Source: an uncultured Gemmatimonadales bacterium (lineage in GTDB: Bacteria > Gemmatimonadota > Gemmatimonadetes > Longimicrobiales > RSA9). Taken from it: a stretch of 64,000 nt of DNA. The notes under the pieces are model-generated. The model worked only from the letters and a program-made list of their open reading frames with translations. It was not told where the DNA came from and did no database searches. The stretch covers positions 416,001 through 480,000 of the forward strand of contig CAVUKA010000001.1 in NCBI GenBank assembly GCA_963741945.1. The letters are read 5' to 3'. The position numbers and the translations under genes are program-made. Below, piece by piece: positions 1 to 64,000 of the stretch (position 1 is its first letter; every line of letters starts with the position of its first letter).

Positions 1-949
1 GGTTTCCGTAGCCGCCGTCCCACGCCGCCCAGACCACCGTCCCATCGGCCGTGCTCTTCACGGGCGTGCCGCGTGCCGCACCGAAATCGGTGCCCAGATG
101 GGGGCGGCTCCGCTTGAGGACGGGATGGTAGCGGTTCCGGGAGAAATTCGACGTGATGCGGGGGAAGTCCACCGGATACCGGAGAAAGGCGAGCCGAAGC
201 GACCGGCCATCGGGCCGGAAGTAGTCACCGCCGTCGCCACGGGGATCGAAGTGGATCGCCTCCAGATCACGATCGTGGCTCTGGATGTCGGCGATCAGCA
301 CCCGCGAGGCGCGGGAGGTGCCATCAGGACGCGCCTCCCTCTCGAACACCACGCGGAAAGCGTCGCCGGGTTGCATGTCGTGCGCGAAATCGATTTCCCA
401 GCCGTAGATATGGGCCAGGCTCCAGACCATCCCCTCCCGTTCCTTCAGCGGTAGATCGAGCCCGGGATTGTTCACGATCTCCGAGTAGATGCTGCCGCCG
501 TCGCCCAGGACGCCCGCGATCGCCACGGTGTCCACGGTGACGGGCGTCAGCAGGAGCCGCCCCGTCCATCCCAGGGCGCTCCGCTCCAGACGCACGGTGC
601 TGTCGGCGTTCAGCCAGACATCTACCGCCCTCGGCGTCTGGTCATCGGCCGAGCGGTGCACCACCACGGGGGTGTTCACCCGCACTCGCCGCGGGTCCAT
701 CTGCTCCCGCACGGCCAGGAGCAGCTCGGCCAGGTCCGCGGACAGCCCTGAGCGCCCGAAAACCTCCGACAGCGTCTCGCCTCGCTGGACCACCTGTCTG
801 GCCAGCACTTCCGCCGCCGGCGCGTCCATGACCGGCAGCAACGGCGCCGTGAACGCGGGATCGACCGCGGGGGAAGGGCGCACAACCACGAACCCGGCGC
901 CCAGAAGCCCCAGCAGCCCGAGCAGAATCACTCGGATCCGTATCTTCAT
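1..949 (-). CDS. M23 family metallopeptidase (peptidoglycan DD-endopeptidase), 3' end outside window
   Basis: Manual translation from ATG at 949 (RBS GAGG): N-terminal TM, then RITSNF..RYHPVLKRSRPHLGTDFGAARGTPVKSTADG..GGYGN (HxxxD M23 motif); absent from the ORF track because truncated. Confidence 0.88.
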   Translation of the reverse strand, partial: MKIRIRVILLGLLGLLGAGFVVVRPSPAVDPAFTAPLLPVMDAPAAEVLARQVVQRGETLSEVFGRSGLSADLAELLLAVREQMDPRRVRVNTPVVVHRSADDQTPRAVDVWLNADSTVRLERSALGWTGRLLLTPVTVDTVAIAGVLGDGGSIYSEIVNNPGLDLPLKEREGMVWSLAHIYGWEIDFAHDMQPGDAFRVVFEREARPDGTSRASRVLIADIQSHDRDLEAIHFDPRGDGGDYFRPDGRSLRLAFLRYPVDFPRITSNFSRNRYHPVLKRSRPHLGTDFGAARGTPVKSTADGTVVWAAWDGGYGN

Positions 950-972
950 CAATACCTCGCGATCCCCGCGAT

Positions 973-2310
973 CTAGTCCATCTGGCGACGAATGAATGTC
1001 GGAATGTCTAGGTCCGATAGCTCGTGTTTCGCAAGGGGGCGCTCCGGCGGACGTGGGAACGGCAGCGCTTCTGCATAGCTGCTGTCGACCGATCCGCTGC
1101 GGGGAGGCGACGGCGGGGACACCGGCCGTTCGTGCTGAGTTCGGCTCTCCCGCGGCTCCGGGGCGTGGCGCGGCTCGCGTGCTTCGCGGCCGTAGCCACC
1201 CGTCGAGGCAACCGGGCCATCGTGCGTCGCATAACCGCCACCCACGGCCGCGTATGCGCCGCTGGCGTAGGCGGTGACGCCGCCGGCGGCGGCCATCTGA
1301 CGCTCACGCCCGAAAGCGGGCCGGATCACCCCGTTGACACGCTCTTCCTCCGTCACCAGCCCGGTGGCGATGACGGTGACCCGGACTTCACCCTCCAGCT
1401 CCGGCGCGTGCACCGCTCCGAAGATGATCTCCGCTTCCTCGCCCGCGCCCTCCTGGATGATCGAGGCGATGGTCGTCACCTCGTCGATGGTCAGGTCCAT
1501 TCCGCCGGTGATGTTGATGAGCACGCCCTGCGCTCCGTTGATGGACACGTTGTCCAGCAGCGGACTGGAGATCGCCTCCTGGGCGGCATCCACCGCGCGG
1601 TTCTCTCCCTGCCCGTACCCCGTGCCCATGAGCGCCGGCCCTCGGCTGGCCATGACCGTCCGCACGTCGGCGAAGTCCACGTTCACTTCACCCGTGACGT
1701 GGATGAGGTCGCTGATCCCGCGCGTGGCGTGCAGCAGCACTTCGTCCGCCTTCTTCAGCGCGTCGCGGAAGGACGTCCCCTTCCCCACTACGCTCAGCAG
1801 GCGCTCGTTGGGCACGACGATCACGGTATCCGCGGTGCGCCGCAGCTCGGCCAGCCCCTGCTCCGCCTGGCGCATCCGCTTCTTGCCCTCGAAGAGGAAC
1901 GGGCGCGTGACCACGCCGATCGTGAGCGCGCCCATCTCCCGCGCCATCTCCGCAATGATCGGCGCGGCGCCCGTCCCGGTGCCGCCGCCCATCCCTGCCG
2001 TCACGAACACCAGGTCCGCGCTCTCCAGGACGCGGCGCACCTCGTCGCGGCTTTCCTCCATCGCCTGCCGCCCGATCTCGGGGCGCGCGCCGGCGCCCAG
2101 TCCGCGCGTCAGCTTCTTTCCGATCTGGATCTTCAGCTGCGACTTCGAATGCTTCAGCGCCTGCGCGTCCGTGTTGACGCTGATGAAGTCCACGCCCTCC
2201 AGGTCCTCGTCGATCATGCGGTTCACGGCGTTGCCGCCGCCACCGCCGACCCCCACGACCTTCATGTGCGCGTTCCGAGCAGCGGCTTCCTCGAACTCGA
2301 AGATCATCAT
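973..2310 (-). CDS. ftsZ: Cell division protein FtsZ
   Basis: [20 protein letters not shown] tubulin signature, C-terminal [11 protein letters not shown] peptide. Confidence 0.99.
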
Positions 2311-2503
2311 CGTCAACCCTCCCTTGGGTCCGTGGGGAGCGGGGCCGCATCGCCCGTCACTCCTCGTGAACACTCATTCCCGTCCTCACGCCAGCTCTCC
2401 GGGCGGCGACGCCGGCAGGCGCCCCACCCATCTATCCCGCTGAAGGCCTCCGCCCTCATCGTTTCCAGCCGCGGCACCGCAGGCGCCACCCGCGCTCGTG
2501 CAA

Positions 2504-3724
2504 TCAGAAGAATTCCCGCAGCCAGGCGAACACCTGGCCCACCACGCCGGGCATTCCGCCGCCTGTGGCCAGACGCGACTCGGCGCCGAACAGCGCGAGT
2601 CCGGTGGCCGTGGCGAAACGCTGCTTGCGCACGGCGTCCGCCAGGCCGCCCAGCCCGGCCCCCGGCACGCCCACCCTCGCGGGCATGCCGAACACGTGAT
2701 GCGCCAGGTCCACGGCGCCGAGCAGCTCTGACCCGCCACCCGTCAGCACCACGCCGGCGCCCAGCTCTTCCGCCTGGCCCGCCCGCTCCAGCTCGGTGGA
2801 GACGAGCTCCAGGATCTCGTCGAGACGCTGCTCGATGATGTGGGCGATGAGCTCGCGGGCGATCTCGCGGCGCGTCCCCGGGTTCGGTCCCGGCAGATCC
2901 ACGGTCTCGCGCGGGTCCACCATCTGTGCGGAAGCGACGCCGTGCTGCTCCTTCGCCCGCTCCGCCTCCGCGAACGGGATCGAGAGACCCTTCACCAGGT
3001 CGTTGGTGATCGCGGCGCTGCCCCAGGGGATCGTGGCCAGGTGCTCGGTCTTGCTGTCCCGGAACACGGCCAGCTCGGTGGTGCCCGCGCCCAGGTCGAC
3101 CAGCGCCACGCCCACTTCACGCTCGTCCTCCGCCAGCACCGCCCGTGCATCCGCCAGGGGCTCGTGGACGAACGCCTCCACCTTGTAGCCGGCTCGGCTG
3201 ACCGCCTTGCGCAGGTTCGCGGTGGCCGTGCCGCTGCACGTGATGATGTAGACTTCGGCTTCGAGCCGGGTGCCGGCCATCCCCACCGGGTCCCGGATCT
3301 CCGCCTGCCCATCCACGCGGTACTCCTGCGGCAGCACGTGCAGCACCTCACGGTCGCTCGGCACCACCACCGCCCGGGCCACTTCGTGTACCCGCTCCAC
3401 GTCCCCCGGCCCGATCTCGCCGCCCCCCACCGCCACCACGCCCGTGGAGACATTGGCGTCAATGTGGTTGCCCGCGATCCCGACGAAGACGCGATCGGCG
3501 CGCACGCCGGCCATGAGCTCGGCCTCCTTCATGGCCGTGCGCACCGATTCCGTGGTCTCCTCCAGATCCGTGACCACGTCGCGACGGATGCCGCCGGTGC
3601 GCGACTGCCCGACGCCCAGGATCCGGTGCACCGGGGCACGCTCCTCCTCGACGCTGACTTCCAGCAGCACCGCGCAGGTCTTGGTGGAGCCGATATCCAG
3701 ACCGGCGACAACGAACGTGCTCAT
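2504..3724 (-). CDS. ftsA: Cell division protein FtsA
   Basis: GLDIGSTK, VDLGAGTT, VLTGGGS actin-like motifs; C-terminal amphipathic WLREFF; between ftsQ and ftsZ. Confidence 0.97.
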   Translation of the reverse strand: MSTFVVAGLDIGSTKTCAVLLEVSVEEERAPVHRILGVGQSRTGGIRRDVVTDLEETTESVRTAMKEAELMAGVRADRVFVGIAGNHIDANVSTGVVAVGGGEIGPGDVERVHEVARAVVVPSDREVLHVLPQEYRVDGQAEIRDPVGMAGTRLEAEVYIITCSGTATANLRKAVSRAGYKVEAFVHEPLADARAVLAEDEREVGVALVDLGAGTTELAVFRDSKTEHLATIPWGSAAITNDLVKGLSIPFAEAERAKEQHGVASAQMVDPRETVDLPGPNPGTRREIARELIAHIIEQRLDEILELVSTELERAGQAEELGAGVVLTGGGSELLGAVDLAHHVFGMPARVGVPGAGLGGLADAVRKQRFATATGLALFGAESRLATGGGMPGVVGQVFAWLREFF

Positions 3725-3726
3725 CT

Positions 3727-4479
3727 TCAGCTCATGGGTGTGGAGAGGAACGAAACCACTACCTGGTCGCGGAACCGGACGTCGATCCGGCGCACACCAC
3801 CGAGGTCGCCCCGCGCGGCGAGATCGGCGTAGGCCAGGCGCAGCTGGTTGAGCTGGGCCTCGCTGGGGACCAGCGGGAGCAGCGCCTCGGCCCGCTCGCC
3901 GCGGAACAGGACCCGCAGCGCGCCGGGCAGTACCTCGATCATGGAGATGCGTTCGGCGAACTCCGGCGCCCGCTGCTCGACCCAGTGGAGCGCCGCGATC
4001 GCCGCCGCGGCCTGAGGGCCGGCCAGACTGTCGTGCGCGACCGACACGCCGAGCAGGATCGGCAGGTCCACGGCCGAGCGCACCGGGTCCATGGCCAGGA
4101 TCCGGCCCCCCGCGTCCACGGCTTTCAGGTCGTCCGCGGCCACGAGGGCCACCGGTTCCACTTCCCTGACCTCCAGCACCACGGTTCCCGGCAGCCGGCG
4201 GTGCGTCCGGGCGTCGCGCACCATGGGGAGTCGCAGCATGCCCGCGCGCCACGCGTCGGCGTCATCGAAGACGCTGGAGGCGCTGTCGATCCCGGACGCC
4301 CGCACCACTGCGTACGGCTCCACGTATCGCGTACCGGCCACCTCCACACGCTCCACCCGGAACGCGCCCACGTGCCGCAGACCCCGCGGAGCCAGCCACG
4401 CCAGTGCGCCGGCGAGAGCGAGCCCGGCCGCCACGACGCCGAAGCGCGCGAATTGCCGCGCCGCCGCACGGATCCTCAT
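3727..4479 (-). CDS. ftsQ: Cell division protein FtsQ/DivIB
   Basis: N-terminal TM, POTRA-like segment, C-terminal IDVRFRDQVVV; dcw position. Confidence 0.9.
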   Translation of the reverse strand: MRIRAAARQFARFGVVAAGLALAGALAWLAPRGLRHVGAFRVERVEVAGTRYVEPYAVVRASGIDSASSVFDDADAWRAGMLRLPMVRDARTHRRLPGTVVLEVREVEPVALVAADDLKAVDAGGRILAMDPVRSAVDLPILLGVSVAHDSLAGPQAAAAIAALHWVEQRAPEFAERISMIEVLPGALRVLFRGERAEALLPLVPSEAQLNQLRLAYADLAARGDLGGVRRIDVRFRDQVVVSFLSTPMS

Positions 4480-5912
4480 GTCCCGGCCTCCTCCAGCCGA
4501 CGGGCCAGCGCGTGGGCGTGGTCCGTGATGTCGCCGGCGCCCATGAGCAGGCAGACATCACCGGCGGCCAGCGCCTGCGCCAGCGCGTCCTCGAGCCCGG
4601 TGATCTCCGGCCGGTACGTCGTCGCCCCGACGCCCGCCTGCCGCGCCGCCGTGGCCACCAGCTCACCCGTGACCCCTTCGATCGGCGACTCCCGGGCCGG
4701 GTACACGTCCGTGACCCAGACCTCGTCCGCGGCCGCAAGTGCGCTGCCGAATGCCCGCCAGTGTTCGCGCGTCCGGCTGTAGAGGTGTGGCTGGAACACT
4801 GCCACCAGCCGCCGACCGCCGAAGCGCGCGCGCGCGGCCGACATCGTCGCCGCCACTTCCGTTGGGTGATGCGCGTAATCGTCGATGACCGTCACACCGC
4901 CGGCGTCCGTCAGCCGCTCGAAGCGACGCTCCACGCCGGCGAAGTGCGCCAGGCCACGGCGGACCAGCTCGGGATCCGCACCGAGGTGCTGCGCCGCGGC
5001 GAGCGCGCCGAGAGCGTTCCGGATGTTGTGAGCCCCGGGAGCGGCCACGGTGAAGTCGCCCTCGGACCGGCCCGAGCGGGTCACATGGAAGTGCGTGGTG
5101 CCGCCAACCAGCTCCAGCCGGTCCGCGCTCAGCATCGCCCCCGGGCCGAGACCGAACGTCAGGACTCGCTCCGCGGGAAGGCGCTCCGCCAGTGCGGCGA
5201 CGCCGGGGTCGTCCGTGCAAAGCGCGATCAGGCCGGTGTCGGGGACGGGCTCGAGAAACGCCAGGAACGCGTCATGGAGCGCGTCCAGGTCCCCGTAGAT
5301 CTCCATGTGGTCCGGCTCGATGGTGGTGACCACCGCCACATCCGGACGGAGCGAAAGGAAGGAGCGGTCGTACTCATCCGCCTCGACCACGAAGAGGGGT
5401 CCGCCCGCGCGGAGCCCGCCACCCCAGCCGGGGAGCCTTCCACCGACGAACGCCGTGGGGTCCATGCCCGCTTCTTCGAGCAGCGTAGCGATCATGGCCG
5501 TGGTGGTGGTCTTCCCGTGCGTCCCTGCCACGGCCACCACCCTGCCACGGTTCACCAGCGCGCCCAGGGCGGCCGCCCGCTTGAGCACGGGGATCCCCCG
5601 TTCCGCCGCGGCCGCCAGCTCCTCGTGCTCGGCGGGCACCGCCGCGGTGGTCACGAGCGCCGCCGCGCCCTCCACGTGCGCGGGGTCGTGCCCCTCGACG
5701 ACGGCAAGCCCCAGGGACCGGAGCGCCGGCGGGATCCCGGCCGGACGCGCGTCGCACCCCGTGGCCTTGCCACCGGAGCGCAGCACGTATTCGGCGAGCG
5801 ACGCCATCCCGGCACCGCACACGCCCATGAAATGGATCGGCGCCCGGCGGGCCAGGCCGAGCAGGTCCAGCTCCGCCGCCCTGGAGGCCGTGAGGAAGGG
5901 CGTCGCGCTCAC
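4476..5912 (-). CDS. murC: UDP-N-acetylmuramate--L-alanine ligase
   Basis: HFMGVCGAGM, AGTHGKTTT, EADEYD, DDYAHHPTE, FQPHLYSRT motifs; GTG start overlapping murG stop. Confidence 0.97.
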   Translation of the reverse strand: MSATPFLTASRAAELDLLGLARRAPIHFMGVCGAGMASLAEYVLRSGGKATGCDARPAGIPPALRSLGLAVVEGHDPAHVEGAAALVTTAAVPAEHEELAAAAERGIPVLKRAAALGALVNRGRVVAVAGTHGKTTTTAMIATLLEEAGMDPTAFVGGRLPGWGGGLRAGGPLFVVEADEYDRSFLSLRPDVAVVTTIEPDHMEIYGDLDALHDAFLAFLEPVPDTGLIALCTDDPGVAALAERLPAERVLTFGLGPGAMLSADRLELVGGTTHFHVTRSGRSEGDFTVAAPGAHNIRNALGALAAAQHLGADPELVRRGLAHFAGVERRFERLTDAGGVTVIDDYAHHPTEVAATMSAARARFGGRRLVAVFQPHLYSRTREHWRAFGSALAAADEVWVTDVYPARESPIEGVTGELVATAARQAGVGATTYRPEITGLEDALAQALAAGDVCLLMGAGDITDHAHALARRLEEAGT

Positions 5913-7039
5913 GAGCCCTCCACGATCCGCAGCAGGTCCGCCGCGATCTCCGCGGCCGCGTCCGGCCGCGCCCGCTGGCGCGCTCGCCTCGTCATTCGCG
6001 CACGCAGCCCCTCGTCGCCCGCCATCTCCGAGACGGCGGCCCAGAGCCGCTCCGGCGTGGCGCGGAACTCGGGGAGCGCCCGGGCAGCGCCGAACGCGTC
6101 CAGCGCCCGCGCGTTGTGCGTCTGGTGGTCGGCGGCGGCCGTGGGCAGCGGCACCAGGATCGCCGGGATCCCCCAGGCCAGCAATTCGGCGGTGGCCATG
6201 GCGCCCGCCCGCGAAATGGCGAGGTCGGCGGCGGCCAGCGCCTTCGCCATGTCGTCGATGTAGCCGAGCGTACGGACCCAGCTCTCCTGCCCGAGCGCGG
6301 TGACCCGGTCGCGCACGCCTTCGATGTGCGCCGGCCCCGTCGCCCACAGGATCTCCAGCGACGGCGGGCGCTGCAGCGTCCCCGCGGCCACACTGTCCAG
6401 CGCCGCCAGCAGGGCTTCGTTCACGGCCCTGGCTCCCTGGCTCCCGCCCACGACCAGGAGCACCATGGCGTCCGGCGAAAGGTCGAACGCGGACCGGGCC
6501 TCCGCGCGGTCGATGCCGAGATCCGGCACCTGGATCGGGTTGCCGTGCTCGTGCACTTCCGTGCGCCGCCCCGGGCGCAGCCGGTCCGCCGCCTCCGGGA
6601 ATCCGAGGTGGACCTGCCGGGCGTAGCGGCTGAGCAACCGCGTCGTGAGTCCCGGATAGGAGTTCTGCTCCTGGAGCGCGATGGGAACCCCGGTCAGGAG
6701 CGCCCACGCGCACGCGGGACCGCTGGCGTAGCCGCCCGTGCCCACCACGAGCTGCGGCCGGAACGTGGCCGTGAGCCGCGCCAGCCCCAGAACGCTGCCG
6801 AGCATCGACGGCAGGAGCCGCCAGTTCCGCCACGGCCGCTCCCGGCGGATCGGCTCGAACGGAAGCAGACGGTGCGGCACCCCTCGGGCCGGAAGAACGC
6901 GCGATTCCACCCCGCGGCGCGCTCCCACGAACAGGGTGGCCGCCTCCGGGCGGAGAGCGCGGACCGCCGCGGCAATGTTCAGCGCCGGATACAGGTGGCC
7001 GCCCGTGCCGCCGCCCGCGAACAGGATCCGGGCGCTCAC
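5909..7039 (-). CDS. murG: Lipid II N-acetylglucosaminyltransferase MurG
   Basis: AGGGTGGHLYP, GTGGYAS, EQNSYPG, GGSQGA, SRAGA motifs. Confidence 0.97.
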   Translation of the reverse strand: MSARILFAGGGTGGHLYPALNIAAAVRALRPEAATLFVGARRGVESRVLPARGVPHRLLPFEPIRRERPWRNWRLLPSMLGSVLGLARLTATFRPQLVVGTGGYASGPACAWALLTGVPIALQEQNSYPGLTTRLLSRYARQVHLGFPEAADRLRPGRRTEVHEHGNPIQVPDLGIDRAEARSAFDLSPDAMVLLVVGGSQGARAVNEALLAALDSVAAGTLQRPPSLEILWATGPAHIEGVRDRVTALGQESWVRTLGYIDDMAKALAAADLAISRAGAMATAELLAWGIPAILVPLPTAAADHQTHNARALDAFGAARALPEFRATPERLWAAVSEMAGDEGLRARMTRRARQRARPDAAAEIAADLLRIVEGS

Positions 7040-8280
7040 CGGCTCCCCCCTCGCGCCCGGGCCAGCGCACGGTCGCGGCGGTCGCTGACGCGGGCGATGC
7101 TGATGAGGATCCCCACCGCGGTCAGGCTCACGATGAGGCTGGAGCGGCCATACGAGAGGAACGGCAGCGTCACGCCCGTGGGCGGAACGAGCGCCAGATT
7201 CACGGCCATGTGCATGAAGCCCTGGATCACGATCAGGTTCGTGACTCCCAGCGCCAGCAGGAAGCCGAACAGGTCGGACGCGCCCCGGGCAATGCGGTAG
7301 CCGATGAGTGCGAACGCGACGAACAGCAACACCAGCCCCGCCACCCCGAGGTAGCCCCACTCCTCGCCCGTCATGGCCAGGATGAAATCGTTGTGCGGCT
7401 CCGGGAGGAAGCCGAACTTCTGCATCCCGCGGCCGAACCCGCGCCCCAGCAGGCCGCCGCTCCCCAGCGCGATCAGCGACTGGTGGATCTGGTAGCTCAG
7501 GTTCGACACGTCGCCGTGCGGGTCCAGGAACGCTTTCACCCGCGCCACGCGGTAGCCCACGTGCGCCACCTGCGACCACACCAGCGGGAGCGCCGCGGCA
7601 CCCACCACAACGAAGTGGCCGGGGCGCGCACCGCCTGCATACGCCACCAGGCAGGCCAGCATCAGGGTGAGCGCGGCGGTGGAAAGGTCGGGCTGGAGCA
7701 GGATCAGCCCCACCACCACGCCCCAGATCAGCAGAAGCGGCGCCAACCCCCTGCTCAGGCTGCGCAGCCGGTCCTGCTTCTTCACCACCAGCGCCGCCGT
7801 CCAGATGATGAGAACGAGCTTCGCCAGCTCGGAGGGCTGGATGCCGACGGGCCCCACCAGAAGCCAGCGTCGCGCGCCGTTCGCCCGCGGGGCCAGCGAT
7901 TCCGTACCGGGCACCACCATGACCAGGAGCATCAGGATCACCAGCCCCAGCAGCGGCCAGGCAAGGCCCCGCAGCCGGCGATAATCCAGCTGCGCCGCCA
8001 GCGCCAGTGCCGCCATCCCGACCACCGCTCCCGACATCTGGCGCAACAGGTAGTAGTGCGGCGGGAGCCCGCGCGCCTGCGCCATGACGGCGCTGGCGCT
8101 GTAGACCATGATCAGTCCCACGGAGACGAGCAGGATCGTGATGAGCAGGATCGCACCCGACTCCCACCCGCGTCCCAGCCTGCTGGGGTCCTGGACCGCC
8201 CGCTGCGGTGCGGTAAGCCGCGAGCCCGTCCGACTCACCCCGCGGCCGCCCGCGGCCACACCCAGGGCTCCCGCACTCAT
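7036..8280 (-). CDS. ftsW: SEDS peptidoglycan glycosyltransferase FtsW
   Basis: Multi-TM; NGARRW, QPSELAK, LQPD, LPEPHNDFI, LPFLSYG motifs. Confidence 0.96.
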   Translation of the reverse strand: MSAGALGVAAGGRGVSRTGSRLTAPQRAVQDPSRLGRGWESGAILLITILLVSVGLIMVYSASAVMAQARGLPPHYYLLRQMSGAVVGMAALALAAQLDYRRLRGLAWPLLGLVILMLLVMVVPGTESLAPRANGARRWLLVGPVGIQPSELAKLVLIIWTAALVVKKQDRLRSLSRGLAPLLLIWGVVVGLILLQPDLSTAALTLMLACLVAYAGGARPGHFVVVGAAALPLVWSQVAHVGYRVARVKAFLDPHGDVSNLSYQIHQSLIALGSGGLLGRGFGRGMQKFGFLPEPHNDFILAMTGEEWGYLGVAGLVLLFVAFALIGYRIARGASDLFGFLLALGVTNLIVIQGFMHMAVNLALVPPTGVTLPFLSYGRSSLIVSLTAVGILISIARVSDRRDRALARARGGSR

Positions 8281-8284
8281 GAGC

Positions 8285-9667
8285 CTAGCCACGCGCCACC
8301 TCGCCGCTGCGCAGCTCCTCCACGAGCGCACCGAACTGGAGCCCGCGGTCCTCATAGTCGCGGAACATGTCGAAGCTGGCGCACGCCGGCGAAAGCAGCA
8401 CCGCGTCGCCGCGCTCGGCCAGCCGGGAGGCCAGGCCGACGACGGCGCGGAACGGGCCATCGGCCCTGTGCACGTCCACACCCCCGCCCAGATCCGCGAT
8501 GATCCGATCCGCAGCCTCGCCGAACGCCACCACGCCCCGCGCGCGCCGGGACAGCGGCTCCCTCAGCGGCGCGTACGACTCCCCCTTCGCCCGACCTCCG
8601 AGCAGCACCACGGTCGGCCGGTCCATCGCTTCAATGGCGACTTTCGCGGACGCCACGTTCGTCGCCTTGGAATCGTTGACCCACAGCACGCCGTCCACTT
8701 CGCCCACCGGCTCGAGGCGGTGCCGCAGCGGGGGGAAGGAGCGAAGACCATCGCGCAGGGCAATCACGTCCCCGGTGACCGCGTGCGCCGCGAGGGCGGC
8801 GGCCAGAGCGTTGGCGCGATTGTGACCTCCCAGCAGCCTCAACTCGTCCTCGCGGACGAGGGTCTGCTCCTTCCCCGCCACTCGCAGCATCAGGCGGCCA
8901 TCCCCCCCCAGCCACGCCCCATCCTCGTCCCGGAACGGCTCGGACTCCACCCGGAACAGCAGTCTGCGGCCGGGCGCACCCCCCGGCAGCGCGAGGACCT
9001 CAGGATCCTCACCGTTCAGCACCCAGGTGCTCTCCGGACCGGCATTGTCGAAGAGGTGGGCCTTGTCCGCGTAGTAGCTGGCCACGTCGGGGTACCGGTC
9101 CAGGTGGTCCGGGGCCAGGTTCGTCAGCACGCCCACGCGCGCCTCGAACGTCTCGATCCGGCCGAGCTGGTATGAGCTCGCTTCCACCACCACCCAGTCC
9201 GGGCGATGGTCCCTCAGCGCCACTTCGCTCAGCGGCAGCCCGATGTTCCCGGCCGCCGGAGCATCCAGACCGGCGGCCTGGAGCAGATGCGCGATCCACG
9301 CCGTCACCGTGCTCTTTCCGTTCGTTCCCGTCACCGCCACCACCGGCGCCCGGAGATGCCGGAACGCGAACTCGAGCTCGCTCGTCCACGGCACGTCGCG
9401 CAGCTCCGGAGCAGTCAGGACGGGAGCCGTGCTCGGGATCCCGGGGCTGACCACCAGCAGATCGCACGCGGCCAGCGAATCCATGCTGTGCCCGCCCGTC
9501 TCCGCCTCGCCGCCCAGGCGACGGATCTCGGCCGCCGCGTCACCGAGCTCGGGCGTGTCACCGGCGTCGGACGCGTACACGGAGAGACCGGACGCGAGCG
9601 CGAGCTTCGCCGCCGCACGTCCGCTGCGGGCCAGCCCGAGGATTCCAACCGTCGCGGGCGCGCTCAT
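8285..9667 (-). CDS. murD: UDP-N-acetylmuramoylalanine--D-glutamate ligase
   Basis: GLARSG, TGTNGKST, DHLDRY, NDSKATN, LLSPACASFDMF motifs. Confidence 0.97.
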   Translation of the reverse strand: MSAPATVGILGLARSGRAAAKLALASGLSVYASDAGDTPELGDAAAEIRRLGGEAETGGHSMDSLAACDLLVVSPGIPSTAPVLTAPELRDVPWTSELEFAFRHLRAPVVAVTGTNGKSTVTAWIAHLLQAAGLDAPAAGNIGLPLSEVALRDHRPDWVVVEASSYQLGRIETFEARVGVLTNLAPDHLDRYPDVASYYADKAHLFDNAGPESTWVLNGEDPEVLALPGGAPGRRLLFRVESEPFRDEDGAWLGGDGRLMLRVAGKEQTLVREDELRLLGGHNRANALAAALAAHAVTGDVIALRDGLRSFPPLRHRLEPVGEVDGVLWVNDSKATNVASAKVAIEAMDRPTVVLLGGRAKGESYAPLREPLSRRARGVVAFGEAADRIIADLGGGVDVHRADGPFRAVVGLASRLAERGDAVLLSPACASFDMFRDYEDRGLQFGALVEELRSGEVARG

Positions 9668-10767
9668 CGGATCTTCAGCGTGCTGAACGCCATGAGCGCG
9701 AACAGGATCCCGAGGATCCAGAAACGGATGATCACTTTGCTCTCCGCCCACCCGCGCTGTTCGAAATGGTGGTGAAGCGGGGCCATGCGCAGGAGGCGGC
9801 GTCCCTGGCCATAGCGCCGGACGCTGTACTTGAAGTAGCCCACCTGGCCGATGACGCTGAGCGCTTCCAGCACGAACACCCCACCCACCAGCACGAGCAG
9901 CAGCTCCATCTTGAGCAGGATGGCCGCGGCCCCGATCCCGCCCCCGAGGGCGAGGGAGCCGGTGTCGCCCATGAAGACCTCGGCAGGGTGGGCGTTGAAC
10001 CAGAGGAAGCCCAGGGCGGCCCCTGCGAGGGCTACGCAGAAGATCGCGAGCTCGCCAGCGCCCGGGATGTACATGAGGCCCAGGTACCGGGAGGTGTCCA
10101 CGCGCCCGATGACGTAGGCGAAGACCGCGAAGGTGGCAGCGGCGATGGCGGCCAGGCCGGCCGCGAGCCCGTCGAGGCCATCACTCAGGTTGACTGCGTT
10201 GGAGCTGCCGGCGAGGACGAGCATCACCCAGGGGACGAAGGCCAGGGGGAGGAACGCCAGGTGCCAGTTGGCGAGGAAAGGCACCATGGTCCACGTCGGG
10301 TTGCGGAGCACGGGGAGGAACAGCAGGGCGAGGGCGAGGAGGAGACCGATCATCCCCTGCCCCACCAGCTTGTATTTGGCGACCAGGCCTTCCGTTCGGC
10401 GCCGGACCACCTTCAGATAGTCGTCCAGGAAGCCCAGAGCGCCCGTCCACAGCAGGGCCACCAGGCAGAGGATCACGTTCCAGGACGTGAGATTGGCCCA
10501 GAGCAAGGTGGAGACGGTGGTCGCGGTCAGGATCAGCACGCCCCCCATGGTGGGCGTCCCCGCCTTCGCCAGGTGCTCCGACGGCCCTTCCTCACGCACG
10601 ACCTGCCCCACGCGCAGGGAGCGCAGCCGGCGGATGATCCAGGGGCCGAGGAGGAACGACAGGACCAGGGCCGTGACCATGGAGCCGGCAGCCCGGAAGG
10701 TGATGTACCGGAACAGGTTGAACACGATGTGGTGCTCAGCGAGCGGCGCGAGGAAGTGGTAGAGCAT
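9664..10767 (-). CDS. mraY: Phospho-N-acetylmuramoyl-pentapeptide transferase
   Basis: KAGTPTMGG, LDDYLK, NLSDGLDGLA, FMGDTGS, APLHHHFE motifs. Confidence 0.98.
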   Translation of the reverse strand: MLYHFLAPLAEHHIVFNLFRYITFRAAGSMVTALVLSFLLGPWIIRRLRSLRVGQVVREEGPSEHLAKAGTPTMGGVLILTATTVSTLLWANLTSWNVILCLVALLWTGALGFLDDYLKVVRRRTEGLVAKYKLVGQGMIGLLLALALLFLPVLRNPTWTMVPFLANWHLAFLPLAFVPWVMLVLAGSSNAVNLSDGLDGLAAGLAAIAAATFAVFAYVIGRVDTSRYLGLMYIPGAGELAIFCVALAGAALGFLWFNAHPAEVFMGDTGSLALGGGIGAAAILLKMELLLVLVGGVFVLEALSVIGQVGYFKYSVRRYGQGRRLLRMAPLHHHFEQRGWAESKVIIRFWILGILFALMAFSTLKIR

Positions 10768-10771
10768 CGCG

Positions 10772-12178
10772 TCAGCCCCCGTGTTCCGCGGTGTCGCCGA
10801 AGTCCGCCTCCAACCGCGGGAGCAGGCGCTCCAGCGCAACGCCACGCGACCCCTTCAGCAGCACCACTTCATCCCCCGTCAGCCGTTCGGACAACACCGT
10901 GGCCGCGGCGTCGAGATCATCGGCGAGGACGACCCTGTCTCCGGCATCGACGCCCACGGAGCGGAACGCGGGGACGAAGAGTCCCGTTGCGACAATGAGG
11001 TCCACGTCCGCCTCGGCCAGCCGGCGGGCGGACTCCTGATGCAGCGCCTCGCTCCGGGCGCCGAGCTCCAGCATGGAGCCCACGACCACCACACGGCCAC
11101 CCGCGCGGGGCATGTTCACGAGCGTATCGAGAGCGGCCGCAAGACTGCCGGGATTCGCGTTGTAGCAGTCCGCCAGGACCGTCAGCTTCCCCATCCGTCG
11201 CACCTCGCCGCGCATCTTCGGCGCGGGCATGCTCGCCAGCGCGTCCAGCGCCGCATCGATGTCCACGCCCCACTGCAATCCCACGCCGAGAGCGAGCAGC
11301 GCATTTCGGGCATGCGCGCGGCCGCCGAATGGGAGGCGGACCTTCCGCCGCTGCCAGGTGAAATGGACCCGACCGTCCTCGTCGATCCCCAGCTCCCTGG
11401 CGAACAGGTCGGCGTCCGCGCGACGCGTCCAGCCTGCCACGCGGACCCGCCGCGCGAGCGAGCGCGCCCGTTCCGGGAGCGAGGGCGGCTCGTCCGCCAC
11501 GATCGCCACACCGTCCGGCCGCAGGCGCGAGAGCAGCGACGTCTTTTCGCGGAGCACGCCCTCGACGGTGCCGAACCCTTCCAGGTGGCCTTCGGCGACG
11601 GCAGTGATCACGGCCACATCGGGCTCCACCATCTCCGCCAACCGCGCGATCTCGCCCGGGGCGTTGGTTCCGATCTCCACGACCAGCGCCTCGGTCGACT
11701 CCGGCGCCGCCAGCAGGGTCAACGGCGCGCCGACCAGGTTGTTCAGGTTGGCCTCGGTGGCATGCGTGGCGAAGCGCGTGGCCAGGATCGCCCGAGTCAT
11801 CTCCTTCGTCGTCGTCTTGCCATTCGTCCCCGTGATGGCCACCACGTGGGCGCCCAGCTTCCGGCGCCGGAACAACCCGAGACGGCCCAGGGCCGTGAGC
11901 GTGTCGGGGACGCGATAGTAGCGGAGCGGTGGCGCGTCCGGCGGCACCTTGTCCACCACCGCCGCCACGGCACCGCTCTGGGCGGCACGGGCCAGGAAGT
12001 CGTGGCCGTCGAAGTTGTCTCCGTGCAGCGCCACGAACAGGTCGCCGGATTCGATGGAGCGCGTATCGGTGCTCACGCCCGCGAACTCCGAGAAGGAAGG
12101 ACGCCCCCCGTTGCCGACATCCGTCGGCACCGCGAGCCGCAGCGCGGCCATGACTTCGTGCTCCGTCCAGCGACTCAT
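10772..12178 (-). CDS. murF: UDP-MurNAc-tripeptide--D-Ala-D-Ala ligase
   Basis: DTRSI..LFVAL.GDNFDGH, TGTNGKTTTKE, DCYNANP, LLKGSRG motifs. Confidence 0.96.
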   Translation of the reverse strand: MSRWTEHEVMAALRLAVPTDVGNGGRPSFSEFAGVSTDTRSIESGDLFVALHGDNFDGHDFLARAAQSGAVAAVVDKVPPDAPPLRYYRVPDTLTALGRLGLFRRRKLGAHVVAITGTNGKTTTKEMTRAILATRFATHATEANLNNLVGAPLTLLAAPESTEALVVEIGTNAPGEIARLAEMVEPDVAVITAVAEGHLEGFGTVEGVLREKTSLLSRLRPDGVAIVADEPPSLPERARSLARRVRVAGWTRRADADLFARELGIDEDGRVHFTWQRRKVRLPFGGRAHARNALLALGVGLQWGVDIDAALDALASMPAPKMRGEVRRMGKLTVLADCYNANPGSLAAALDTLVNMPRAGGRVVVVGSMLELGARSEALHQESARRLAEADVDLIVATGLFVPAFRSVGVDAGDRVVLADDLDAAATVLSERLTGDEVVLLKGSRGVALERLLPRLEADFGDTAEHGG

Positions 12179-13677
12179 TCCGCCCTGCCTTCCCGCGCGT
12201 TCCATTCGGCGACGATCCGGCGCTCGTCGAAAGGAAGGCTGCGCGTTCCCACCACCTGGTACGTCTCGTGACCCTTCCCGGCGAGGACGATCACGTCCTC
12301 CGGGCGCGCCAGCTCCAGCGCACGGGCAATGGCCAGCCGGCGGTCGGTGATCCGGATCACGTCCTCCCGCTCGATCCCGGCCATGATCTCGTCGATGATG
12401 GCGTCGGGGTCTTCCGTCCTGGGATTGTCCGAGGTCACGATCACCACATCAGCCAGGCGCGATGCCACTTCACCCATCGTCGACCGCTTGCCGCGGTCCC
12501 GATCGCCACCGGCACCGAACACCAGGATGACTCGCCCGGCGCCCAGCGACTCGAGCGCGCCGAGTACCCTCTCCAGCGCGTCGGGCGTGTGCGCGTAGTC
12601 CGTGACCACCCGGCAGGGGCGGTCAGCCACCCGCTCCAGCCGGCCCGGCACCTGCGGTGCGCTCGACAGCGATCGCGCCACTTCCTCCAGCTCGAGTCCG
12701 AGCCCGAGCGCGGCGGCGGCCGCGGCCAGCGCATTCTGCACGTTGTACGCCCCGAGCAGGGGCAGCTCCACGCGGGTCCGGCCCCGCGGCGTGTCGAGGA
12801 GGAACCGCGCGCCGTGCACCCCCAGGTCCACGTCCCTGGCCACCACGTCCGCGTCAGCCTCGCCGCGACCACCCTCGATGGCGTACCGGAGCGCGCGGGG
12901 GGCGCGCCTCTCCAGCCCATCCCACGCGGGGTCATCGGCGTTGATCACCGCGACGCCGTCCGCGGCCACCAGTTCCACGAACTCCCGCTTCGTGGCCCGA
13001 TACCGCTCCAGCGAGCCGTGGTAATCCAGGTGGTCGCGCGTGAGGTTCGTGAACACCACGGCCTGGAACCGCAGAGCCTGGACGCGGCACTGGTCCAGCG
13101 CGTGAGAGGACACTTCCATGGCCACGGCTTCCGTCCCATGGTCCGCGAACCGGCGCATCGACTTGGCCATCTCCACGGGCCCGGGCGTGGTCAGTCCCTC
13201 CCCGCCCGGCAGCGGGACCCCGGCCTCGAGCACCGCGCCCACCGTGCCCAGAGAGCCCGTGGCAAACCGCGCGGAGAGCACGTGCCGGAGGATCCAGACC
13301 GTGGTGGTCTTTCCGTTCGTTCCCGTGACGCCCGCCAGGACCAGCTCCGTGGTCGGCCGCGCCATCACTTCGTCCGCCGCCACCGCGGCCGCGTGACGAC
13401 CATTCGTAACCACCACCTGCGGCAGCTCTGCTTCCGCGCGCCGCTCCACGATCGCGGCCGCCGCGCCCATGGCCGCCGCCTGCGCGACGAAGCGGTGCGC
13501 GTCCGTGCCCGTTCCCGCCCACGCGCAGAAGAGGTCGCCGGGAAGCAGGACCCGGCTGTCCGCGGTCACGCCCTCCAGCTGCGGGTCGACCGTGGGCGCT
13601 GCCCGCACGAGTCCCTCGGCCTCCAGGCGCGCCACCACCCGGGCCAACCGGATCGGCGACGGGGCGCGCAGCTCCAT
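12175..13677 (-). CDS. murE: UDP-MurNAc-dipeptide--meso-DAP ligase
   Basis: GVTGTNGKTT, MEVSSH, TRDHLDYH, DYAHTPD, DNPR (DAP-type), AGKGHE motifs. Confidence 0.97.
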   Translation of the reverse strand: MELRAPSPIRLARVVARLEAEGLVRAAPTVDPQLEGVTADSRVLLPGDLFCAWAGTGTDAHRFVAQAAAMGAAAAIVERRAEAELPQVVVTNGRHAAAVAADEVMARPTTELVLAGVTGTNGKTTTVWILRHVLSARFATGSLGTVGAVLEAGVPLPGGEGLTTPGPVEMAKSMRRFADHGTEAVAMEVSSHALDQCRVQALRFQAVVFTNLTRDHLDYHGSLERYRATKREFVELVAADGVAVINADDPAWDGLERRAPRALRYAIEGGRGEADADVVARDVDLGVHGARFLLDTPRGRTRVELPLLGAYNVQNALAAAAAALGLGLELEEVARSLSSAPQVPGRLERVADRPCRVVTDYAHTPDALERVLGALESLGAGRVILVFGAGGDRDRGKRSTMGEVASRLADVVIVTSDNPRTEDPDAIIDEIMAGIEREDVIRITDRRLAIARALELARPEDVIVLAGKGHETYQVVGTRSLPFDERRIVAEWNAREGRAE

Positions 13678-15641
13678 CACCGCGTCCCGCCCAGCGTCAG
13701 GCGCACAATGCCTCCTCGCCCCACCGCCGATCCGGGTGCCGGCGCCGTCTTCAGGACCCGACCGGCTCCCAGCAGCGCCACCCGGAACCCCGCCGCGTGC
13801 AGGCGCGCCGCCGCGTCCCGGGCGTTCTCGCCCCTGACATCCGGTACTCTCAGCGCGCTCGGCTCCGGCGCGCGCCGCGGCGGCCCGGCGTCCATCCGGA
13901 AGACGAACGGTCCGGACGCGGCCGCCGGCCACCCGCCGCTCCAGGCCACGGGCGTCGGCACGGTCCCGCCCGGGTCCGGGACTGTCGATATCATTGCCGC
14001 CCGGTTCAGCGGCGAGGTGCGCGCCGCCAGCGCGGCGGCCAGCGTCGAGCGCGTGACGGGAGCGGCCACGGCACCGCCGTAATGGCTGCCCCGGTCCAGC
14101 TTCACGAGGAAGACCAGCTGCGGGTCCTGCGCGGGGAAGAAGCCCGCGAACGAGGCCGTGAACTCGTCGCGATGGTAGCGCCCGTTCTCGAACACCCTCG
14201 CCGTCCCCGTCTTCCCCGCCACGTGGAAGTCGCCGAGGCCGGCACGTCGGCCCGTGCCGCCCTCCACCACGTCCGCCAGCACCCCAGCGACCTTCTCCGC
14301 CGTTTCCGCCCGGATCACGCGACGCAGCTCGCGCGGCTCGGTTCGGAGCAGGACCTTCCCGGCCTCGTCGCGGATCTCGCGGACCAGCCGCGGCTCCAGG
14401 AGCCGGCCACCGTTCGCGATCGCCCCGTACGCCATGGTCATCTGGAGCGGCGTGACCGAGATCTCGTACCCCATGGCCATGCTGGCCTGCGTGTACGCGC
14501 TCCACCGCTCCGGCCGCTCCAGACGGCCGCCGGACTCCGACGGGTAGAGGATCCCCGTGGGAGTGCCGAACCCGAAGTCCCGCAGGGTGGCGTACTGCTC
14601 GTCCGCCTGGAGCCGCGCCGACAGTTTGGACATCCCGATGTTCGACGAGTGCTGCAGGACTTCCGCCGCCGTGAGCCAGCCGAGGTTCTCCACGTCGGAG
14701 ATCGTCCGCGCGCCCAGGCGGTAGCTGCCGTTCTCCGCGAAGACGGAGTCCGTCAGCGCCACACGGTCCCGGTCCAGCAGCGCCGACATGACGAACGGCT
14801 TCATGGTCGACCCGGGCTCGTACGGGTCCGTCACGCCCCTCCACACCCGGCTCCCATCCGGACGACGACTCGCCGCGGCCAGCACCTCCCCGGTTCGCGG
14901 ATCCACGAACATCAGGTCCCCGCCCGTGGCGTCGTTCTCCGCCAGTGCCTCGTCCAGCGCGCCTTCGGCGATCTCCTGGAGCCCGACGTCCAGCGTCAGA
15001 TAGACGCTCCGACCCGGACGCGGCTTGCGGACGGGCACGAGCGCGCCCGGGATCGGCTCCCCGCGCGCGTCCCGCCGCACCACCGCGAATCCATCCTCGC
15101 CCCGCAGCAGCGAGTCCAGCTCCAGCTCCAGACCGCCCAGTGGCCGGCCCTCGGCCGTGGTGCGGCCCAGCAGCTCAAGCGCCACTTCGCCGTGCGGACG
15201 GAACCGCTGGAGCACCCGCTCCAGGTACACGCCGCGGAGCGGCTCCAGCGTTTCGCGGGCGGGCGGCTCGTACAGCCCGGGGATCACCACCCAGCGGCGG
15301 CTCCGGTCCAGCGCCCGACGCACGCCCGCCCGATCGAGTCCGAGCTCCTTGCGCAGAGCCTCCGCCGTCCCGGCCCGGTCCACCACCTCTCGCGGAGCCA
15401 CCGACACGCGCACCATCTCCCGCGTGGCCGCGAGCGGTACGCCGGTGCGGTCGTAGATCGTGCCGCGCTCAGCCGGCAGGGGGACCCTGTCCCGCTGCTG
15501 GCGCACGGCCCGCCCCTGCCACTCCGCCGCTTCCAGCACCTGCACCTGGAAGCCCCGGCCCAGGAGCACCACCGCCCCGCCGACCAGGACCGCCAGCAGC
15601 AGCCGGCGACGCCGAACGTGAAGCGCCCCGTGCTGCGTCAC
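13677..15641 (-). CDS. ftsI: Class B penicillin-binding protein FtsI with C-terminal PASTA-like domain
   Basis: RGTIYDR, EPGSTMK (SxxK), SSN, KTGT motifs; C-terminal VPDVRGENARDA. Confidence 0.95.
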   Translation of the reverse strand: MTQHGALHVRRRRLLLAVLVGGAVVLLGRGFQVQVLEAAEWQGRAVRQQRDRVPLPAERGTIYDRTGVPLAATREMVRVSVAPREVVDRAGTAEALRKELGLDRAGVRRALDRSRRWVVIPGLYEPPARETLEPLRGVYLERVLQRFRPHGEVALELLGRTTAEGRPLGGLELELDSLLRGEDGFAVVRRDARGEPIPGALVPVRKPRPGRSVYLTLDVGLQEIAEGALDEALAENDATGGDLMFVDPRTGEVLAAASRRPDGSRVWRGVTDPYEPGSTMKPFVMSALLDRDRVALTDSVFAENGSYRLGARTISDVENLGWLTAAEVLQHSSNIGMSKLSARLQADEQYATLRDFGFGTPTGILYPSESGGRLERPERWSAYTQASMAMGYEISVTPLQMTMAYGAIANGGRLLEPRLVREIRDEAGKVLLRTEPRELRRVIRAETAEKVAGVLADVVEGGTGRRAGLGDFHVAGKTGTARVFENGRYHRDEFTASFAGFFPAQDPQLVFLVKLDRGSHYGGAVAAPVTRSTLAAALAARTSPLNRAAMISTVPDPGGTVPTPVAWSGGWPAAASGPFVFRMDAGPPRRAPEPSALRVPDVRGENARDAAARLHAAGFRVALLGAGRVLKTAPAPGSAVGRGGIVRLTLGGTR

Positions 15642-15994
15642 CCGGCGCCGCCCCCCTTCGCCCCGGCCCGCCCCACCGCCAACGCCGGCCCCGCAGGCTC
15701 ACGAAGCGACAGGATCACGATCTCCTGGCCCGTGGGCAGACGCATGCCGAATCGCGCGGACACCGCCTCCGACACCCGCCCCCGGCTCTCGAGGTGGCTC
15801 ACCTGGCGATCCAGGGAAGCGCGCCTCGCCTCCTCCAGCACCCGCGACTGGCGCACTGCCTCCACTTCGCGCAGCATCGACAGCGCACGACTCTGCCGCC
15901 AAACCACCAGGGTCAGCGACGCAAGCAGCAGCCCGAACAGCAGCGCCGCACGGATCACCGGCGGCCCCTTCTTCCCCCGCTCCCTCTTGCTCAT
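15638..15994 (-). CDS. ftsL: Cell division protein FtsL-like
   Basis: TM plus coiled coil ending RV..A..RFGMRLP; between rsmH and ftsI with 4-bp overlaps. Confidence 0.8.
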   Translation of the reverse strand: MSKRERGKKGPPVIRAALLFGLLLASLTLVVWRQSRALSMLREVEAVRQSRVLEEARRASLDRQVSHLESRGRVSEAVSARFGMRLPTGQEIVILSLREPAGPALAVGRAGAKGGGAG

Positions 15995-16914
15995 GCGGCT
16001 TTCCTCCACGCCCGCAGCCGAGCGCTCCGGGATCGCGGGTTCATTTCCACTTCACTCGCCGTCGGCCGCACCACCTTGCGTGTCAGCGTCTCCCCGAGCG
16101 GACGGCCGCGGCACTGGCAGACCGGCAGCTCCGGCGGGCAGATGCACGCGCGACTCCACTCCCGGAACGCGTTCTTCACCCGGCGGTCCTCCAGCGAATG
16201 GTAGGAGATCACGACCATGACCCCGGCAGGCGACAACGCCTCCCGCAGCGCGTCCAGCCCACGGTCCAGCGCGGACAGCTCCGCGTTCACCTCGATCCGC
16301 AGCGCCTGGAACACCCGCGCGCGGTCCTGCGGCTTCAGCCGCGGGCCGTACGCCTCTTCCAGGACCCGGTTCAGATCGTCGCTGGTGGTGAACGGCGATT
16401 CCGCCCGGCGGGCCACGATGCGGCGGGCGATCGACCTCGCCCTCGGCTCCTCGCCGTAGTCGCGCAACAGCTCCACGAGCATTGCTTCCTCGTACGTGTT
16501 CAGGATCTCCGCCGCCGTCGCCTCCCCCGCCGCGTCACCCGCCATCCGCATGTCCAGCGGACTGCCCTCCCGGAAGCTGAAGCCCCGCTCCAGCGCGTCG
16601 ATCTGATGCGACGAAACGCCCAGGTCGAGCAGCGCTCCCGCCAGCTGCGACTCGAGGCGCTCCGCCACGTCCGCGTAGTTCCCCCGCTCCGCCTCGAACC
16701 GGACTCCGAACGCCGACAGCCGTGCGCGCGCCGCATCGATCGCTTCCGGATCCCGATCCACTCCGAGCACCCGCGCCTCCCCTCCCGCCTCCAGGATCGC
16801 CACCGCGTGACCGCCCCCGCCCAGCGTACCATCCAGGAACAGGCCCCCGCGCACGGGATCCAGCCACTTGATCACTTCGTCCACGAGCACCGGGGTGTGA
16901 TAGCGCTCGCTCAT
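15991..16914 (-). CDS. rsmH: 16S rRNA m4C1402 methyltransferase
   Basis: HTPVL, DGTLGGGGH, DLGVSS, PLDMRM, FQALRIEVN, SYHSLEDR, NPRSRSA motifs. Confidence 0.98.
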   Translation of the reverse strand: MSERYHTPVLVDEVIKWLDPVRGGLFLDGTLGGGGHAVAILEAGGEARVLGVDRDPEAIDAARARLSAFGVRFEAERGNYADVAERLESQLAGALLDLGVSSHQIDALERGFSFREGSPLDMRMAGDAAGEATAAEILNTYEEAMLVELLRDYGEEPRARSIARRIVARRAESPFTTSDDLNRVLEEAYGPRLKPQDRARVFQALRIEVNAELSALDRGLDALREALSPAGVMVVISYHSLEDRRVKNAFREWSRACICPPELPVCQCRGRPLGETLTRKVVRPTASEVEMNPRSRSARLRAWRKAA

Positions 16915-16945
16915 GCCGCACCCCGGTCGATCCGCACCGACCGCC

Positions 16946-17377
16946 TCAGCGGAAGATCTGCGGTGCGTACCGCTCGAACTTCTCTTCCTTCGACTGCACC
17001 GCGACCTCGAAGTCCGGCGGGTTCCACAGCTCCACCTTGTCGATTGCCCCCACCATGAGAACCTGCCCCGACAGGTTGGCCGCCTCCTGCAGCTTTGCAG
17101 GGATCAGGATTCGACCCTGCGTGTCCGGCGATACCGGCACTGCGTTCGACATCATCCGGAGCACCCACATCCGCGCGTCCGGGTCGTTCCGAAGCAGTCC
17201 CCGCAAACGCTCTTCCACCCCCCGCCACGCGGTTTCCGGGTACAGCGCGAGCGACGGGCGATAGACCTGGAGCAGCACGAAATGCTGATCCTCCGCCTCC
17301 CGCCGAAACGGGGCCGGCAGGCTCACCCGCCCCTTCTCGTCCAGCGCGTACGTGTAGCTGCCCAGGAAAGTCGACAC
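16946..17377 (-). CDS. mraZ: Transcriptional regulator MraZ
   Basis: Two DxxGR motifs (DEKGR, DTQGRI); first dcw gene; GTG start. Confidence 0.95.
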   Translation of the reverse strand: MSTFLGSYTYALDEKGRVSLPAPFRREAEDQHFVLLQVYRPSLALYPETAWRGVEERLRGLLRNDPDARMWVLRMMSNAVPVSPDTQGRILIPAKLQEAANLSGQVLMVGAIDKVELWNPPDFEVAVQSKEEKFERYAPQIFR

Positions 17378-17408
17378 GCCCGGTCCCTTCGTGTCGTCGT
17401 GGCCCCTG

Positions 17409-17466
17409 TCCCCACTTCTCCCCACTCGTCCCCACCAACCTAGGAATCTGCCCCACCTGGTGTCAA
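17409..17466 (-). promoter_or_regulatory. dcw sigma70 promoter (TTGACA-N18-TAGGTT) with MraZ-type GTGGGG boxes
   Basis: GTGGGGA at 17409-15, 17419-25, 17429-35 (10-bp period) and GTGGGG at 17451-56; TTGACA at 17466-17461. Confidence 0.8.
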
Positions 17467-17596
17467 CCCTGTGGTTTCATGCGCCACCACGCGCGCCCGT
17501 GAGACAGCGATCCACCCCGGCCTGCCGCTTGCTGCCACGGGTGGATGGCGGCCCAGCGGGAGCGGGAAGAGCGAGCGAGAGCGAGAGGAGGGCGGG

Positions 17597-18478
17597 GTGA
17601 GAATCGGGCTCATCGTGCGGCCCCGGGAGGGGATGTCGGCGTTGGAGGAGCTGCGCGCCGCGGTTTCGACGATGCGCGCATCAGGGCACGAAGTGTGGCC
17701 GCGCCTGACGTTCGAGGATGGGGATGGTGTGCGCCTGTCGCGTGCGGCCGCGCGTGCGGGTGCGGACCTGGTGATTGCGGCCGGTGGGGATGGTACGGTG
17801 AACGAAGTCGTGAACGGGCTGCTGGAAGTGGAGGGGTGGCCGGGGCGAGTGGGGCTGGTGCCCACGGGAACGGCGAACGACTTCGCTGGGAGCGTGGGGA
17901 TCCCGGCGGATCTGGAGGGGGCGCTGGAGGTGGCGCTGCGTGGGAGTCCGCGCGAGGTGGACGTGGGGCGTGTGAATGCGCGCTATTTCGTGAACGTCTC
18001 GACGGGCGGCTTCGGCGCCGCGGCCACGGAGGAGACGGGATCGGAAACGAAGCGGCTGCTTGGCCCCTGGGCGTACGTGATCACGGGCGCGAGGCAGTTC
18101 TCGGACCTGCGGCCGGCCACGGTCCGTCTGGAGTCGGCGGAAGGAGAGGCACACGCGGGTGAGGTTCTGCTGTTCGCGGTGGGGAACGGGAAGCAGACGG
18201 GGGGCGGGACGATGTTGACGCCGCGCGCGGAGCTGGCGGACGGGCTGCTGGACGTGCTGGTGGTGCCGGGGATGCCGCGGCTGGACTTCCTCGCGCTGCT
18301 GCCGGACCTGCGGGCGGGCACCCACCTGGACCGCCCGGACATTCTGTATTTCCGGACCCGTCAGCTGCGCGTGGAAAGCGACGAGGAGCTGTCGGTGAAC
18401 GCGGATGGCGAGCCGCTGCGAGGCCGGCGCTTCGACTACGGCGTGGAGCCGCGGGCGATCCGGCTGATGACGCCCTGA
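17597..18478 (+). CDS. Diacylglycerol/lipid kinase family protein (YegS/DgkB-like)
   Basis: AAGGDGTVNEV, PTGTANDFA, GNGKQTGGG, DGLLDV, NADGE motifs. Confidence 0.93.
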   Translation: MRIGLIVRPREGMSALEELRAAVSTMRASGHEVWPRLTFEDGDGVRLSRAAARAGADLVIAAGGDGTVNEVVNGLLEVEGWPGRVGLVPTGTANDFAGSVGIPADLEGALEVALRGSPREVDVGRVNARYFVNVSTGGFGAAATEETGSETKRLLGPWAYVITGARQFSDLRPATVRLESAEGEAHAGEVLLFAVGNGKQTGGGTMLTPRAELADGLLDVLVVPGMPRLDFLALLPDLRAGTHLDRPDILYFRTRQLRVESDEELSVNADGEPLRGRRFDYGVEPRAIRLMTP

Positions 18479-18485
18479 CGCACGA

Positions 18486-18516
18486 ACGCCGGCGGAGCGT
18501 GAAGCCCCGCCGGCGT
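18486..18516. terminator. GC hairpin between convergent genes
   Basis: ACGCCGGCGG...CCGCCGGCGT inverted repeat; no U-tract. Confidence 0.5.
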
Positions 18517-18539
18517 CGCGTGAGCGGCCCCGCGCCGGT

Positions 18540-20279
18540 CTACTTGCCGCGCTTGATCAGAGCGTCCTGGATCTCGATGAACCGCTGCGTGGCGTCGATC
18601 AGCTTCGGCACGTCGGCAGAAGCGTGAATCTTCTCGTAGCCCCGCGCGGCCTGGAAGAGCTGGAGCGCGCGCTCGAAGAGCGGCTTCGCCTTCTTGGCGG
18701 CCTCGGCGTTCATCGGCTTTCCTACCTGCTGTCCCTGCTGGTAGAGGATGTACCCCCTCCAGAAGTTGCGGGTGAGCTTGTCCTCCTCGGTCTGGGCCAG
18801 CGGACCCGCCGCGTCCAGGAGGGAATAGGCCGCATCAAGCTGGCCCTTCTGGAACTTCTGATTGTAGGCGTTGGCGAAGATCATCCGGAATGCGTCTTCC
18901 GGCTTGATGTCGCCGCTCTGCACGGCGGACTGGAGCGCTGCCACCGCCTTGTTCTCCTGGCCAGCCCTCAGCCAGAGCAAGGCCTTCCGCTGCGAGTAGG
19001 TGGGCGAAGGCCCTTCGATCTGCTCGGCCTTCTGGAGAGCGGCCAGGGCGTCATCGGTCCGGCCCGCATCCTCGAGAGCGCGGGAGTACGCATCCCAGAT
19101 GCGAGGGTTGTCGGGCGCCGCCTCGCTGGCGCGCTTGCCCAGGGCAATGGCCTGATCGGTCTGGCCGAGCTTGTACTTCGCGATGATCAGGCGCTCCAGG
19201 ACCAGGGGGTCCGTCTCGGCACCCTCCTTGTCGAACACCTTCTCGTACGAATTGGCGGCGGTGCGATACAGGCTGTCGATCTTCGCACTGTCCGGGTTCT
19301 CCACCTGCTCGGCCTGCGCCGCGGCGTTGGCGGCGAAATGGCCGATGTAGGTGATGAGGGTCATGTTCTCCGTCGTGTCCGACTGGAGACCCTGCTCCGC
19401 GTAGTGCAGCGCGGTCTCATAGTCACCGGCGTTGGCAATGTCGGTGGCGATGCTGAGCCGCACCTGGATGTCACCCGGATTCAGCTCCATGTAGCGGTCG
19501 AAGAAGCCACGGGCCTCCTGCTGCTGCCCCATCTCCGTGGCCACGATGCCGGCCAGCTTGAGCGCGTCCTGATTGATAGGATCGAGCTCGAGATCCTGCT
19601 TGAGCGCCTGCAGCGCCTCGTCGCGATTCCCCATCTTCCACAGGATGTAGCCCTTCTTGTAAAGAGCGCCCTGTGAGTTCGGGTTGATCTCCAGCGCCTT
19701 GTTGCAGTTCTCCAGCGCAGACTCCCAGTTCTGGCTGTCCATGTACTGCTGACAGAACACGGTGTGCCGCAGCTGCGTCTGCCACTTGTCGAACGTCTGC
19801 AGGATCTGCTGCGCGGCCTGCTTCGGCTCGCGATCGCTCACGGTGAAGTCCGGCACGTCGAACGCCTCACCGTTGGTGGCGCCCACGAACTGCGCGGTCA
19901 CCTTGACCTGGTCGCCCCCGGCCGGCTCGTAGGAGCCGCAGAGCACGAGCCCCCACGACTGCTGCATCGCCAGCTGACGCGACTTGATGCAGTTGTACAG
20001 GTCCTCATCGGAGAGGTCGTACTTCTTGCGGGCGTTCTTGAGATCCTTCTCACTCACCGTCTTGTGCGTGTGGAGCTCACCGATCCGGTCCCGGAGCTCA
20101 CTCGCCACCTTCTCGCCGAACTTCTTATCTGCCCCGTTCATGGGCGCGAGGTTCGGCACCATGATGCTGATCCGCTCGCCGGTGTCGGACTGCGCCGATC
20201 CCTGCGTGGCCAGTACACCCGTGGCCAGCACCGGTAACAGCGCCGCCAGCCACAACTTCCGCTCGATCAATCGCTTCAT
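18540..20279 (-). CDS. Secreted tetratricopeptide-repeat protein
   Basis: Signal peptide (LWLAALLPVLATGVLATQGSAQ), multiple TPR-like repeats (ALEINP, LELDP, MELNP). Confidence 0.85.
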   Translation of the reverse strand: MKRLIERKLWLAALLPVLATGVLATQGSAQSDTGERISIMVPNLAPMNGADKKFGEKVASELRDRIGELHTHKTVSEKDLKNARKKYDLSDEDLYNCIKSRQLAMQQSWGLVLCGSYEPAGGDQVKVTAQFVGATNGEAFDVPDFTVSDREPKQAAQQILQTFDKWQTQLRHTVFCQQYMDSQNWESALENCNKALEINPNSQGALYKKGYILWKMGNRDEALQALKQDLELDPINQDALKLAGIVATEMGQQQEARGFFDRYMELNPGDIQVRLSIATDIANAGDYETALHYAEQGLQSDTTENMTLITYIGHFAANAAAQAEQVENPDSAKIDSLYRTAANSYEKVFDKEGAETDPLVLERLIIAKYKLGQTDQAIALGKRASEAAPDNPRIWDAYSRALEDAGRTDDALAALQKAEQIEGPSPTYSQRKALLWLRAGQENKAVAALQSAVQSGDIKPEDAFRMIFANAYNQKFQKGQLDAAYSLLDAAGPLAQTEEDKLTRNFWRGYILYQQGQQVGKPMNAEAAKKAKPLFERALQLFQAARGYEKIHASADVPKLIDATQRFIEIQDALIKRGK

Positions 20280-20419
20280 TTTCCAGGGTCTCCGCTCTGG
20301 AAGTCCATCATACGCGACACGGGCCGCTCCGGTGCCGCTCTCCACATTGTTACCCCCGCGGTCATGCGGAAGGTTCGTGCGACGCCTGAGCGTCGGTAGG
20401 CCTAGCGAGGCAAACGGGC

Positions 20420-20448
20420 ATTGTAGGCGCGCAATACGCCCGGTGCAA
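20420..20448 (-). promoter_or_regulatory. sigma70 promoter of TPR gene
   Basis: TTGCAC-N17-TACAAT on minus strand. Confidence 0.65.
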
Positions 20449-20593
20449 GCATCCGCTACGCTCGGCCACGAGCGTTACGGCAAGAGAGCGGCCACGCCGC
20501 CAACCACCGAAGGCTAGCTACACGGCGCCAGAAGGTTTGTTTCAGCCAGCGCTGGCGCAGGGTCCGCGGGGGCGGGGGCTCTGTGATTCCGGG

Positions 20594-21253
20594 CTAAAGC
20601 GGAGCGCGGCAGGTGGGATCGTCGTGTCGGGTGGAGTTGACGCGATCCGAAACCCGGTGTCGCTGCAGCGGCTCCCGCGAGGGTGCGAGGAGGCGGTGGA
20701 GCGCGTCGGGGTCGGCATCGGGGTCAAGCCAATCCTCGCGACGTCCGGGCTCCAGGATCAGGGGCATCCGTTCGTGAACGGGGCGGACGGCCTCGCTCGC
20801 GGCGGTGGTCAGGATGGTACAGGTGAGGAGCTCACCGTCGGCGGTCTGAGCGCGCTCCCACAGGCCGGCCATGGCGAAGGGCGCGCCGTCCGGGTGCCGG
20901 AAGTGGAACGGGATCTTCCGGGAGCCCGTCCCCTTCTGCCACTCGTAGAAGCCGTCGGCGAGGACCCAGCAGCGACGTCGGCGAAAGGCGTCCCGGAAGG
21001 CAGGCTTGTCCGCCACGGTCTCGGCGCGCGCGTTGATGAGCGGGCGTAGCGAGGAGCGTTTCGCGGCCCAGGTGGGGACGAGCCCCCACTGCAGCGCCCC
21101 AAGGCGGAGCCCGTCGCCATCGTGGATGACGGTGGGCACCGGCTGGCCGGGGGCGATGTTGTAGCGCGGCTGGTGGTCGAACGAGGCGGCGCCGATCCCG
21201 AACTCGGCCACGAGCCGGTCAGTGTCGACGCCCAGGGAGAAGCGGCCGCACAC
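20594..21253 (-). CDS. SOS-response-associated peptidase (SRAP/YedK/HMCES family abasic-site protein)
   Basis: N-terminal MCGRF, RYNIAP, WGLVP, INARAET, DGFYEW, HERMP motifs. Confidence 0.95.
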   Translation of the reverse strand: MCGRFSLGVDTDRLVAEFGIGAASFDHQPRYNIAPGQPVPTVIHDGDGLRLGALQWGLVPTWAAKRSSLRPLINARAETVADKPAFRDAFRRRRCWVLADGFYEWQKGTGSRKIPFHFRHPDGAPFAMAGLWERAQTADGELLTCTILTTAASEAVRPVHERMPLILEPGRREDWLDPDADPDALHRLLAPSREPLQRHRVSDRVNSTRHDDPTCRAPL

Positions 21254-21257
21254 GAGC

Positions 21258-21533
21258 TCAGCCGGTGAGGCGCTGACGGGGGCGGTTCTCGACGAGCCGC
21301 TCCACGAAGCCGATACGGTCGTCCATCAGGTCCATGCGCGTGTTGAGGCGATCGAGGGCGGTGGCGATGCGCTCCATCTGGGCCTCGTCCAGCCGCTGCG
21401 GCGCCGGCTGCGCCACGCTCGTCCGCTCCTTCGCCAGCGCCTCCAGCAGAAGGCCAAGACGTTTGGTCATCGGTCGAAAGATCATCACGCCGGCTATGCA
21501 GAGAAACATGACAATCGGGATCATCTCTTCCAT
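21258..21533 (-). CDS. Small membrane-anchored coiled-coil protein (PspB-like architecture)
   Basis: N-terminal TM then RIATALDRLNTRMDLMDDRIGFVERL; good RBS (GAGGAAGGA). Confidence 0.75.
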   Translation of the reverse strand: MEEMIPIVMFLCIAGVMIFRPMTKRLGLLLEALAKERTSVAQPAPQRLDEAQMERIATALDRLNTRMDLMDDRIGFVERLVENRPRQRLTG

Positions 21534-21561
21534 GGTCCTTCCTCGCGGCTCGGGTTGCTGT

Positions 21562-21595
21562 CTCCCTTACGCCCCCCGCCGGTCCCGAGTTTCAC
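21562..21595 (-). promoter_or_regulatory. ECF-sigma-type promoter GTGAAAC-N17-CGTAAG
   Basis: Same motif as the divergent copy at 21657-21690. Confidence 0.65.
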
Positions 21596-21656
21596 CCGCC
21601 CACCCGTCCCCGACGCAACCATTTCCCCGGCGTCTCCATCCAATACGGACAGAAGC

Positions 21657-21690
21657 GTGAAACCCAATGGGGCCGCCCCTCGTAAGGGAG
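21657..21690 (+). promoter_or_regulatory. ECF-sigma-type promoter GTGAAAC-N17-CGTAAG
   Basis: Same motif as the divergent copy at 21562-21595. Confidence 0.65.
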
Positions 21691-21735
21691 CCCAGACAAC
21701 CGAGACCCGAGCCCTGCCGAAAGGAAAGGTACGGG

Positions 21736-21855
21736 ATGAAGAAGATGACCAGAAACGACATCCTCAAGATCGCAGCCGGCGTTACCGCAGCCGTGGTGGC
21801 CTGCCTGGGCACGGTGGCCGCCCTGATGGTTCCGGTGATCTCCGCCCTGCACTGA
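21736..21855 (+). CDS. 39-aa single-TM small protein
   Basis: MKKMTRNDILKIAAGVTAAVVACLGTVAALMVPVISALH; purine-rich RBS and upstream ECF-like promoter. Confidence 0.55.
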   Translation: MKKMTRNDILKIAAGVTAAVVACLGTVAALMVPVISALH

Positions 21856-21934
21856 GGGGGCGAGCGGGACAGCGATCGCGAAGTTGCGTGGCAGGGAGGG
21901 TCGGGGCTGCGGGGTCCCGACCCTCTCTCGCATC

Positions 21935-22972
21935 TCAGGAGGGCTCCCCTTCCGCGTGGCGGGCATCCCGTCCGGCGTCCACGTCCAGCACGGCGGCACC
22001 CTCGAAGCTTCCGTGCCGCAGGTCGTCCAGCGCGCGGCAGGCCTCCTCGAGCGGATACGTGGTCACGTGCGTGCGCACGGGCACGGCCGCGGCCAGAGGG
22101 AGGAACTCTTCGGCATCGCGCCGGGTCAGGTTCGCCACGGAGCGGAGCACGCGCTCACCCCAGAGCAAGCGGTAGGGAAACGATGGGATGTCGCTCATGT
22201 GGATCCCGCCGCATACCACCGCGCCACCGCTGCGCACGGCCGCGAGGGCGGCCGGGACGAGGGCACCGACGGGGGCGAAGAGGATGGCGGCATCCAGGGG
22301 CGCGGGCGGGGAGGCGTCGGATCCACCGGCCCACGCCGCGCCCAGGGAACGGGCGAAGCGCTGCCCCTCGTCGTCTCCGGGGCGGGTGAAGGCGAAGACC
22401 TCGCGGTCCTCGTGGAGCGCCACCTGGGCGAGGATGTGGGCGGCCGCGCCGAATCCGTAAAGGCCGAGTCGCTCCACGCGGCCGGCCGTGGCCAGGGCGA
22501 TCCGGTAGGCGCGATAGCCGATGAGGCCGCCGCACAGCAGCGGCGCCGCCTGGATGTCCTGCAGCCCTTCCGGGATCGGGAACGCGTAGCGGGCATCGGC
22601 CACCATTTCATCGGCGAAGCCGCCCGGCCGATCATAGCCCGTGAACTCGGCCCTCTCGCACAGGTTCTCCTCGCCGTTGCGGCAGTGCTCGCACTCGCCG
22701 CAGCTCCACCCCAGCCACGGGACGCCCACGCGGTCCCCCGGCATGAAGGCGGTGACCCCGTCGCCCACTTCGAGCACCTCGGCCACCACCTGGTGGCCCG
22801 GAGTGATCGGATAGGACGGATCGGACAGCTCCTCGTCCAGGATGTGCAGGTCCGTGCGGCAGACGCCGCACGCCCGGACCCGCAACCTCAGCTCACCCGC
22901 GCCCGCTCGGGGCCGCGGCCGGTCCTCCAGCCGTAGCCCTCCGCTCCCCTCCTCCAGAACCATGGCCCGCAT
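21935..22972 (-). CDS. Zinc-dependent alcohol dehydrogenase family protein
   Basis: GVCRTDLH, PGHQ, CGECEHC..ENLC, APLLCGG, LYGFGAAA motifs. Confidence 0.93.
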   Translation of the reverse strand: MRAMVLEEGSGGLRLEDRPRPRAGAGELRLRVRACGVCRTDLHILDEELSDPSYPITPGHQVVAEVLEVGDGVTAFMPGDRVGVPWLGWSCGECEHCRNGEENLCERAEFTGYDRPGGFADEMVADARYAFPIPEGLQDIQAAPLLCGGLIGYRAYRIALATAGRVERLGLYGFGAAAHILAQVALHEDREVFAFTRPGDDEGQRFARSLGAAWAGGSDASPPAPLDAAILFAPVGALVPAALAAVRSGGAVVCGGIHMSDIPSFPYRLLWGERVLRSVANLTRRDAEEFLPLAAAVPVRTHVTTYPLEEACRALDDLRHGSFEGAAVLDVDAGRDARHAEGEPS

Positions 22973-23588
22973 CCAGCCTCCCGCGTTGCGCGCGCGGCCG
23001 CCTGGCAGTCCACCGCATCCGCAGCGCCAGCAGCGCCACGAGCACGGCGGCAAAGATGAGCGGCGCGCGCGTGTCGGCCTTGACCCGCCAGTAGAAGTGG
23101 ATGACGCCGAGCCCCGCGGCAAGGTAGATGGCCCTGTGGAGCGTGGTCCATCGTCGCCCGAGGCGGCGGATCCAGCCTCGCGTGCTGGTCACCGCGAGCG
23201 ACAGGAGGAGGAGCCACGCCGCGGCGCCGACGGTGATGAACGGGCGCTTCGTGACGTCGTCGACGATGAAGCTCCACGTGAACAGCTGGTCCAGGCCCAG
23301 ATAGATCGCGAGATGGACCGTGGCGTAGAAGAAGGCGAACAGGCCGAGCGGGCGGCGCAGTTTGACGAGCTCGTTCCGGCCGGTGATCCGGCGCGCGGGT
23401 GTCACGGCGAGAGTGACGAGCAGCAGCACGAGGGTCCACCAGCCGAAGTGGTTCAGCAGCTTCTCCACGGGGTTGGCGCCGAGCCCGATCAGCCCGTCGC
23501 GCAGCCACCACGCCACGCGGGCGAGCGGATAGAGACCGAGCGCCCAGACGCCCGCCTTCATCGCCAGCAGCCGGCGACGACCACTCAC
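22893..23588 (-). CDS. msrQ: Heme-binding membrane subunit MsrQ (YedZ)
   Basis: GANPVE, LAVTP, RRPLGLFAFFYA..H, KRPFITVG, WTTLHRAIY motifs; downstream of msrP; start uncertain (23588 or 23561). Confidence 0.9.
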   Translation of the reverse strand: MSGRRRLLAMKAGVWALGLYPLARVAWWLRDGLIGLGANPVEKLLNHFGWWTLVLLLVTLAVTPARRITGRNELVKLRRPLGLFAFFYATVHLAIYLGLDQLFTWSFIVDDVTKRPFITVGAAAWLLLLSLAVTSTRGWIRRLGRRWTTLHRAIYLAAGLGVIHFYWRVKADTRAPLIFAAVLVALLALRMRWTARRPRAQRGRLDAGHGSGGGERRATAGGPAAAPSGRG

Positions 23589-23643
23589 CGGACTCGCCGG
23601 CCACCAGAGCGCGCGTCGCGGCAGCCGCCGGGCGGCCCGGAGC

Positions 23644-24567
23644 TCAGAACCACCGCCGCAGGTCCATTCCGCTGTACAGACTCGCCACCTGGTCGCCGTA
23701 GCCGTTGAACGGGAGCGTGGGGCGCTTGCGCAGCTCGCCGATCCGCCGCTCCCGGGCCTGGCTCCAGCGCGGGTGGTCCACATCCGGGTTCACGTTCGCG
23801 TAGAATCCGTACTCGTTCGGCTGCATCTGCTGCCACGTGTTCAGCGGCATGTCCTCCACCAGCCGGATCCGGACAATGGACTTGATGCTCTTGAAGCCGT
23901 ACTTCCACGGCACCACCAGTCGCAGCGGCGCGCCATCCTGGTTCGGCAGGTCCTTGCCGTACAGGCCGGTGGCGAGAATCGTGAGCGGGTGCATCGCCTC
24001 GTCCAGCCGGAGCCCCTCCACGTACGGCCAGTCCAGGATCGGACGCCGCTGGCCGGGCAGCTCCGACGGCCGATACACCGTCGTGAACTCCACGAACTTC
24101 GCGCCCGGGCGGGGATCCGCGCGCTCCAGAACCGCGCTCAGCGGGATGCCCCGCCACGGAATCACCATGGACCAGGCTTCCACGCAGCGAAGCCGGTAGA
24201 TCCGGTCCTCCATGGCGAACGGCTCGAGGAAGTCCTCGAGCGCGTAATCGCCGGGGCGATTCACGAGCCCGTCCACCTTCACGGTCCACGGCCGCGGATG
24301 GAACAGGTGCGCCAGCTTCGACGGGTCGTCCTTGGACGGACCGAACTCGTAGAAGTTGTTGTACGTGGTCACCAGCTCGTACGGCGTCGGATCTTCCTTC
24401 GCCGGGACACCGGCGGCGCGCTCGCAGGCGGCCACCACCGCGGAAGGCGCCACCGCTGCGGCGGCGAGCGTCTTCACGCCCGCTCCGATGAACTCCCGTC
24501 TCCGGACGTACAGCGATTCCGGCGTGATCTCGGACGACGGGATGCGGCCTGGCTTGCCTATGAGCAT
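23644..24567 (-). CDS. msrP: Periplasmic methionine sulfoxide reductase catalytic subunit MsrP (YedY)
   Basis: SEITPE..Y.RRREF Tat signal, [33 protein letters not shown] motifs. Confidence 0.97.
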
Positions 24568-24597
24568 CGGGGGTTCTCTCCTCGCTGGCGCGTGCTC

Positions 24598-25413
24598 CTA
24601 GTAGATGTAGACGGGCGTTCCCACGGCCACCAGTCCGTACAGCCGCTCCACGTCCGGGTTCCGCAGCCGAACGCAGCCGTGGCTGGCTTCGGTTCCGATG
24701 GTCTCCACTTCGGGCGTGCCATGGATCAGGTACCCGTCGCCCAGGATCAGGCGCCGCGTCCCCAGGATCTTCGGGATCCGCCGCTGCGGCGAGCCGAGCG
24801 GCGGGATGAAGATCTTGCCGTCGAACTCGATCTCCGCGCCGGGCGTGAACGCCCACCAGTTCCCGAAGCGGTTGATCCGTCCCACCTCACTGCCCCGGAC
24901 CTCGATGAACGTCGAGTCCGAGAGCCGGATCCGGTCCCCTCTCGACAGGTGGACCGGCTTCAGCCCGCGCGCCACCGCGAGCTCGTAGTAGTGCCAGTCC
25001 GGCGGAACCCAGTCGGGCATCTCCTCCTTGTCCTGCACCACCCGCTTCCCCACCGGAGTACTGAAGTCGTACGCGCGCCCGCCGTAATGGAAGACGGTGT
25101 CCCGACCCACGGCCACGGCGGCCGTGAACAGCACGCTGTCGCCCTCCAGCAGCCAGAGCCGCTTCTGCTCCCGCGAGACGACGATCCGCTCGCCATCCGC
25201 ATGGAGCGCCGCATGCCACACGGCGGAATCGGCCTTCGTCGCCGGGGGGGCTTCCCGCGGCGAGGCCGCCGCCGCATCGTCCTCCACCCACCCCGCCGGG
25301 TCGGGTGCGGCGCGCCCGAACGGCGTCAGTGGAGCGCACCCCCCCGCGCCGGCTGCGAGCGTCGAAGCCATGACCAGGGCCAGCAGCCGGCCCCTGAATG
25401 CTACCAGATTCAT
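24598..25413 (-). CDS. L,D-transpeptidase (YkuD family), probable lipoprotein
   Basis: Lipobox-like AGGC; YLIHGT..GTEASHGCVRL catalytic motif. Confidence 0.9.
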   Translation of the reverse strand: MNLVAFRGRLLALVMASTLAAGAGGCAPLTPFGRAAPDPAGWVEDDAAAASPREAPPATKADSAVWHAALHADGERIVVSREQKRLWLLEGDSVLFTAAVAVGRDTVFHYGGRAYDFSTPVGKRVVQDKEEMPDWVPPDWHYYELAVARGLKPVHLSRGDRIRLSDSTFIEVRGSEVGRINRFGNWWAFTPGAEIEFDGKIFIPPLGSPQRRIPKILGTRRLILGDGYLIHGTPEVETIGTEASHGCVRLRNPDVERLYGLVAVGTPVYIY

Positions 25414-25483
25414 CCCACCTCACTTGCATTGTCCGGAGTGATTCCAGCGTGGCTGGCGCCGTGGCCTGATCCATACCCCCGGA

Positions 25484-25499
25484 TGGCACAATCGGTGCA
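25484..25499 (+). promoter_or_regulatory. Putative sigma54 (-24/-12) promoter upstream of aceB
   Basis: TGGCACAATCGGTGCA = GG-N10-GC with TGGCAC core. Confidence 0.5.
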
Positions 25500-25616
25500 G
25501 CCCCGGAAGGCGTCTTCAATGCGGGACAACCGGGGTACCGCTGGCGGTCCTGGACCGGTCCCGACCGATCCACACACGGGATCGACTGCAGCTACCCGAG
25601 CCACCACGGAGCGAGC

Positions 25617-27206
25617 ATGGCCGAGGCCACCACGAGACAACGCGTGAAAATCCATGGCGAGACACACCCGGAAGCGGAGCGGGTGCTCACGCCCGAAGCG
25701 CTGTCGTTCGTGGCAGCGCTGCACGAGCGGTTCGATGACCGGCGTCGAAGTCTACTGAAGCGGCGACAGGAGCGGCAGGCCCGGCTCGTGGAGGGCGAGA
25801 TGCCGGACTTCCTGGAGGAAACGCGCGAGGTGCGGGAGTCGGACTGGCGGGTGGCCGACACGCCGGCCGACCTGGAGAAGCGGGTGGTGGAGATCACGGG
25901 CCCGGTGGACCGCAAGATGATGATCAACGCCCTGAACTCGGGCGCCGACGTGTTCATGGCGGACTTCGAGGACGCGCTGAGCCCCACGTGGGGCAACGTG
26001 GTGGCGGGGCAGGCCAACTGCCAGGATGCGGTCCGCGGCACCATCGAGTTCGAGAACCCGGACGGGAAGCGGTACGAGCTGAACGACGAGGTGGCCACGC
26101 TGCTCGTCCGCCCGCGCGGCTGGCACCTTCCGGAGAAGCACGTGGAGGTGGATGGTACGCCGATCTCGGCGAGTCTGTTCGATTTCGGGCTCTACTTCTT
26201 CCACAACGCCGAAGCGCTCCTGGAGCGGGGCAGCGGACCGTACTTCTACCTGCCGAAGCTCGAGAACCACCTGGAGGCCAGGCTGTGGAACGATGTCTTC
26301 CTCTTCGCGCAGGAGTCGCTGGACGTGCCGCGCGGGTCGATCCGCGCGACCGTGCTGGTGGAGAACATCCTGGCGGCGTTCGAGATGGACGAGATCCTGT
26401 ACGAGCTGCGGGAGCACATGGCCGGCCTCAACGCGGGTCGATGGGACTACATCTTCAGCGCGATCAAGAAGTTCCGGCACCGTGACGACTTCGTGCTCCC
26501 GGACCGGGGGCAGGTCACCATGACCGTGCCCTTCATGCGGGCGTATACGGATCTCCTCGTGCGCACCTGTCATCGCCGCGGTGCGCATGCCATGGGCGGG
26601 ATGGCGGCGTTCATTCCGAGCCGCGACGAGGAGGTGAACCGTCGCGCGTTCCAGGAAGTGCGCCAGGACAAGGTACGGGAGAGCCGGGACGGCTTCGACG
26701 GCACATGGATCGCCCATCCCGGTCTGGAGCCGGTCGCGCGGGAGGCGTTCGGGGAAGTGCTGGACGGCCGGCCGAACCAGAAGGACCGGCTGCGGGAGGA
26801 CGTGGAAGTGGGCGCGGCGGGGCTGCTGTCGATCCCTGAAACGCCGGGCGAGATCACGCGCGCGGGGATCGAGCAGAACGTGAGCGTGGCCCTTCAGTAC
26901 ATGGATGCCTGGCTGGGCGGCTGGGGCGCCGCGGCAATCAACAACCTGATGGAGGACGCGGCAACGGCGGAGATCTCGCGCTCGCAGCTGTGGCAGTGGC
27001 TGCACAGTGGCGCGGCGCTGGCGGATGGCAGCCGCATGACGGACGGGGTGTACCGGGAGGTCCGGGAGCAGGAGCTCCGGAGCCTGCGGGACGCCGGGAA
27101 GGACAACGGCCACCTGGACGAGGCGGCGGATCTGCTGGACGCGCTCGTCCTGGACGACGAATTCACCGGGTTCCTGACGCTGCCCGGTTACGAGCGACTC
27201 GACTGA
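25617..27206 (+). CDS. aceB: Malate synthase A
   Basis: [60 protein letters not shown]. Confidence 0.98.
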
Positions 27207-27222
27207 GAAGGAGGCGAGCCAC

Positions 27223-28578
27223 ATGCGGAACCGGAGCAAGTGGGGGGACGGCAGACCGGAGCGGACCGTTCCCGAATCGGAGGACCGGGCGAAAACGGAC
27301 TTCGCCGGGCAGATCGAGCAGCTCGAGCAGCGGTGGTCCGGGTCGCGCTACGGCGGGATCGAGCGGCCGTACGAGGCCAGGGACGTGGTGCGCCTGCGGG
27401 GTTCGGTGCGCGAGGACCAGACGCTGGCGCGGCTGGGCGCCGAGCGGCTGTGGGACCTGATCGACGGCGCGGACGAGCCGATCCGCACGTTCGGTGCGCT
27501 GACGGGGAACCAGGCCGTGCAGATGGTGCGGGCGGGGCTCAAGTCCATCTACCTGAGCGGCTGGCAGGTGGCCGGAGACATGAACCTCTCGCTGCAGACC
27601 TATCCGGACCAGAGCCTGTATCCCAGCAACAGTGGCCCCACGCTGGTGCGGCGGATCAACAACGCGCTGAAGCGGGCCGACCAGATCGAGTGGAGCGAGA
27701 ACGAGGGTGAGGTCCGGACGGAATGGATGGCGCCCATCGTCGCCGACGCGGAGGCCGGTTTCGGAGGTCCGCTCCACGCCCACGAGCTGGCCCGCGCCTA
27801 CATCGAGGCGGGGGCCTCCGGCATCCACTTCGAGGACCAGCTGGCGGCGGAGAAGAAGTGCGGGCACATGGGCGGGAAGGTGCTGGTTCCCACGTCGCAG
27901 TTCGAGCGGGTACTGAGCGCCGCGCGGCTGGCATCGGACGTCCTCGATGTGCCGACGGTCATCTTCGCCCGGACGGATGCCGAAGCGGCCACGCTGCTGA
28001 CCAGCGACGTGGACGAGCGGGACCGCGAGTTCCTCACGGGCGAGCGCACGCCGGAAGGGTACTTCCGCGTGCGGCCGGGGCTGCAATCAGCCATAGCGCG
28101 CGCCAGGGCGTATGCCCCGCTGGCGGACGTCCTCTGGTGCGAGACGAAAACGCCCAGCCTGGAGGAAGCGAAAGCGTTCGCTGACGCGGTGCACGAGGAT
28201 TTCCCGGGCAAGCCGCTGGCGTACAACTGCTCGCCATCGTTCAACTGGAAGCGGAACCTGACCGACTCCGAGATCGCGCGGTTCCAGACGGAGCTGGGCG
28301 CCATGGGATACCGCTATCAGTTCATCACGCTGGCGGGATGGCACCTGATCAACCTGGGCGCCTTCGAGCTGGCCCGGGAGTACGAGGCGAGTGAAATGGC
28401 CGCGTACGTCCAGGTGCAGGAGCGGGAGTTCCAGCTCGAAGAGCACGGCTACACGGCGGCGAAGCACCAGCGGGAGGTGGGCGGGAACTACTTCGACCTG
28501 GTCCTGAACACGCTCTCGCACGGCGAGGCGACCACGGGGTCAATGGCCGAGTCCACGGAAGCCGCCCAGTTCATCTGA
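27223..28578 (+). CDS. aceA: Isocitrate lyase
   Basis: [41 protein letters not shown] motifs. Confidence 0.98.
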
Positions 28579-28580
28579 TC

Positions 28581-28775
28581 ATGGCTGTGAGCGGTGGCAC
28601 CCGGACCTGGCGCCACGTGGAGCGCGGGCGTTGCGGCTTCTGCGGACAGGGCCACACGCGGGAGATCGTGTACCACTGCGTGGGGTGCGACCGCGAAGTC
28701 TGCGCCGTGTGCGTGCTGCTGGTGCGGGACACACACGAGGCGTTCTGCCCCGCGTGTGCGCGGGAGGAGCGCTAG
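28581..28775 (+). CDS. Small Cys-rich zinc-finger-like protein (4x CxxC)
   Basis: CGFC, CVGC, CAVC, CPAC in 64 aa; fills the gap between aceA and ku (2-bp and 1-bp spacers). Confidence 0.7.
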   Translation: MAVSGGTRTWRHVERGRCGFCGQGHTREIVYHCVGCDREVCAVCVLLVRDTHEAFCPACAREER

Positions 28776-28776
28776 C

Positions 28777-29559
28777 ATGGCGCGCGCGATCTGGAAGGGC
28801 GTGATCCGGCTCGGTGGCGTGGCCGTCCCGGTGAAGCTGTACTCGGCGGTGGAGGACCGGAGCGTGCACTTCCGGCTCCTGAGCGCGGCGACGCTCCGGC
28901 CGGTGAAGCAGCGGATGGTCAATCCGGCTACGGGCGACGTGGTGCCGTACGAGGAGGTGCGCTGGGGGCGCGAAGTGGAGGAGGGCGTGTTCGTGGTCCT
29001 GAGCGATGACGAGGTGGCGGAAGTGGAGCCCGAGCCGTCCCGCGACATCGAGATCACGCGCCTCGTCGCCCCGGAGCTGATCAACCACCAGTGGTACGAC
29101 CGCCCGTACCACCTCGGCCCCGATGATTCCGCGGAGGCGTATTTCGCCCTGGCCGAAGCCATGGAGGCGGGGCAGCGGGAGGGCGTGGCACGCTGGACCA
29201 TGCGGAAGAAGGAGTACGTGGGCGCCCTGCGGGTCGAGAACGGCCACCTGATGCTCATCACGCTGCGGCACGAGGGCGAAGTGATCCCGGTGTCCGCGCT
29301 CGAGCCCCCGCGCGGCCGGGAGCCGGACGCCCGTGAGCTGGACATGGCGGAGCAGCTGGTCTCCGCCCTTGAGGATGACTTCGATCCGGAAGCGTTCAGC
29401 GACGAGTACCGGGGCCGGGTGCTCGAGCTGGTGGAAGCGAAGGCGGAGGGGAAGACGGTGGAGTTCCGCCAGCCGTCGCGCCGGCGCGCGGCCGGGGACC
29501 TGGGGGCCACGCTGGAAGCCAGCATCGCCGCGGCGCGGAAGGAGCGGAAGAGTGCCTGA
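28777..29559 (+). CDS. ku: Non-homologous end-joining protein Ku (short form)
   Basis: MARAIWKG.I..G.V.VPVKLYSA, DRPYHL, FDPEAFSDEYR motifs. Confidence 0.92.
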   Translation: MARAIWKGVIRLGGVAVPVKLYSAVEDRSVHFRLLSAATLRPVKQRMVNPATGDVVPYEEVRWGREVEEGVFVVLSDDEVAEVEPEPSRDIEITRLVAPELINHQWYDRPYHLGPDDSAEAYFALAEAMEAGQREGVARWTMRKKEYVGALRVENGHLMLITLRHEGEVIPVSALEPPRGREPDARELDMAEQLVSALEDDFDPEAFSDEYRGRVLELVEAKAEGKTVEFRQPSRRRAAGDLGATLEASIAAARKERKSA

Positions 29560-30568
29560 CGCCATTGACGCCGCGGTCAGCGCCCGATCGATCTGGTCGG
29601 GCACCCTGAGCTTCGGGCTCGTGAGCATCCCCGTGAACCTCTTCAGCGCCAACCGCTCGCGTCACGTCTCGCTGCGCATGCTCGCCCCCGATGGCACGCC
29701 CCTCGTCCGCCGCTACTACGATCCCGAGACGGACGAGGAAGTCTCGCGGGACCGGATCGTCCGTGGCTACGAGGTCGAGAAGGACGAGTACGTGGTGGTC
29801 ACCGACGAGGAGCTGGAAGCGCTGGAGCCGGAGAAGAGCCGCGACATCGACCTGCGCCAGTTCGTCCCGCGCGACGACCTCGACCCCAAGTTCTTCGAGC
29901 GCGCCTACTTCCTGGCGCCCGCAGGCCAGTCCACGAAAGCGTACCGGCTGCTGGCGGCGGTCATGGAGCGAACTGGCCGGGCCGGGATCGCCACGTTCGT
30001 CATGCGCACCAGGGAGTACCTCGTCGCCATCCTGGCGGAGCGCGGAATCCTGCGGGCGGAGACGCTGCGCTTCCACGACGAGATCCGGGACGTGGACGCC
30101 ATCGGGCTCCCGGACAGGCCATCCCTGGAATCGAAGCGCGTGGACGAAGTGCGCGCGGCGATGAAGAAGCTGACGCGGAAGAGCCTGGACACCGGCGAGC
30201 TTCACGACAACTACTCGGACCGCCTGCTGGCGCTCGTGGAACGCAAGCGGAAGACGGGGCAGGACGTCGTGTCCGCTCCGCTTGCCGCCTACGAGCCGGA
30301 CGAGGACGAGGGCGCCGATGTCATCGACCTCATGGAGGTCCTCAAGCGGAGCCTGCGCGGCGCCGAGCCGTCGACCGCGCGCTCGGCCGCCGGCCGGAGC
30401 CGCACCGCAACCGGCGGCGGCGGTGGCGGGCGCGGCGGTGACGGGCGCGGCAGGCTGGCGGAGTTGACGAAGGCCGAGCTGTACGAGCGAGCCCAGCGGC
30501 TCGAGATCAGCGGCCGCAGCTCCATGAACAAGGGCGAGCTCATCGAGGCGATCCGCCGCAGCGCGTGA
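29552..30568 (+). CDS. ku: Non-homologous end-joining protein Ku with C-terminal Rho-N/HEH-like domain
   Basis: RSIWSGTLSFGLVSIPV, RGYEV, VIDLMEVLKRSL; tail TKAELYERAQRLEISGRSSMNKGELIEAI. Confidence 0.95.
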   Translation: MPDAIDAAVSARSIWSGTLSFGLVSIPVNLFSANRSRHVSLRMLAPDGTPLVRRYYDPETDEEVSRDRIVRGYEVEKDEYVVVTDEELEALEPEKSRDIDLRQFVPRDDLDPKFFERAYFLAPAGQSTKAYRLLAAVMERTGRAGIATFVMRTREYLVAILAERGILRAETLRFHDEIRDVDAIGLPDRPSLESKRVDEVRAAMKKLTRKSLDTGELHDNYSDRLLALVERKRKTGQDVVSAPLAAYEPDEDEGADVIDLMEVLKRSLRGAEPSTARSAAGRSRTATGGGGGGRGGDGRGRLAELTKAELYERAQRLEISGRSSMNKGELIEAIRRSA

Positions 30569-30614
30569 TCGCTCGCTGCGGCTCCCCGCTCGACTCCCGG
30601 GCGGGGCCGGTCGA

Positions 30615-30689
30615 TGGGCGCGACAGGATTCGAACCTGTGGCCTTCTGGGTGTAAACCAGACGCTCTGGACCAGCTGAGCTACGCGCCC
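30615..30689 (-). tRNA. tRNA-Val (anticodon TAC), CCA not encoded
   Basis: GGGCGCG acceptor stem, TAGCTCAGCTGG D-arm, TCTGG-TTTACAC-CCAGA anticodon arm, GGTTCGAATCC T-arm. Confidence 0.96.
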
Positions 30690-30957
30690 GCGCAAGGGAT
30701 GGTAGCCGGGCAACGGACGATCGTCCACCCTCCTCCCCCGCCCCGCCAGCCCTGTCCCCCGTGAGGGGGCGCTGGTGTCCACGGATTGGGACACAGTTCA
30801 CGTCCCTGCGATCGACGGCGAGCACCGCAGGAAGGCCAGGAGGCCAGGCATTGCAACGCGTCCTGCCGATCCGCGGCGCGCGGCCCGCGGCGGGAACGGG
30901 ACATGCCCCTACACACGACGGTGATCGGGGAGAGGAGCTCGAACGAGGGAAGCAGCA

Positions 30958-31689
30958 ATGAAGCAAGCGAAGTGGATGGCAGCGGGGATGGCGTTCGCCC
31001 TCATGCTCGGCGGTGCCGGCCCGGTGTCCGCACAGCAGGCGAACGGCAGCTGGTGGTCGTGGGCGCTGGGCGATGCACTGGGCGTGACGGGGCGCGGGCC
31101 CGGCTCCGTGGTGCTGGACCCGACGCGAAGCGGCAGGCGGGGCGACGACAAGGACGGCGCTGCGCGCTCCTCCGGCCGCACCGTCGGCGACATCATCTTC
31201 GGCCGCAGCGGCGGGGAACGGGGGAAGTCGCGCGACGGCCGTGACCGGGATCCGGCCGGACGCGGGCGGTCACAGGCGGCCGGGCGCGGGCCGGCGTTCT
31301 GCCGGAACGGAGTCGGTCACCCGACCAAGGGTCGGCAGTGGTGCGTGGACAAGGGATTCGGGCTGGGCGGAGGCGGGCTGCTGAACGGGGTATGGCGGGA
31401 GGACCGTGGCTGGGGCGGCGTGATCCTCGGCGGGCCGAGCACGCGCGTCCGAAGCGGGAGCGTGCTGGGCCAGGGCGGACTGAGGGACGTGCTGGGGAGC
31501 GTGATCCTCGGTCGGCTGCAGAACGAGCAGCGACGGCTGGGCGCCCGTGCCCCGCTGCAGGGGCGCTGGCTGAGAGAAGGAGCGCAATCTCTGGTGCTGC
31601 AGGTGCGGGCCGGGAACACGCCGGTGGCGGAGCTGACCGACCTGAACGGGGATGGCCGCGCCGACGTGGTGCTCGTGGCCCGGCCGTAG
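30958..31689 (+). CDS. Secreted Gly/Arg-rich hypothetical protein
   Basis: Signal peptide (..GAGPVSAQQ), GPAFCRNGVGHPTKGRQWC motif, C-terminal DLNGDGRAD Ca-loop-like motif. Confidence 0.7.
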   Translation: MKQAKWMAAGMAFALMLGGAGPVSAQQANGSWWSWALGDALGVTGRGPGSVVLDPTRSGRRGDDKDGAARSSGRTVGDIIFGRSGGERGKSRDGRDRDPAGRGRSQAAGRGPAFCRNGVGHPTKGRQWCVDKGFGLGGGGLLNGVWREDRGWGGVILGGPSTRVRSGSVLGQGGLRDVLGSVILGRLQNEQRRLGARAPLQGRWLREGAQSLVLQVRAGNTPVAELTDLNGDGRADVVLVARP

Positions 31690-31747
31690 ATGGAAGAGGG
31701 GTGGAGCGGGCGGCGGCCGCGGTGAGCGGCGGCCGCCCGCGGTCATC

Positions 31748-32347
31748 TCAGCGGCCTTCCCGGTCGGAATCGTTCAGGACGCGCGAAGCAAAGATGATCT
31801 TCTTGGCCAGGTCCAACATGCGCATGTTCCGGTTCTGACTGGTCTTCTGGAGCGTCCGGTACGCCTCCGCTTCGGACATGGAGCGGGTTTCCATCAGGAT
31901 CGCCTTGGCGCGCGAGATGATGCGCCGCTCCTCGAGCTTCCGGGCCAGCGCGTCTCTCTCCTCCTGAACCCGTTGCCAGTCGTCGAAGCGGGCACGGGCC
32001 ACGGCCAGGGCCGGGGCGAGGCTGGCGGGTTCCACGGGCTTCACCAGGTAGTGGAAAACGGGCGCGGCCGTGGCCTCCTCGACCGTGCGGCTGTCGCTGT
32101 ACGCGGAAAGCAGGAGAATGGGCATCCGGTGCTGCTCCCAGATCTCGCGGGCGGCTTCCGGCCCCGTCTTCCCGGGCATCCGGATGTCCAGGATGGCCAT
32201 GTCGGGGTGGTGCTCGGCGGCCAGCGTGACGGCCTCGCCACCATCGGCGGCGGTGGCCACGACGCGGTGGCCGAGGGCCTCGAGCTGGTGGCGGAGCGTG
32301 AGGTTGTGCAGGCTTTCGTCGTCCGCGATGAGGAAGCGCGTGGCCAT
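31748..32347 (-). CDS. ANTAR-domain response regulator (PdtaR/NasT-like)
   Basis: Receiver (IADD, LDIRMP, LSA, LVKP) plus ERRIISRAKAILM..SEAEAY..LQKTS ANTAR. Confidence 0.93.
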   Translation of the reverse strand: MATRFLIADDESLHNLTLRHQLEALGHRVVATAADGGEAVTLAAEHHPDMAILDIRMPGKTGPEAAREIWEQHRMPILLLSAYSDSRTVEEATAAPVFHYLVKPVEPASLAPALAVARARFDDWQRVQEERDALARKLEERRIISRAKAILMETRSMSEAEAYRTLQKTSQNRNMRMLDLAKKIIFASRVLNDSDREGR

Positions 32348-32469
32348 CAATGACCTCCAGAAGGACAGACTTGGTGGGGGTACGGCCGAAGCCGCGGTTG
32401 CGCGAAGGGTGACTGCAATGCTCGTGCTCGCGCGTCGCTGTGGGGCAGCCTGTGGAGCTGCCGGAGCGC

Positions 32470-32670
32470 TCAGCGGATGATGCCGAGCGGGATGAGCACC
32501 ACGTAACCGAGTGCGAGGAGGAGCGGCGCGGCCACCGTCGACGCCTGGGAGAGCAGCAGGAAACCCACGCCGATGGACAGCAGGCCGGACCCGATCAGGG
32601 CGTAGTTCACGGGGGTCCACCGTAGCGACGGCGGCCGGTTCTGCGGTGTCGATCGTTTGCTCTGGGCCAT
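32470..32670 (-). CDS. Small two-TM membrane protein (DUF3098-like)
   Basis: NYALIGSGLLSIGVGFLLL..APLLLALGYVVLIPLGI. Confidence 0.7.
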   Translation of the reverse strand: MAQSKRSTPQNRPPSLRWTPVNYALIGSGLLSIGVGFLLLSQASTVAAPLLLALGYVVLIPLGIIR

Positions 32671-32676
32671 GGCGCA

Positions 32677-32704
32677 AATGTAGTCGGACCCGGAGCGTGG
32701 TCAA
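32677..32704 (-). promoter_or_regulatory. sigma70 promoter giving a leaderless transcript
   Basis: TTGACC-N16-TACATT, 6 nt before ATG 32670; no RBS. Confidence 0.5.
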
Positions 32705-33600
32705 CCGGGGGAGTCCCAGTAGGCCGGATCGTCGGGCGGCTCGGTGGCCCTCAGGCGCGCGAGCTTCGCCCGATCCCGGCGCCGGCGCCGGCGTCCGACC
32801 AGCAGCAGGAGCAGCGCCACGAACAACCAGAAGACGAGGGAATGCGTGAGGATGAGCGGCCATCCGTAGGTGCGCTTGACGTATGCGCGCCAGTGTTCTT
32901 CGAACTGCCCCAGCGTCAGCCCATACGTGGAGCGGAACGCGCGATTGAAGTCCACGTCCTGGCGCCATCGGCGCAGAAAAATGGCGAGGCCGCGCTCTCC
33001 GCTCTCCTGCACGAGGTATCCGATGGCGCTGGCCGCGAGCAGGTAGGCGATCCGGGCGTCCTCCTCGGCCACGGGCCATTCCAGCGTCAGCGAGTCCAGC
33101 GGCGGCGCGCGACGCGTCAGGAATGCGACGCGGAGGCGCCACGCCGCATCGGCGCTCCACTCCCCCGCCGCCCATTGCGCGTACCCCTCCGTGACCCAGC
33201 GTGGCACGCGGGCGGGGCCCAGGAAGCGCTGGAGCGCCACGTGGGCGAGCTCGTGGCGAAGGGTGCGGTAGATCGTGTACGGCGGCGTACGCTCCCAGTC
33301 GAACGTGGGCAGCACGATCACGCCCGCGTCCGGCTCGGCCACGCCAGCGCCCCACTCCGGGACGCGGCCGCCGGTGAGGGAATCCCAGGCAGCGCGATCC
33401 GAGGCCAGGTAGACGTCGACGCCGGCGCTGTCGAGGATGTGGGGCGGGAGCGCCGGAAGCGGGGGAGCGGCGGCGACGTGCTCGGCTATCCTGCGGGCCA
33501 GAGCGCTCTGCCGCGGCTCGTAGTGGAGCCGGACCGGAGACGAGAGCAGGACCTGCTGCGCCAGGAGAAATGCCCCGAGGAGGAACGGGATCGCGTTCAC
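32701..33600 (-). CDS. Membrane-anchored zincin metallopeptidase (peptidase MA-like)
   Basis: Signal peptide, PEWGAGVA, HELAH, PRWVTEGYA; C-terminal TM plus poly-Arg. Confidence 0.85.
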   Translation of the reverse strand: MNAIPFLLGAFLLAQQVLLSSPVRLHYEPRQSALARRIAEHVAAAPPLPALPPHILDSAGVDVYLASDRAAWDSLTGGRVPEWGAGVAEPDAGVIVLPTFDWERTPPYTIYRTLRHELAHVALQRFLGPARVPRWVTEGYAQWAAGEWSADAAWRLRVAFLTRRAPPLDSLTLEWPVAEEDARIAYLLAASAIGYLVQESGERGLAIFLRRWRQDVDFNRAFRSTYGLTLGQFEEHWRAYVKRTYGWPLILTHSLVFWLFVALLLLLVGRRRRRRDRAKLARLRATEPPDDPAYWDSPG

Positions 33601-34058
33601 TCCGGCGCCGCGATGGCGTCCAGGCGGAGCAGTGCCGCGACACGGGGGCCGAGGCTGACGAGGCCCCGGACGTGCCGCGGATTCAGCCCCGTGAGCCACC
33701 GGGGCGGCCTCGTCACTGCGCCGTCGTCGACGATGACGACGCCCTCCACCACTTCGGCCGCCAGCGCCAGAACGAGCCCACCCGCGTCCACGACCACGGC
33801 CCTGGGCGCCGTACCCGGGGGATCGAGGCCGGGCAGCGGCGTGATCTCCATCTCCCCGGAGCGCGTCCGGGCGCGGCCGTCGTCGCCTGTGGGGGCAACC
33901 TCCCGGACGCTGGCTACGGGGGCGGCCAGCAGCGCGCCGGCGAGGCTCCAGAGGACCACTTCCCGACGGCCCTCCCCGGCCGCGACATCGCCCGGGAACG
34001 ACAGGGTCGGTCGATCCCCGAGGGGGGGCCGTGCGCCCCGATGCTCGCGCGCGGTCAC
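33597..34058 (-). CDS. CheW-like domain protein
   Basis: LLAAPVASVREV, LALAAEVVEGV, VRGLVSLG..VAALLRLDAI resemble the CheW fold; divergent. Confidence 0.65.
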   Translation of the reverse strand: MTAREHRGARPPLGDRPTLSFPGDVAAGEGRREVVLWSLAGALLAAPVASVREVAPTGDDGRARTRSGEMEITPLPGLDPPGTAPRAVVVDAGGLVLALAAEVVEGVVIVDDGAVTRPPRWLTGLNPRHVRGLVSLGPRVAALLRLDAIAAPE

Positions 34059-34540
34059 GTGCGCGCCTCCGGGAACACGCGGCGCAGCGCCGCCTCGAGG
34101 TCGCTCTCGAAGGAGGCGGCGTCGGACGCGCGCAGGGTCCCGCTCGAGGGCCGCATCCGCTCCGCCGCCTCGATGAAGCGCTCGGCGAAGAGCCGGACCA
34201 GCCCGAGCGTGGAGCCCCGATCAAAGACGGCCACCAGCACGAGCGGCGCACCGGCCACTTCCAGGGGGGCGAAGAAGAGCTCTCTGGTCTCGCCCACGTG
34301 ATGGATGTGCGTCCAGCCGGCCCCGCCCGTCAGCTCCGCGAGAGCGCGCGCGGAGGAGTGGGCGGAAGCGGCGAGGGAGGCCACGGCGGCGAGGTCGAGG
34401 CCGCGGTCGAAGCCGTGGTACGCCAGAACCTGCCCGCTGCGGTTCACGAGCATGGCCGTGCGGACGCGGGCCTCCCGCGCGAACTCCCGCAGGTCTCTGC
34501 GCAGCTGGCGCCCGAGTGCGTCGAGTCCGGGCGCCCTCAC
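34055..34540 (-). CDS. Roadblock/LC7 protein, MglB-like
   Basis: LVNRSGQVLA, AVASLAAS..ALAELTG, VAVFDRGSTLGLVRL and acidic C-terminal helix resemble Myxococcus MglB. Confidence 0.8.
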   Translation of the reverse strand: MRAPGLDALGRQLRRDLREFAREARVRTAMLVNRSGQVLAYHGFDRGLDLAAVASLAASAHSSARALAELTGGAGWTHIHHVGETRELFFAPLEVAGAPLVLVAVFDRGSTLGLVRLFAERFIEAAERMRPSSGTLRASDAASFESDLEAALRRVFPEART

Positions 34541-34887
34541 GCAGACAGCTCCCGGGCAGCGTGGAGCGCGTGGCTGCGCGCCATTCCCACTCCCGCGCCG
34601 GCCTCGGTGGCCACCACAACCACCAGCGCGCCCGCCGCGGCCACCAGGAGCATCCCACCCGCGGACTCGAGCTGCACCACGCGGGCGCGCCCGATCCCGG
34701 CCGCGTCGGCCGCGTCGGACGTGCGGCTGAGGAGCGATGCCGCCAGCGCCGCCAGTGCGTCCTCGGGCACGCCCGCCAGCACCTCGGAGGCCACGGGCGT
34801 CCCCGTCGCCGCGTCGACCACGAGGGCCGCCCGGACGCCTGGGAGGCGACCGAGGCGACGCGCGACGCCCCGCGCCGGGGCGCTCAC
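34537..34887 (-). CDS. Roadblock/LC7 domain protein
   Basis: PGVRAALVVDAATGTPVAS, DALAALAASL, GALVVVVA pattern. Confidence 0.75.
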   Translation of the reverse strand: MSAPARGVARRLGRLPGVRAALVVDAATGTPVASEVLAGVPEDALAALAASLLSRTSDAADAAGIGRARVVQLESAGGMLLVAAAGALVVVVATEAGAGVGMARSHALHAARELSA

Positions 34888-35696
34888 GCGCCGTCCGCGG
34901 TGAGGGCGCGGGCCAGGCGTTGCGCCCGGTCCGCGGTGCGCACGACCCACCCTTCCGGGGTGCCTGGCCGCGTGAGGACGATCAGCGCGCGGTCCCGGCC
35001 GTGAGGTGCCACGTGGGCGCGCGCCCGGTCGCAGTCAACGAGGGCGCCGGTCCACGGTCCCATGCCCGTCAGCTCCGCCGTGCGGCTCGCTTCCGCCACG
35101 ACCGAAGTGGCGAACGCGCTGATCAGCTGCGGGTCGCCCGCTGCCGTGGGGACCGCGCCCGCCAGCACCAGCCCGTTGCGGTCGAGCACCAGCGCGCCGA
35201 GGAACGGCGCTTCCGCAGTCAGCGGCTCGAAGACGCGCTCGGGGTCGATCGCGGGGCCGGACGAGCGGTCCGGCTGCGCCGTCGCCCCGGCGCCCTGCCG
35301 CTCCGTGAGCACCTGCAGCGCCTGCCGCACCGCGGGGTCGCCGGGCCTGGCGTCGGCCGCCGCCACGAGGTGGGGCCGGGCGTCTTCGAAGCGCCGCTCC
35401 TCGAGGGCCAGGAAGCCGAGCCCGCGGTGCGCGGCGAAGCTGGTCGGGTCGAGGGACAGGAGGGCGGACCATTCATCGCCCGCGCGGGCGTGGTCGCCGG
35501 CCTCGAGGTGGAGCAGGGCGAGGAGCTCGCGGGCCTCGACGTGGTCCGGGTGGCGCTCCAGGCCGCGCCGTACCACGTCGCGCGCTGCGTCAGCGCGGCC
35601 GTTTCGCCGGAACGCGCGGGCGAGCGATACGAAGCAGCGAGCCCCGGGGTCCCGGGCCACTTCCCGACTCCAGCGCTCCACGTCTCGGTCGCTCAT
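34884..35696 (-). CDS. TPR plus C-terminal Roadblock/LC7 domain protein
   Basis: DPGARCFVSLA TPR start, LSLDP..AHRGLG; C-terminal GALVLDRNGLVLAG. Confidence 0.75.
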   Translation of the reverse strand: MSDRDVERWSREVARDPGARCFVSLARAFRRNGRADAARDVVRRGLERHPDHVEARELLALLHLEAGDHARAGDEWSALLSLDPTSFAAHRGLGFLALEERRFEDARPHLVAAADARPGDPAVRQALQVLTERQGAGATAQPDRSSGPAIDPERVFEPLTAEAPFLGALVLDRNGLVLAGAVPTAAGDPQLISAFATSVVAEASRTAELTGMGPWTGALVDCDRARAHVAPHGRDRALIVLTRPGTPEGWVVRTADRAQRLARALTADGA

Positions 35697-35722
35697 CCGG
35701 TCGTCCCGGGTCCGCCGGTGAA

Positions 35723-36688
35723 TCAGCCCCCACTCGAACCGCGCGCCCATTCGGCCGCCGCCGCCAGATCCGGCGGAAGAGGCGCGCGCAGGTCCATGCG
35801 CTCGTGGGTGCGCGGGTGGTCGAACACGAGGCGCTCCGCGTGCAGGAATTGCCGCGGCACCCGCCGCTCCAGCTCGCGGGCCCAGGGCAGGCCCTGGCCA
35901 CTGATCCGACGGGCGCCTCCGCCGCCGTACAGCGGATCGGCCACGACGGGGTGACCGATGTGGGCGAGGTGGACGCGGATCTGGTGCGTCCGCCCCGTCT
36001 CCAGCCTCGCCCGCAGCACGTCTGCGGCCACCCAGCGCTCCACGCGCTCGAAGTGCGTCACGGCGTGCCGGCCCGCCTGCGTGACCGTGAGGCGTTTGCG
36101 GTCCCGCGTGGACCGGCCCACCGGCGCATCCACGGTCTGCCGGTCGTCCTCCAGGTGCCCCCAGACCACCGTCAGGTAGCTCCGATGGATATCGCGGCGC
36201 TTGAGTGCCGCGGCCAGGCGGCGGTGCGCCCGGTCGTGCTTGGCCACGATCAGGAGGCCGGACGTGTCCATGTCCAGGCGGTGCACGATGCCCGGCCGCT
36301 TGACCCCGCCGATCCCCGACAGGTCCTGGACGTGGTGCAGCAGCGCGTTCACCAGCGTCCCGCCCCGATGCCCCGGCGCCGGGTGCACCACCAGCCCCGC
36401 CGGCTTGTTCACCACCAGCAGGTCCCGGTCCTCGAACACGATGTCCAGCGGGATGTCCTCCGGCTCCATCCCGGACGGCTCGGGCGGCGGGATGGTGAGC
36501 TCCACCACGTCGCCTGCCGTCACGCGCTCGCTCTTCCGCGGGACCTCCCCGTTTAGCAGCACCTGCCCTTCCCCGATCAGCTGGGCGATGCGACTGCGCG
36601 AAAGCTCCGCCAGACGCCCGGCCAGCCAGGCGTCGAGCCGCTCCCCCTCCGCGGCTTCCGGAATCTCGAGACGACGGCGGTCAGCCAC
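35723..36688 (-). CDS. rluD: RluA/RluD family pseudouridine synthase with S4 domain
   Basis: ERLDAWLA S4, NKPAGLVVHP, RPGIVHRLDMDTSG, GRTHQIRVH. Confidence 0.93.
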   Translation of the reverse strand: MADRRRLEIPEAAEGERLDAWLAGRLAELSRSRIAQLIGEGQVLLNGEVPRKSERVTAGDVVELTIPPPEPSGMEPEDIPLDIVFEDRDLLVVNKPAGLVVHPAPGHRGGTLVNALLHHVQDLSGIGGVKRPGIVHRLDMDTSGLLIVAKHDRAHRRLAAALKRRDIHRSYLTVVWGHLEDDRQTVDAPVGRSTRDRKRLTVTQAGRHAVTHFERVERWVAADVLRARLETGRTHQIRVHLAHIGHPVVADPLYGGGGARRISGQGLPWARELERRVPRQFLHAERLVFDHPRTHERMDLRAPLPPDLAAAAEWARGSSGG

Positions 36689-37217
36689 CGCCCTCCCGAC
36701 GTCTGCGCGGGCGCTGTTCTTCCTGCCAGAGGGAGAGCGCGAGGAAGATGGCGCCCGTGGTCACGGCAATGTCGGCCACATTGAACACGGGCCAGCGGAG
36801 GTCGCCCACTCCGACATCGAGGAAATCCACGACACCGGCATGGGAGCGGACGCGATCGATGAGGTTGCCGACTGCGCCTCCGCAGATGAGGGCGATGGCG
36901 GCGAGGCGTATGCGGTCGCGGGCGGGGGTGGCCCAGTACATGGCGGCGAGGGCGGCGAGGGCGATGAGGGAGAGGACGAGGAAGACGGGTCGGGAGTAGG
37001 CGCCGAGATGGATGCCGAAGGCCGCGCCCGGGTTCTGGATGTAGGTGAGCCGAAGGTAGGAACCCACGACGTCGACCTGGTCGTAGAGCGGCATGTAGGC
37101 CTGGACCATCAGCTTGGTGGTGACGTCCAGGAGCACCACCAGGAGGGTGACGCCCACGAACATCCGCACCTTCCCGGCCGTCCAGGAACGCCCCTCGCTC
37201 TCGACGTTCATCTCCAT
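36681..37217 (-). CDS. lspA: Lipoprotein signal peptidase II
   Basis: DVTTK, NPGAAFG, GAVGNLIDR, VVDF, WPVFNVAD motifs. Confidence 0.96.
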   Translation of the reverse strand: MEMNVESEGRSWTAGKVRMFVGVTLLVVLLDVTTKLMVQAYMPLYDQVDVVGSYLRLTYIQNPGAAFGIHLGAYSRPVFLVLSLIALAALAAMYWATPARDRIRLAAIALICGGAVGNLIDRVRSHAGVVDFLDVGVGDLRWPVFNVADIAVTTGAIFLALSLWQEEQRPRRRREGGG

Positions 37218-37218
37218 G

Positions 37219-37595
37219 TCACCCACGGCGTCCACTTCCCGACTCCTCCTCCCGTTTGCACTGGATGCACAGATCGGTGTGCGGCAGCGCCTCGAGGCGC
37301 TCGAACCCGATGTCCTCCTTGCACCTGCGGCACGCGCCATAGTCCTCGGGCTCGTGCAGCAGCCGGTCGAGCGCCCGGTCCACCTCCACGAGCCGCCGCC
37401 CCTCCTCGCTGGCCATGAGGAACGCGTTCTCGCGCTCGGTGAGCGCCGACGCCGCCTCGGCCATGTGCTGGGAAAACCCGGACACGGCGCGGTCGTCCAT
37501 CTCCTGGCCGAAGCGATGCAGGCGCCGGACGAGCTTGGCGCGCTCCCGCTCCAGGAGCCGCCGCAGCGCTTCACGCCTGTCGTGCGACAGTGGCA

Positions 37596-37596
<1 letters not shown>
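37219..37596 (-). CDS. TraR/DksA family C4 zinc-finger protein
   Basis: Coiled coil plus YGACRRC..I..ERLEALP.T.LCIQC. Confidence 0.9.
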
Positions 37597-40738
<3,142 letters not shown>

Positions 40739-40742
<4 letters not shown>

Positions 40743-41476
40743 TCGGTCCGCTGCTCCTCCACCAGCGACGACAGCCAGTCGTCCCCGCCGTCCGCCTCTC
40801 CAACCTCGCGGCTGGCCTCGCCTTCCTCCCCCGCCCCCTCGCCGGAGGACGCCGCCACATCGGCTTCGTCCGCCATCGCCCCGTCAGCCGCCCCCCCGTC
40901 CGGCACCTCCGCCTCCGGCGACGACGGCGCTGTCGCGTCCGGCGATCCCCCACCCTCCTCGTCGGACAATGGGCCACCGGAGAGCATCAGCGGCTCCCTC
41001 TCCTCGAACCGCAGCTCGAGGGCGTCCTCGATCACGTTCAGCTCCGACAGCCCCCGCTCCAGCAGGTTGTGGAACGACCTCACGAGCTGGGCGCGCCGCG
41101 CCCGGACCTGGCGCAGCGCATCCTCCTCCGCCGCCAGCTTGCGCGCCGACTCCTGCCGGGCCGCCTCCGCCGCGGCCCGCGCTTCCCGGACGATGAGCTC
41201 CGCTTCCCGGTCCGCGTTCGAGCGCGCCTCCCCGCGCAGCCGCTCGGCGGCGAGCAGCGCATCCGAGAGCATGCGCTCCTTCTCCCGGAAGGCCGCGAGC
41301 TCCGCCCCGGTCCGCTCCAGCGACTCGGAGAGCGCCATGTTCTCCTTGACGAGCTCCTCCATGCGGTCCGCGGCCAGGTCGAGGAAGTCGTTGACGAGCT
41401 CGGCATCATAGCCCCGGAACGCGCGCCGGAAATCACCCTTCTTGTGGCGGACCTCGAGTGGCGTGAGATCGATCAT
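40739..41476 (-). CDS. divIVA: DivIVA domain protein
   Basis: LTPLEV..F.RAFRGYD..LVNDFLD N-terminal motif plus coiled coil and acidic tail. Confidence 0.9.
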
Positions 41477-42174
41477 GGCTGTCCCCTCTCTCCAAACAGG
41501 ACCGTACCGAGCCGCACCAACGTGGCGCCCTCCTCGATCGCGATCTCGAAGTCGTTGCTCATGCCCATGGACAGCTCCCCGCCCCGGATCACTTCCGGCG
41601 CCTGGCGGCGGCACGCCTCCAGCAGATCGCGGGCACGGCGGAACGTGTCGTGAAGGACCGTTTCGTCCCCGGTCCAGGGCGCCATGGTCATGAGCCCGTC
41701 CAGATGGAGGTTACGGAGCCCCGACAGCGGCTCCAGCGCCTCCAGCGCCGCCTCGCGGTCGAACCCGCCCTTGCTGTCCTCGCCCGAAACGTTCACCTGG
41801 AGCAGTCCACGCACCACCGTCCCCGCGCGCCCGCCTTCACCATCGAGCGTGCGCGCGAGTCGGAGGGAGTCCACCGAGTGGATGCGGTCGAACAGGGGAA
41901 TGGCGCTCCGGGACTTGTTCCTCTGGAGATGCCCGATCAGGTGCCATTCCGCGGCGTCTCGTCCCACGAAGGCGACTTTCTGCTCCAGCTCCTGGACCCG
42001 GTTTTCACCGAGCATGCGAAGGCCGGCGCGCACGGCCGCGGCCGCCGCTTCCGGCTCGTGCCCCTTCGTGACCGCCACGAGCCCGACGTCGTCCCGCCGC
42101 CCCACCCGCTCCATGGCCGCGCGAATCCGCTCGCGGACCTCAGGCACCGTCTCCTTCAGCCGTTCGTCCCACAT
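41473..42174 (-). CDS. yggS: PLP homeostasis protein YggS
   Basis: LVAVTK, GENRVQE, WHLIGHLQRNK, LSMGMSNDF, VRLGTVLFG. Confidence 0.96.
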   Translation of the reverse strand: MWDERLKETVPEVRERIRAAMERVGRRDDVGLVAVTKGHEPEAAAAAVRAGLRMLGENRVQELEQKVAFVGRDAAEWHLIGHLQRNKSRSAIPLFDRIHSVDSLRLARTLDGEGGRAGTVVRGLLQVNVSGEDSKGGFDREAALEALEPLSGLRNLHLDGLMTMAPWTGDETVLHDTFRRARDLLEACRRQAPEVIRGGELSMGMSNDFEIAIEEGATLVRLGTVLFGERGQP

Positions 42175-42242
42175 GCCGGCGAAATGGTACGCGAGGGCGG
42201 TCCAAAGATCAACGCCATGCGGACTTCCGCGTCCCAAAGGAA

Positions 42243-42271
42243 GCGGGGCCGACCCGTCGGGCCGGCCCCGC
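42243..42271 (-). terminator. Hairpin downstream of tonB
   Basis: GCGGGGCCG...CGGCCCCGC followed by TTCCTTT on minus strand. Confidence 0.6.
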
Positions 42272-42298
42272 ACACCCTGTCCGTCTTCGGAACGGCGG

Positions 42299-42970
42299 CT
42301 ACTGCACTTCGAACGTGATGTTCAGCGCCACCCAGACGGGCACCTTCTTGTCCCGGTTGTAGGCGGGCGTGAACTCCATCAGGTCCGCCACCTTCTTCGC
42401 GGCCTCGTCGAACGCGTCGTAGCCGCTGGTCTTGTTGATCTGCGTCTTCTGGACGCGGCCGTTCTCATCAATGAAGAACCACATGTTGACCGTGCCGCCG
42501 ATCCCCGCGTCCCGGAGGAGCGGCGGGTAGTAGCGCATGAGCGCCTGCTGCACCTCCGTGCCGTTCTTCAGGTTCGGACGCACCGTCATCGGCGTGAACA
42601 CCGGCGCCGCCGCCAGGTCCTCCTCGTTCGACTCGCTCGGGGGCGGCGGGAGGTTCTCGATCGGGTTCTCCTCGAACGTAGTCGGGGCGATCGTGACATC
42701 CTCGTTGACATCCGCCGCCGCGATCACGGGCGTGGCCGGCCGAGCGATCGCCTGCGGTGGCGGCGGGATCTCGATCTCGTCCGGGAGCTCGACCGACTCG
42801 ATCTGGTCGGACTGGAAGCTCACGTCCTGTGTACCGAAGGTGGGCGAAGCGAGGAAGATCGCCGCATGCACCACCGTGGCCAGGATCAGCGCGACCCAGA
42901 ACCAGTCCGTGAATCCGCGCTTGAAACGGTCATTGGCCGTTTCGTGGACGGCCGCGTTCTTGTCGGCCAT
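42299..42970 (-). CDS. tonB: Energy transducer TonB
   Basis: TM with His, Pro-rich spacer, YYP..GIGGTV..IDENGRV..FTPA TonB C-terminal domain. Confidence 0.9.
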   Translation of the reverse strand: MADKNAAVHETANDRFKRGFTDWFWVALILATVVHAAIFLASPTFGTQDVSFQSDQIESVELPDEIEIPPPPQAIARPATPVIAAADVNEDVTIAPTTFEENPIENLPPPPSESNEEDLAAAPVFTPMTVRPNLKNGTEVQQALMRYYPPLLRDAGIGGTVNMWFFIDENGRVQKTQINKTSGYDAFDEAAKKVADLMEFTPAYNRDKKVPVWVALNITFEVQ

Positions 42971-42972
42971 GC

Positions 42973-43416
42973 CTACCTCCGCTCCCTCGTGATGCGTTCC
43001 TCCAGGTCCGTGTAGAAGGTCAGGCGCAACGCGCCAGCCTCCTGGAGCTCCTGCTGTATGTTATAAATCGTAGCGTACGGAGTGTTCCGATCCGCGCGAA
43101 GCTCGACCAGCAGCTCACGGTTCGCCACGTACAGCGGGGCCACCACGTTGGAGACCCGGTCGATCGGGACCAGGTGATCGTTGATGAAGATCTCGCCATC
43201 CTGCGTCACGAACATGTGCAGGATGTTCTTGCGCTGCTCGTCCAGCTTCTCGGTGGCCTGGGCTTCCGGCCACGGCATCTTCCGCGGCTTTTCCGCCGGG
43301 AAGGTGGTGCTCACCATGAAGAAGATGAGGAGCAGGAACGCCATATCGGCGAGGGACGAGGAGGGGATCTCGCTCGACGCCTTCGACTTCCGTTCGAATC
43401 CTCCGCCCGTGATCAT
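42973..43416 (-). CDS. exbD: Biopolymer transporter ExbD/TolR
   Basis: SSLADMAFLLLIFFMV, LRADRNTPY. Confidence 0.9.
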   Translation of the reverse strand: MITGGGFERKSKASSEIPSSSLADMAFLLLIFFMVSTTFPAEKPRKMPWPEAQATEKLDEQRKNILHMFVTQDGEIFINDHLVPIDRVSNVVAPLYVANRELLVELRADRNTPYATIYNIQQELQEAGALRLTFYTDLEERITRERR

Positions 43417-43423
43417 TGCGCTG

Positions 43424-43843
43424 CTACTCCACGATTCCGAGGTTCACGCGCTCGGCCCCGGCACTCTGGAGCTGATCGAGCACATCGATCATGTAGCGGT
43501 ACGGCGCCGTCGGTGCCGTCTTCACCGCCGCAATGAGATTCGGGTTCTGCGCCACTTCCGTGCGCCAGATCCCGCCGACGTCCGCGGACGGGACGGGCTG
43601 GATCTGCGGGCTCTCGCCGCGCTTCACCTCCACGACGCCGTTCGCCTGGATGGTGAAGAAGATCAGGTTCTTCGACGAAACGGCCGCTTCCTGGCCGGTC
43701 TCGGGCAGCACGATGCTCAGCCCCTTCTCCTCGTCGAAAATCGTGGTGACGAGAAAGAAAATGAGGAGCAGGAACGCGATGTCCGCCATGGAGGACGTCG
43801 GGATATCACCCGACGCCCGTGACTTCTTCTTCAGGATCGCCAT
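43424..43843 (-). CDS. exbD: Biopolymer transporter ExbD/TolR
   Basis: SSMADIAFLLLIFFLV, APY..MIDVLDQL. Confidence 0.9.
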   Translation of the reverse strand: MAILKKKSRASGDIPTSSMADIAFLLLIFFLVTTIFDEEKGLSIVLPETGQEAAVSSKNLIFFTIQANGVVEVKRGESPQIQPVPSADVGGIWRTEVAQNPNLIAAVKTAPTAPYRYMIDVLDQLQSAGAERVNLGIVE

Positions 43844-43856
43844 TGCTTCGTACGCC

Positions 43857-44675
43857 TCAGTCGATCTGCGTGTCTTCCGGCGGACGCTGGACCGGGTCCG
43901 TGTACGGCCGTTCCTTCGCCTCCGCATCGTGAATGGACTTCGCCGTGCCTGGCATCTTGGTAACCGGCGACGCGGGAGTGGTTCCCCCCACGCCGGCCGG
44001 CGCGAGCCGGCCCTCGGACTCCATGCGCCACACCATGCGCAGCACGGCGCCCGTCCCCTCCTCCATGTCCACGATCAGCTTGTCGATGCGTGTCACGAAG
44101 TAGTTGTACCCGATGTTCACCGGAACGGCGATGATCAGGCCGGTGGCGGTGGTGATCAGCGCCACCTTGATCCCGCCGGCGACCAGGGCCGCGTCCACCT
44201 GCCCGGCCTGGGCGATGGCGCCGAAAGCGGAGATCATGCCCGCCACGGTGCCGAGGAAGCCCAGGAGCGGAGCCACGTTGGCGACGGTGGCCAGGACCAC
44301 CAGCCCGCGCTCGAGGAATCCGAGCTCGATGGCGCCCGTGGTCTGAACCGCCTTCTCCACGCCCGCGCCCGTGGCCGTGTGCTCGCGCACCCTGCGGAGC
44401 CCGGCGTAGAGGATGGCGGCGACGGGACCCGGCCGTTCCTCGGCGAGGCGCAGGGCCTCATCGATGCGGCCTTCCCGCCCGAGCTTGTCGACCGACTCGA
44501 GCAGCCCCTTCGACTCCCGGTGTGCCACCCATAGGGTCCATGCCTTGGCGATGATCACACCCACCGCGAGCAGTGAGCAGATGATGAGCGGGTACATCAT
44601 CGGCCCGCCGTCCGCGAAAAGGTTCATCAGGTTGAACCCTTCCTGTGCAGCACTCTGCGCGACCTGTTGGTTCAT
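43857..44675 (-). CDS. exbB: MotA/TolQ/ExbB proton channel protein
   Basis: GGPMMYPL, APLLGFLGTVAGMI, GIKVALITTATGL. Confidence 0.92.
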   Translation of the reverse strand: MNQQVAQSAAQEGFNLMNLFADGGPMMYPLIICSLLAVGVIIAKAWTLWVAHRESKGLLESVDKLGREGRIDEALRLAEERPGPVAAILYAGLRRVREHTATGAGVEKAVQTTGAIELGFLERGLVVLATVANVAPLLGFLGTVAGMISAFGAIAQAGQVDAALVAGGIKVALITTATGLIIAVPVNIGYNYFVTRIDKLIVDMEEGTGAVLRMVWRMESEGRLAPAGVGGTTPASPVTKMPGTAKSIHDAEAKERPYTDPVQRPPEDTQID

Positions 44676-44750
44676 TTCACTCTTCTGCCGTACGTGCTCC
44701 GCAACGCGGAGAAGATGAAGGAAGTCCAGAGTTTACCCTCAATCCGGGGC

Positions 44751-44779
44751 AATGTAGGGATACCCCGAAAAGGTGTCAA
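44751..44779 (-). promoter_or_regulatory. sigma70 promoter of exbB operon
   Basis: TTGACA-N17-TACATT. Confidence 0.7.
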
Positions 44780-44786
44780 CGCGCCA

Positions 44787-45578
44787 TCACTCCGCGATCG
44801 CCCGTGTGCCCGCCACGCCGATGAGGGCCGCGCGCAGCCGCTCGGGTGAAACATTGCGCTCCAGTCGGCCTCGCTGGGCCATGGAAACCTGCAATGTCTC
44901 CTCGCTCACCACCACCACCAGGGCATCCGTTTCCTCGGAGAGACCGATGGCCGCGCGGTGGCGGGTGCCCAGGCTCTTGTCGGCCACGGGGAACTGCGTG
45001 AGCGGGAGGATCACGCCGGCGGCGATGATCGTGTCGCCGCTGACCAGCAGCGCGCCATCGTGGAGCGGACCGTAGGGGGCGAAGATGCTGACGATGATGT
45101 CGGAGGAGACGCGCGCCTGGATGCGGGTGCCGGTGTCGGCGTACTCGTCGAGGCCGACGTCGCGCTGGATGGCGATGATGCCGCCGATCTTGGCGCGGGA
45201 GAGCCGCTCGACTCCCTCCACGAGCTCCTCGACCACCGCGCTCTCCTCCATCTTGTTGAAGAGGCGGAGCATGCGGCTCTGGCCGAGCCGCGCGAGCGCG
45301 CTGCGGAGCTCGGGCTGGAACACGATGAGTGCGGCGATCACCCCGTACTGGAACGCCACCTCGAGGATCCGGTTGATCAGGTCCAGGCCGAGGAACCGGG
45401 AGGCGAAGAAGATGGCGGCGAGGAGGAGGAGCCCGAACAGCATCTGCATGGCCCGGGTGCGCGCCAGCAGCCGGAGGATGTAGTAGATGCCGATGGCGAC
45501 GATGACGATCTGGATCGCGTCCGCGGCACGCGGGAGCAGGAACCCATAGCGTGCAATCGCGTCGAACCAGCCGCTCAT
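44787..45578 (-). CDS. dacA: Diadenylate cyclase CdaA/DacA
   Basis: Three N-terminal TMs, IVFQPELR, PLHDGA, GTRHRAA, VVSEET motifs. Confidence 0.95.
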   Translation of the reverse strand: MSGWFDAIARYGFLLPRAADAIQIVIVAIGIYYILRLLARTRAMQMLFGLLLLAAIFFASRFLGLDLINRILEVAFQYGVIAALIVFQPELRSALARLGQSRMLRLFNKMEESAVVEELVEGVERLSRAKIGGIIAIQRDVGLDEYADTGTRIQARVSSDIIVSIFAPYGPLHDGALLVSGDTIIAAGVILPLTQFPVADKSLGTRHRAAIGLSEETDALVVVVSEETLQVSMAQRGRLERNVSPERLRAALIGVAGTRAIAE

Positions 45579-46504
45579 GGGGTCACCGCCTCCGCCACGG
45601 CCAGGGCGCGGCGCACCGGCGCAACATCGTGGACGCGAAAAATGCGGGCGCCGCCGATCCACGCGACGACGCAGGCGGCGACAGTCCCCGGCACCCGCTC
45701 CTCGACGGGCAGCCCGCCGGCCAGCTCGCCCACGAAGCGCTTGCGCGATGGGCCGACGAGGAGCGGGAACCCGAGCGTCGCCAGGCGGGGAAGCCCACGC
45801 AGGACGGCCACGGTGTGCTCCGTGCGCTTGGCGAAGCCCAGCCCCGGGTCGAGCACGATGGCTTCCCCGGCGATGCCGGCGCCGACGGCATGGCGGACCG
45901 CGGCCCTGAGCTCCAGCGCCACGTCGTCCGTCGGGTCGGGGCCGTACTCCGCCAGGTGGTAGCGAGCCATGTCGGCCACGCCGCCGCGCGAGTGCATGAG
46001 TACCACGCCCGCGCGCGCCTCCGCGCACGTGACGGCCATGGCCGGGTCGAGGCGCAGCGCGGAGACATCGTTGACGATGGCGGCGCCAGCATCGAGGGCG
46101 GCCCGGGCCACCTCGGCCTTCACGGTGTCGATGGAGACGGGGACGTCCGGATGCTCCCGCACCAGCACGTCGATCACGGGCAGGGTGCGCGCGCGCTCCT
46201 CGTGCGCGGACACCGGCACCGCCCCGGGGCGCGTGGACTCGCCGCCGACGTCCAGGATGTCGGCCCCCTCCTCGATCATGCGCTCCGCCCGGCGCAGGGC
46301 GTCACCGGGAGAGCGAGAGCGGCCGCCGCCCCAGAAGGAGTCGGGGGTGAGATTCAGGATCCCCATGACGCGGGGCCGGTCCAGCGGGATGGCGCGGTCG
46401 GCCAGGCGCCAGATGGACGAGCGGCGACCGGCTCCGGATGCGGAAACGGCCCCCGCTGACCCTCCGAGGAGCTCGACATCGGTCCCTGCGGCGTCGCTCC
46501 CCAT
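45575..46504 (-). CDS. folP: Dihydropteroate synthase
   Basis: MGILNLTPDSF, DVGGESTRPG, DPGLGF, SRKRF, RVHDV. Confidence 0.96.
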   Translation of the reverse strand: MGSDAAGTDVELLGGSAGAVSASGAGRRSSIWRLADRAIPLDRPRVMGILNLTPDSFWGGGRSRSPGDALRRAERMIEEGADILDVGGESTRPGAVPVSAHEERARTLPVIDVLVREHPDVPVSIDTVKAEVARAALDAGAAIVNDVSALRLDPAMAVTCAEARAGVVLMHSRGGVADMARYHLAEYGPDPTDDVALELRAAVRHAVGAGIAGEAIVLDPGLGFAKRTEHTVAVLRGLPRLATLGFPLLVGPSRKRFVGELAGGLPVEERVPGTVAACVVAWIGGARIFRVHDVAPVRRALAVAEAVTP

Positions 46505-46511
46505 GCTTGCC

Positions 46512-48584
<2,073 letters not shown>

Positions 48585-48593
48585 CGACTCCTG

Positions 48594-49143
<550 letters not shown>

Positions 49144-49160
<17 letters not shown>

Positions 49161-50514
49161 CCTCCACCACGATCTCGAGTCCACCCTCGCCGCCGGCGAC
49201 ATCGCTCGCGCGCGCGACACCGACCACCCAGAGCACCGTCCCGCTCGCATCCACGAGCACCGGTGCGCGCTGACGCTCGCGGCAGTCGAGGCGATGCTCG
49301 CCGAACAGCTTCTTCAGCTTCTTACTGCCGTACTGCAATCGAATCCGATCCCCGGTCCGCCAGCCGCGCAGCGAGAGCGGGAATCGCGACGCGGTGATCG
49401 TGGCCTGCCGATCGTCGCCCGCGGGCGGCCGGTCCGGCATCGCAGCAGCGGGCGACCATCGGACGGCCAGGGTCCGTCCACCCACCACGGCCCGTCCTTC
49501 TCCCGGCCCGCGGTCTGCGATCTCCAGCGGCCGATCCTCCACTGCGCCCCGCGAGACCCTGCGGACGACGATCCGGTCGAACGCCCGCTCCAGCCTCGCG
49601 TCCGCGGACAGGTCCACGCCGTGGCCACTGCGACCGGTCATGATAAACTCCAACGCCGCCTGGGTTCCTGCCCGACCGGGCGTGGTCCCAAAGCGGCGGA
49701 GCAGATCGCGGAGCATCCGGGCCCGCAGGTGCGGATGATAGGCGCGGAGAACATCACGGGCAAGCACGAGCGCCTCGTCATCCCGGGCAAGGACGACGTC
49801 CCTTTCGAGCCGCCCGAGGGCGTGCTCCCACGCGGCCTCGTCGCGGCGCGCCGAAGCGGCCAGCGCGGCCAGCGCCCGGGCGGCATCCGGGCGCGCGCGC
49901 TCGAGCGCCGGAAGCACGGAATGGCGGATCCGATTGCGGGCGAACGAGAGGTCGAAGTTGGTGGGGTCGTCGCGCCAGCGCAGGCCGGCGTCGCGGGCGT
50001 AGCGCGTCAGCTCGGCGCGCGTGAACGGCAGGAGCGGCCGCACGAGCCGGCCACGGCGGGGCGCGATGCCACGCAGCCCCGGGGTCCCGGTGCCGCGGGT
50101 GATGCGGAAGAGGACCGTCTCGGCCTGGTCGTCCAGGTGGTGGGCGGTGGCGATGCGCGCCCCTGGCGGGGCCGCGCGATCGAGGAACGCGTAACGGACA
50201 CTGCGGGCGTCCGCTTCGGACGCGGGTGGCGGGTCCGCGCGCTGGCACACGAGGGGGATCCCCCACGCGATGCAGAGACCCCGGACCCAGAGCGCGTCGT
50301 GCGCGCTGCGGGGGCGCATGGCGTGGTCCAGGTGGGCGGCGGAGAGGTCGAGGGCGAGATCGGCGAGCGGGAAGCGGAGCAGGTGGAGCAGGGCCACGGA
50401 GTCGAGGCCGCCGGAGAGGGCCACGGCCACGGCGTCGCCCGGTCGGACCAGCCCGGAGGCGGCGAGGTGGCGGCGCAGTCGCGGCGGGAGCGGCGAGTCC
50501 TGCGCCCGGGCCAC
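49144..50514 (-). CDS. tilS: tRNA(Ile)-lysidine synthetase
   Basis: SGGLDS, AHHLDDQAET, RPLL, DPTN..RNRIR, C-terminal TilS domain. Confidence 0.95.
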
Positions 50515-50515
50515 G

Positions 50516-51337
50516 TCAGGGACGGGAGCGGTGCAGTGGCGGCTCGACGCGCTCATCGAAGACGCGGCGGCCGAGGTCGGGGCGATCCGTGATGATGCCG
50601 TCGACGCCCCAGTCCAGGAGGCGGGCCATGTCGGCCGGGTCGTCGACGGTCCACACGTGGACCGGGACACCGTGGCGTGCGGCATCCTGCACGAACCGGG
50701 GCGTGACCACGCGCAGCGGGCCGTGCGTCTCGGGCACCTGGAAGACCTCGCACGTGGGGCGCCAGAGCCTTGCCAGGCGGATCCGGTGCAGGATCATGAA
50801 CGCGCGCGCGTCGCTCGTGGAACCGCTGCGCGCGCCGGTGAAGTCGCCGAACAGCGTCCGCTCCCCGTCCTCCATGCCGGCTGCGACCACGCGGTCCGTG
50901 GCGCCCATCCGGCGAATGGTTTCGAACATGGGCGCCTGGGCGGCGCACGCTTTCACTTCCAGGGTGAAGCGGGTGTCGGGAAAGCTTTCGAGCGCCTCGG
51001 CGAGCGTGGCGATGCCGATCCCCTGCCCCTGGAACGGGTGCGCGCCACGGGCGTCCGTGAAGCGGTAGCCGAAATCGAGATCCCGAAGCTGTTCGAGCGT
51101 CATGTCGGCCACGGGCCCCGTGCCATCGCTGGTGCGGTCCACGGTGGGGTCGTGGATGATCACGCACTCGCCATCGGCGCTGGCGTGAACATCCGTCTCG
51201 ATCATGTCCACGCTCCACTGCTCCACCGCCTCGAGGAAGGAAGCGAGCGTGTTCTCCGGGGCGAGACCGGCGGCGCCCCGGTGTCCAACGAGGAGCGGTC
51301 CGCCGGCGAGCGCCGCGTATCCACGCCCGGGGCTCAT
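50516..51337 (-). CDS. Glycerophosphodiester phosphodiesterase
   Basis: GHRGAAGLAPENT, IETDV, HDPTVDRT, WTVD, GVDGIITD. Confidence 0.93.
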   Translation of the reverse strand: MSPGRGYAALAGGPLLVGHRGAAGLAPENTLASFLEAVEQWSVDMIETDVHASADGECVIIHDPTVDRTSDGTGPVADMTLEQLRDLDFGYRFTDARGAHPFQGQGIGIATLAEALESFPDTRFTLEVKACAAQAPMFETIRRMGATDRVVAAGMEDGERTLFGDFTGARSGSTSDARAFMILHRIRLARLWRPTCEVFQVPETHGPLRVVTPRFVQDAARHGVPVHVWTVDDPADMARLLDWGVDGIITDRPDLGRRVFDERVEPPLHRSRP

Positions 51338-51867
51338 CCCCGGTCCCGGTTCCGGGACGGCCCCTGCCGCTCGAGCCGCTCGACCTCCTCCACGTCGATG
51401 CCATGCTGGCGGTAGAGGACGAGGTCGATGAGCCGGGTGGCGACCTGCCGCTCCATGGCCGCGTCCGGGTCGCTGTCCGGGTCGACCTCGCAGCAGCGAA
51501 CGGCCAGGAAGATGAGGATGTCCTCCACCACTTCCGGGCGAGGGTGCGCGGGGGCGCCGGAATCGGGCCTGACCTCGCGAAGCAGGAGCCCCTCGATGAA
51601 CGCGAGGAAGCCGGGGAAGGTGAACTCGACGAGCCCGCTGTCCGCGAGCCCCTCCTCCTCCGTCACCTGCTCCCACGAGAGCTCGTTCCAGAACAGCTCC
51701 TCCGCTTCCTCGAGGAGGAACCGCCTGCGGTCTTCGGGGAGCCCGCCGGACGGCGCGGGGGTGTGGAGCGGCCGCTGCAGCAGCCGCGCGAGGCGCTGTC
51801 GTCGCCGGCTGAGATACTCACGCCCCCGCTCGAGGGCGGCGCGGGAAGGCTGTTCCATGAGGCTCAC
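51334..51867 (-). CDS. Hypothetical protein
   Basis: Helical acidic ORF overlapping GDPD start by 4 bp; upstream TTGCCC-N17-TATCCT. Confidence 0.7.
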   Translation of the reverse strand: MSLMEQPSRAALERGREYLSRRRQRLARLLQRPLHTPAPSGGLPEDRRRFLLEEAEELFWNELSWEQVTEEEGLADSGLVEFTFPGFLAFIEGLLLREVRPDSGAPAHPRPEVVEDILIFLAVRCCEVDPDSDPDAAMERQVATRLIDLVLYRQHGIDVEEVERLERQGPSRNRDRG

Positions 51868-51963
51868 TGATGCGGGTCACGTTCCGGGGATAGGATAGGC
51901 GGCTGTCGCCCCCGGGGCAAAGAGGGTGGGGTCGCGGGCTCGGCGGCCTCGCGGCGGGCGGGG

Positions 51964-52656
51964 TCAGCCGCCGAAGATGTCGTCGGCCAGGGCCTGGCGG
52001 GTGGCGGCGTTGTCCACGGTGGCCGCGGGGTCGAAGGCGCCGACCGGGAACGCGGGCGGGTCGCCATCCTCGTCCGGACCGATGAGGACGGATTCGGCGA
52101 AGAGCCGCGTGACTCGCCGCAGCTGCCCCTCCATCTCGGCAATGATGGTGGACGCGTGGTCGAGCTGCTGGGAGATGATGTCCTGGAACTGGAGCGCGGT
52201 GACGAGGGCGTGCAGCTCGTCGCGGAGCGCGTCGAACGCGGCCGCGTCTCCCGGCTCCTGCTGGACGCGGTCGACAATGGCCAGCGCCCGGTCGACGCCG
52301 TCGAGCATGTTGACGGCCGCGAACTCCGTGGTGGAGCTTACCTCGAGCAGCTTGGCGTTCGTGTTCTCGAGGTTGGTGAGGGTGGCCTCCTCCAGCAGAC
52401 CGCGGCTGCGACGGACGTTGTACAGGATCCGCTGCAGCTCCGCATACATGCGCAGCAGGAGCGTGTCCACGCCGCGGCTGCCCGCGCGACGGTCGGCGAG
52501 CTGCTCGATCAGCCCCAGCACGCCGGCGTTGACGCCATCGTCGCCGTCCTGCTCGATGGCGAGGTCTTCCACCAGGTCATCCACGAGGCGCAGCGTCACC
52601 TCGGAATCCTGAAGGAGCTCGCGTGAGAGTCCGGCCACGTTGCCTCCATCGCTCAC
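51964..52656 (-). CDS. cheZ: CheZ-like chemotaxis phosphatase
   Basis: LLEVSSTTE.AA..MLD and ALQFQDIISQQL (DxxxQ) motifs; overlaps cheY stop. Confidence 0.7.
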   Translation of the reverse strand: MSDGGNVAGLSRELLQDSEVTLRLVDDLVEDLAIEQDGDDGVNAGVLGLIEQLADRRAGSRGVDTLLLRMYAELQRILYNVRRSRGLLEEATLTNLENTNAKLLEVSSTTEFAAVNMLDGVDRALAIVDRVQQEPGDAAAFDALRDELHALVTALQFQDIISQQLDHASTIIAEMEGQLRRVTRLFAESVLIGPDEDGDPPAFPVGAFDPAATVDNAATRQALADDIFGG

Positions 52657-53033
52657 GCGGCCGCTCCGCTCAGCGCGCCCAGGACCTGGTCGATCTTCTG
52701 CTTCAGGACCTCGGGCGTGAACGGCTTGACCACGTAGTTGTTCACCCCGGCCTGCGCCGCGGCGACGATGTCCTCCCGGATGCTCCGGGTGGTGACCATC
52801 AGGATCGGGACGGCGGCACCGTCCGGTCGGGCGCGGAGCGCCTTCACCAGGTCCAGGCCGCCCATGTTGGGCATGTTCCAGTCGGTGATGACGAAGTCGA
52901 TGGAGGCATCGAACGCCTGGAGCGCCTCGACGCCGTCCCCGGCCTCCGCGAACTGGCCATAGCCGATCCGCCCGAGGGAGTTGGCCACGATGCGCCGCAT
53001 GGTGGCCGAGTCGTCGACAATCAGGAACTTCAT
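52653..53033 (-). CDS. cheY: Chemotaxis response regulator CheY
   Basis: LIVDDSATMRRI, TDWNMPNM, MVTT, YVVKPFT single receiver domain. Confidence 0.93.
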   Translation of the reverse strand: MKFLIVDDSATMRRIVANSLGRIGYGQFAEAGDGVEALQAFDASIDFVITDWNMPNMGGLDLVKALRARPDGAAVPILMVTTRSIREDIVAAAQAGVNNYVVKPFTPEVLKQKIDQVLGALSGAAA

Positions 53034-53049
53034 GGATCTCGTCTCCGCG

Positions 53050-53346
53050 TCAGACGTCGCCGCGCCGGAGCATGCGGCGGGCCACCGTGTCCAGGACCTC
53101 GGGCGCGTCGTAGGAGCCGTCGGCGATGCGCTGGCGGATCCGGGCGACGCGCTCCGGATCGAGACCGGGCACCTGGTCCAGGTGCGCCACGGCCTGCCGT
53201 CCCTCCTGCGAGATCTCGACGCGGTCGGCACGTGGCCGGGCGGTGGTGCCCGGAGCATCCTCGCCCACCTTCTCCGGCGGCGCGGGGCGCTCGGCCGGCT
53301 CGGCGCGGTCGAGGCGAATCGATGGCTTGTCTATGGGTCCGATCAT
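53050..53346 (-). CDS. flgM: Anti-sigma28 factor FlgM
   Basis: DRVEIS and ERVARIRQRIADGSY motifs; sigma28 promoter upstream. Confidence 0.88.
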   Translation of the reverse strand: MIGPIDKPSIRLDRAEPAERPAPPEKVGEDAPGTTARPRADRVEISQEGRQAVAHLDQVPGLDPERVARIRQRIADGSYDAPEVLDTVARRMLRRGDV

Positions 53347-53371
53347 GGCTCTCTCCTGCTGGTTGCCGGGG

Positions 53372-53398
53372 TTATCGGCAGCCCCGCCGAATACTTTA
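53372..53398 (-). promoter_or_regulatory. sigma28 promoter (flgM-cheY-cheZ)
   Basis: TAAA-N15-GCCGATAA. Confidence 0.85.
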
Positions 53399-53407
53399 GC
53401 CTGCGCA

Positions 53408-53872
53408 TCAGAGCTTCACGTCCAGGTGAGCGGCATCCTCCCCGCCCGTCAGGGCATACGTGTCCCTGGCCGCCTTCCTGCTCTCGAGCCCGCGGAGCGC
53501 ACGGCCGGTGTCGTCGCGCAAGTGCGCGAGCCGGCTGAGCAGGGCCTGGTCGGTGCGCCAGCACTCGGCCAGGCGCGCCCGCATGCGCGCTACCACATCG
53601 TCCAGCTCGGGGTCGCCGGCGGGCGGGACGGCGAGGCCGTCGATCTCGCGGGCGACTGCCGTCCGCTCCTGGGCGAGGGCGTGGAACCGATCCAGGTCCG
53701 GCGCCTCCTCGTCCAGCGCGCTCAGCTGATCGACCAGGATGCGCGCGTAGCGGCCGCAGGCGTCGAGACGCCGGGCTGCCACATCGCGGGCGTCCGGTCG
53801 CGCCGCACCGGCCGGAGCGGACGAAGCATCGGCACGGCTTCCCGAGCGCCCGTTCTGCGCGCCGTGGATCAT
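53408..53872 (-). CDS. FliT/FlgN-like helical flagellar chaperone
   Basis: Helical ORF with ATGA overlap after fliS; assignment mainly positional. Confidence 0.55.
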   Translation of the reverse strand: MIHGAQNGRSGSRADASSAPAGAARPDARDVAARRLDACGRYARILVDQLSALDEEAPDLDRFHALAQERTAVAREIDGLAVPPAGDPELDDVVARMRARLAECWRTDQALLSRLAHLRDDTGRALRGLESRKAARDTYALTGGEDAAHLDVKL

Positions 53873-54261
53873 GCCTTTCCCCGCTCCGAGAGGACCTGGC
53901 GCGCCGCCTGGTCCCACGCCTCGTGGAGGCCCTCGACCATCGCGATCAGCCCGTCCAGGCGCGCGCGGTCGAGCGTGCGACCGATGTCGGCGATCTCCCG
54001 GGCGAAGAAGCCGTACAATCCCGCCAGCCGCGACGCCAGCTCGCCGCCCGCATCGAAATCGAGCGACCCGAGCAGCTCGTAGACGATGGCGCTGGCTTTC
54101 TGCAGGCTATCGCTCTTTCCCTCGATGTCGCTGGCATCGACCTGCTTGCGCGCGCGTGCGAGGTTCTTGAGCAGCCCTTCATAGAGGAGGGGCACGAGCC
54201 GCTCCTGCGGGGCCGAGAGGACCCCGTTCTCCTGGTACGCCGACCGGCGACCTGTGTACAT
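53869..54261 (-). CDS. fliS: Flagellin chaperone FliS
   Basis: AYQ..VLSAPQERLVPLLYEG, ELLGSLDF..GGELA..L..LY, L.EAW. Confidence 0.93.
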   Translation of the reverse strand: MYTGRRSAYQENGVLSAPQERLVPLLYEGLLKNLARARKQVDASDIEGKSDSLQKASAIVYELLGSLDFDAGGELASRLAGLYGFFAREIADIGRTLDRARLDGLIAMVEGLHEAWDQAARQVLSERGKA

Positions 54262-54296
54262 GCTCCGCTCCGCTCCGAAGTCGCGCCTTCAGGTGG

Positions 54297-54323
54297 TTAT
54301 CGTCACGACCCCTGATTACTTGA
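54297..54323 (-). promoter_or_regulatory. sigma28-like promoter (fliS)
   Basis: TCAA-N15-GACGATAA overlapping the fliD stop. Confidence 0.6.
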
Positions 54324-57300
54324 GAGGCGGGTGATCTGCCCCGCCAGCCAGGAGGACTGCGACTGGGCGAGGGCGAGGGCCTGCTCCATGGCCGTGAAGC
54401 GCCGGACGAGGTCCTGACGGCGCCGCTCGAGCCGGGCATCCATGTCGTCGATGCGGTCGCTCATGCGCGTCACGTTCTCGTCCAGCCGATCGATGATGGA
54501 CTGGATCGAGCCATCACCGGTGTCCAGCAGCGACGAGAGCGCGCGGTCCAGGGTGGACGCCACGCCGCGGCTGAAGGTGATCGAGCCGCCAGCGAACGCA
54601 CCGTCCAGCTTCACCATGAGGCCGTCGGTGTCCGTTCCGGCCGCGCCCGTGAGCGTCCAGCCGGAGCCGGTGGCGACCACTCCGCCGATGGTGCCCACGA
54701 TGTCGGAGCCCCGCTGCTCGGTTGCGCTGGCGCCCAGGCCCAGCGCGCCCTCGTTGGTCGGGTCGGTGAGCGCGAAGCTGAAGCCCGCGTTGGAGCCGTA
54801 GGCGCCATGGGTCAGCACGAGGGCGCCGGTGGTCGGGTCGAGGGCGGCGGTGATGCCCGCGGCCGGCCGGCCTTCCGTCGCCACCGTGGTGCCAAGCTGG
54901 AGCGAGCCGCCGCCCGCGTTGTCCGAGCTGAGCGTCAGCTCCAGCAGGCTCGAGCCGGTGGCGCCGGCCGTGACCGCGAACTTCCCGCCGGCATCGATCT
55001 CCACGATGGCATCGCTGCCCACCAGGTTCTGCATGGTGTCGCGCAGCTCGCCCAGTGTCTGCGTGGCGGCATCGGCGATGGCGAGCGTCTGATAGAACGA
55101 CGCCCCGTCCGCGCGCCGGCCGCTGATGGTGATGCTGTCACCATCGTGCACGCCGGCGTCGGCGCCGCCCTGGAAGAGCTGGCCCCAGGTGGTGTCCGCG
55201 CTGGCGGGCGTCCCGCCGGCATCGGCGGCGAGGGGGGTGCTGGAGGTGATGGTGTGGACGCGCGCGGTCGCCAGCTCGGTCTGGAGCGCGCTCAGGAGCT
55301 GCGCCCCCGTCTCGCCGCTGACCAGGTCGATGCTGTAGTCCTTGCCGGAGCCGAGGTCCGTGATGGTCAGGGTGTCCGCCGTGCCGGTATAGCCGTTCGC
55401 GGCCAGGTCCACTGTTCCGGCGAGCGTGGCCACCGTGGCCGGCGCCGTCATGGCCACTGCGTACGTTCCGCTCGCGGTGGCCTCCCCGGCCGTGATGTAG
55501 CTCAGCCCCGCGCCCGTGGCGGCGCCATAGTCGCCGAAAAGGCGCGACAGGGCCTGGGGATCGGTCTCCAGCGCGCCGCGCAGCCTGGCCTCGTCGAACG
55601 CGAACGTCCCGTCCTTCTGCACGGCGATGCCGAGATCGCCGAGGCGGCTCCAGCTCCCGGCCACGCCCGTGTGAAGCACCGTCTGCATGGCCGAGAGCAG
55701 GCGCCCGCGCATGGAGCGGAGCGTGCTGTCCCCGGAGAGCGGCTTGTTCGACCCCTCGCCGCCGGTGAACTGGGCGGTCACGAACCCGGCGACGGCGTTG
55801 TAGCCGTCCACCATCGCTTTCACATCCTTCACCACTGCGTCAGCATCCCGGGAGACCGTTATGGTGCCGGCGCCGACGGAGGTGAGGCTGACGGAGACGC
55901 CCGGAATGGTGTCGGCCAGCCGGTTCGTGGCGCTGGTGGCGTACGCGCCGTCCACCACCACTTCGGCATCCTGACCGCTCACGATCTCGCGCGCGCGACC
56001 CACGGCCGTGGTGCCGAACGCGCCGAAGTCGAGCGCGCCGCCGCCCTCGTTGTGCGCCACGATGGAGAGCCCGAGCCGGCTGGCGCCCGTGGCCGCGTCC
56101 GTGACGACGATCCGCCCGCCCGCGACGTCGGCGGTGGCGGCGCCGTCGAACCCGCCCGCGCCGTTCAGCCGGGTCAGGACGTCGTCGAGCGTGGTCACGC
56201 CGGTGTAGCCCGCGCGGGTGGGCGCGCCGCCGCTCGCCACCACCTCGAGGTCGAGCGTGAACGCGCTCCCGTCGGGCTTCGTGCCCGCGACCGTGAACGT
56301 GTCGCCGGGCTGCGTGGCAGTGGCGCTCCCTCCGATGAAGAGGGCGGTGAGGTCCGTGCCCGCCGTGGCGGCCGCGCCCCCGCTGACCGCGAGCGCCGCT
56401 CCGGACGTGACCGTCTGCGCAACGGCGCCGCGGCCGCCCTCCAGCACGCCCAGCGCCCGCAGCGCCACGCCACCCCCCACGTCCGCGAAGTCCGTGGTGC
56501 CCTCGAGGTCGAGGCGGTACACAGTCTCGCCATCCACGGTGTCGCTCACCACGGCGGCCACGTCGCGGCCCACGCCGGCGTTGATGTCCGCCGCCAGCTG
56601 GTCGAGGCCCGCGGACAGGTCGAGGGTGAACGTCTGCCCGGCGATGGTCACGTCCGACGACGCGCCGCCCGTCATCCCCAGGAGCGTGGCCACGCCCGTG
56701 GAGCGGGTGGCGAAGTCGTCGCTCGTGGCCCCGGCCGTCGTCGCATGCTTGATGGACGCGCTGCCATCGGTGAAGCCGAGGAAGTCGAGCGGCCCGGGGT
56801 AGCCGTCCACCAGGTCGATCCCCTCCGCGCCCGTCCGCTGGCTGGTCAGCACCAGCTGGTAGCCGGCGCCCGAGCGCACCACCGAGGCGGACACGTGCGT
56901 GGCGCCCGTCCCGGTGTTCGCCGCGTTGATGCTGTACGCGACGTCGGAAAGGCCGTCCGACGCGTCCACGGCCACGCGCACGCCGTTGATCCAGAACTCG
57001 CCCGTCTTCCCCAGCGCGGCGGTGGAGTCGGCGAAGACGTCGCTGCCCAGCTTCTCCGCCGTGGCCAGCCGCCGGACATCGATGGCGTACGAGCCGGGCG
57101 ATGCCTCGGAGCTCGCGGACGCGGTGAAGCCGCTGCCGCTCACGGCCGTCGAGAAGACGTCGAGCGCGGTGTCCTCCGCCAGCGCCGCGGCGGCCTTCTG
57201 GAACGTGCCGAGCTTCGTCCTGAAATCCAGCCACGCGGCCGAGCGCGTCTGCGTGGCGGTGATGCGCTGCTGCAGGATCTGCTGCGGCCGGGACTCGACC

Positions 57301-57374
57301 TGGATGATCTGGTCGATCAGGTCCTGCCACTGCACCCCGCTGGCCAATCCGCTGAAGCTTGCGACCGGGTCCAT
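54303..57374 (-). CDS. fliD: Flagellar filament cap protein FliD (1023 aa, large insertions)
   Basis: N-terminal FSGLASGVQWQDLIDQI, GQDA..VDG..TN...IPGV, C-terminal L.RRFTAME..L..SQSSWL. Confidence 0.93.
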   Translation of the reverse strand: MDPVASFSGLASGVQWQDLIDQIIQVESRPQQILQQRITATQTRSAAWLDFRTKLGTFQKAAAALAEDTALDVFSTAVSGSGFTASASSEASPGSYAIDVRRLATAEKLGSDVFADSTAALGKTGEFWINGVRVAVDASDGLSDVAYSINAANTGTGATHVSASVVRSGAGYQLVLTSQRTGAEGIDLVDGYPGPLDFLGFTDGSASIKHATTAGATSDDFATRSTGVATLLGMTGGASSDVTIAGQTFTLDLSAGLDQLAADINAGVGRDVAAVVSDTVDGETVYRLDLEGTTDFADVGGGVALRALGVLEGGRGAVAQTVTSGAALAVSGGAAATAGTDLTALFIGGSATATQPGDTFTVAGTKPDGSAFTLDLEVVASGGAPTRAGYTGVTTLDDVLTRLNGAGGFDGAATADVAGGRIVVTDAATGASRLGLSIVAHNEGGGALDFGAFGTTAVGRAREIVSGQDAEVVVDGAYATSATNRLADTIPGVSVSLTSVGAGTITVSRDADAVVKDVKAMVDGYNAVAGFVTAQFTGGEGSNKPLSGDSTLRSMRGRLLSAMQTVLHTGVAGSWSRLGDLGIAVQKDGTFAFDEARLRGALETDPQALSRLFGDYGAATGAGLSYITAGEATASGTYAVAMTAPATVATLAGTVDLAANGYTGTADTLTITDLGSGKDYSIDLVSGETGAQLLSALQTELATARVHTITSSTPLAADAGGTPASADTTWGQLFQGGADAGVHDGDSITISGRRADGASFYQTLAIADAATQTLGELRDTMQNLVGSDAIVEIDAGGKFAVTAGATGSSLLELTLSSDNAGGGSLQLGTTVATEGRPAAGITAALDPTTGALVLTHGAYGSNAGFSFALTDPTNEGALGLGASATEQRGSDIVGTIGGVVATGSGWTLTGAAGTDTDGLMVKLDGAFAGGSITFSRGVASTLDRALSSLLDTGDGSIQSIIDRLDENVTRMSDRIDDMDARLERRRQDLVRRFTAMEQALALAQSQSSWLAGQITRLSSNQGS

Positions 57375-57419
57375 GAAGTTCCTCGCGTACGCGTTCGTGT
57401 GGATGCTGCTGGGTTGTGG

Positions 57420-57447
57420 GTATCGGCAGGCGAGGTCGCGAACTTGA
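57420..57447 (-). promoter_or_regulatory. sigma28 promoter (fliD)
   Basis: TCAA-N16-GCCGATAC. Confidence 0.7.
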
Positions 57448-57478
57448 GCACGGGTGGGAGGGGCGAAGAGAACGGCTT

Positions 57479-57706
57479 TGACACGAAGGGCGCGAAGGAA
57501 GGCCACGAAGGGCGCGAAGAACGGCGAACGGCGGGTCACGCGAAGGCGCGGAGAACGCGGAGGGGGTTCGGCGGGGAGCGCTGGGATCGGGGGCGGAGTC
57601 TCGGTCCCCGGGGCATGCATTCTGCTTGTGACGCTTCTGGCGGCGGGGAGGGCGCCTCGCCGGCAGCGCGCTTCGTGGGCTTCGATGCTTCGAGCTCTTC
57701 GTGTCA
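57479..57706. repeat. Non-coding element with imperfect terminal inverted repeats built from CGAAG units (MITE/REP-like)
   Basis: TGACACGAAGGGCGCGAAG..CCACGAAG at left, CTTCGTGG..CTTCGAGCTCTTCGTGTCA at right. Confidence 0.6.
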
Positions 57707-57722
57707 CGCCGTTGCCCGGGGA

Positions 57723-57767
57723 CAAAGAAGCCCCCCGGCGCCAGGGGGTGACCAGACGCCGGGGGGC
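57723..57767 (-). terminator. Rho-independent terminator after fliC
   Basis: GCCCCCCGGCG...CGCCGGGGGGC followed by TTCTTTG. Confidence 0.75.
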
Positions 57768-57800
57768 GAGACTCCGCTCGCGCGGAGCTTCGTTTCCTTC

Positions 57801-58919
57801 CTACCGCAGGAGCTGCAGGACCGCCTGCGGCGCCTGGTTGGCCTGCGCCAGCATGGCGGTACCGGCCTGCTGGAGGATCTGAGCGCGGCTGAGCTCCGTC
57901 ATCTCCTGCGCCATGTCGGCGTCCCGGATGGTGGACTCGGCAGCCGCCGTGTTCTCGATCGTGGCCTGCACGTTCTGGAGCGCGTAGTCGATCCGGTTCT
58001 GCGAAGCGCCGATCGTGCCCACTGCGGTGTTCAGCGTTTCGATCGCCGTGTCGAGGTTCGTGAGCGCCGTGCGCGCGCCCGCAGTCGTGCTGATGTCGTC
58101 CCCATTGATGCCCAGAGTGGTGGAGTCGACGTCGATCGCCGTCACGGACACCAGGTCGTCGCCGCTATACTGACCGCTGGAGCTGACCATGAAGTCACCG
58201 CTCGCAGTGGCGGAGACGACCAGGTCACCATCCGCCGCATTCCCGGCCGCCGTATAGTCGGCCGTGAGGTCCAGCGTGATCCCGAAGGTGGAGAATTCCA
58301 CGGACTGCGCGCCGTCCGAGCCGACTGCGATCGTCTGGCTGGCGGTTCCCTTGGAGACGGTGATCTCGCCGGCAACGGAGTTGTCCACGGCGTAGGTGCC
58401 GGCCGCCGTGCCGTTGATGCTGGCACCGTATACCGTGGTGCTCGCGGCCAGGACCGTGCTGTTCGCCGCGTCCGTATCGACGGCGGCGCCGAAGCCGCCC
58501 GCCAGCAGCGTCTGGCCGTTGAACGTGGTCGTGCTCACGATGCGGTCGAGCTCGTTCTTCAGCGACGTGAACTCGGCGTTCAGCTGCGTCTTGCTCGCCC
58601 CGCCGTCGGCGCCCGAGCTCGCGGAGTTCGACTGCGTGGCCAGCTCCTTCATCCGCTGGAGGATGCTCGTCATCTGCGTCGTCGCGCCTTCCATCACCTG
58701 GAGCATCGAGTTGGCCTGCTCGGCGTTCCGCGAGGCCTGCTGGAGCGAGCGAATGTCCGCGTGCAGCTTGTTGGCGATCCCCAGGCCCGCGGCGTCATCC
58801 GATGCCTTGTTGATCCGGAGACCCGACGAAAGGCGCCCGATCTGACGCGCTACGATCTTGTCCGTCTGCCCCAGGATCCGCTGGGTGTTGAGGGCCGAGA
58901 CGTTGGTGTTGATCCGCAT
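57801..58919 (-). CDS. fliC: Flagellin
   Basis: MRINTNVSAL, LSSGLRINKASDDAAG, C-terminal GASQNR..IRDADMA..QAGTAMLAQAN. Confidence 0.98.
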   Translation of the reverse strand: MRINTNVSALNTQRILGQTDKIVARQIGRLSSGLRINKASDDAAGLGIANKLHADIRSLQQASRNAEQANSMLQVMEGATTQMTSILQRMKELATQSNSASSGADGGASKTQLNAEFTSLKNELDRIVSTTTFNGQTLLAGGFGAAVDTDAANSTVLAASTTVYGASINGTAAGTYAVDNSVAGEITVSKGTASQTIAVGSDGAQSVEFSTFGITLDLTADYTAAGNAADGDLVVSATASGDFMVSSSGQYSGDDLVSVTAIDVDSTTLGINGDDISTTAGARTALTNLDTAIETLNTAVGTIGASQNRIDYALQNVQATIENTAAAESTIRDADMAQEMTELSRAQILQQAGTAMLAQANQAPQAVLQLLR

Positions 58920-59000
58920 GGTTGTTTCTCCATCCCTTGAGAGTGAACTCGGAGCGTCCTTGCTCCTCTTTTCCATCCGTCCGGCCATTTCCGACCGGCT
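58920..59000 (-). promoter_or_regulatory. Putative CsrA-binding GGA hairpins in the fliC leader
   Basis: CCGGTC-GGAAAT-GGCCGG, GGAGC-AAGGAC-GCTCC, and TCTC-AAGGGATG-GAGA over the RBS. Confidence 0.6.
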
Positions 59001-59008
59001 GAGTGTGG

Positions 59009-59035
59009 TTATCGGCGGAGGGCCCGGGGACTTGA
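59009..59035 (-). promoter_or_regulatory. sigma28 promoter (fliC)
   Basis: TCAA-N15-GCCGATAA. Confidence 0.85.
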
Positions 59036-59264
59036 GCGGACGGGGCTCGTTGTGCGGCCGGGCACCCTCTGGCGGCGGGGTCGCAGTCGCGGGCGGCTCT
59101 GCGTCATCGGCATCGGCGTGCGGGTCGGCGTTGCCTACGGGAAAGGCCGGGCGCGCCAGACGGAGCACGGGTGACGGACACGGGGGGAGGCGGGGAGGGG
59201 CTGGGGCTTGCGGCATCGCAGAGGGGCTCGCCCTGCGGCCTCGCAGGGGCGGTGCGCAGCACGA

Positions 59265-59300
59265 TTGCACTTTGTATGTTCGTGCTATAGCATTGTAGCA
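59265..59300 (+). promoter_or_regulatory. sigma70 promoter, leaderless, with palindromic operator-like site
   Basis: TTGCAC-N17-TAGCAT-N6-ATG; TGCTATA-GCAT-TGTAGCA inverted repeat in an AT-rich patch. Confidence 0.6.
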
Positions 59301-60538
59301 TGAAAATACTACGCGAGAACCCGTTCCGGATCGGTGGGGTGGTGGAGCCGCCGTTCTTCACGGACCGTGCGGAGGAGGTGGGGCGGATCCGGGAGGCGCT
59401 GGAGCGGGCGCCGGCGAAGCTGCTGGTGTACGGGGAGCGTCGGATGGGGAAGACGTCGGCGCTGCACGTGGCGCGGCTGGCGGTGGAGCGGGCGGGTGGG
59501 CGGGTGGTGTTCGCGGACCTGTCGACGGTGTCGTCGCCGACGGACATGGCGAACCGTGTGCTGGCCGCGGCGTCGCGCGGCCCGGGTCGGAGCTGGGGTG
59601 ACTTCGTGAGCGACGTGGCGGGTCGTCTGCGGGTGCGGCTGGAGCTGGTGACGGATCCGGCGACGGGGGTAGTGATCCCGTCGCTTGAAGCGGGGCTGCG
59701 GTCGCGGGAGATGGGGGAGCAGTACGACTCGTTCGTGGCGGTGCTGGACGCGCTGGAAGCGGTGGCGGAGTCGCGTGACGCGAAGCTGGGGGTGATCCTG
59801 GACGAGTTCCAGGAGATCCACCGGTTCGGCGGCGAGGACGCGGAGTGGCGGCTGCGTGGGGCGATCCAGCACCATCGTGGGATCGGGTACGTGCTGGCGG
59901 GGTCGGACGCGTCGCTGATCCGGTCGATGCTGGGGAGCGGGCGGGCGTTTTACGAGATGTTCGACCCGCTGCATTTCGGGCCCATGGACGCCGGGCATTT
60001 CGCGACGTGGGTGGATGACCGGCTGTCCGGCGCGGGTCTCCCGTGCCCCGGTCTGGGCGCGCGGGCAGTGACGGTGGCGGGGCCGAGGACGAGGGACGTG
60101 GTGCGGCTGGGGCGGGCGAGCTACGAGGCGGCGCGGTCGTGGGGCGGGGCTCGCGCGGGCGGCGCGGGGGGTTCAGCGGCCGGGCCAGACTGCGATCCCG
60201 CGGCGCTGGCGCGGGCGGGGCTGGAGCGGGTGGTGGCGGAGGAGGATGACCGGATGCGGGTGGTGTGGGACAACCTTTCGGAGCACCAGCAGAACGTGCT
60301 GCGTGCGGTGGCATGGGACCACGACGGCCTGTCCACCGCGGCCACGGTTCGGCGCTTCGGGCTCGGCTACGGCGGGACGGCGAGGAACGCGGCGCTGGGC
60401 GTTGCCAAGCGCGGTCTGCTGCGGACGGCCGAAAGCCGCTCCGGCTTCGCGTTCGACAGCCCGTTCGCGCGGGCGTGGGTGGTGCTCCACGCCCTTCCCG
60501 ACGCCGGCATCCTCCTGCCCATCGACCACCCGTTCTGA
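59300..60538 (+). CDS. AAA/P-loop ATPase (archaeal ATPase-like) with C-terminal winged-helix-like region
   Basis: NPF..G..F.DR..E start, Walker A GERRMGKT, Walker B VILDEFQ, LAGS sensor. Confidence 0.85.
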   Translation: MKILRENPFRIGGVVEPPFFTDRAEEVGRIREALERAPAKLLVYGERRMGKTSALHVARLAVERAGGRVVFADLSTVSSPTDMANRVLAAASRGPGRSWGDFVSDVAGRLRVRLELVTDPATGVVIPSLEAGLRSREMGEQYDSFVAVLDALEAVAESRDAKLGVILDEFQEIHRFGGEDAEWRLRGAIQHHRGIGYVLAGSDASLIRSMLGSGRAFYEMFDPLHFGPMDAGHFATWVDDRLSGAGLPCPGLGARAVTVAGPRTRDVVRLGRASYEAARSWGGARAGGAGGSAAGPDCDPAALARAGLERVVAEEDDRMRVVWDNLSEHQQNVLRAVAWDHDGLSTAATVRRFGLGYGGTARNAALGVAKRGLLRTAESRSGFAFDSPFARAWVVLHALPDAGILLPIDHPF

Positions 60539-60601
60539 CTCGCGGCGGGTTGATCGAACGGCTCCGGCGGTCTGTGCGGCCCCGGTCCGTCCGGTCCTTC
60601 G

Positions 60602-60634
60602 CCCTACCCCTTCCCTACCCCTTCCCTACCCCTT
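60602..60634. repeat. 11-bp tandem repeat (CCCTACCCCTT)x3
   Basis: Direct reading; includes the TAG stop of the EAL-HDOD gene. Confidence 0.85.
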
Positions 60635-61888
60635 CCCCGCCCCCTCGCCGGTGAGCGCGGCCAGGTAGCGATCCGCGTCCTGGAGGGCGTCGAGGTAAGC
60701 GTCGCGGAGGTTGACGTTGGTGGCGCGGGCGGTCTTGACGAGGGCGGGGACCTCGAGCCATCGGCCGGCCTCGTAGGCTTCGACGAGGGAGAGGATGGGG
60801 GCGAGGGGACCGGCCCTGCGGGCGAGGGCCTGGTAGACCTCGGGTCGGAGGTCGAGGCGGTCGAGGAGGTCGGCCATGGGGGCGTCGAGGAGCGCGTCCA
60901 GCCGGGAGAACATGCCGGCCAGGTAGAGCGCGGCGGCCTCGCCGGTGTGGCCGATGTCGTAGGCGATGCGCTCGCACATGCGGGCGCGGAGCAGGGCGCT
61001 GTGGACGAGCTCGCCCCGCGGGCCGCTGCTGGAGCCGCCGGAGGCGAGCATGAGGGCGAGCCAGCGGTAGAGCGATTTCCGCCCGAGCAGCCGGAGCGCG
61101 TGGCCGATGGAGGAGATGCCTCGGCCGCCCATGGCTGCGGAGTTGACCATGCGCAGCAGCTTGTAGGAGAGGGAGATGTCGCCGCGGAAGATGTCTTCCA
61201 GCGCGCTGTCGGAGGTGTCGGGGTCGTCCACCACTTTGAGCAGCCGGCTGACGTTGAGCTGCTCGATGGAGAGGTCCTTCCGGGCGAGCGTCTGGGGTCG
61301 GCTGAAGTGGTAGCCCTGGAACAGCCCGAAGCCGAGGTCGAGGCAACGCTGGTAGGTCTCGGCGTCTTCGATCTTCTCGGCCAGGAGCTCGGCGCCGTAG
61401 GGGCGGACGCGTGCGACGAGCGCGGCGAGTCCTTGCGGGGTGTGCTGGAGCACGTCGAGGCGGATGACGGAAGCGAGCAGGAGGAGCGGCTCGGCCTCGG
61501 GGCGGTACTCGAAATTGTCGAGGGCAATGCGGTAGCCGGCATCGGCGAGGCGCTCGATGGCGGCCAGGACGGCGTTCTCGAGCGGGACGGTCTCGAGGAT
61601 CTCGATGACCACCTGCTGGCGGTCGAAGAGCTCGAGACAGCCGTCGAGGATCATGTCGCGATCGACGTTGACGAACGCGGGTCGGTCCCCGGTGACATCG
61701 CGGAGCCCCATTCCGAGCAGCGAGTCCACCATTACGCTGGGCCCCATGACCTCGGCGGGCCCGTCGGCGTGGTCGGCGGTGCGGGTGCCGCGGTACAGGA
61801 TCTCGTAGCCGTGGACCTGGCTGGTGCGGTCGAAGATCGGCTGCCGTGCCAGGTAGATCTGTCGGGTTTCCGCGGCGTTCGTGCTCAT
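60626..61888 (-). CDS. EAL plus HDOD domain protein (YuxH/PdeH-like), degenerate EAL motifs
   Basis: ARQPI..GYEILYR, IEILE, ALDNF, LAEKIE, FQGYHFSRP; HDOD D.SLSYKLL..VNS. Confidence 0.9.
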   Translation of the reverse strand: MSTNAAETRQIYLARQPIFDRTSQVHGYEILYRGTRTADHADGPAEVMGPSVMVDSLLGMGLRDVTGDRPAFVNVDRDMILDGCLELFDRQQVVIEILETVPLENAVLAAIERLADAGYRIALDNFEYRPEAEPLLLLASVIRLDVLQHTPQGLAALVARVRPYGAELLAEKIEDAETYQRCLDLGFGLFQGYHFSRPQTLARKDLSIEQLNVSRLLKVVDDPDTSDSALEDIFRGDISLSYKLLRMVNSAAMGGRGISSIGHALRLLGRKSLYRWLALMLASGGSSSGPRGELVHSALLRARMCERIAYDIGHTGEAAALYLAGMFSRLDALLDAPMADLLDRLDLRPEVYQALARRAGPLAPILSLVEAYEAGRWLEVPALVKTARATNVNLRDAYLDALQDADRYLAALTGEGAGKG

Positions 61889-62745
61889 GAGCTGGGTCCG
61901 ATGGTGGTGGTCACGGGAGCGCCGACGGAGCTTTCCCAGCCGATCTCCACGGAGGGGAGAGTGTCGGTGCGGAACGGCAGGAGGAGCGTGGTGCGACGGT
62001 TCCTGGGGTCCGTGGGCCGGTCGGGGACGCGCAGGTTGCGGTCGGCGTAGCCACGCACTTCGAGGACTTTCGAAGCGCGGTAGCCAGCGCTTTCGAGCTC
62101 GCGTCGGGCCGCCTGGGCGCGGTCGGAGGAGAGATCCCAGTTGGTGTAGTTCTTCCGGCTGTACGGGACGGCGTCGGTGTGGCCCTCGATGATGATGCCG
62201 TTCCCGAGCTGGTCGAGCTCGGGGGCCATGAGGTCCAGGATGCGCACGGCCGCGGGATTGAGCCGGGCCGAGCCAAAGGGGAAGAAGGTCTCGCCCTCGG
62301 CGTTCTCGACCATCTCGATGCGGAGCCCCTCGTCGGTGATGAGGATGTCGATCTGGCGGGAGAGGTCCTGGAGCTCGGGGGTGCCGTCGAGCTTCTTCCG
62401 GATGGCATCGCGGGCCGCCTCGAACTTCCGGACCTGGGCCTCCTTCGACATCAGCACGAGCCGATCGACGTTCATGTTGGTGGGCGCATTGGCCACCGAC
62501 AGGATATTGCGTCCGGCCGACTGCGCCTTTCGGAAGCCGATCGGGTTGTTGAAGTACCCCTGCACCATGTCCTTGACGTTCTGCTCCATGCCCATGATCC
62601 ACATGACCAGGAAGAACGCCATCATGGCCGTGACGAAATCGGCATACGCCACTTTCCACGACCCGCCGTGGTGGCCTCCATGGCCTTTCACCTTCTTCAC
62701 CACCCGGATCACGGTGGGGGGCGGCTGCTGATGGCTGGCGCTCAT
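61885..62745 (-). CDS. motB: Flagellar stator protein MotB
   Basis: HGGSWKVAYADFVTAMMAFF, IEGHTD, NWDLSSDRA, RNRR. Confidence 0.96.
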   Translation of the reverse strand: MSASHQQPPPTVIRVVKKVKGHGGHHGGSWKVAYADFVTAMMAFFLVMWIMGMEQNVKDMVQGYFNNPIGFRKAQSAGRNILSVANAPTNMNVDRLVLMSKEAQVRKFEAARDAIRKKLDGTPELQDLSRQIDILITDEGLRIEMVENAEGETFFPFGSARLNPAAVRILDLMAPELDQLGNGIIIEGHTDAVPYSRKNYTNWDLSSDRAQAARRELESAGYRASKVLEVRGYADRNLRVPDRPTDPRNRRTTLLLPFRTDTLPSVEIGWESSVGAPVTTTIGPSS

Positions 62746-62746
62746 G

Positions 62747-63601
62747 TCAGCCCTTCCTCCTGGTCATGTCCTCCAGCTCCGTGAACGACGGCCGGTCGTC
62801 CGGCTCGATGTTGCGGCGCGCGAACTCCACGGAGGTGATGGGCGGATCGCCGCGCGAGAAGCTCAGGAGTGCGGTGCGGATCACCCCCATGTACGACTCC
62901 TCCGCGCGCACCCGCGCGGCCATGGCAGTGGCCAGCGGCTGGAAAATGCCGTAGGCGAGCAGGATCCCGAGGAACGTGCCGACGAGCGCCGCGGCCACGC
63001 TGTGCCCCACTTCCGCGGCGGCGCCGCCGATCTTCCCCATGGTGACAATGACGCCGAGGACGGCGGCGACAATGCCGAAGCCGGGCATGGAGTCGCCGAG
63101 GTTCGCCAGGGCATCCGAGGGCCGGAGCGCCGCCTCGTGCTGCCGCTCGAGGTCCAGGTCCAGGATCTCCGCCAGGTGGTGGTCCGCCACGGCGCCGGTG
63201 AGGAGCACCTTCATGGTGTCGGAGAGGAAGCCGATGGCGTGCTGGTGGGCCTGCAGCGTGGGATACTTGGAAAACAGCTCGCTCGCGGACGGATCCTCGA
63301 TGTGCTGCTCGATCCCCACCAGGCCGTCGCGCTTGGCCGCGTAGAACAGGTCGTAGAGGACCCGCAGCAGTTCGGAGTACGCCTCGCGCGTGTAGGGGCT
63401 CGGCTTGAGCAGACCCAGCGTCTCCTTGAAGATCCGCACCAGGCCGGCCGGCCCGTTGCCCACGAGCAGCGCACCAACGCCGGCGCCGCCGATGATGATG
63501 AGCTCGGCGACCTGGACCAGGACGGCAATGCGCCCGCCCTCGAGGGTGAAACCCACCACAATGCTGCCGAAGACGACAGCGAACCCGATGATGATGAACA
63601 A
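62747..63601 (-). CDS. motA: Flagellar stator protein MotA
   Basis: ELIIIGGA, PGFGIVAAVLGV, AALVGTFLGILLAYG, VEFAR; TTG start. Confidence 0.96.
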   Translation of the reverse strand: MFIIIGFAVVFGSIVVGFTLEGGRIAVLVQVAELIIIGGAGVGALLVGNGPAGLVRIFKETLGLLKPSPYTREAYSELLRVLYDLFYAAKRDGLVGIEQHIEDPSASELFSKYPTLQAHQHAIGFLSDTMKVLLTGAVADHHLAEILDLDLERQHEAALRPSDALANLGDSMPGFGIVAAVLGVIVTMGKIGGAAAEVGHSVAAALVGTFLGILLAYGIFQPLATAMAARVRAEESYMGVIRTALLSFSRGDPPITSVEFARRNIEPDDRPSFTELEDMTRRKG

Positions 63602-63645
63602 AGGCGCGCCCGGTTAAGCGACGTTTCCGTGCTACCCGTCGGGCA

Positions 63646-63672
63646 TTATCGGCGATGGGACCCGGAACCTTA
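63646..63672 (-). promoter_or_regulatory. sigma28 promoter (motAB)
   Basis: TAAG-N15-GCCGATAA. Confidence 0.8.
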
Positions 63673-63689
63673 GCGGGCGGACGGAGGAC

Positions 63690-63920
63690 TCAGCCCTGCT
63701 TCAGCGGCAGGCGGGCGGCCCAGGCGCGGGCGGTGTCGCCATCGGTGGCGCGCCGGTTCTCCTCGGCCACTTCGAGCACGATCTCCTCCCGCACGATGCC
63801 CACGTGGTCGGGCGCCTCGATACCGAGACGCACCGTCCCGCGGTCGCTGGCCAGGACCACCACGCGGATGCCGCCATCGATGAGGATGGCATCGCCGGGG
63901 CGGCGGGAGAGGATCAGCAC
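63690..63920 (-). CDS. csrA: Carbon storage regulator CsrA
   Basis: MLILSRRPGDAILI..VRLGIEAP..V.I.REE. Confidence 0.95.
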   Translation of the reverse strand: MLILSRRPGDAILIDGGIRVVVLASDRGTVRLGIEAPDHVGIVREEIVLEVAEENRRATDGDTARAWAARLPLKQG

Positions 63921-63923
63921 GCG

Positions 63924-64000
63924 TCAGGCCATGTTCAGGAGGGTCTGCAGCATCTCGTCCACCCGGGACACCACGCGCGCGGCGGCACCGTAGGCCGCCT
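63924..64000 (-). CDS. flgK: C-terminus of flagellar hook-associated protein FlgK (partial)
   Basis: Manual translation AAYGAAARVVSRVDEMLQTLLNMA-stop fits the FlgK C-terminal pattern; only 24 codons visible. Confidence 0.7.
   Translation of the reverse strand, partial: AAYGAAARVVSRVDEMLQTLLNMA

Follow-up and report, generated by a model that had tools for sequence, protein, structure and literature searches.

The three Roadblock genes and the single CheW-like gene that lie between rluD and a membrane peptidase gene in this genome (g1 to g4) are best explained as the remnant of a large Che/polarity operon, under relaxed but not absent selection, beside an independent membrane peptidase gene (g5); we place the probability of this reading at roughly 0.72. 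Most Gemmatimonadota carry a large operon between rluD and the membrane peptidase, and in related Gemmatimonadota it is found whole, as about 19 genes of chemotaxis and cell polarity. The genes g1 to g4 would be dispensable and on their way out, with at most a weak residual role. For annotation, this means that Roadblock genes clustered without a GTPase are not necessarily a new system; the comparison of gene order points here to a deletion remnant.

Gene content of the locus

The window is the whole stretch of 64,000 nucleotides analysed (C1:416001-480000), from a bin of eight contigs with a completeness of 96.7%; the source genome is denoted G000 and its congener G001, and all genomes compared are metagenome bins. 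The starts of g1 to g5 were chosen from open frames and codon bias and are predicted (Table 1). The open reading frames confirm the arrangement given in a preliminary description of this DNA, five genes joined by 4-bp overlaps shortly after rluD in a run with yggS and divIVA: all four junctions from g1 to g5 are GTGA (a GTG start over a TGA stop), and the rluD stop at 35723 is separated by 26 nt from the ATG of g1 at 35696. Upstream of g1 the run reads ftsH-folP-cdaA-exbB-exbD-exbD-tonB-yggS-divIVA-ileS-dksA/traR-lspA-rluD. The leftover genes are probably co-transcribed with ileS-lspA-rluD. A promoter and terminator scan of positions 31500-41800 returned one promoter-like site, just past g5 (32704-32677), and weak terminator-like sites within genes, and was given no weight here.

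Table 1. Features of the locus between rluD and the small membrane protein gene (positions in the window)
Feature	Position	Strand	Description
rluD	35723..36688	-	Pfam PseudoU_synth_2 and S4; conserved left flank of the cassette slot
rluD/g1 spacer	35697..35722	-	26 nt; proposed site of deletion 1
g1	34884..35696	-	270 aa; TPR repeats at about residues 16-140 and C-terminal Roadblock/LC7 at 155-241
g2	34537..34887	-	116 aa; single Roadblock/LC7 domain
g3	34055..34540	-	161 aa; MglB-type Roadblock
g3/g4 GTGA overlap	34055..34058	-	proposed site of deletion 2
g4	33597..34058	-	153 aa; one CheW-like domain
g5	32701..33600	-	299 aa; predicted membrane-anchored gluzincin (HEXXH), C-terminal membrane helix
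small membrane protein gene	32470..32670	-	66 aa; no Pfam family; constant partner downstream of g5

The domain assignments of the preliminary description were upheld by HMM search, the three Robl_LC7 matches, the CheW match and the Peptidase_MA_2 match all exceeding their Pfam cut-offs. The product of g1 matches TPR families (TPR_14, for example, at 44.1 bits) and Robl_LC7 at 26.6 bits, and those of g2 and g3 match Robl_LC7 at 33.9 and 41.9 bits, against a cut-off of 23. The third Roadblock appears MglB-like, as had been proposed: a profile of g3 and its orthologues matches the solved MglB chains of M. xanthus and T. thermophilus with E values from 1.5e-18 to 7e-12. Roadblock/LC7 domains (PF03259) occur genome-wide in g1, g2, g3 and the canonical MglB on contig 3.

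The CheW match of g4 (PF01584) is barely over its cut-off (24.5 against 23.5 bits) and covers residues 82-150 and profile positions 66-134 of 138; the counterpart in G012, a related genome, has 345 aa and two full CheW domains (153 bits), so that g4 appears from this comparison to be the leftover of a double-CheW gene. A six-frame search of 41 genomes (40 of them relatives) found clear homologues of g4 only in G001 (6e-38) and G021 (3e-14); five further matches (E 3e-5 to 8e-4) fall within longer frames and align with no more than the C-terminal half of the domain, and a word-based protein search with g4 returned just three other proteins in 5.8 billion clusters. The window contains no MglA, CheA or MCP, as the preliminary description had stated. 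The cassette CheA of g4's system is deleted, and the sole CheA dimerisation-domain match of the genome (C1:518990) and its MCP matches (C1:525-531 kb and C5:216 kb) lie elsewhere. Other CheR, CheB and CheD matches (31-41% identity) are spread over contigs 1, 5 and 7, and the best-scoring of them are near the CheA match (C1) or the MCP matches (C1, C5).

The operon in related Gemmatimonadota

A Roadblock-3 profile search of genome contigs yielded 249 relatives, of which the best 80, all Gemmatimonadota, were examined. The full order of the slot in relatives is rluD-CheW-CheY-CheA-CheC-TPR-PATAN-(TPR-Robl, Robl, Robl)-MglA-like GTPase-DnaA-like ATPase-PATAN-CheR-CheD-CheB-2xCheW-(peptidase)-small membrane gene, in which the long TPR protein has 800-900 aa, the first PATAN protein about 380 aa, and the second is a PATAN+TPR protein. 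Pfam assignments for 13 genes of G012 agree with this order (DUF4388 twice, Robl_LC7 three times, Arf/Ras, Bac_DnaA, CheR, CheD, CheB, CheW twice, Peptidase_MA_2). Among these best 80 of the 249 loci, g1 has matches in 74, g2 in 75 and rluD in 39, and an MglA-like GTPase gene stands directly 3' of Roadblock 3 in all 80, whereas none follows g3 in G000. The preliminary description had proposed a GTPase-less scaffold; synteny does not support a self-standing, conserved one, for the gene set is not conserved together in relatives, an outcome that the description itself had named as a refutation. Its suggested link to DivIVA is ordinary housekeeping synteny, the same yggS-divIVA-ileS-lspA-rluD run preceding the full operon in relatives.

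The genes g1, g2 and g3 are the orthologues of the three Roadblock genes of the full operon, in identical order (TPR-Robl, Robl, MglB-like), and g4 is that of its CheW gene; g1 is 46% identical to its orthologue in G012, and the columns conserved in at least 90% of sequences are kept in G000 at 34 of 42 positions in g1, 17 of 19 in g2 and 33 of 40 in g3. Where G000 has the rluD/g1 spacer, relatives have CheW-CheY-CheA-CheC-TPR-PATAN; where it has the g3/g4 overlap, they have the MglA-like GTPase, DnaA-like ATPase, PATAN+TPR, CheR, CheD, CheB and the first CheW domain. Missing from the cassette in G000 are CheW0, CheY, CheA, CheC, the long TPR protein, both PATAN proteins, the MglA-like GTPase, the DnaA-like ATPase, CheR, CheD, CheB and one CheW domain; the Che arms are lacking in some relatives too. 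Fifteen relatives have a strong g3 match (E <= 1e-29) that shares a contig with the best g5 match; in 14 of them g3 and g5 are 3.2-10.9 kb apart, and G001 alone resembles G000. At the DNA level, comparison of the g3/g4 junction with L008, L007 and L046 gave coding matches only and no junction remnants.

The cassette GTPase, the PATAN proteins and the DnaA-domain ATPase are absent from the whole genome. In tblastn searches of the whole of G000 with G012 proteins, no PATAN protein came up, nor any orthologue of the long TPR protein, the MglA-like GTPase matched only the canonical MglA (56% identity) and the DnaA-like ATPase matched only DnaA itself. DUF4388 matches number zero in G000 and G001 and two to four in G012, G013 and G021; MglA-family genes number one each in G000 and G001 and two each in the other three genomes.

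In a tree of rluD plus peptidase, G000 and G001 group together (SH-aLRT 100) as sister to L046 (99), followed by L015 (98); L046 keeps the GTPase and PATAN genes without Che genes, and L015 has the full operon. On gene order and phylogeny, the reduced gene set is best regarded as the derived state. Deletion 1 would have removed the first CheW through the first PATAN gene in the lineage of the genus, and everything from the GTPase to the first CheW domain would have gone in at least one further deletion, leaving three Roadblock genes and one CheW domain in frame and GTGA-coupled. In the intact operon, g3 would be the MglB-type GTPase-activating protein for the adjacent GTPase and g1 and g2 accessory Roadblock subunits; in G000 all three would be orphans.

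Together, the genus, its sister lineages and the sister family (f2) can be read as a natural deletion series of the parent operon, in which the two Che arms, the DnaA-like ATPase, and then the GTPase with the PATAN proteins were separately lost, and in which the membrane peptidase and its small partner are a housekeeping flank rather than part of the signalling cassette. Motility machinery as the cause of the loss finds no support: PilM is present in all five genomes checked, and flagellin only in G000, being absent from G001 despite the shared deletions.

The flanking membrane peptidase

The preliminary description had counted the peptidase as a member of the module; g5 and the 66-aa gene are instead an independent flank unit under constraint, outside the cassette. 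In the sister family, g3 has a match in none of eight genomes and g5 in six of the eight, and in all four loci the order is ileS-rluD-peptidase, with the peptidase gene directly after rluD and no cassette between. The 66-aa gene follows the peptidase gene in 37 of the 80 related loci (the best 80 of 249) and in two of the four sister-family loci; its product is 89% identical in G001, with a dN/dS of 0.08. The G000 peptidase keeps 59 of 62 conserved columns, and RluD 99 of 102.

The product of g5 matches Peptidase_MA_2 (PF13485) at 48.9 bits against a cut-off of 32.4, and has a hydrophobic N-terminus and the motif HELAH; residues 249-268 are again hydrophobic, and RRRRRR comes after them. H116, E117, H120 and E138 are invariant across 19 sequences, and the tail is conserved (consensus RATEPPDxPA, then a near-constant W). 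A structure model (pLDDT 87) gave Foldseek matches to M30, M9 and M1 peptidases (E 5e-5 to 7e-4, TM 0.35-0.54). With HEXXH and a downstream Glu, the family match and the modelled fold, g5 is predicted to be a gluzincin, probably a zinc peptidase that would act outside the cytoplasm, anchored in the membrane through its C-terminal helix in the topology that we infer.

Rates of change and possible re-use of the Roadblock genes

Between G000 and G001, amino-acid identity is 46-60% for g1, g3 and g4, 81-90% for ileS, lspA, rluD, g5, the 66-aa gene and ANTAR, and 72% for dksA; the leftover proteins change four to five times faster than the flanking genes. The pooled dN/dS of the TPR part of g1, g3 and g4 is 0.46 (bootstrap 0.36-0.59), against 0.15 (0.13-0.18) in the flanking genes and 0.11 (0.08-0.17) in g5; for g3 alone the bootstrap upper bound is 0.86. 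With dS at 0.6-0.9 and a G+C content of about 90% at third positions, these Nei-Gojobori estimates are rough. The dN of Roadblock 3 relative to that of rluD is 4.7 between G000 and G001, and 0.24-1.45 in six pairs with an intact operon, where its dN/dS is 0.03-0.35; one intact pair gave a dN/dS of 0.57 for Roadblock 2 (at a dS of 0.09), and another gave values of 0.35-0.43. A leftover dN/dS significantly under 1 indicates that purifying selection has been at work to some extent after the deletions, unlike in a pure pseudogene. All four leftover frames are open with their GTGA couplings intact, and the Roadblock genes of G000 keep 81-89% of conserved columns, within the range of intact orthologues (minimum 78-79%). 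With the same deletions in two congeners, the locus offers a dated example of regulators that lose their target, in which the rate rises four- to five-fold and dN/dS stays below 1.

The retained frames, couplings and columns and a dN/dS below 1 would also be expected if the Roadblock genes, with or without the CheW domain, had been kept to regulate the canonical MglA/MglB pair, as an extra GTPase-activating protein or an accessory resembling MglC or RomY. The preliminary description had anticipated a GTPase encoded elsewhere, and a canonical mglB-mglA pair is indeed present on contig 3, with the only MglA-family gene of G000 at C3:268947-269528. Because a Pfam Ras search missed this MglA (its one match, in a 459-aa frame on contig 8, is weak at 21.8 bits), the gene was found by inspecting the neighbourhood of the fourth Roadblock match. 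The canonical MglA is about 80% identical across the phylum and resembles the lost cassette GTPase, as represented in G012, at the identity given above, and the g3 family is MglB-like in the profile search. Re-use of this kind is nevertheless unlikely. Non-synonymous change exceeds that of every intact-operon pair tested, the set without its own GTPase occurs in no other genome among the 80 loci and 40 relatives, and MglA is already adjoined by the canonical MglB. Moreover, the genus itself does not keep the Roadblock triple, because G001 has lost g2 (tblastn gave no match in L007) and the Roadblock half of g1, its TPR region being fused in frame to Roadblock 3; this fusion could still be in use. 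Complex predictions for two copies of g3 with the canonical MglA reached 0.10 and 0.07, where the mark was 0.32, without controls, and count neither way.

A still less probable version is that the trio was captured by the canonical MglA/MglB switch and that its fast change is adaptation to the new partner rather than decay. Were this so, the locus would be a natural example of the re-wiring of GTPase regulators, and the G001 fusion a streamlined version of the same regulator.

The loss of an older, larger operon, which we favour, could be reversed in direction, the small Roadblock-CheW-peptidase set being primitive and the GTPase, PATAN, DnaA-like and Che genes added in other lineages. This order of events has parsimony of size alone to recommend it, although several lineages have intermediate gene sets; it is very improbable and contradicted by the comparisons. 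G000 and G001 are nested within clades in which the GTPase and PATAN genes are present; the full order is common to bins labelled Longimicrobiales and Gemmatimonadales; a 47-residue DnaA-like relic lies between rluD and the peptidase gene at the otherwise empty slot of one sister-family genome; g1 to g4 evolve at an accelerated rate; and g4 has a single domain where relatives have two.

Least probable of all is a mis-join in the metagenome bin. No RNA run with the stretch is listed, and contigs from the only public DNA run with it (46% of sampled words) leave 34017-35045 uncovered within 32400-36800 and bridge the g4/g5 boundary and neither deletion junction. The independent assembly of G001, however, joins rluD to the TPR gene and Roadblock 3 to CheW in the same way, each junction is a clean gene boundary at which start and stop codons are coupled, and the lack of DUF4388 and of a second MglA throughout G000 and G001 fits a real loss.

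Comparison with known systems

The g5 peptidase shares HEXXH with a downstream Glu and the catalytic-domain fold with M30 (lugdulysin, 7bb8), M9 (the clostridial collagenase peptidase domain) and M1 (aminopeptidase N type) enzymes, at only 10-19% sequence identity; it is much smaller (299 aa) and, unlike these comparators, carries a membrane helix with a conserved tail at its C-terminus.

No description of the parent operon was found in the literature searched. MglA/MglB genes occasionally adjoin PATAN-domain genes, with group 1 and group 5 MglA, according to passages of Wuichet and Sogaard-Andersen (2014, PMC4316618), a paper that cites Makarova et al. (2006). The parent operon shows exactly this association, two DUF4388/PATAN proteins flanking the Roadblock-GTPase core; Che genes, a DnaA-like ATPase, a triple Roadblock and a peptidase do not figure in those passages, and G000 has no PATAN domain at all.

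The Streptomyces conservons, which passages of the same paper describe as a CvnA kinase, CvnB Roadblock, CvnC and CvnD GTPase (PMC4316618), have a single operon for a Roadblock protein, a kinase-type sensor and a small GTPase, and g2 weakly matches CvnB5 (E 0.18); they differ in GTPase group and gene set, and the G000 locus retains neither a GTPase nor a kinase of this kind.

The polarity module of Myxococcus xanthus comprises MglA, its GTPase-activating protein MglB, the Roadblock paralogue MglC and RomR/RomX/RomY, and is steered by the chemosensory system Frz. It shares several Roadblock paralogues with the locus studied here, among them a putative MglB-type Roadblock (profile match to M. 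xanthus MglB chains at E 1.5e-18), and, like the parent operon, links a chemosensory pathway to an MglA-type GTPase; its genes are dispersed and its GTPase present, whereas at the G000 locus the cognate GTPase is deleted. On the NCBIfam MglB equivalog model g3 scores 47 bits, far under the cut-off of 200. Set against the parent operon of Gemmatimonadota, the G000 genes occupy the same slot, after ileS-lspA-rluD and before the peptidase and small membrane genes, and those that remain evolve faster.

Gene content of the locus

The locus 3' of rluD is the most reduced version, among the loci compared, of a phylum-wide operon of Gemmatimonadota. Its five genes (g1 to g5; see the table) lie head to tail, with 26 nt between the rluD stop and the g1 start; at all four junctions the TGA stop of one gene and the GTG start of the next share bases in the sequence GTGA. 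This bears out the preliminary description of a coupled set closely following rluD; Pfam likewise confirms the TPR repeats, the three Roadblock domains and the peptidase named there, and gives g4 a CheW match that is marginal and confined to the C-terminal half of the Pfam profile. On the NCBIfam MglB model g3 reaches 47 bits, far short of the cut-off (200); a profile of g3 and 24 orthologues matches solved Myxococcus and Thermus MglB chains (E 1.5e-18 to 7e-12), and g3 is a predicted MglB-like protein. The match of g2 to solved Roadblock proteins is weak (E 0.005).

Upstream, the gene order is ftsH, folP, cdaA, exbB, exbD, exbD, tonB, yggS, divIVA, ileS, a dksA/traR-type gene, lspA and rluD; the yggS-divIVA-ileS-lspA-rluD synteny recurs in upstream-flank maps of relatives within the phylum. 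Such an arrangement of housekeeping genes is probably common in other phyla as well. Downstream of g5 lie a 66-aa membrane ORF that matches no Pfam family and a response regulator of ANTAR type. Unlike the relative G012, which has a tandem pair of lspA-like ORFs between ileS and rluD, the genome under study has a dksA/traR-type zinc-finger gene and a single lspA there. A Gly/Arg-rich ORF in the window, hydrophobic at its N-terminus, matches no Pfam family and resembles an ORF of the congener G001. The window also has tandem Ku-like ORFs preceded by malate synthase-like and isocitrate lyase-like ORFs (named from translations alone); the same Ku pair is also found downstream of the locus in the relative G021.

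Coordinates of the five genes and of other features discussed in the text (scores and cut-offs in bits)
Feature	Sequence	Position	Strand	Pfam domains	Score	Cut-off
g1	window	34884-35696	minus	TPR repeats; Robl_LC7 (score given)	26.6	23
g2	window	34537-34887	minus	Robl_LC7	33.9	23
g3	window	34055-34540	minus	Robl_LC7	41.9	23
g4	window	33597-34058	minus	CheW	24.5	23.5
g5	window	32701-33600	minus	Peptidase_MA_2	48.9	32.4
g5 tail	window	32704-32790				
Malate synthase-like and isocitrate lyase-like ORFs	window	25617-28578				
Tandem Ku-like ORFs	window	28594-30568	plus			
243-aa Gly/Arg-rich ORF	window	30958-31689	plus			
519-aa ORF	window	57801-59357				
Flagellin match in the 519-aa ORF	window	58494-58913	minus	Flagellin_N		
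Other flagellin match	contig 1	509879-510286		Flagellin_N		
CheA dimerisation-domain match	contig 1	518990				
MCP matches	contig 1	525-531 kb				
MCP match	contig 5	216 kb				
Canonical mglB-mglA	L002 (contig 3, ~268.9-270.1 kb)	6951-8135				
Fused TPR-Roadblock 3 gene	L007 (G001)	6339-7244				
ORF similar to the 243-aa ORF	L007 (G001)	9528-10298				
Tandem lspA-like ORFs	L011 (G012)	5449-6591				
47-residue DnaA-like stretch	L097 (G037)	11937-12077				

The parent operon and its distribution

The order of the parent operon was read from gene maps of eight loci, their upstream flanks and Pfam analysis of 13 G012 genes: rluD is followed by CheW, CheY, CheA, CheC, a TPR protein (800-900 aa) and a DUF4388/PATAN-TPR protein (~380 aa); by the TPR-Roadblock, Roadblock and MglB-like Roadblock genes and an MglA-like GTPase (~203 aa); by a protein with two DnaA ATPase domains (~600 aa) and another DUF4388/PATAN-TPR protein (~540 aa); and by CheR, CheD, CheB and a double CheW (345 aa), after which come Peptidase_MA_2 and a small membrane protein. 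A search of the genome collection with a profile of Roadblock 3 (the g3 orthologues) found 249 relatives. The best 80 of the 249 loci are all in bins labelled Gemmatimonadota, Longimicrobiales, Gemmatimonadales or similar; 21 reference proteins mapped on them keep the same order wherever contigs reach, and the GTPase directly follows Roadblock 3 in 80 of 80, a set chosen via Roadblock 3 in which loci lacking that gene cannot figure. No description of the operon was found in the literature searched on MglA, Roadblock, PATAN/DUF4388 and Gemmatimonadota. Within that literature PMC4316618 alone mentions both a Gemmatimonad and MglA, and its supplementary tables may list such neighbourhoods.

The preliminary description proposed g1-g5 as an undescribed polarity/signalling scaffold; read as a stand-alone new scaffold, this is not supported by the distribution of the genes: the five-gene set is not conserved as such in relatives. 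Six-frame searches of 40 relatives (tallies of 41 count the genome under study, and take in G016, G017, G020 and G026, flagged unpublished, on which no other result rests) place g5 in 37 of 41 genomes and g3 in 30 of 41, with g3 in none of the eight genomes of the sister family f2; g4 has matches at E <= 0.001 in 8 of 41, clear ones only in G001 (6e-38) and G021 (3e-14). Among 15 relatives with a strong g3 match (E <= 1e-29) on the contig of the best g5 match, G001 alone has the two genes as close (0.43 kb) as in the genome under study (0.46 kb), the spacing in the other 14 being 3.2-10.9 kb.

Losses from the genome

Thirteen G012 proteins compared by tblastn with the whole genome under study (4.09 Mb, 8 contigs, 96.7% complete) have orthologues at the locus for the three Roadblock genes and the peptidase only. 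The GTPase query matches the canonical MglA alone (56% identity) and the DnaA-like query DnaA alone; PATAN and long-TPR queries found no orthologues in the genome, matching TPR repeats only; and CheR, CheB and CheD queries give matches of 31-41% identity away from the locus, on contigs 1, 5 and 7; those adjoining the CheA match (contig 1) or an MCP match (contig 5) are the strongest. DUF4388 has no match in this genome or in G001 and 2-4 matches in G012, G013 and G021; MglA-family genes number one each in the former two and two each in the latter three. Two blocks are thus missing. The 26-nt spacer after rluD marks the loss of everything from CheW through the first PATAN gene, and the g3/g4 overlap that of the stretch running from the GTPase through the first CheW domain. 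The kinase, response regulator, methylation enzymes, GTPase and scaffolds of the cassette are gone, and its Roadblock trio and remaining CheW domain have no cognate partners.

MglA, CheA and MCP matches are absent from the window (contig 1, 416001-480000), as had been noted earlier; the single CheA dimerisation-domain match and the MCP matches all fall outside it. The supposition of a GTPase encoded elsewhere also proved right. Of the four Robl_LC7 matches in the whole genome, three fall in the window. The fourth, on contig 3, is a Roadblock gene (mglB, 196 aa); the gene after it encodes an unmistakable MglA of 192 aa, ~80% identical to proteins named gliding-motility protein MglA in sources; this canonical pair adjoins recR, ybaB and dnaX, and its mglA is the sole MglA-family gene of the genome.

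Flagellin_N matches at two sites on contig 1, and among five genomes checked (the genome under study, G001, G021, G012 and G013) flagellin is found in the first only. The sole CheA match and three MCP matches cluster at 519-531 kb of contig 1. Within its family, this species may be alone in having a flagellar and chemotaxis region.

Constraint on the remaining genes

Between the genome under study and G001, protein identity is 85% for ileS, 90% for lspA, 86% for rluD, 86% for g5, 89% for the 66-aa gene and 81% for the ANTAR gene, with dksA (72%) below these other flanks; for the leftover genes it is 59% (g1, TPR part), 46% (g3) and 60% (g4). Nei-Gojobori dN/dS with codon bootstrap (95%) is 0.46 (0.36-0.59) for g1-TPR, g3 and g4 together, 0.15 (0.13-0.18) for six flank genes and 0.11 (0.08-0.17) for g5, estimates limited by dS of 0.6-0.9, third positions of ~90% G+C, a simple method and one genome pair.

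Six locus pairs with intact operons served as baseline. Their dN/dS is 0.17, 0.06, 0.04, 0.23, 0.03 and 0.35 for Roadblock 3 and 0.13-0.29 for TPR-Roadblock; for Roadblock 2 it is 0.09-0.16 in four pairs and 0.57 (at dS 0.09) and 0.43 in two, and for the double CheW 0.11-0.16 in five and 1.27 in the sixth, a poor 83-column alignment. The ratio of Roadblock 3 dN to rluD dN is 0.24-1.45 in the six intact pairs versus 4.7 in the pair under study. Of columns at least 90% conserved among orthologues, the genome under study keeps 33/40 in Roadblock 3, 34/42 in TPR-Roadblock and 17/19 in Roadblock 2, and 59/62 in the peptidase and 99/102 in rluD. By dN/dS, dN ratios and conserved-column counts, the leftover genes are thus under clearly relaxed constraint, though not free of it. 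We consider it probable (about 0.7) that g1-g4 are decaying orphans, with a residual function at most; that they have been re-used on the canonical MglA is unlikely.

The membrane peptidase

The g5 gene is conserved and unrelated to the neighbouring operon remnant. H116, E117, H120 and E138 are invariant in 19 orthologues, as are several Trp and Pro positions; at the C-terminus these proteins have a hydrophobic helix, then basic residues and a tail with the consensus RATEPPDxPA and a near-constant W after it. The predicted model (pLDDT 87, pTM 0.78) matches in Foldseek the catalytic domains of M30 lugdulysin, M9 collagenases and M1 aminopeptidases (E 5e-5 to 7e-4, TM 0.35-0.54), a likeness of fold at only 10-19% identity; g5 is a gluzincin. 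Given its hydrophobic N-terminus and C-terminal helix, the protein would face outward from the membrane, and its tail, after the membrane helix and Arg-rich stretch, could serve to dock a partner in the cytoplasm.

Repeated trimming of the cassette

The closest relatives by rluD and peptidase identity (loci L046, L042, L060 and L052, the last from G021) have no Che genes but retain the GTPase together with one or more PATAN genes; the DnaA-like gene is absent from L046 as well, and only a fragment of it is left in G021. A quick IQ-TREE search on the rluD-peptidase concatenation (33 rows, SH-aLRT support) places the genome under study and G001 (100) as sister to L046 (99), then to the full-operon locus L015 (98). 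In family f2 the peptidase directly follows rluD in all four loci mapped, and these four genomes group beside full-operon genomes (SH-aLRT 83); in one of them, G037, the slot between the two genes contains a 47-residue stretch with 60% identity to the N-terminus of the DnaA-like ATPase, a probable relic of complete cassette deletion. Since the nearest relatives are partly trimmed and the empty slot of f2 lies near full-operon genomes, the cassette was trimmed or lost several times. The small gene state of the genome under study is derived, and erosion is continuing. G001 shares both junctions and has an extra in-frame deletion, the TPR region of g1 being fused in frame to Roadblock 3, with g2 and the g1 Roadblock domain gone. 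The value of the locus is comparative, as a natural deletion series and as an example of regulators that persist after the loss of their GTPase.

Comparison with known systems

Passages of PMC4316618 place Gemmatimonadetes among the phyla with group 1 MglA and name PATAN genes as occasional neighbours of MglA. In the intact operon, a chemosensory pathway would feed a switch of MglA/MglB type, the PATAN and TPR proteins being its scaffolds, a wiring that we infer for the parent operon only; it resembles the Frz-MglA logic of Myxococcus, as outlined in published abstracts and in passages of the same source (PMC4316618).
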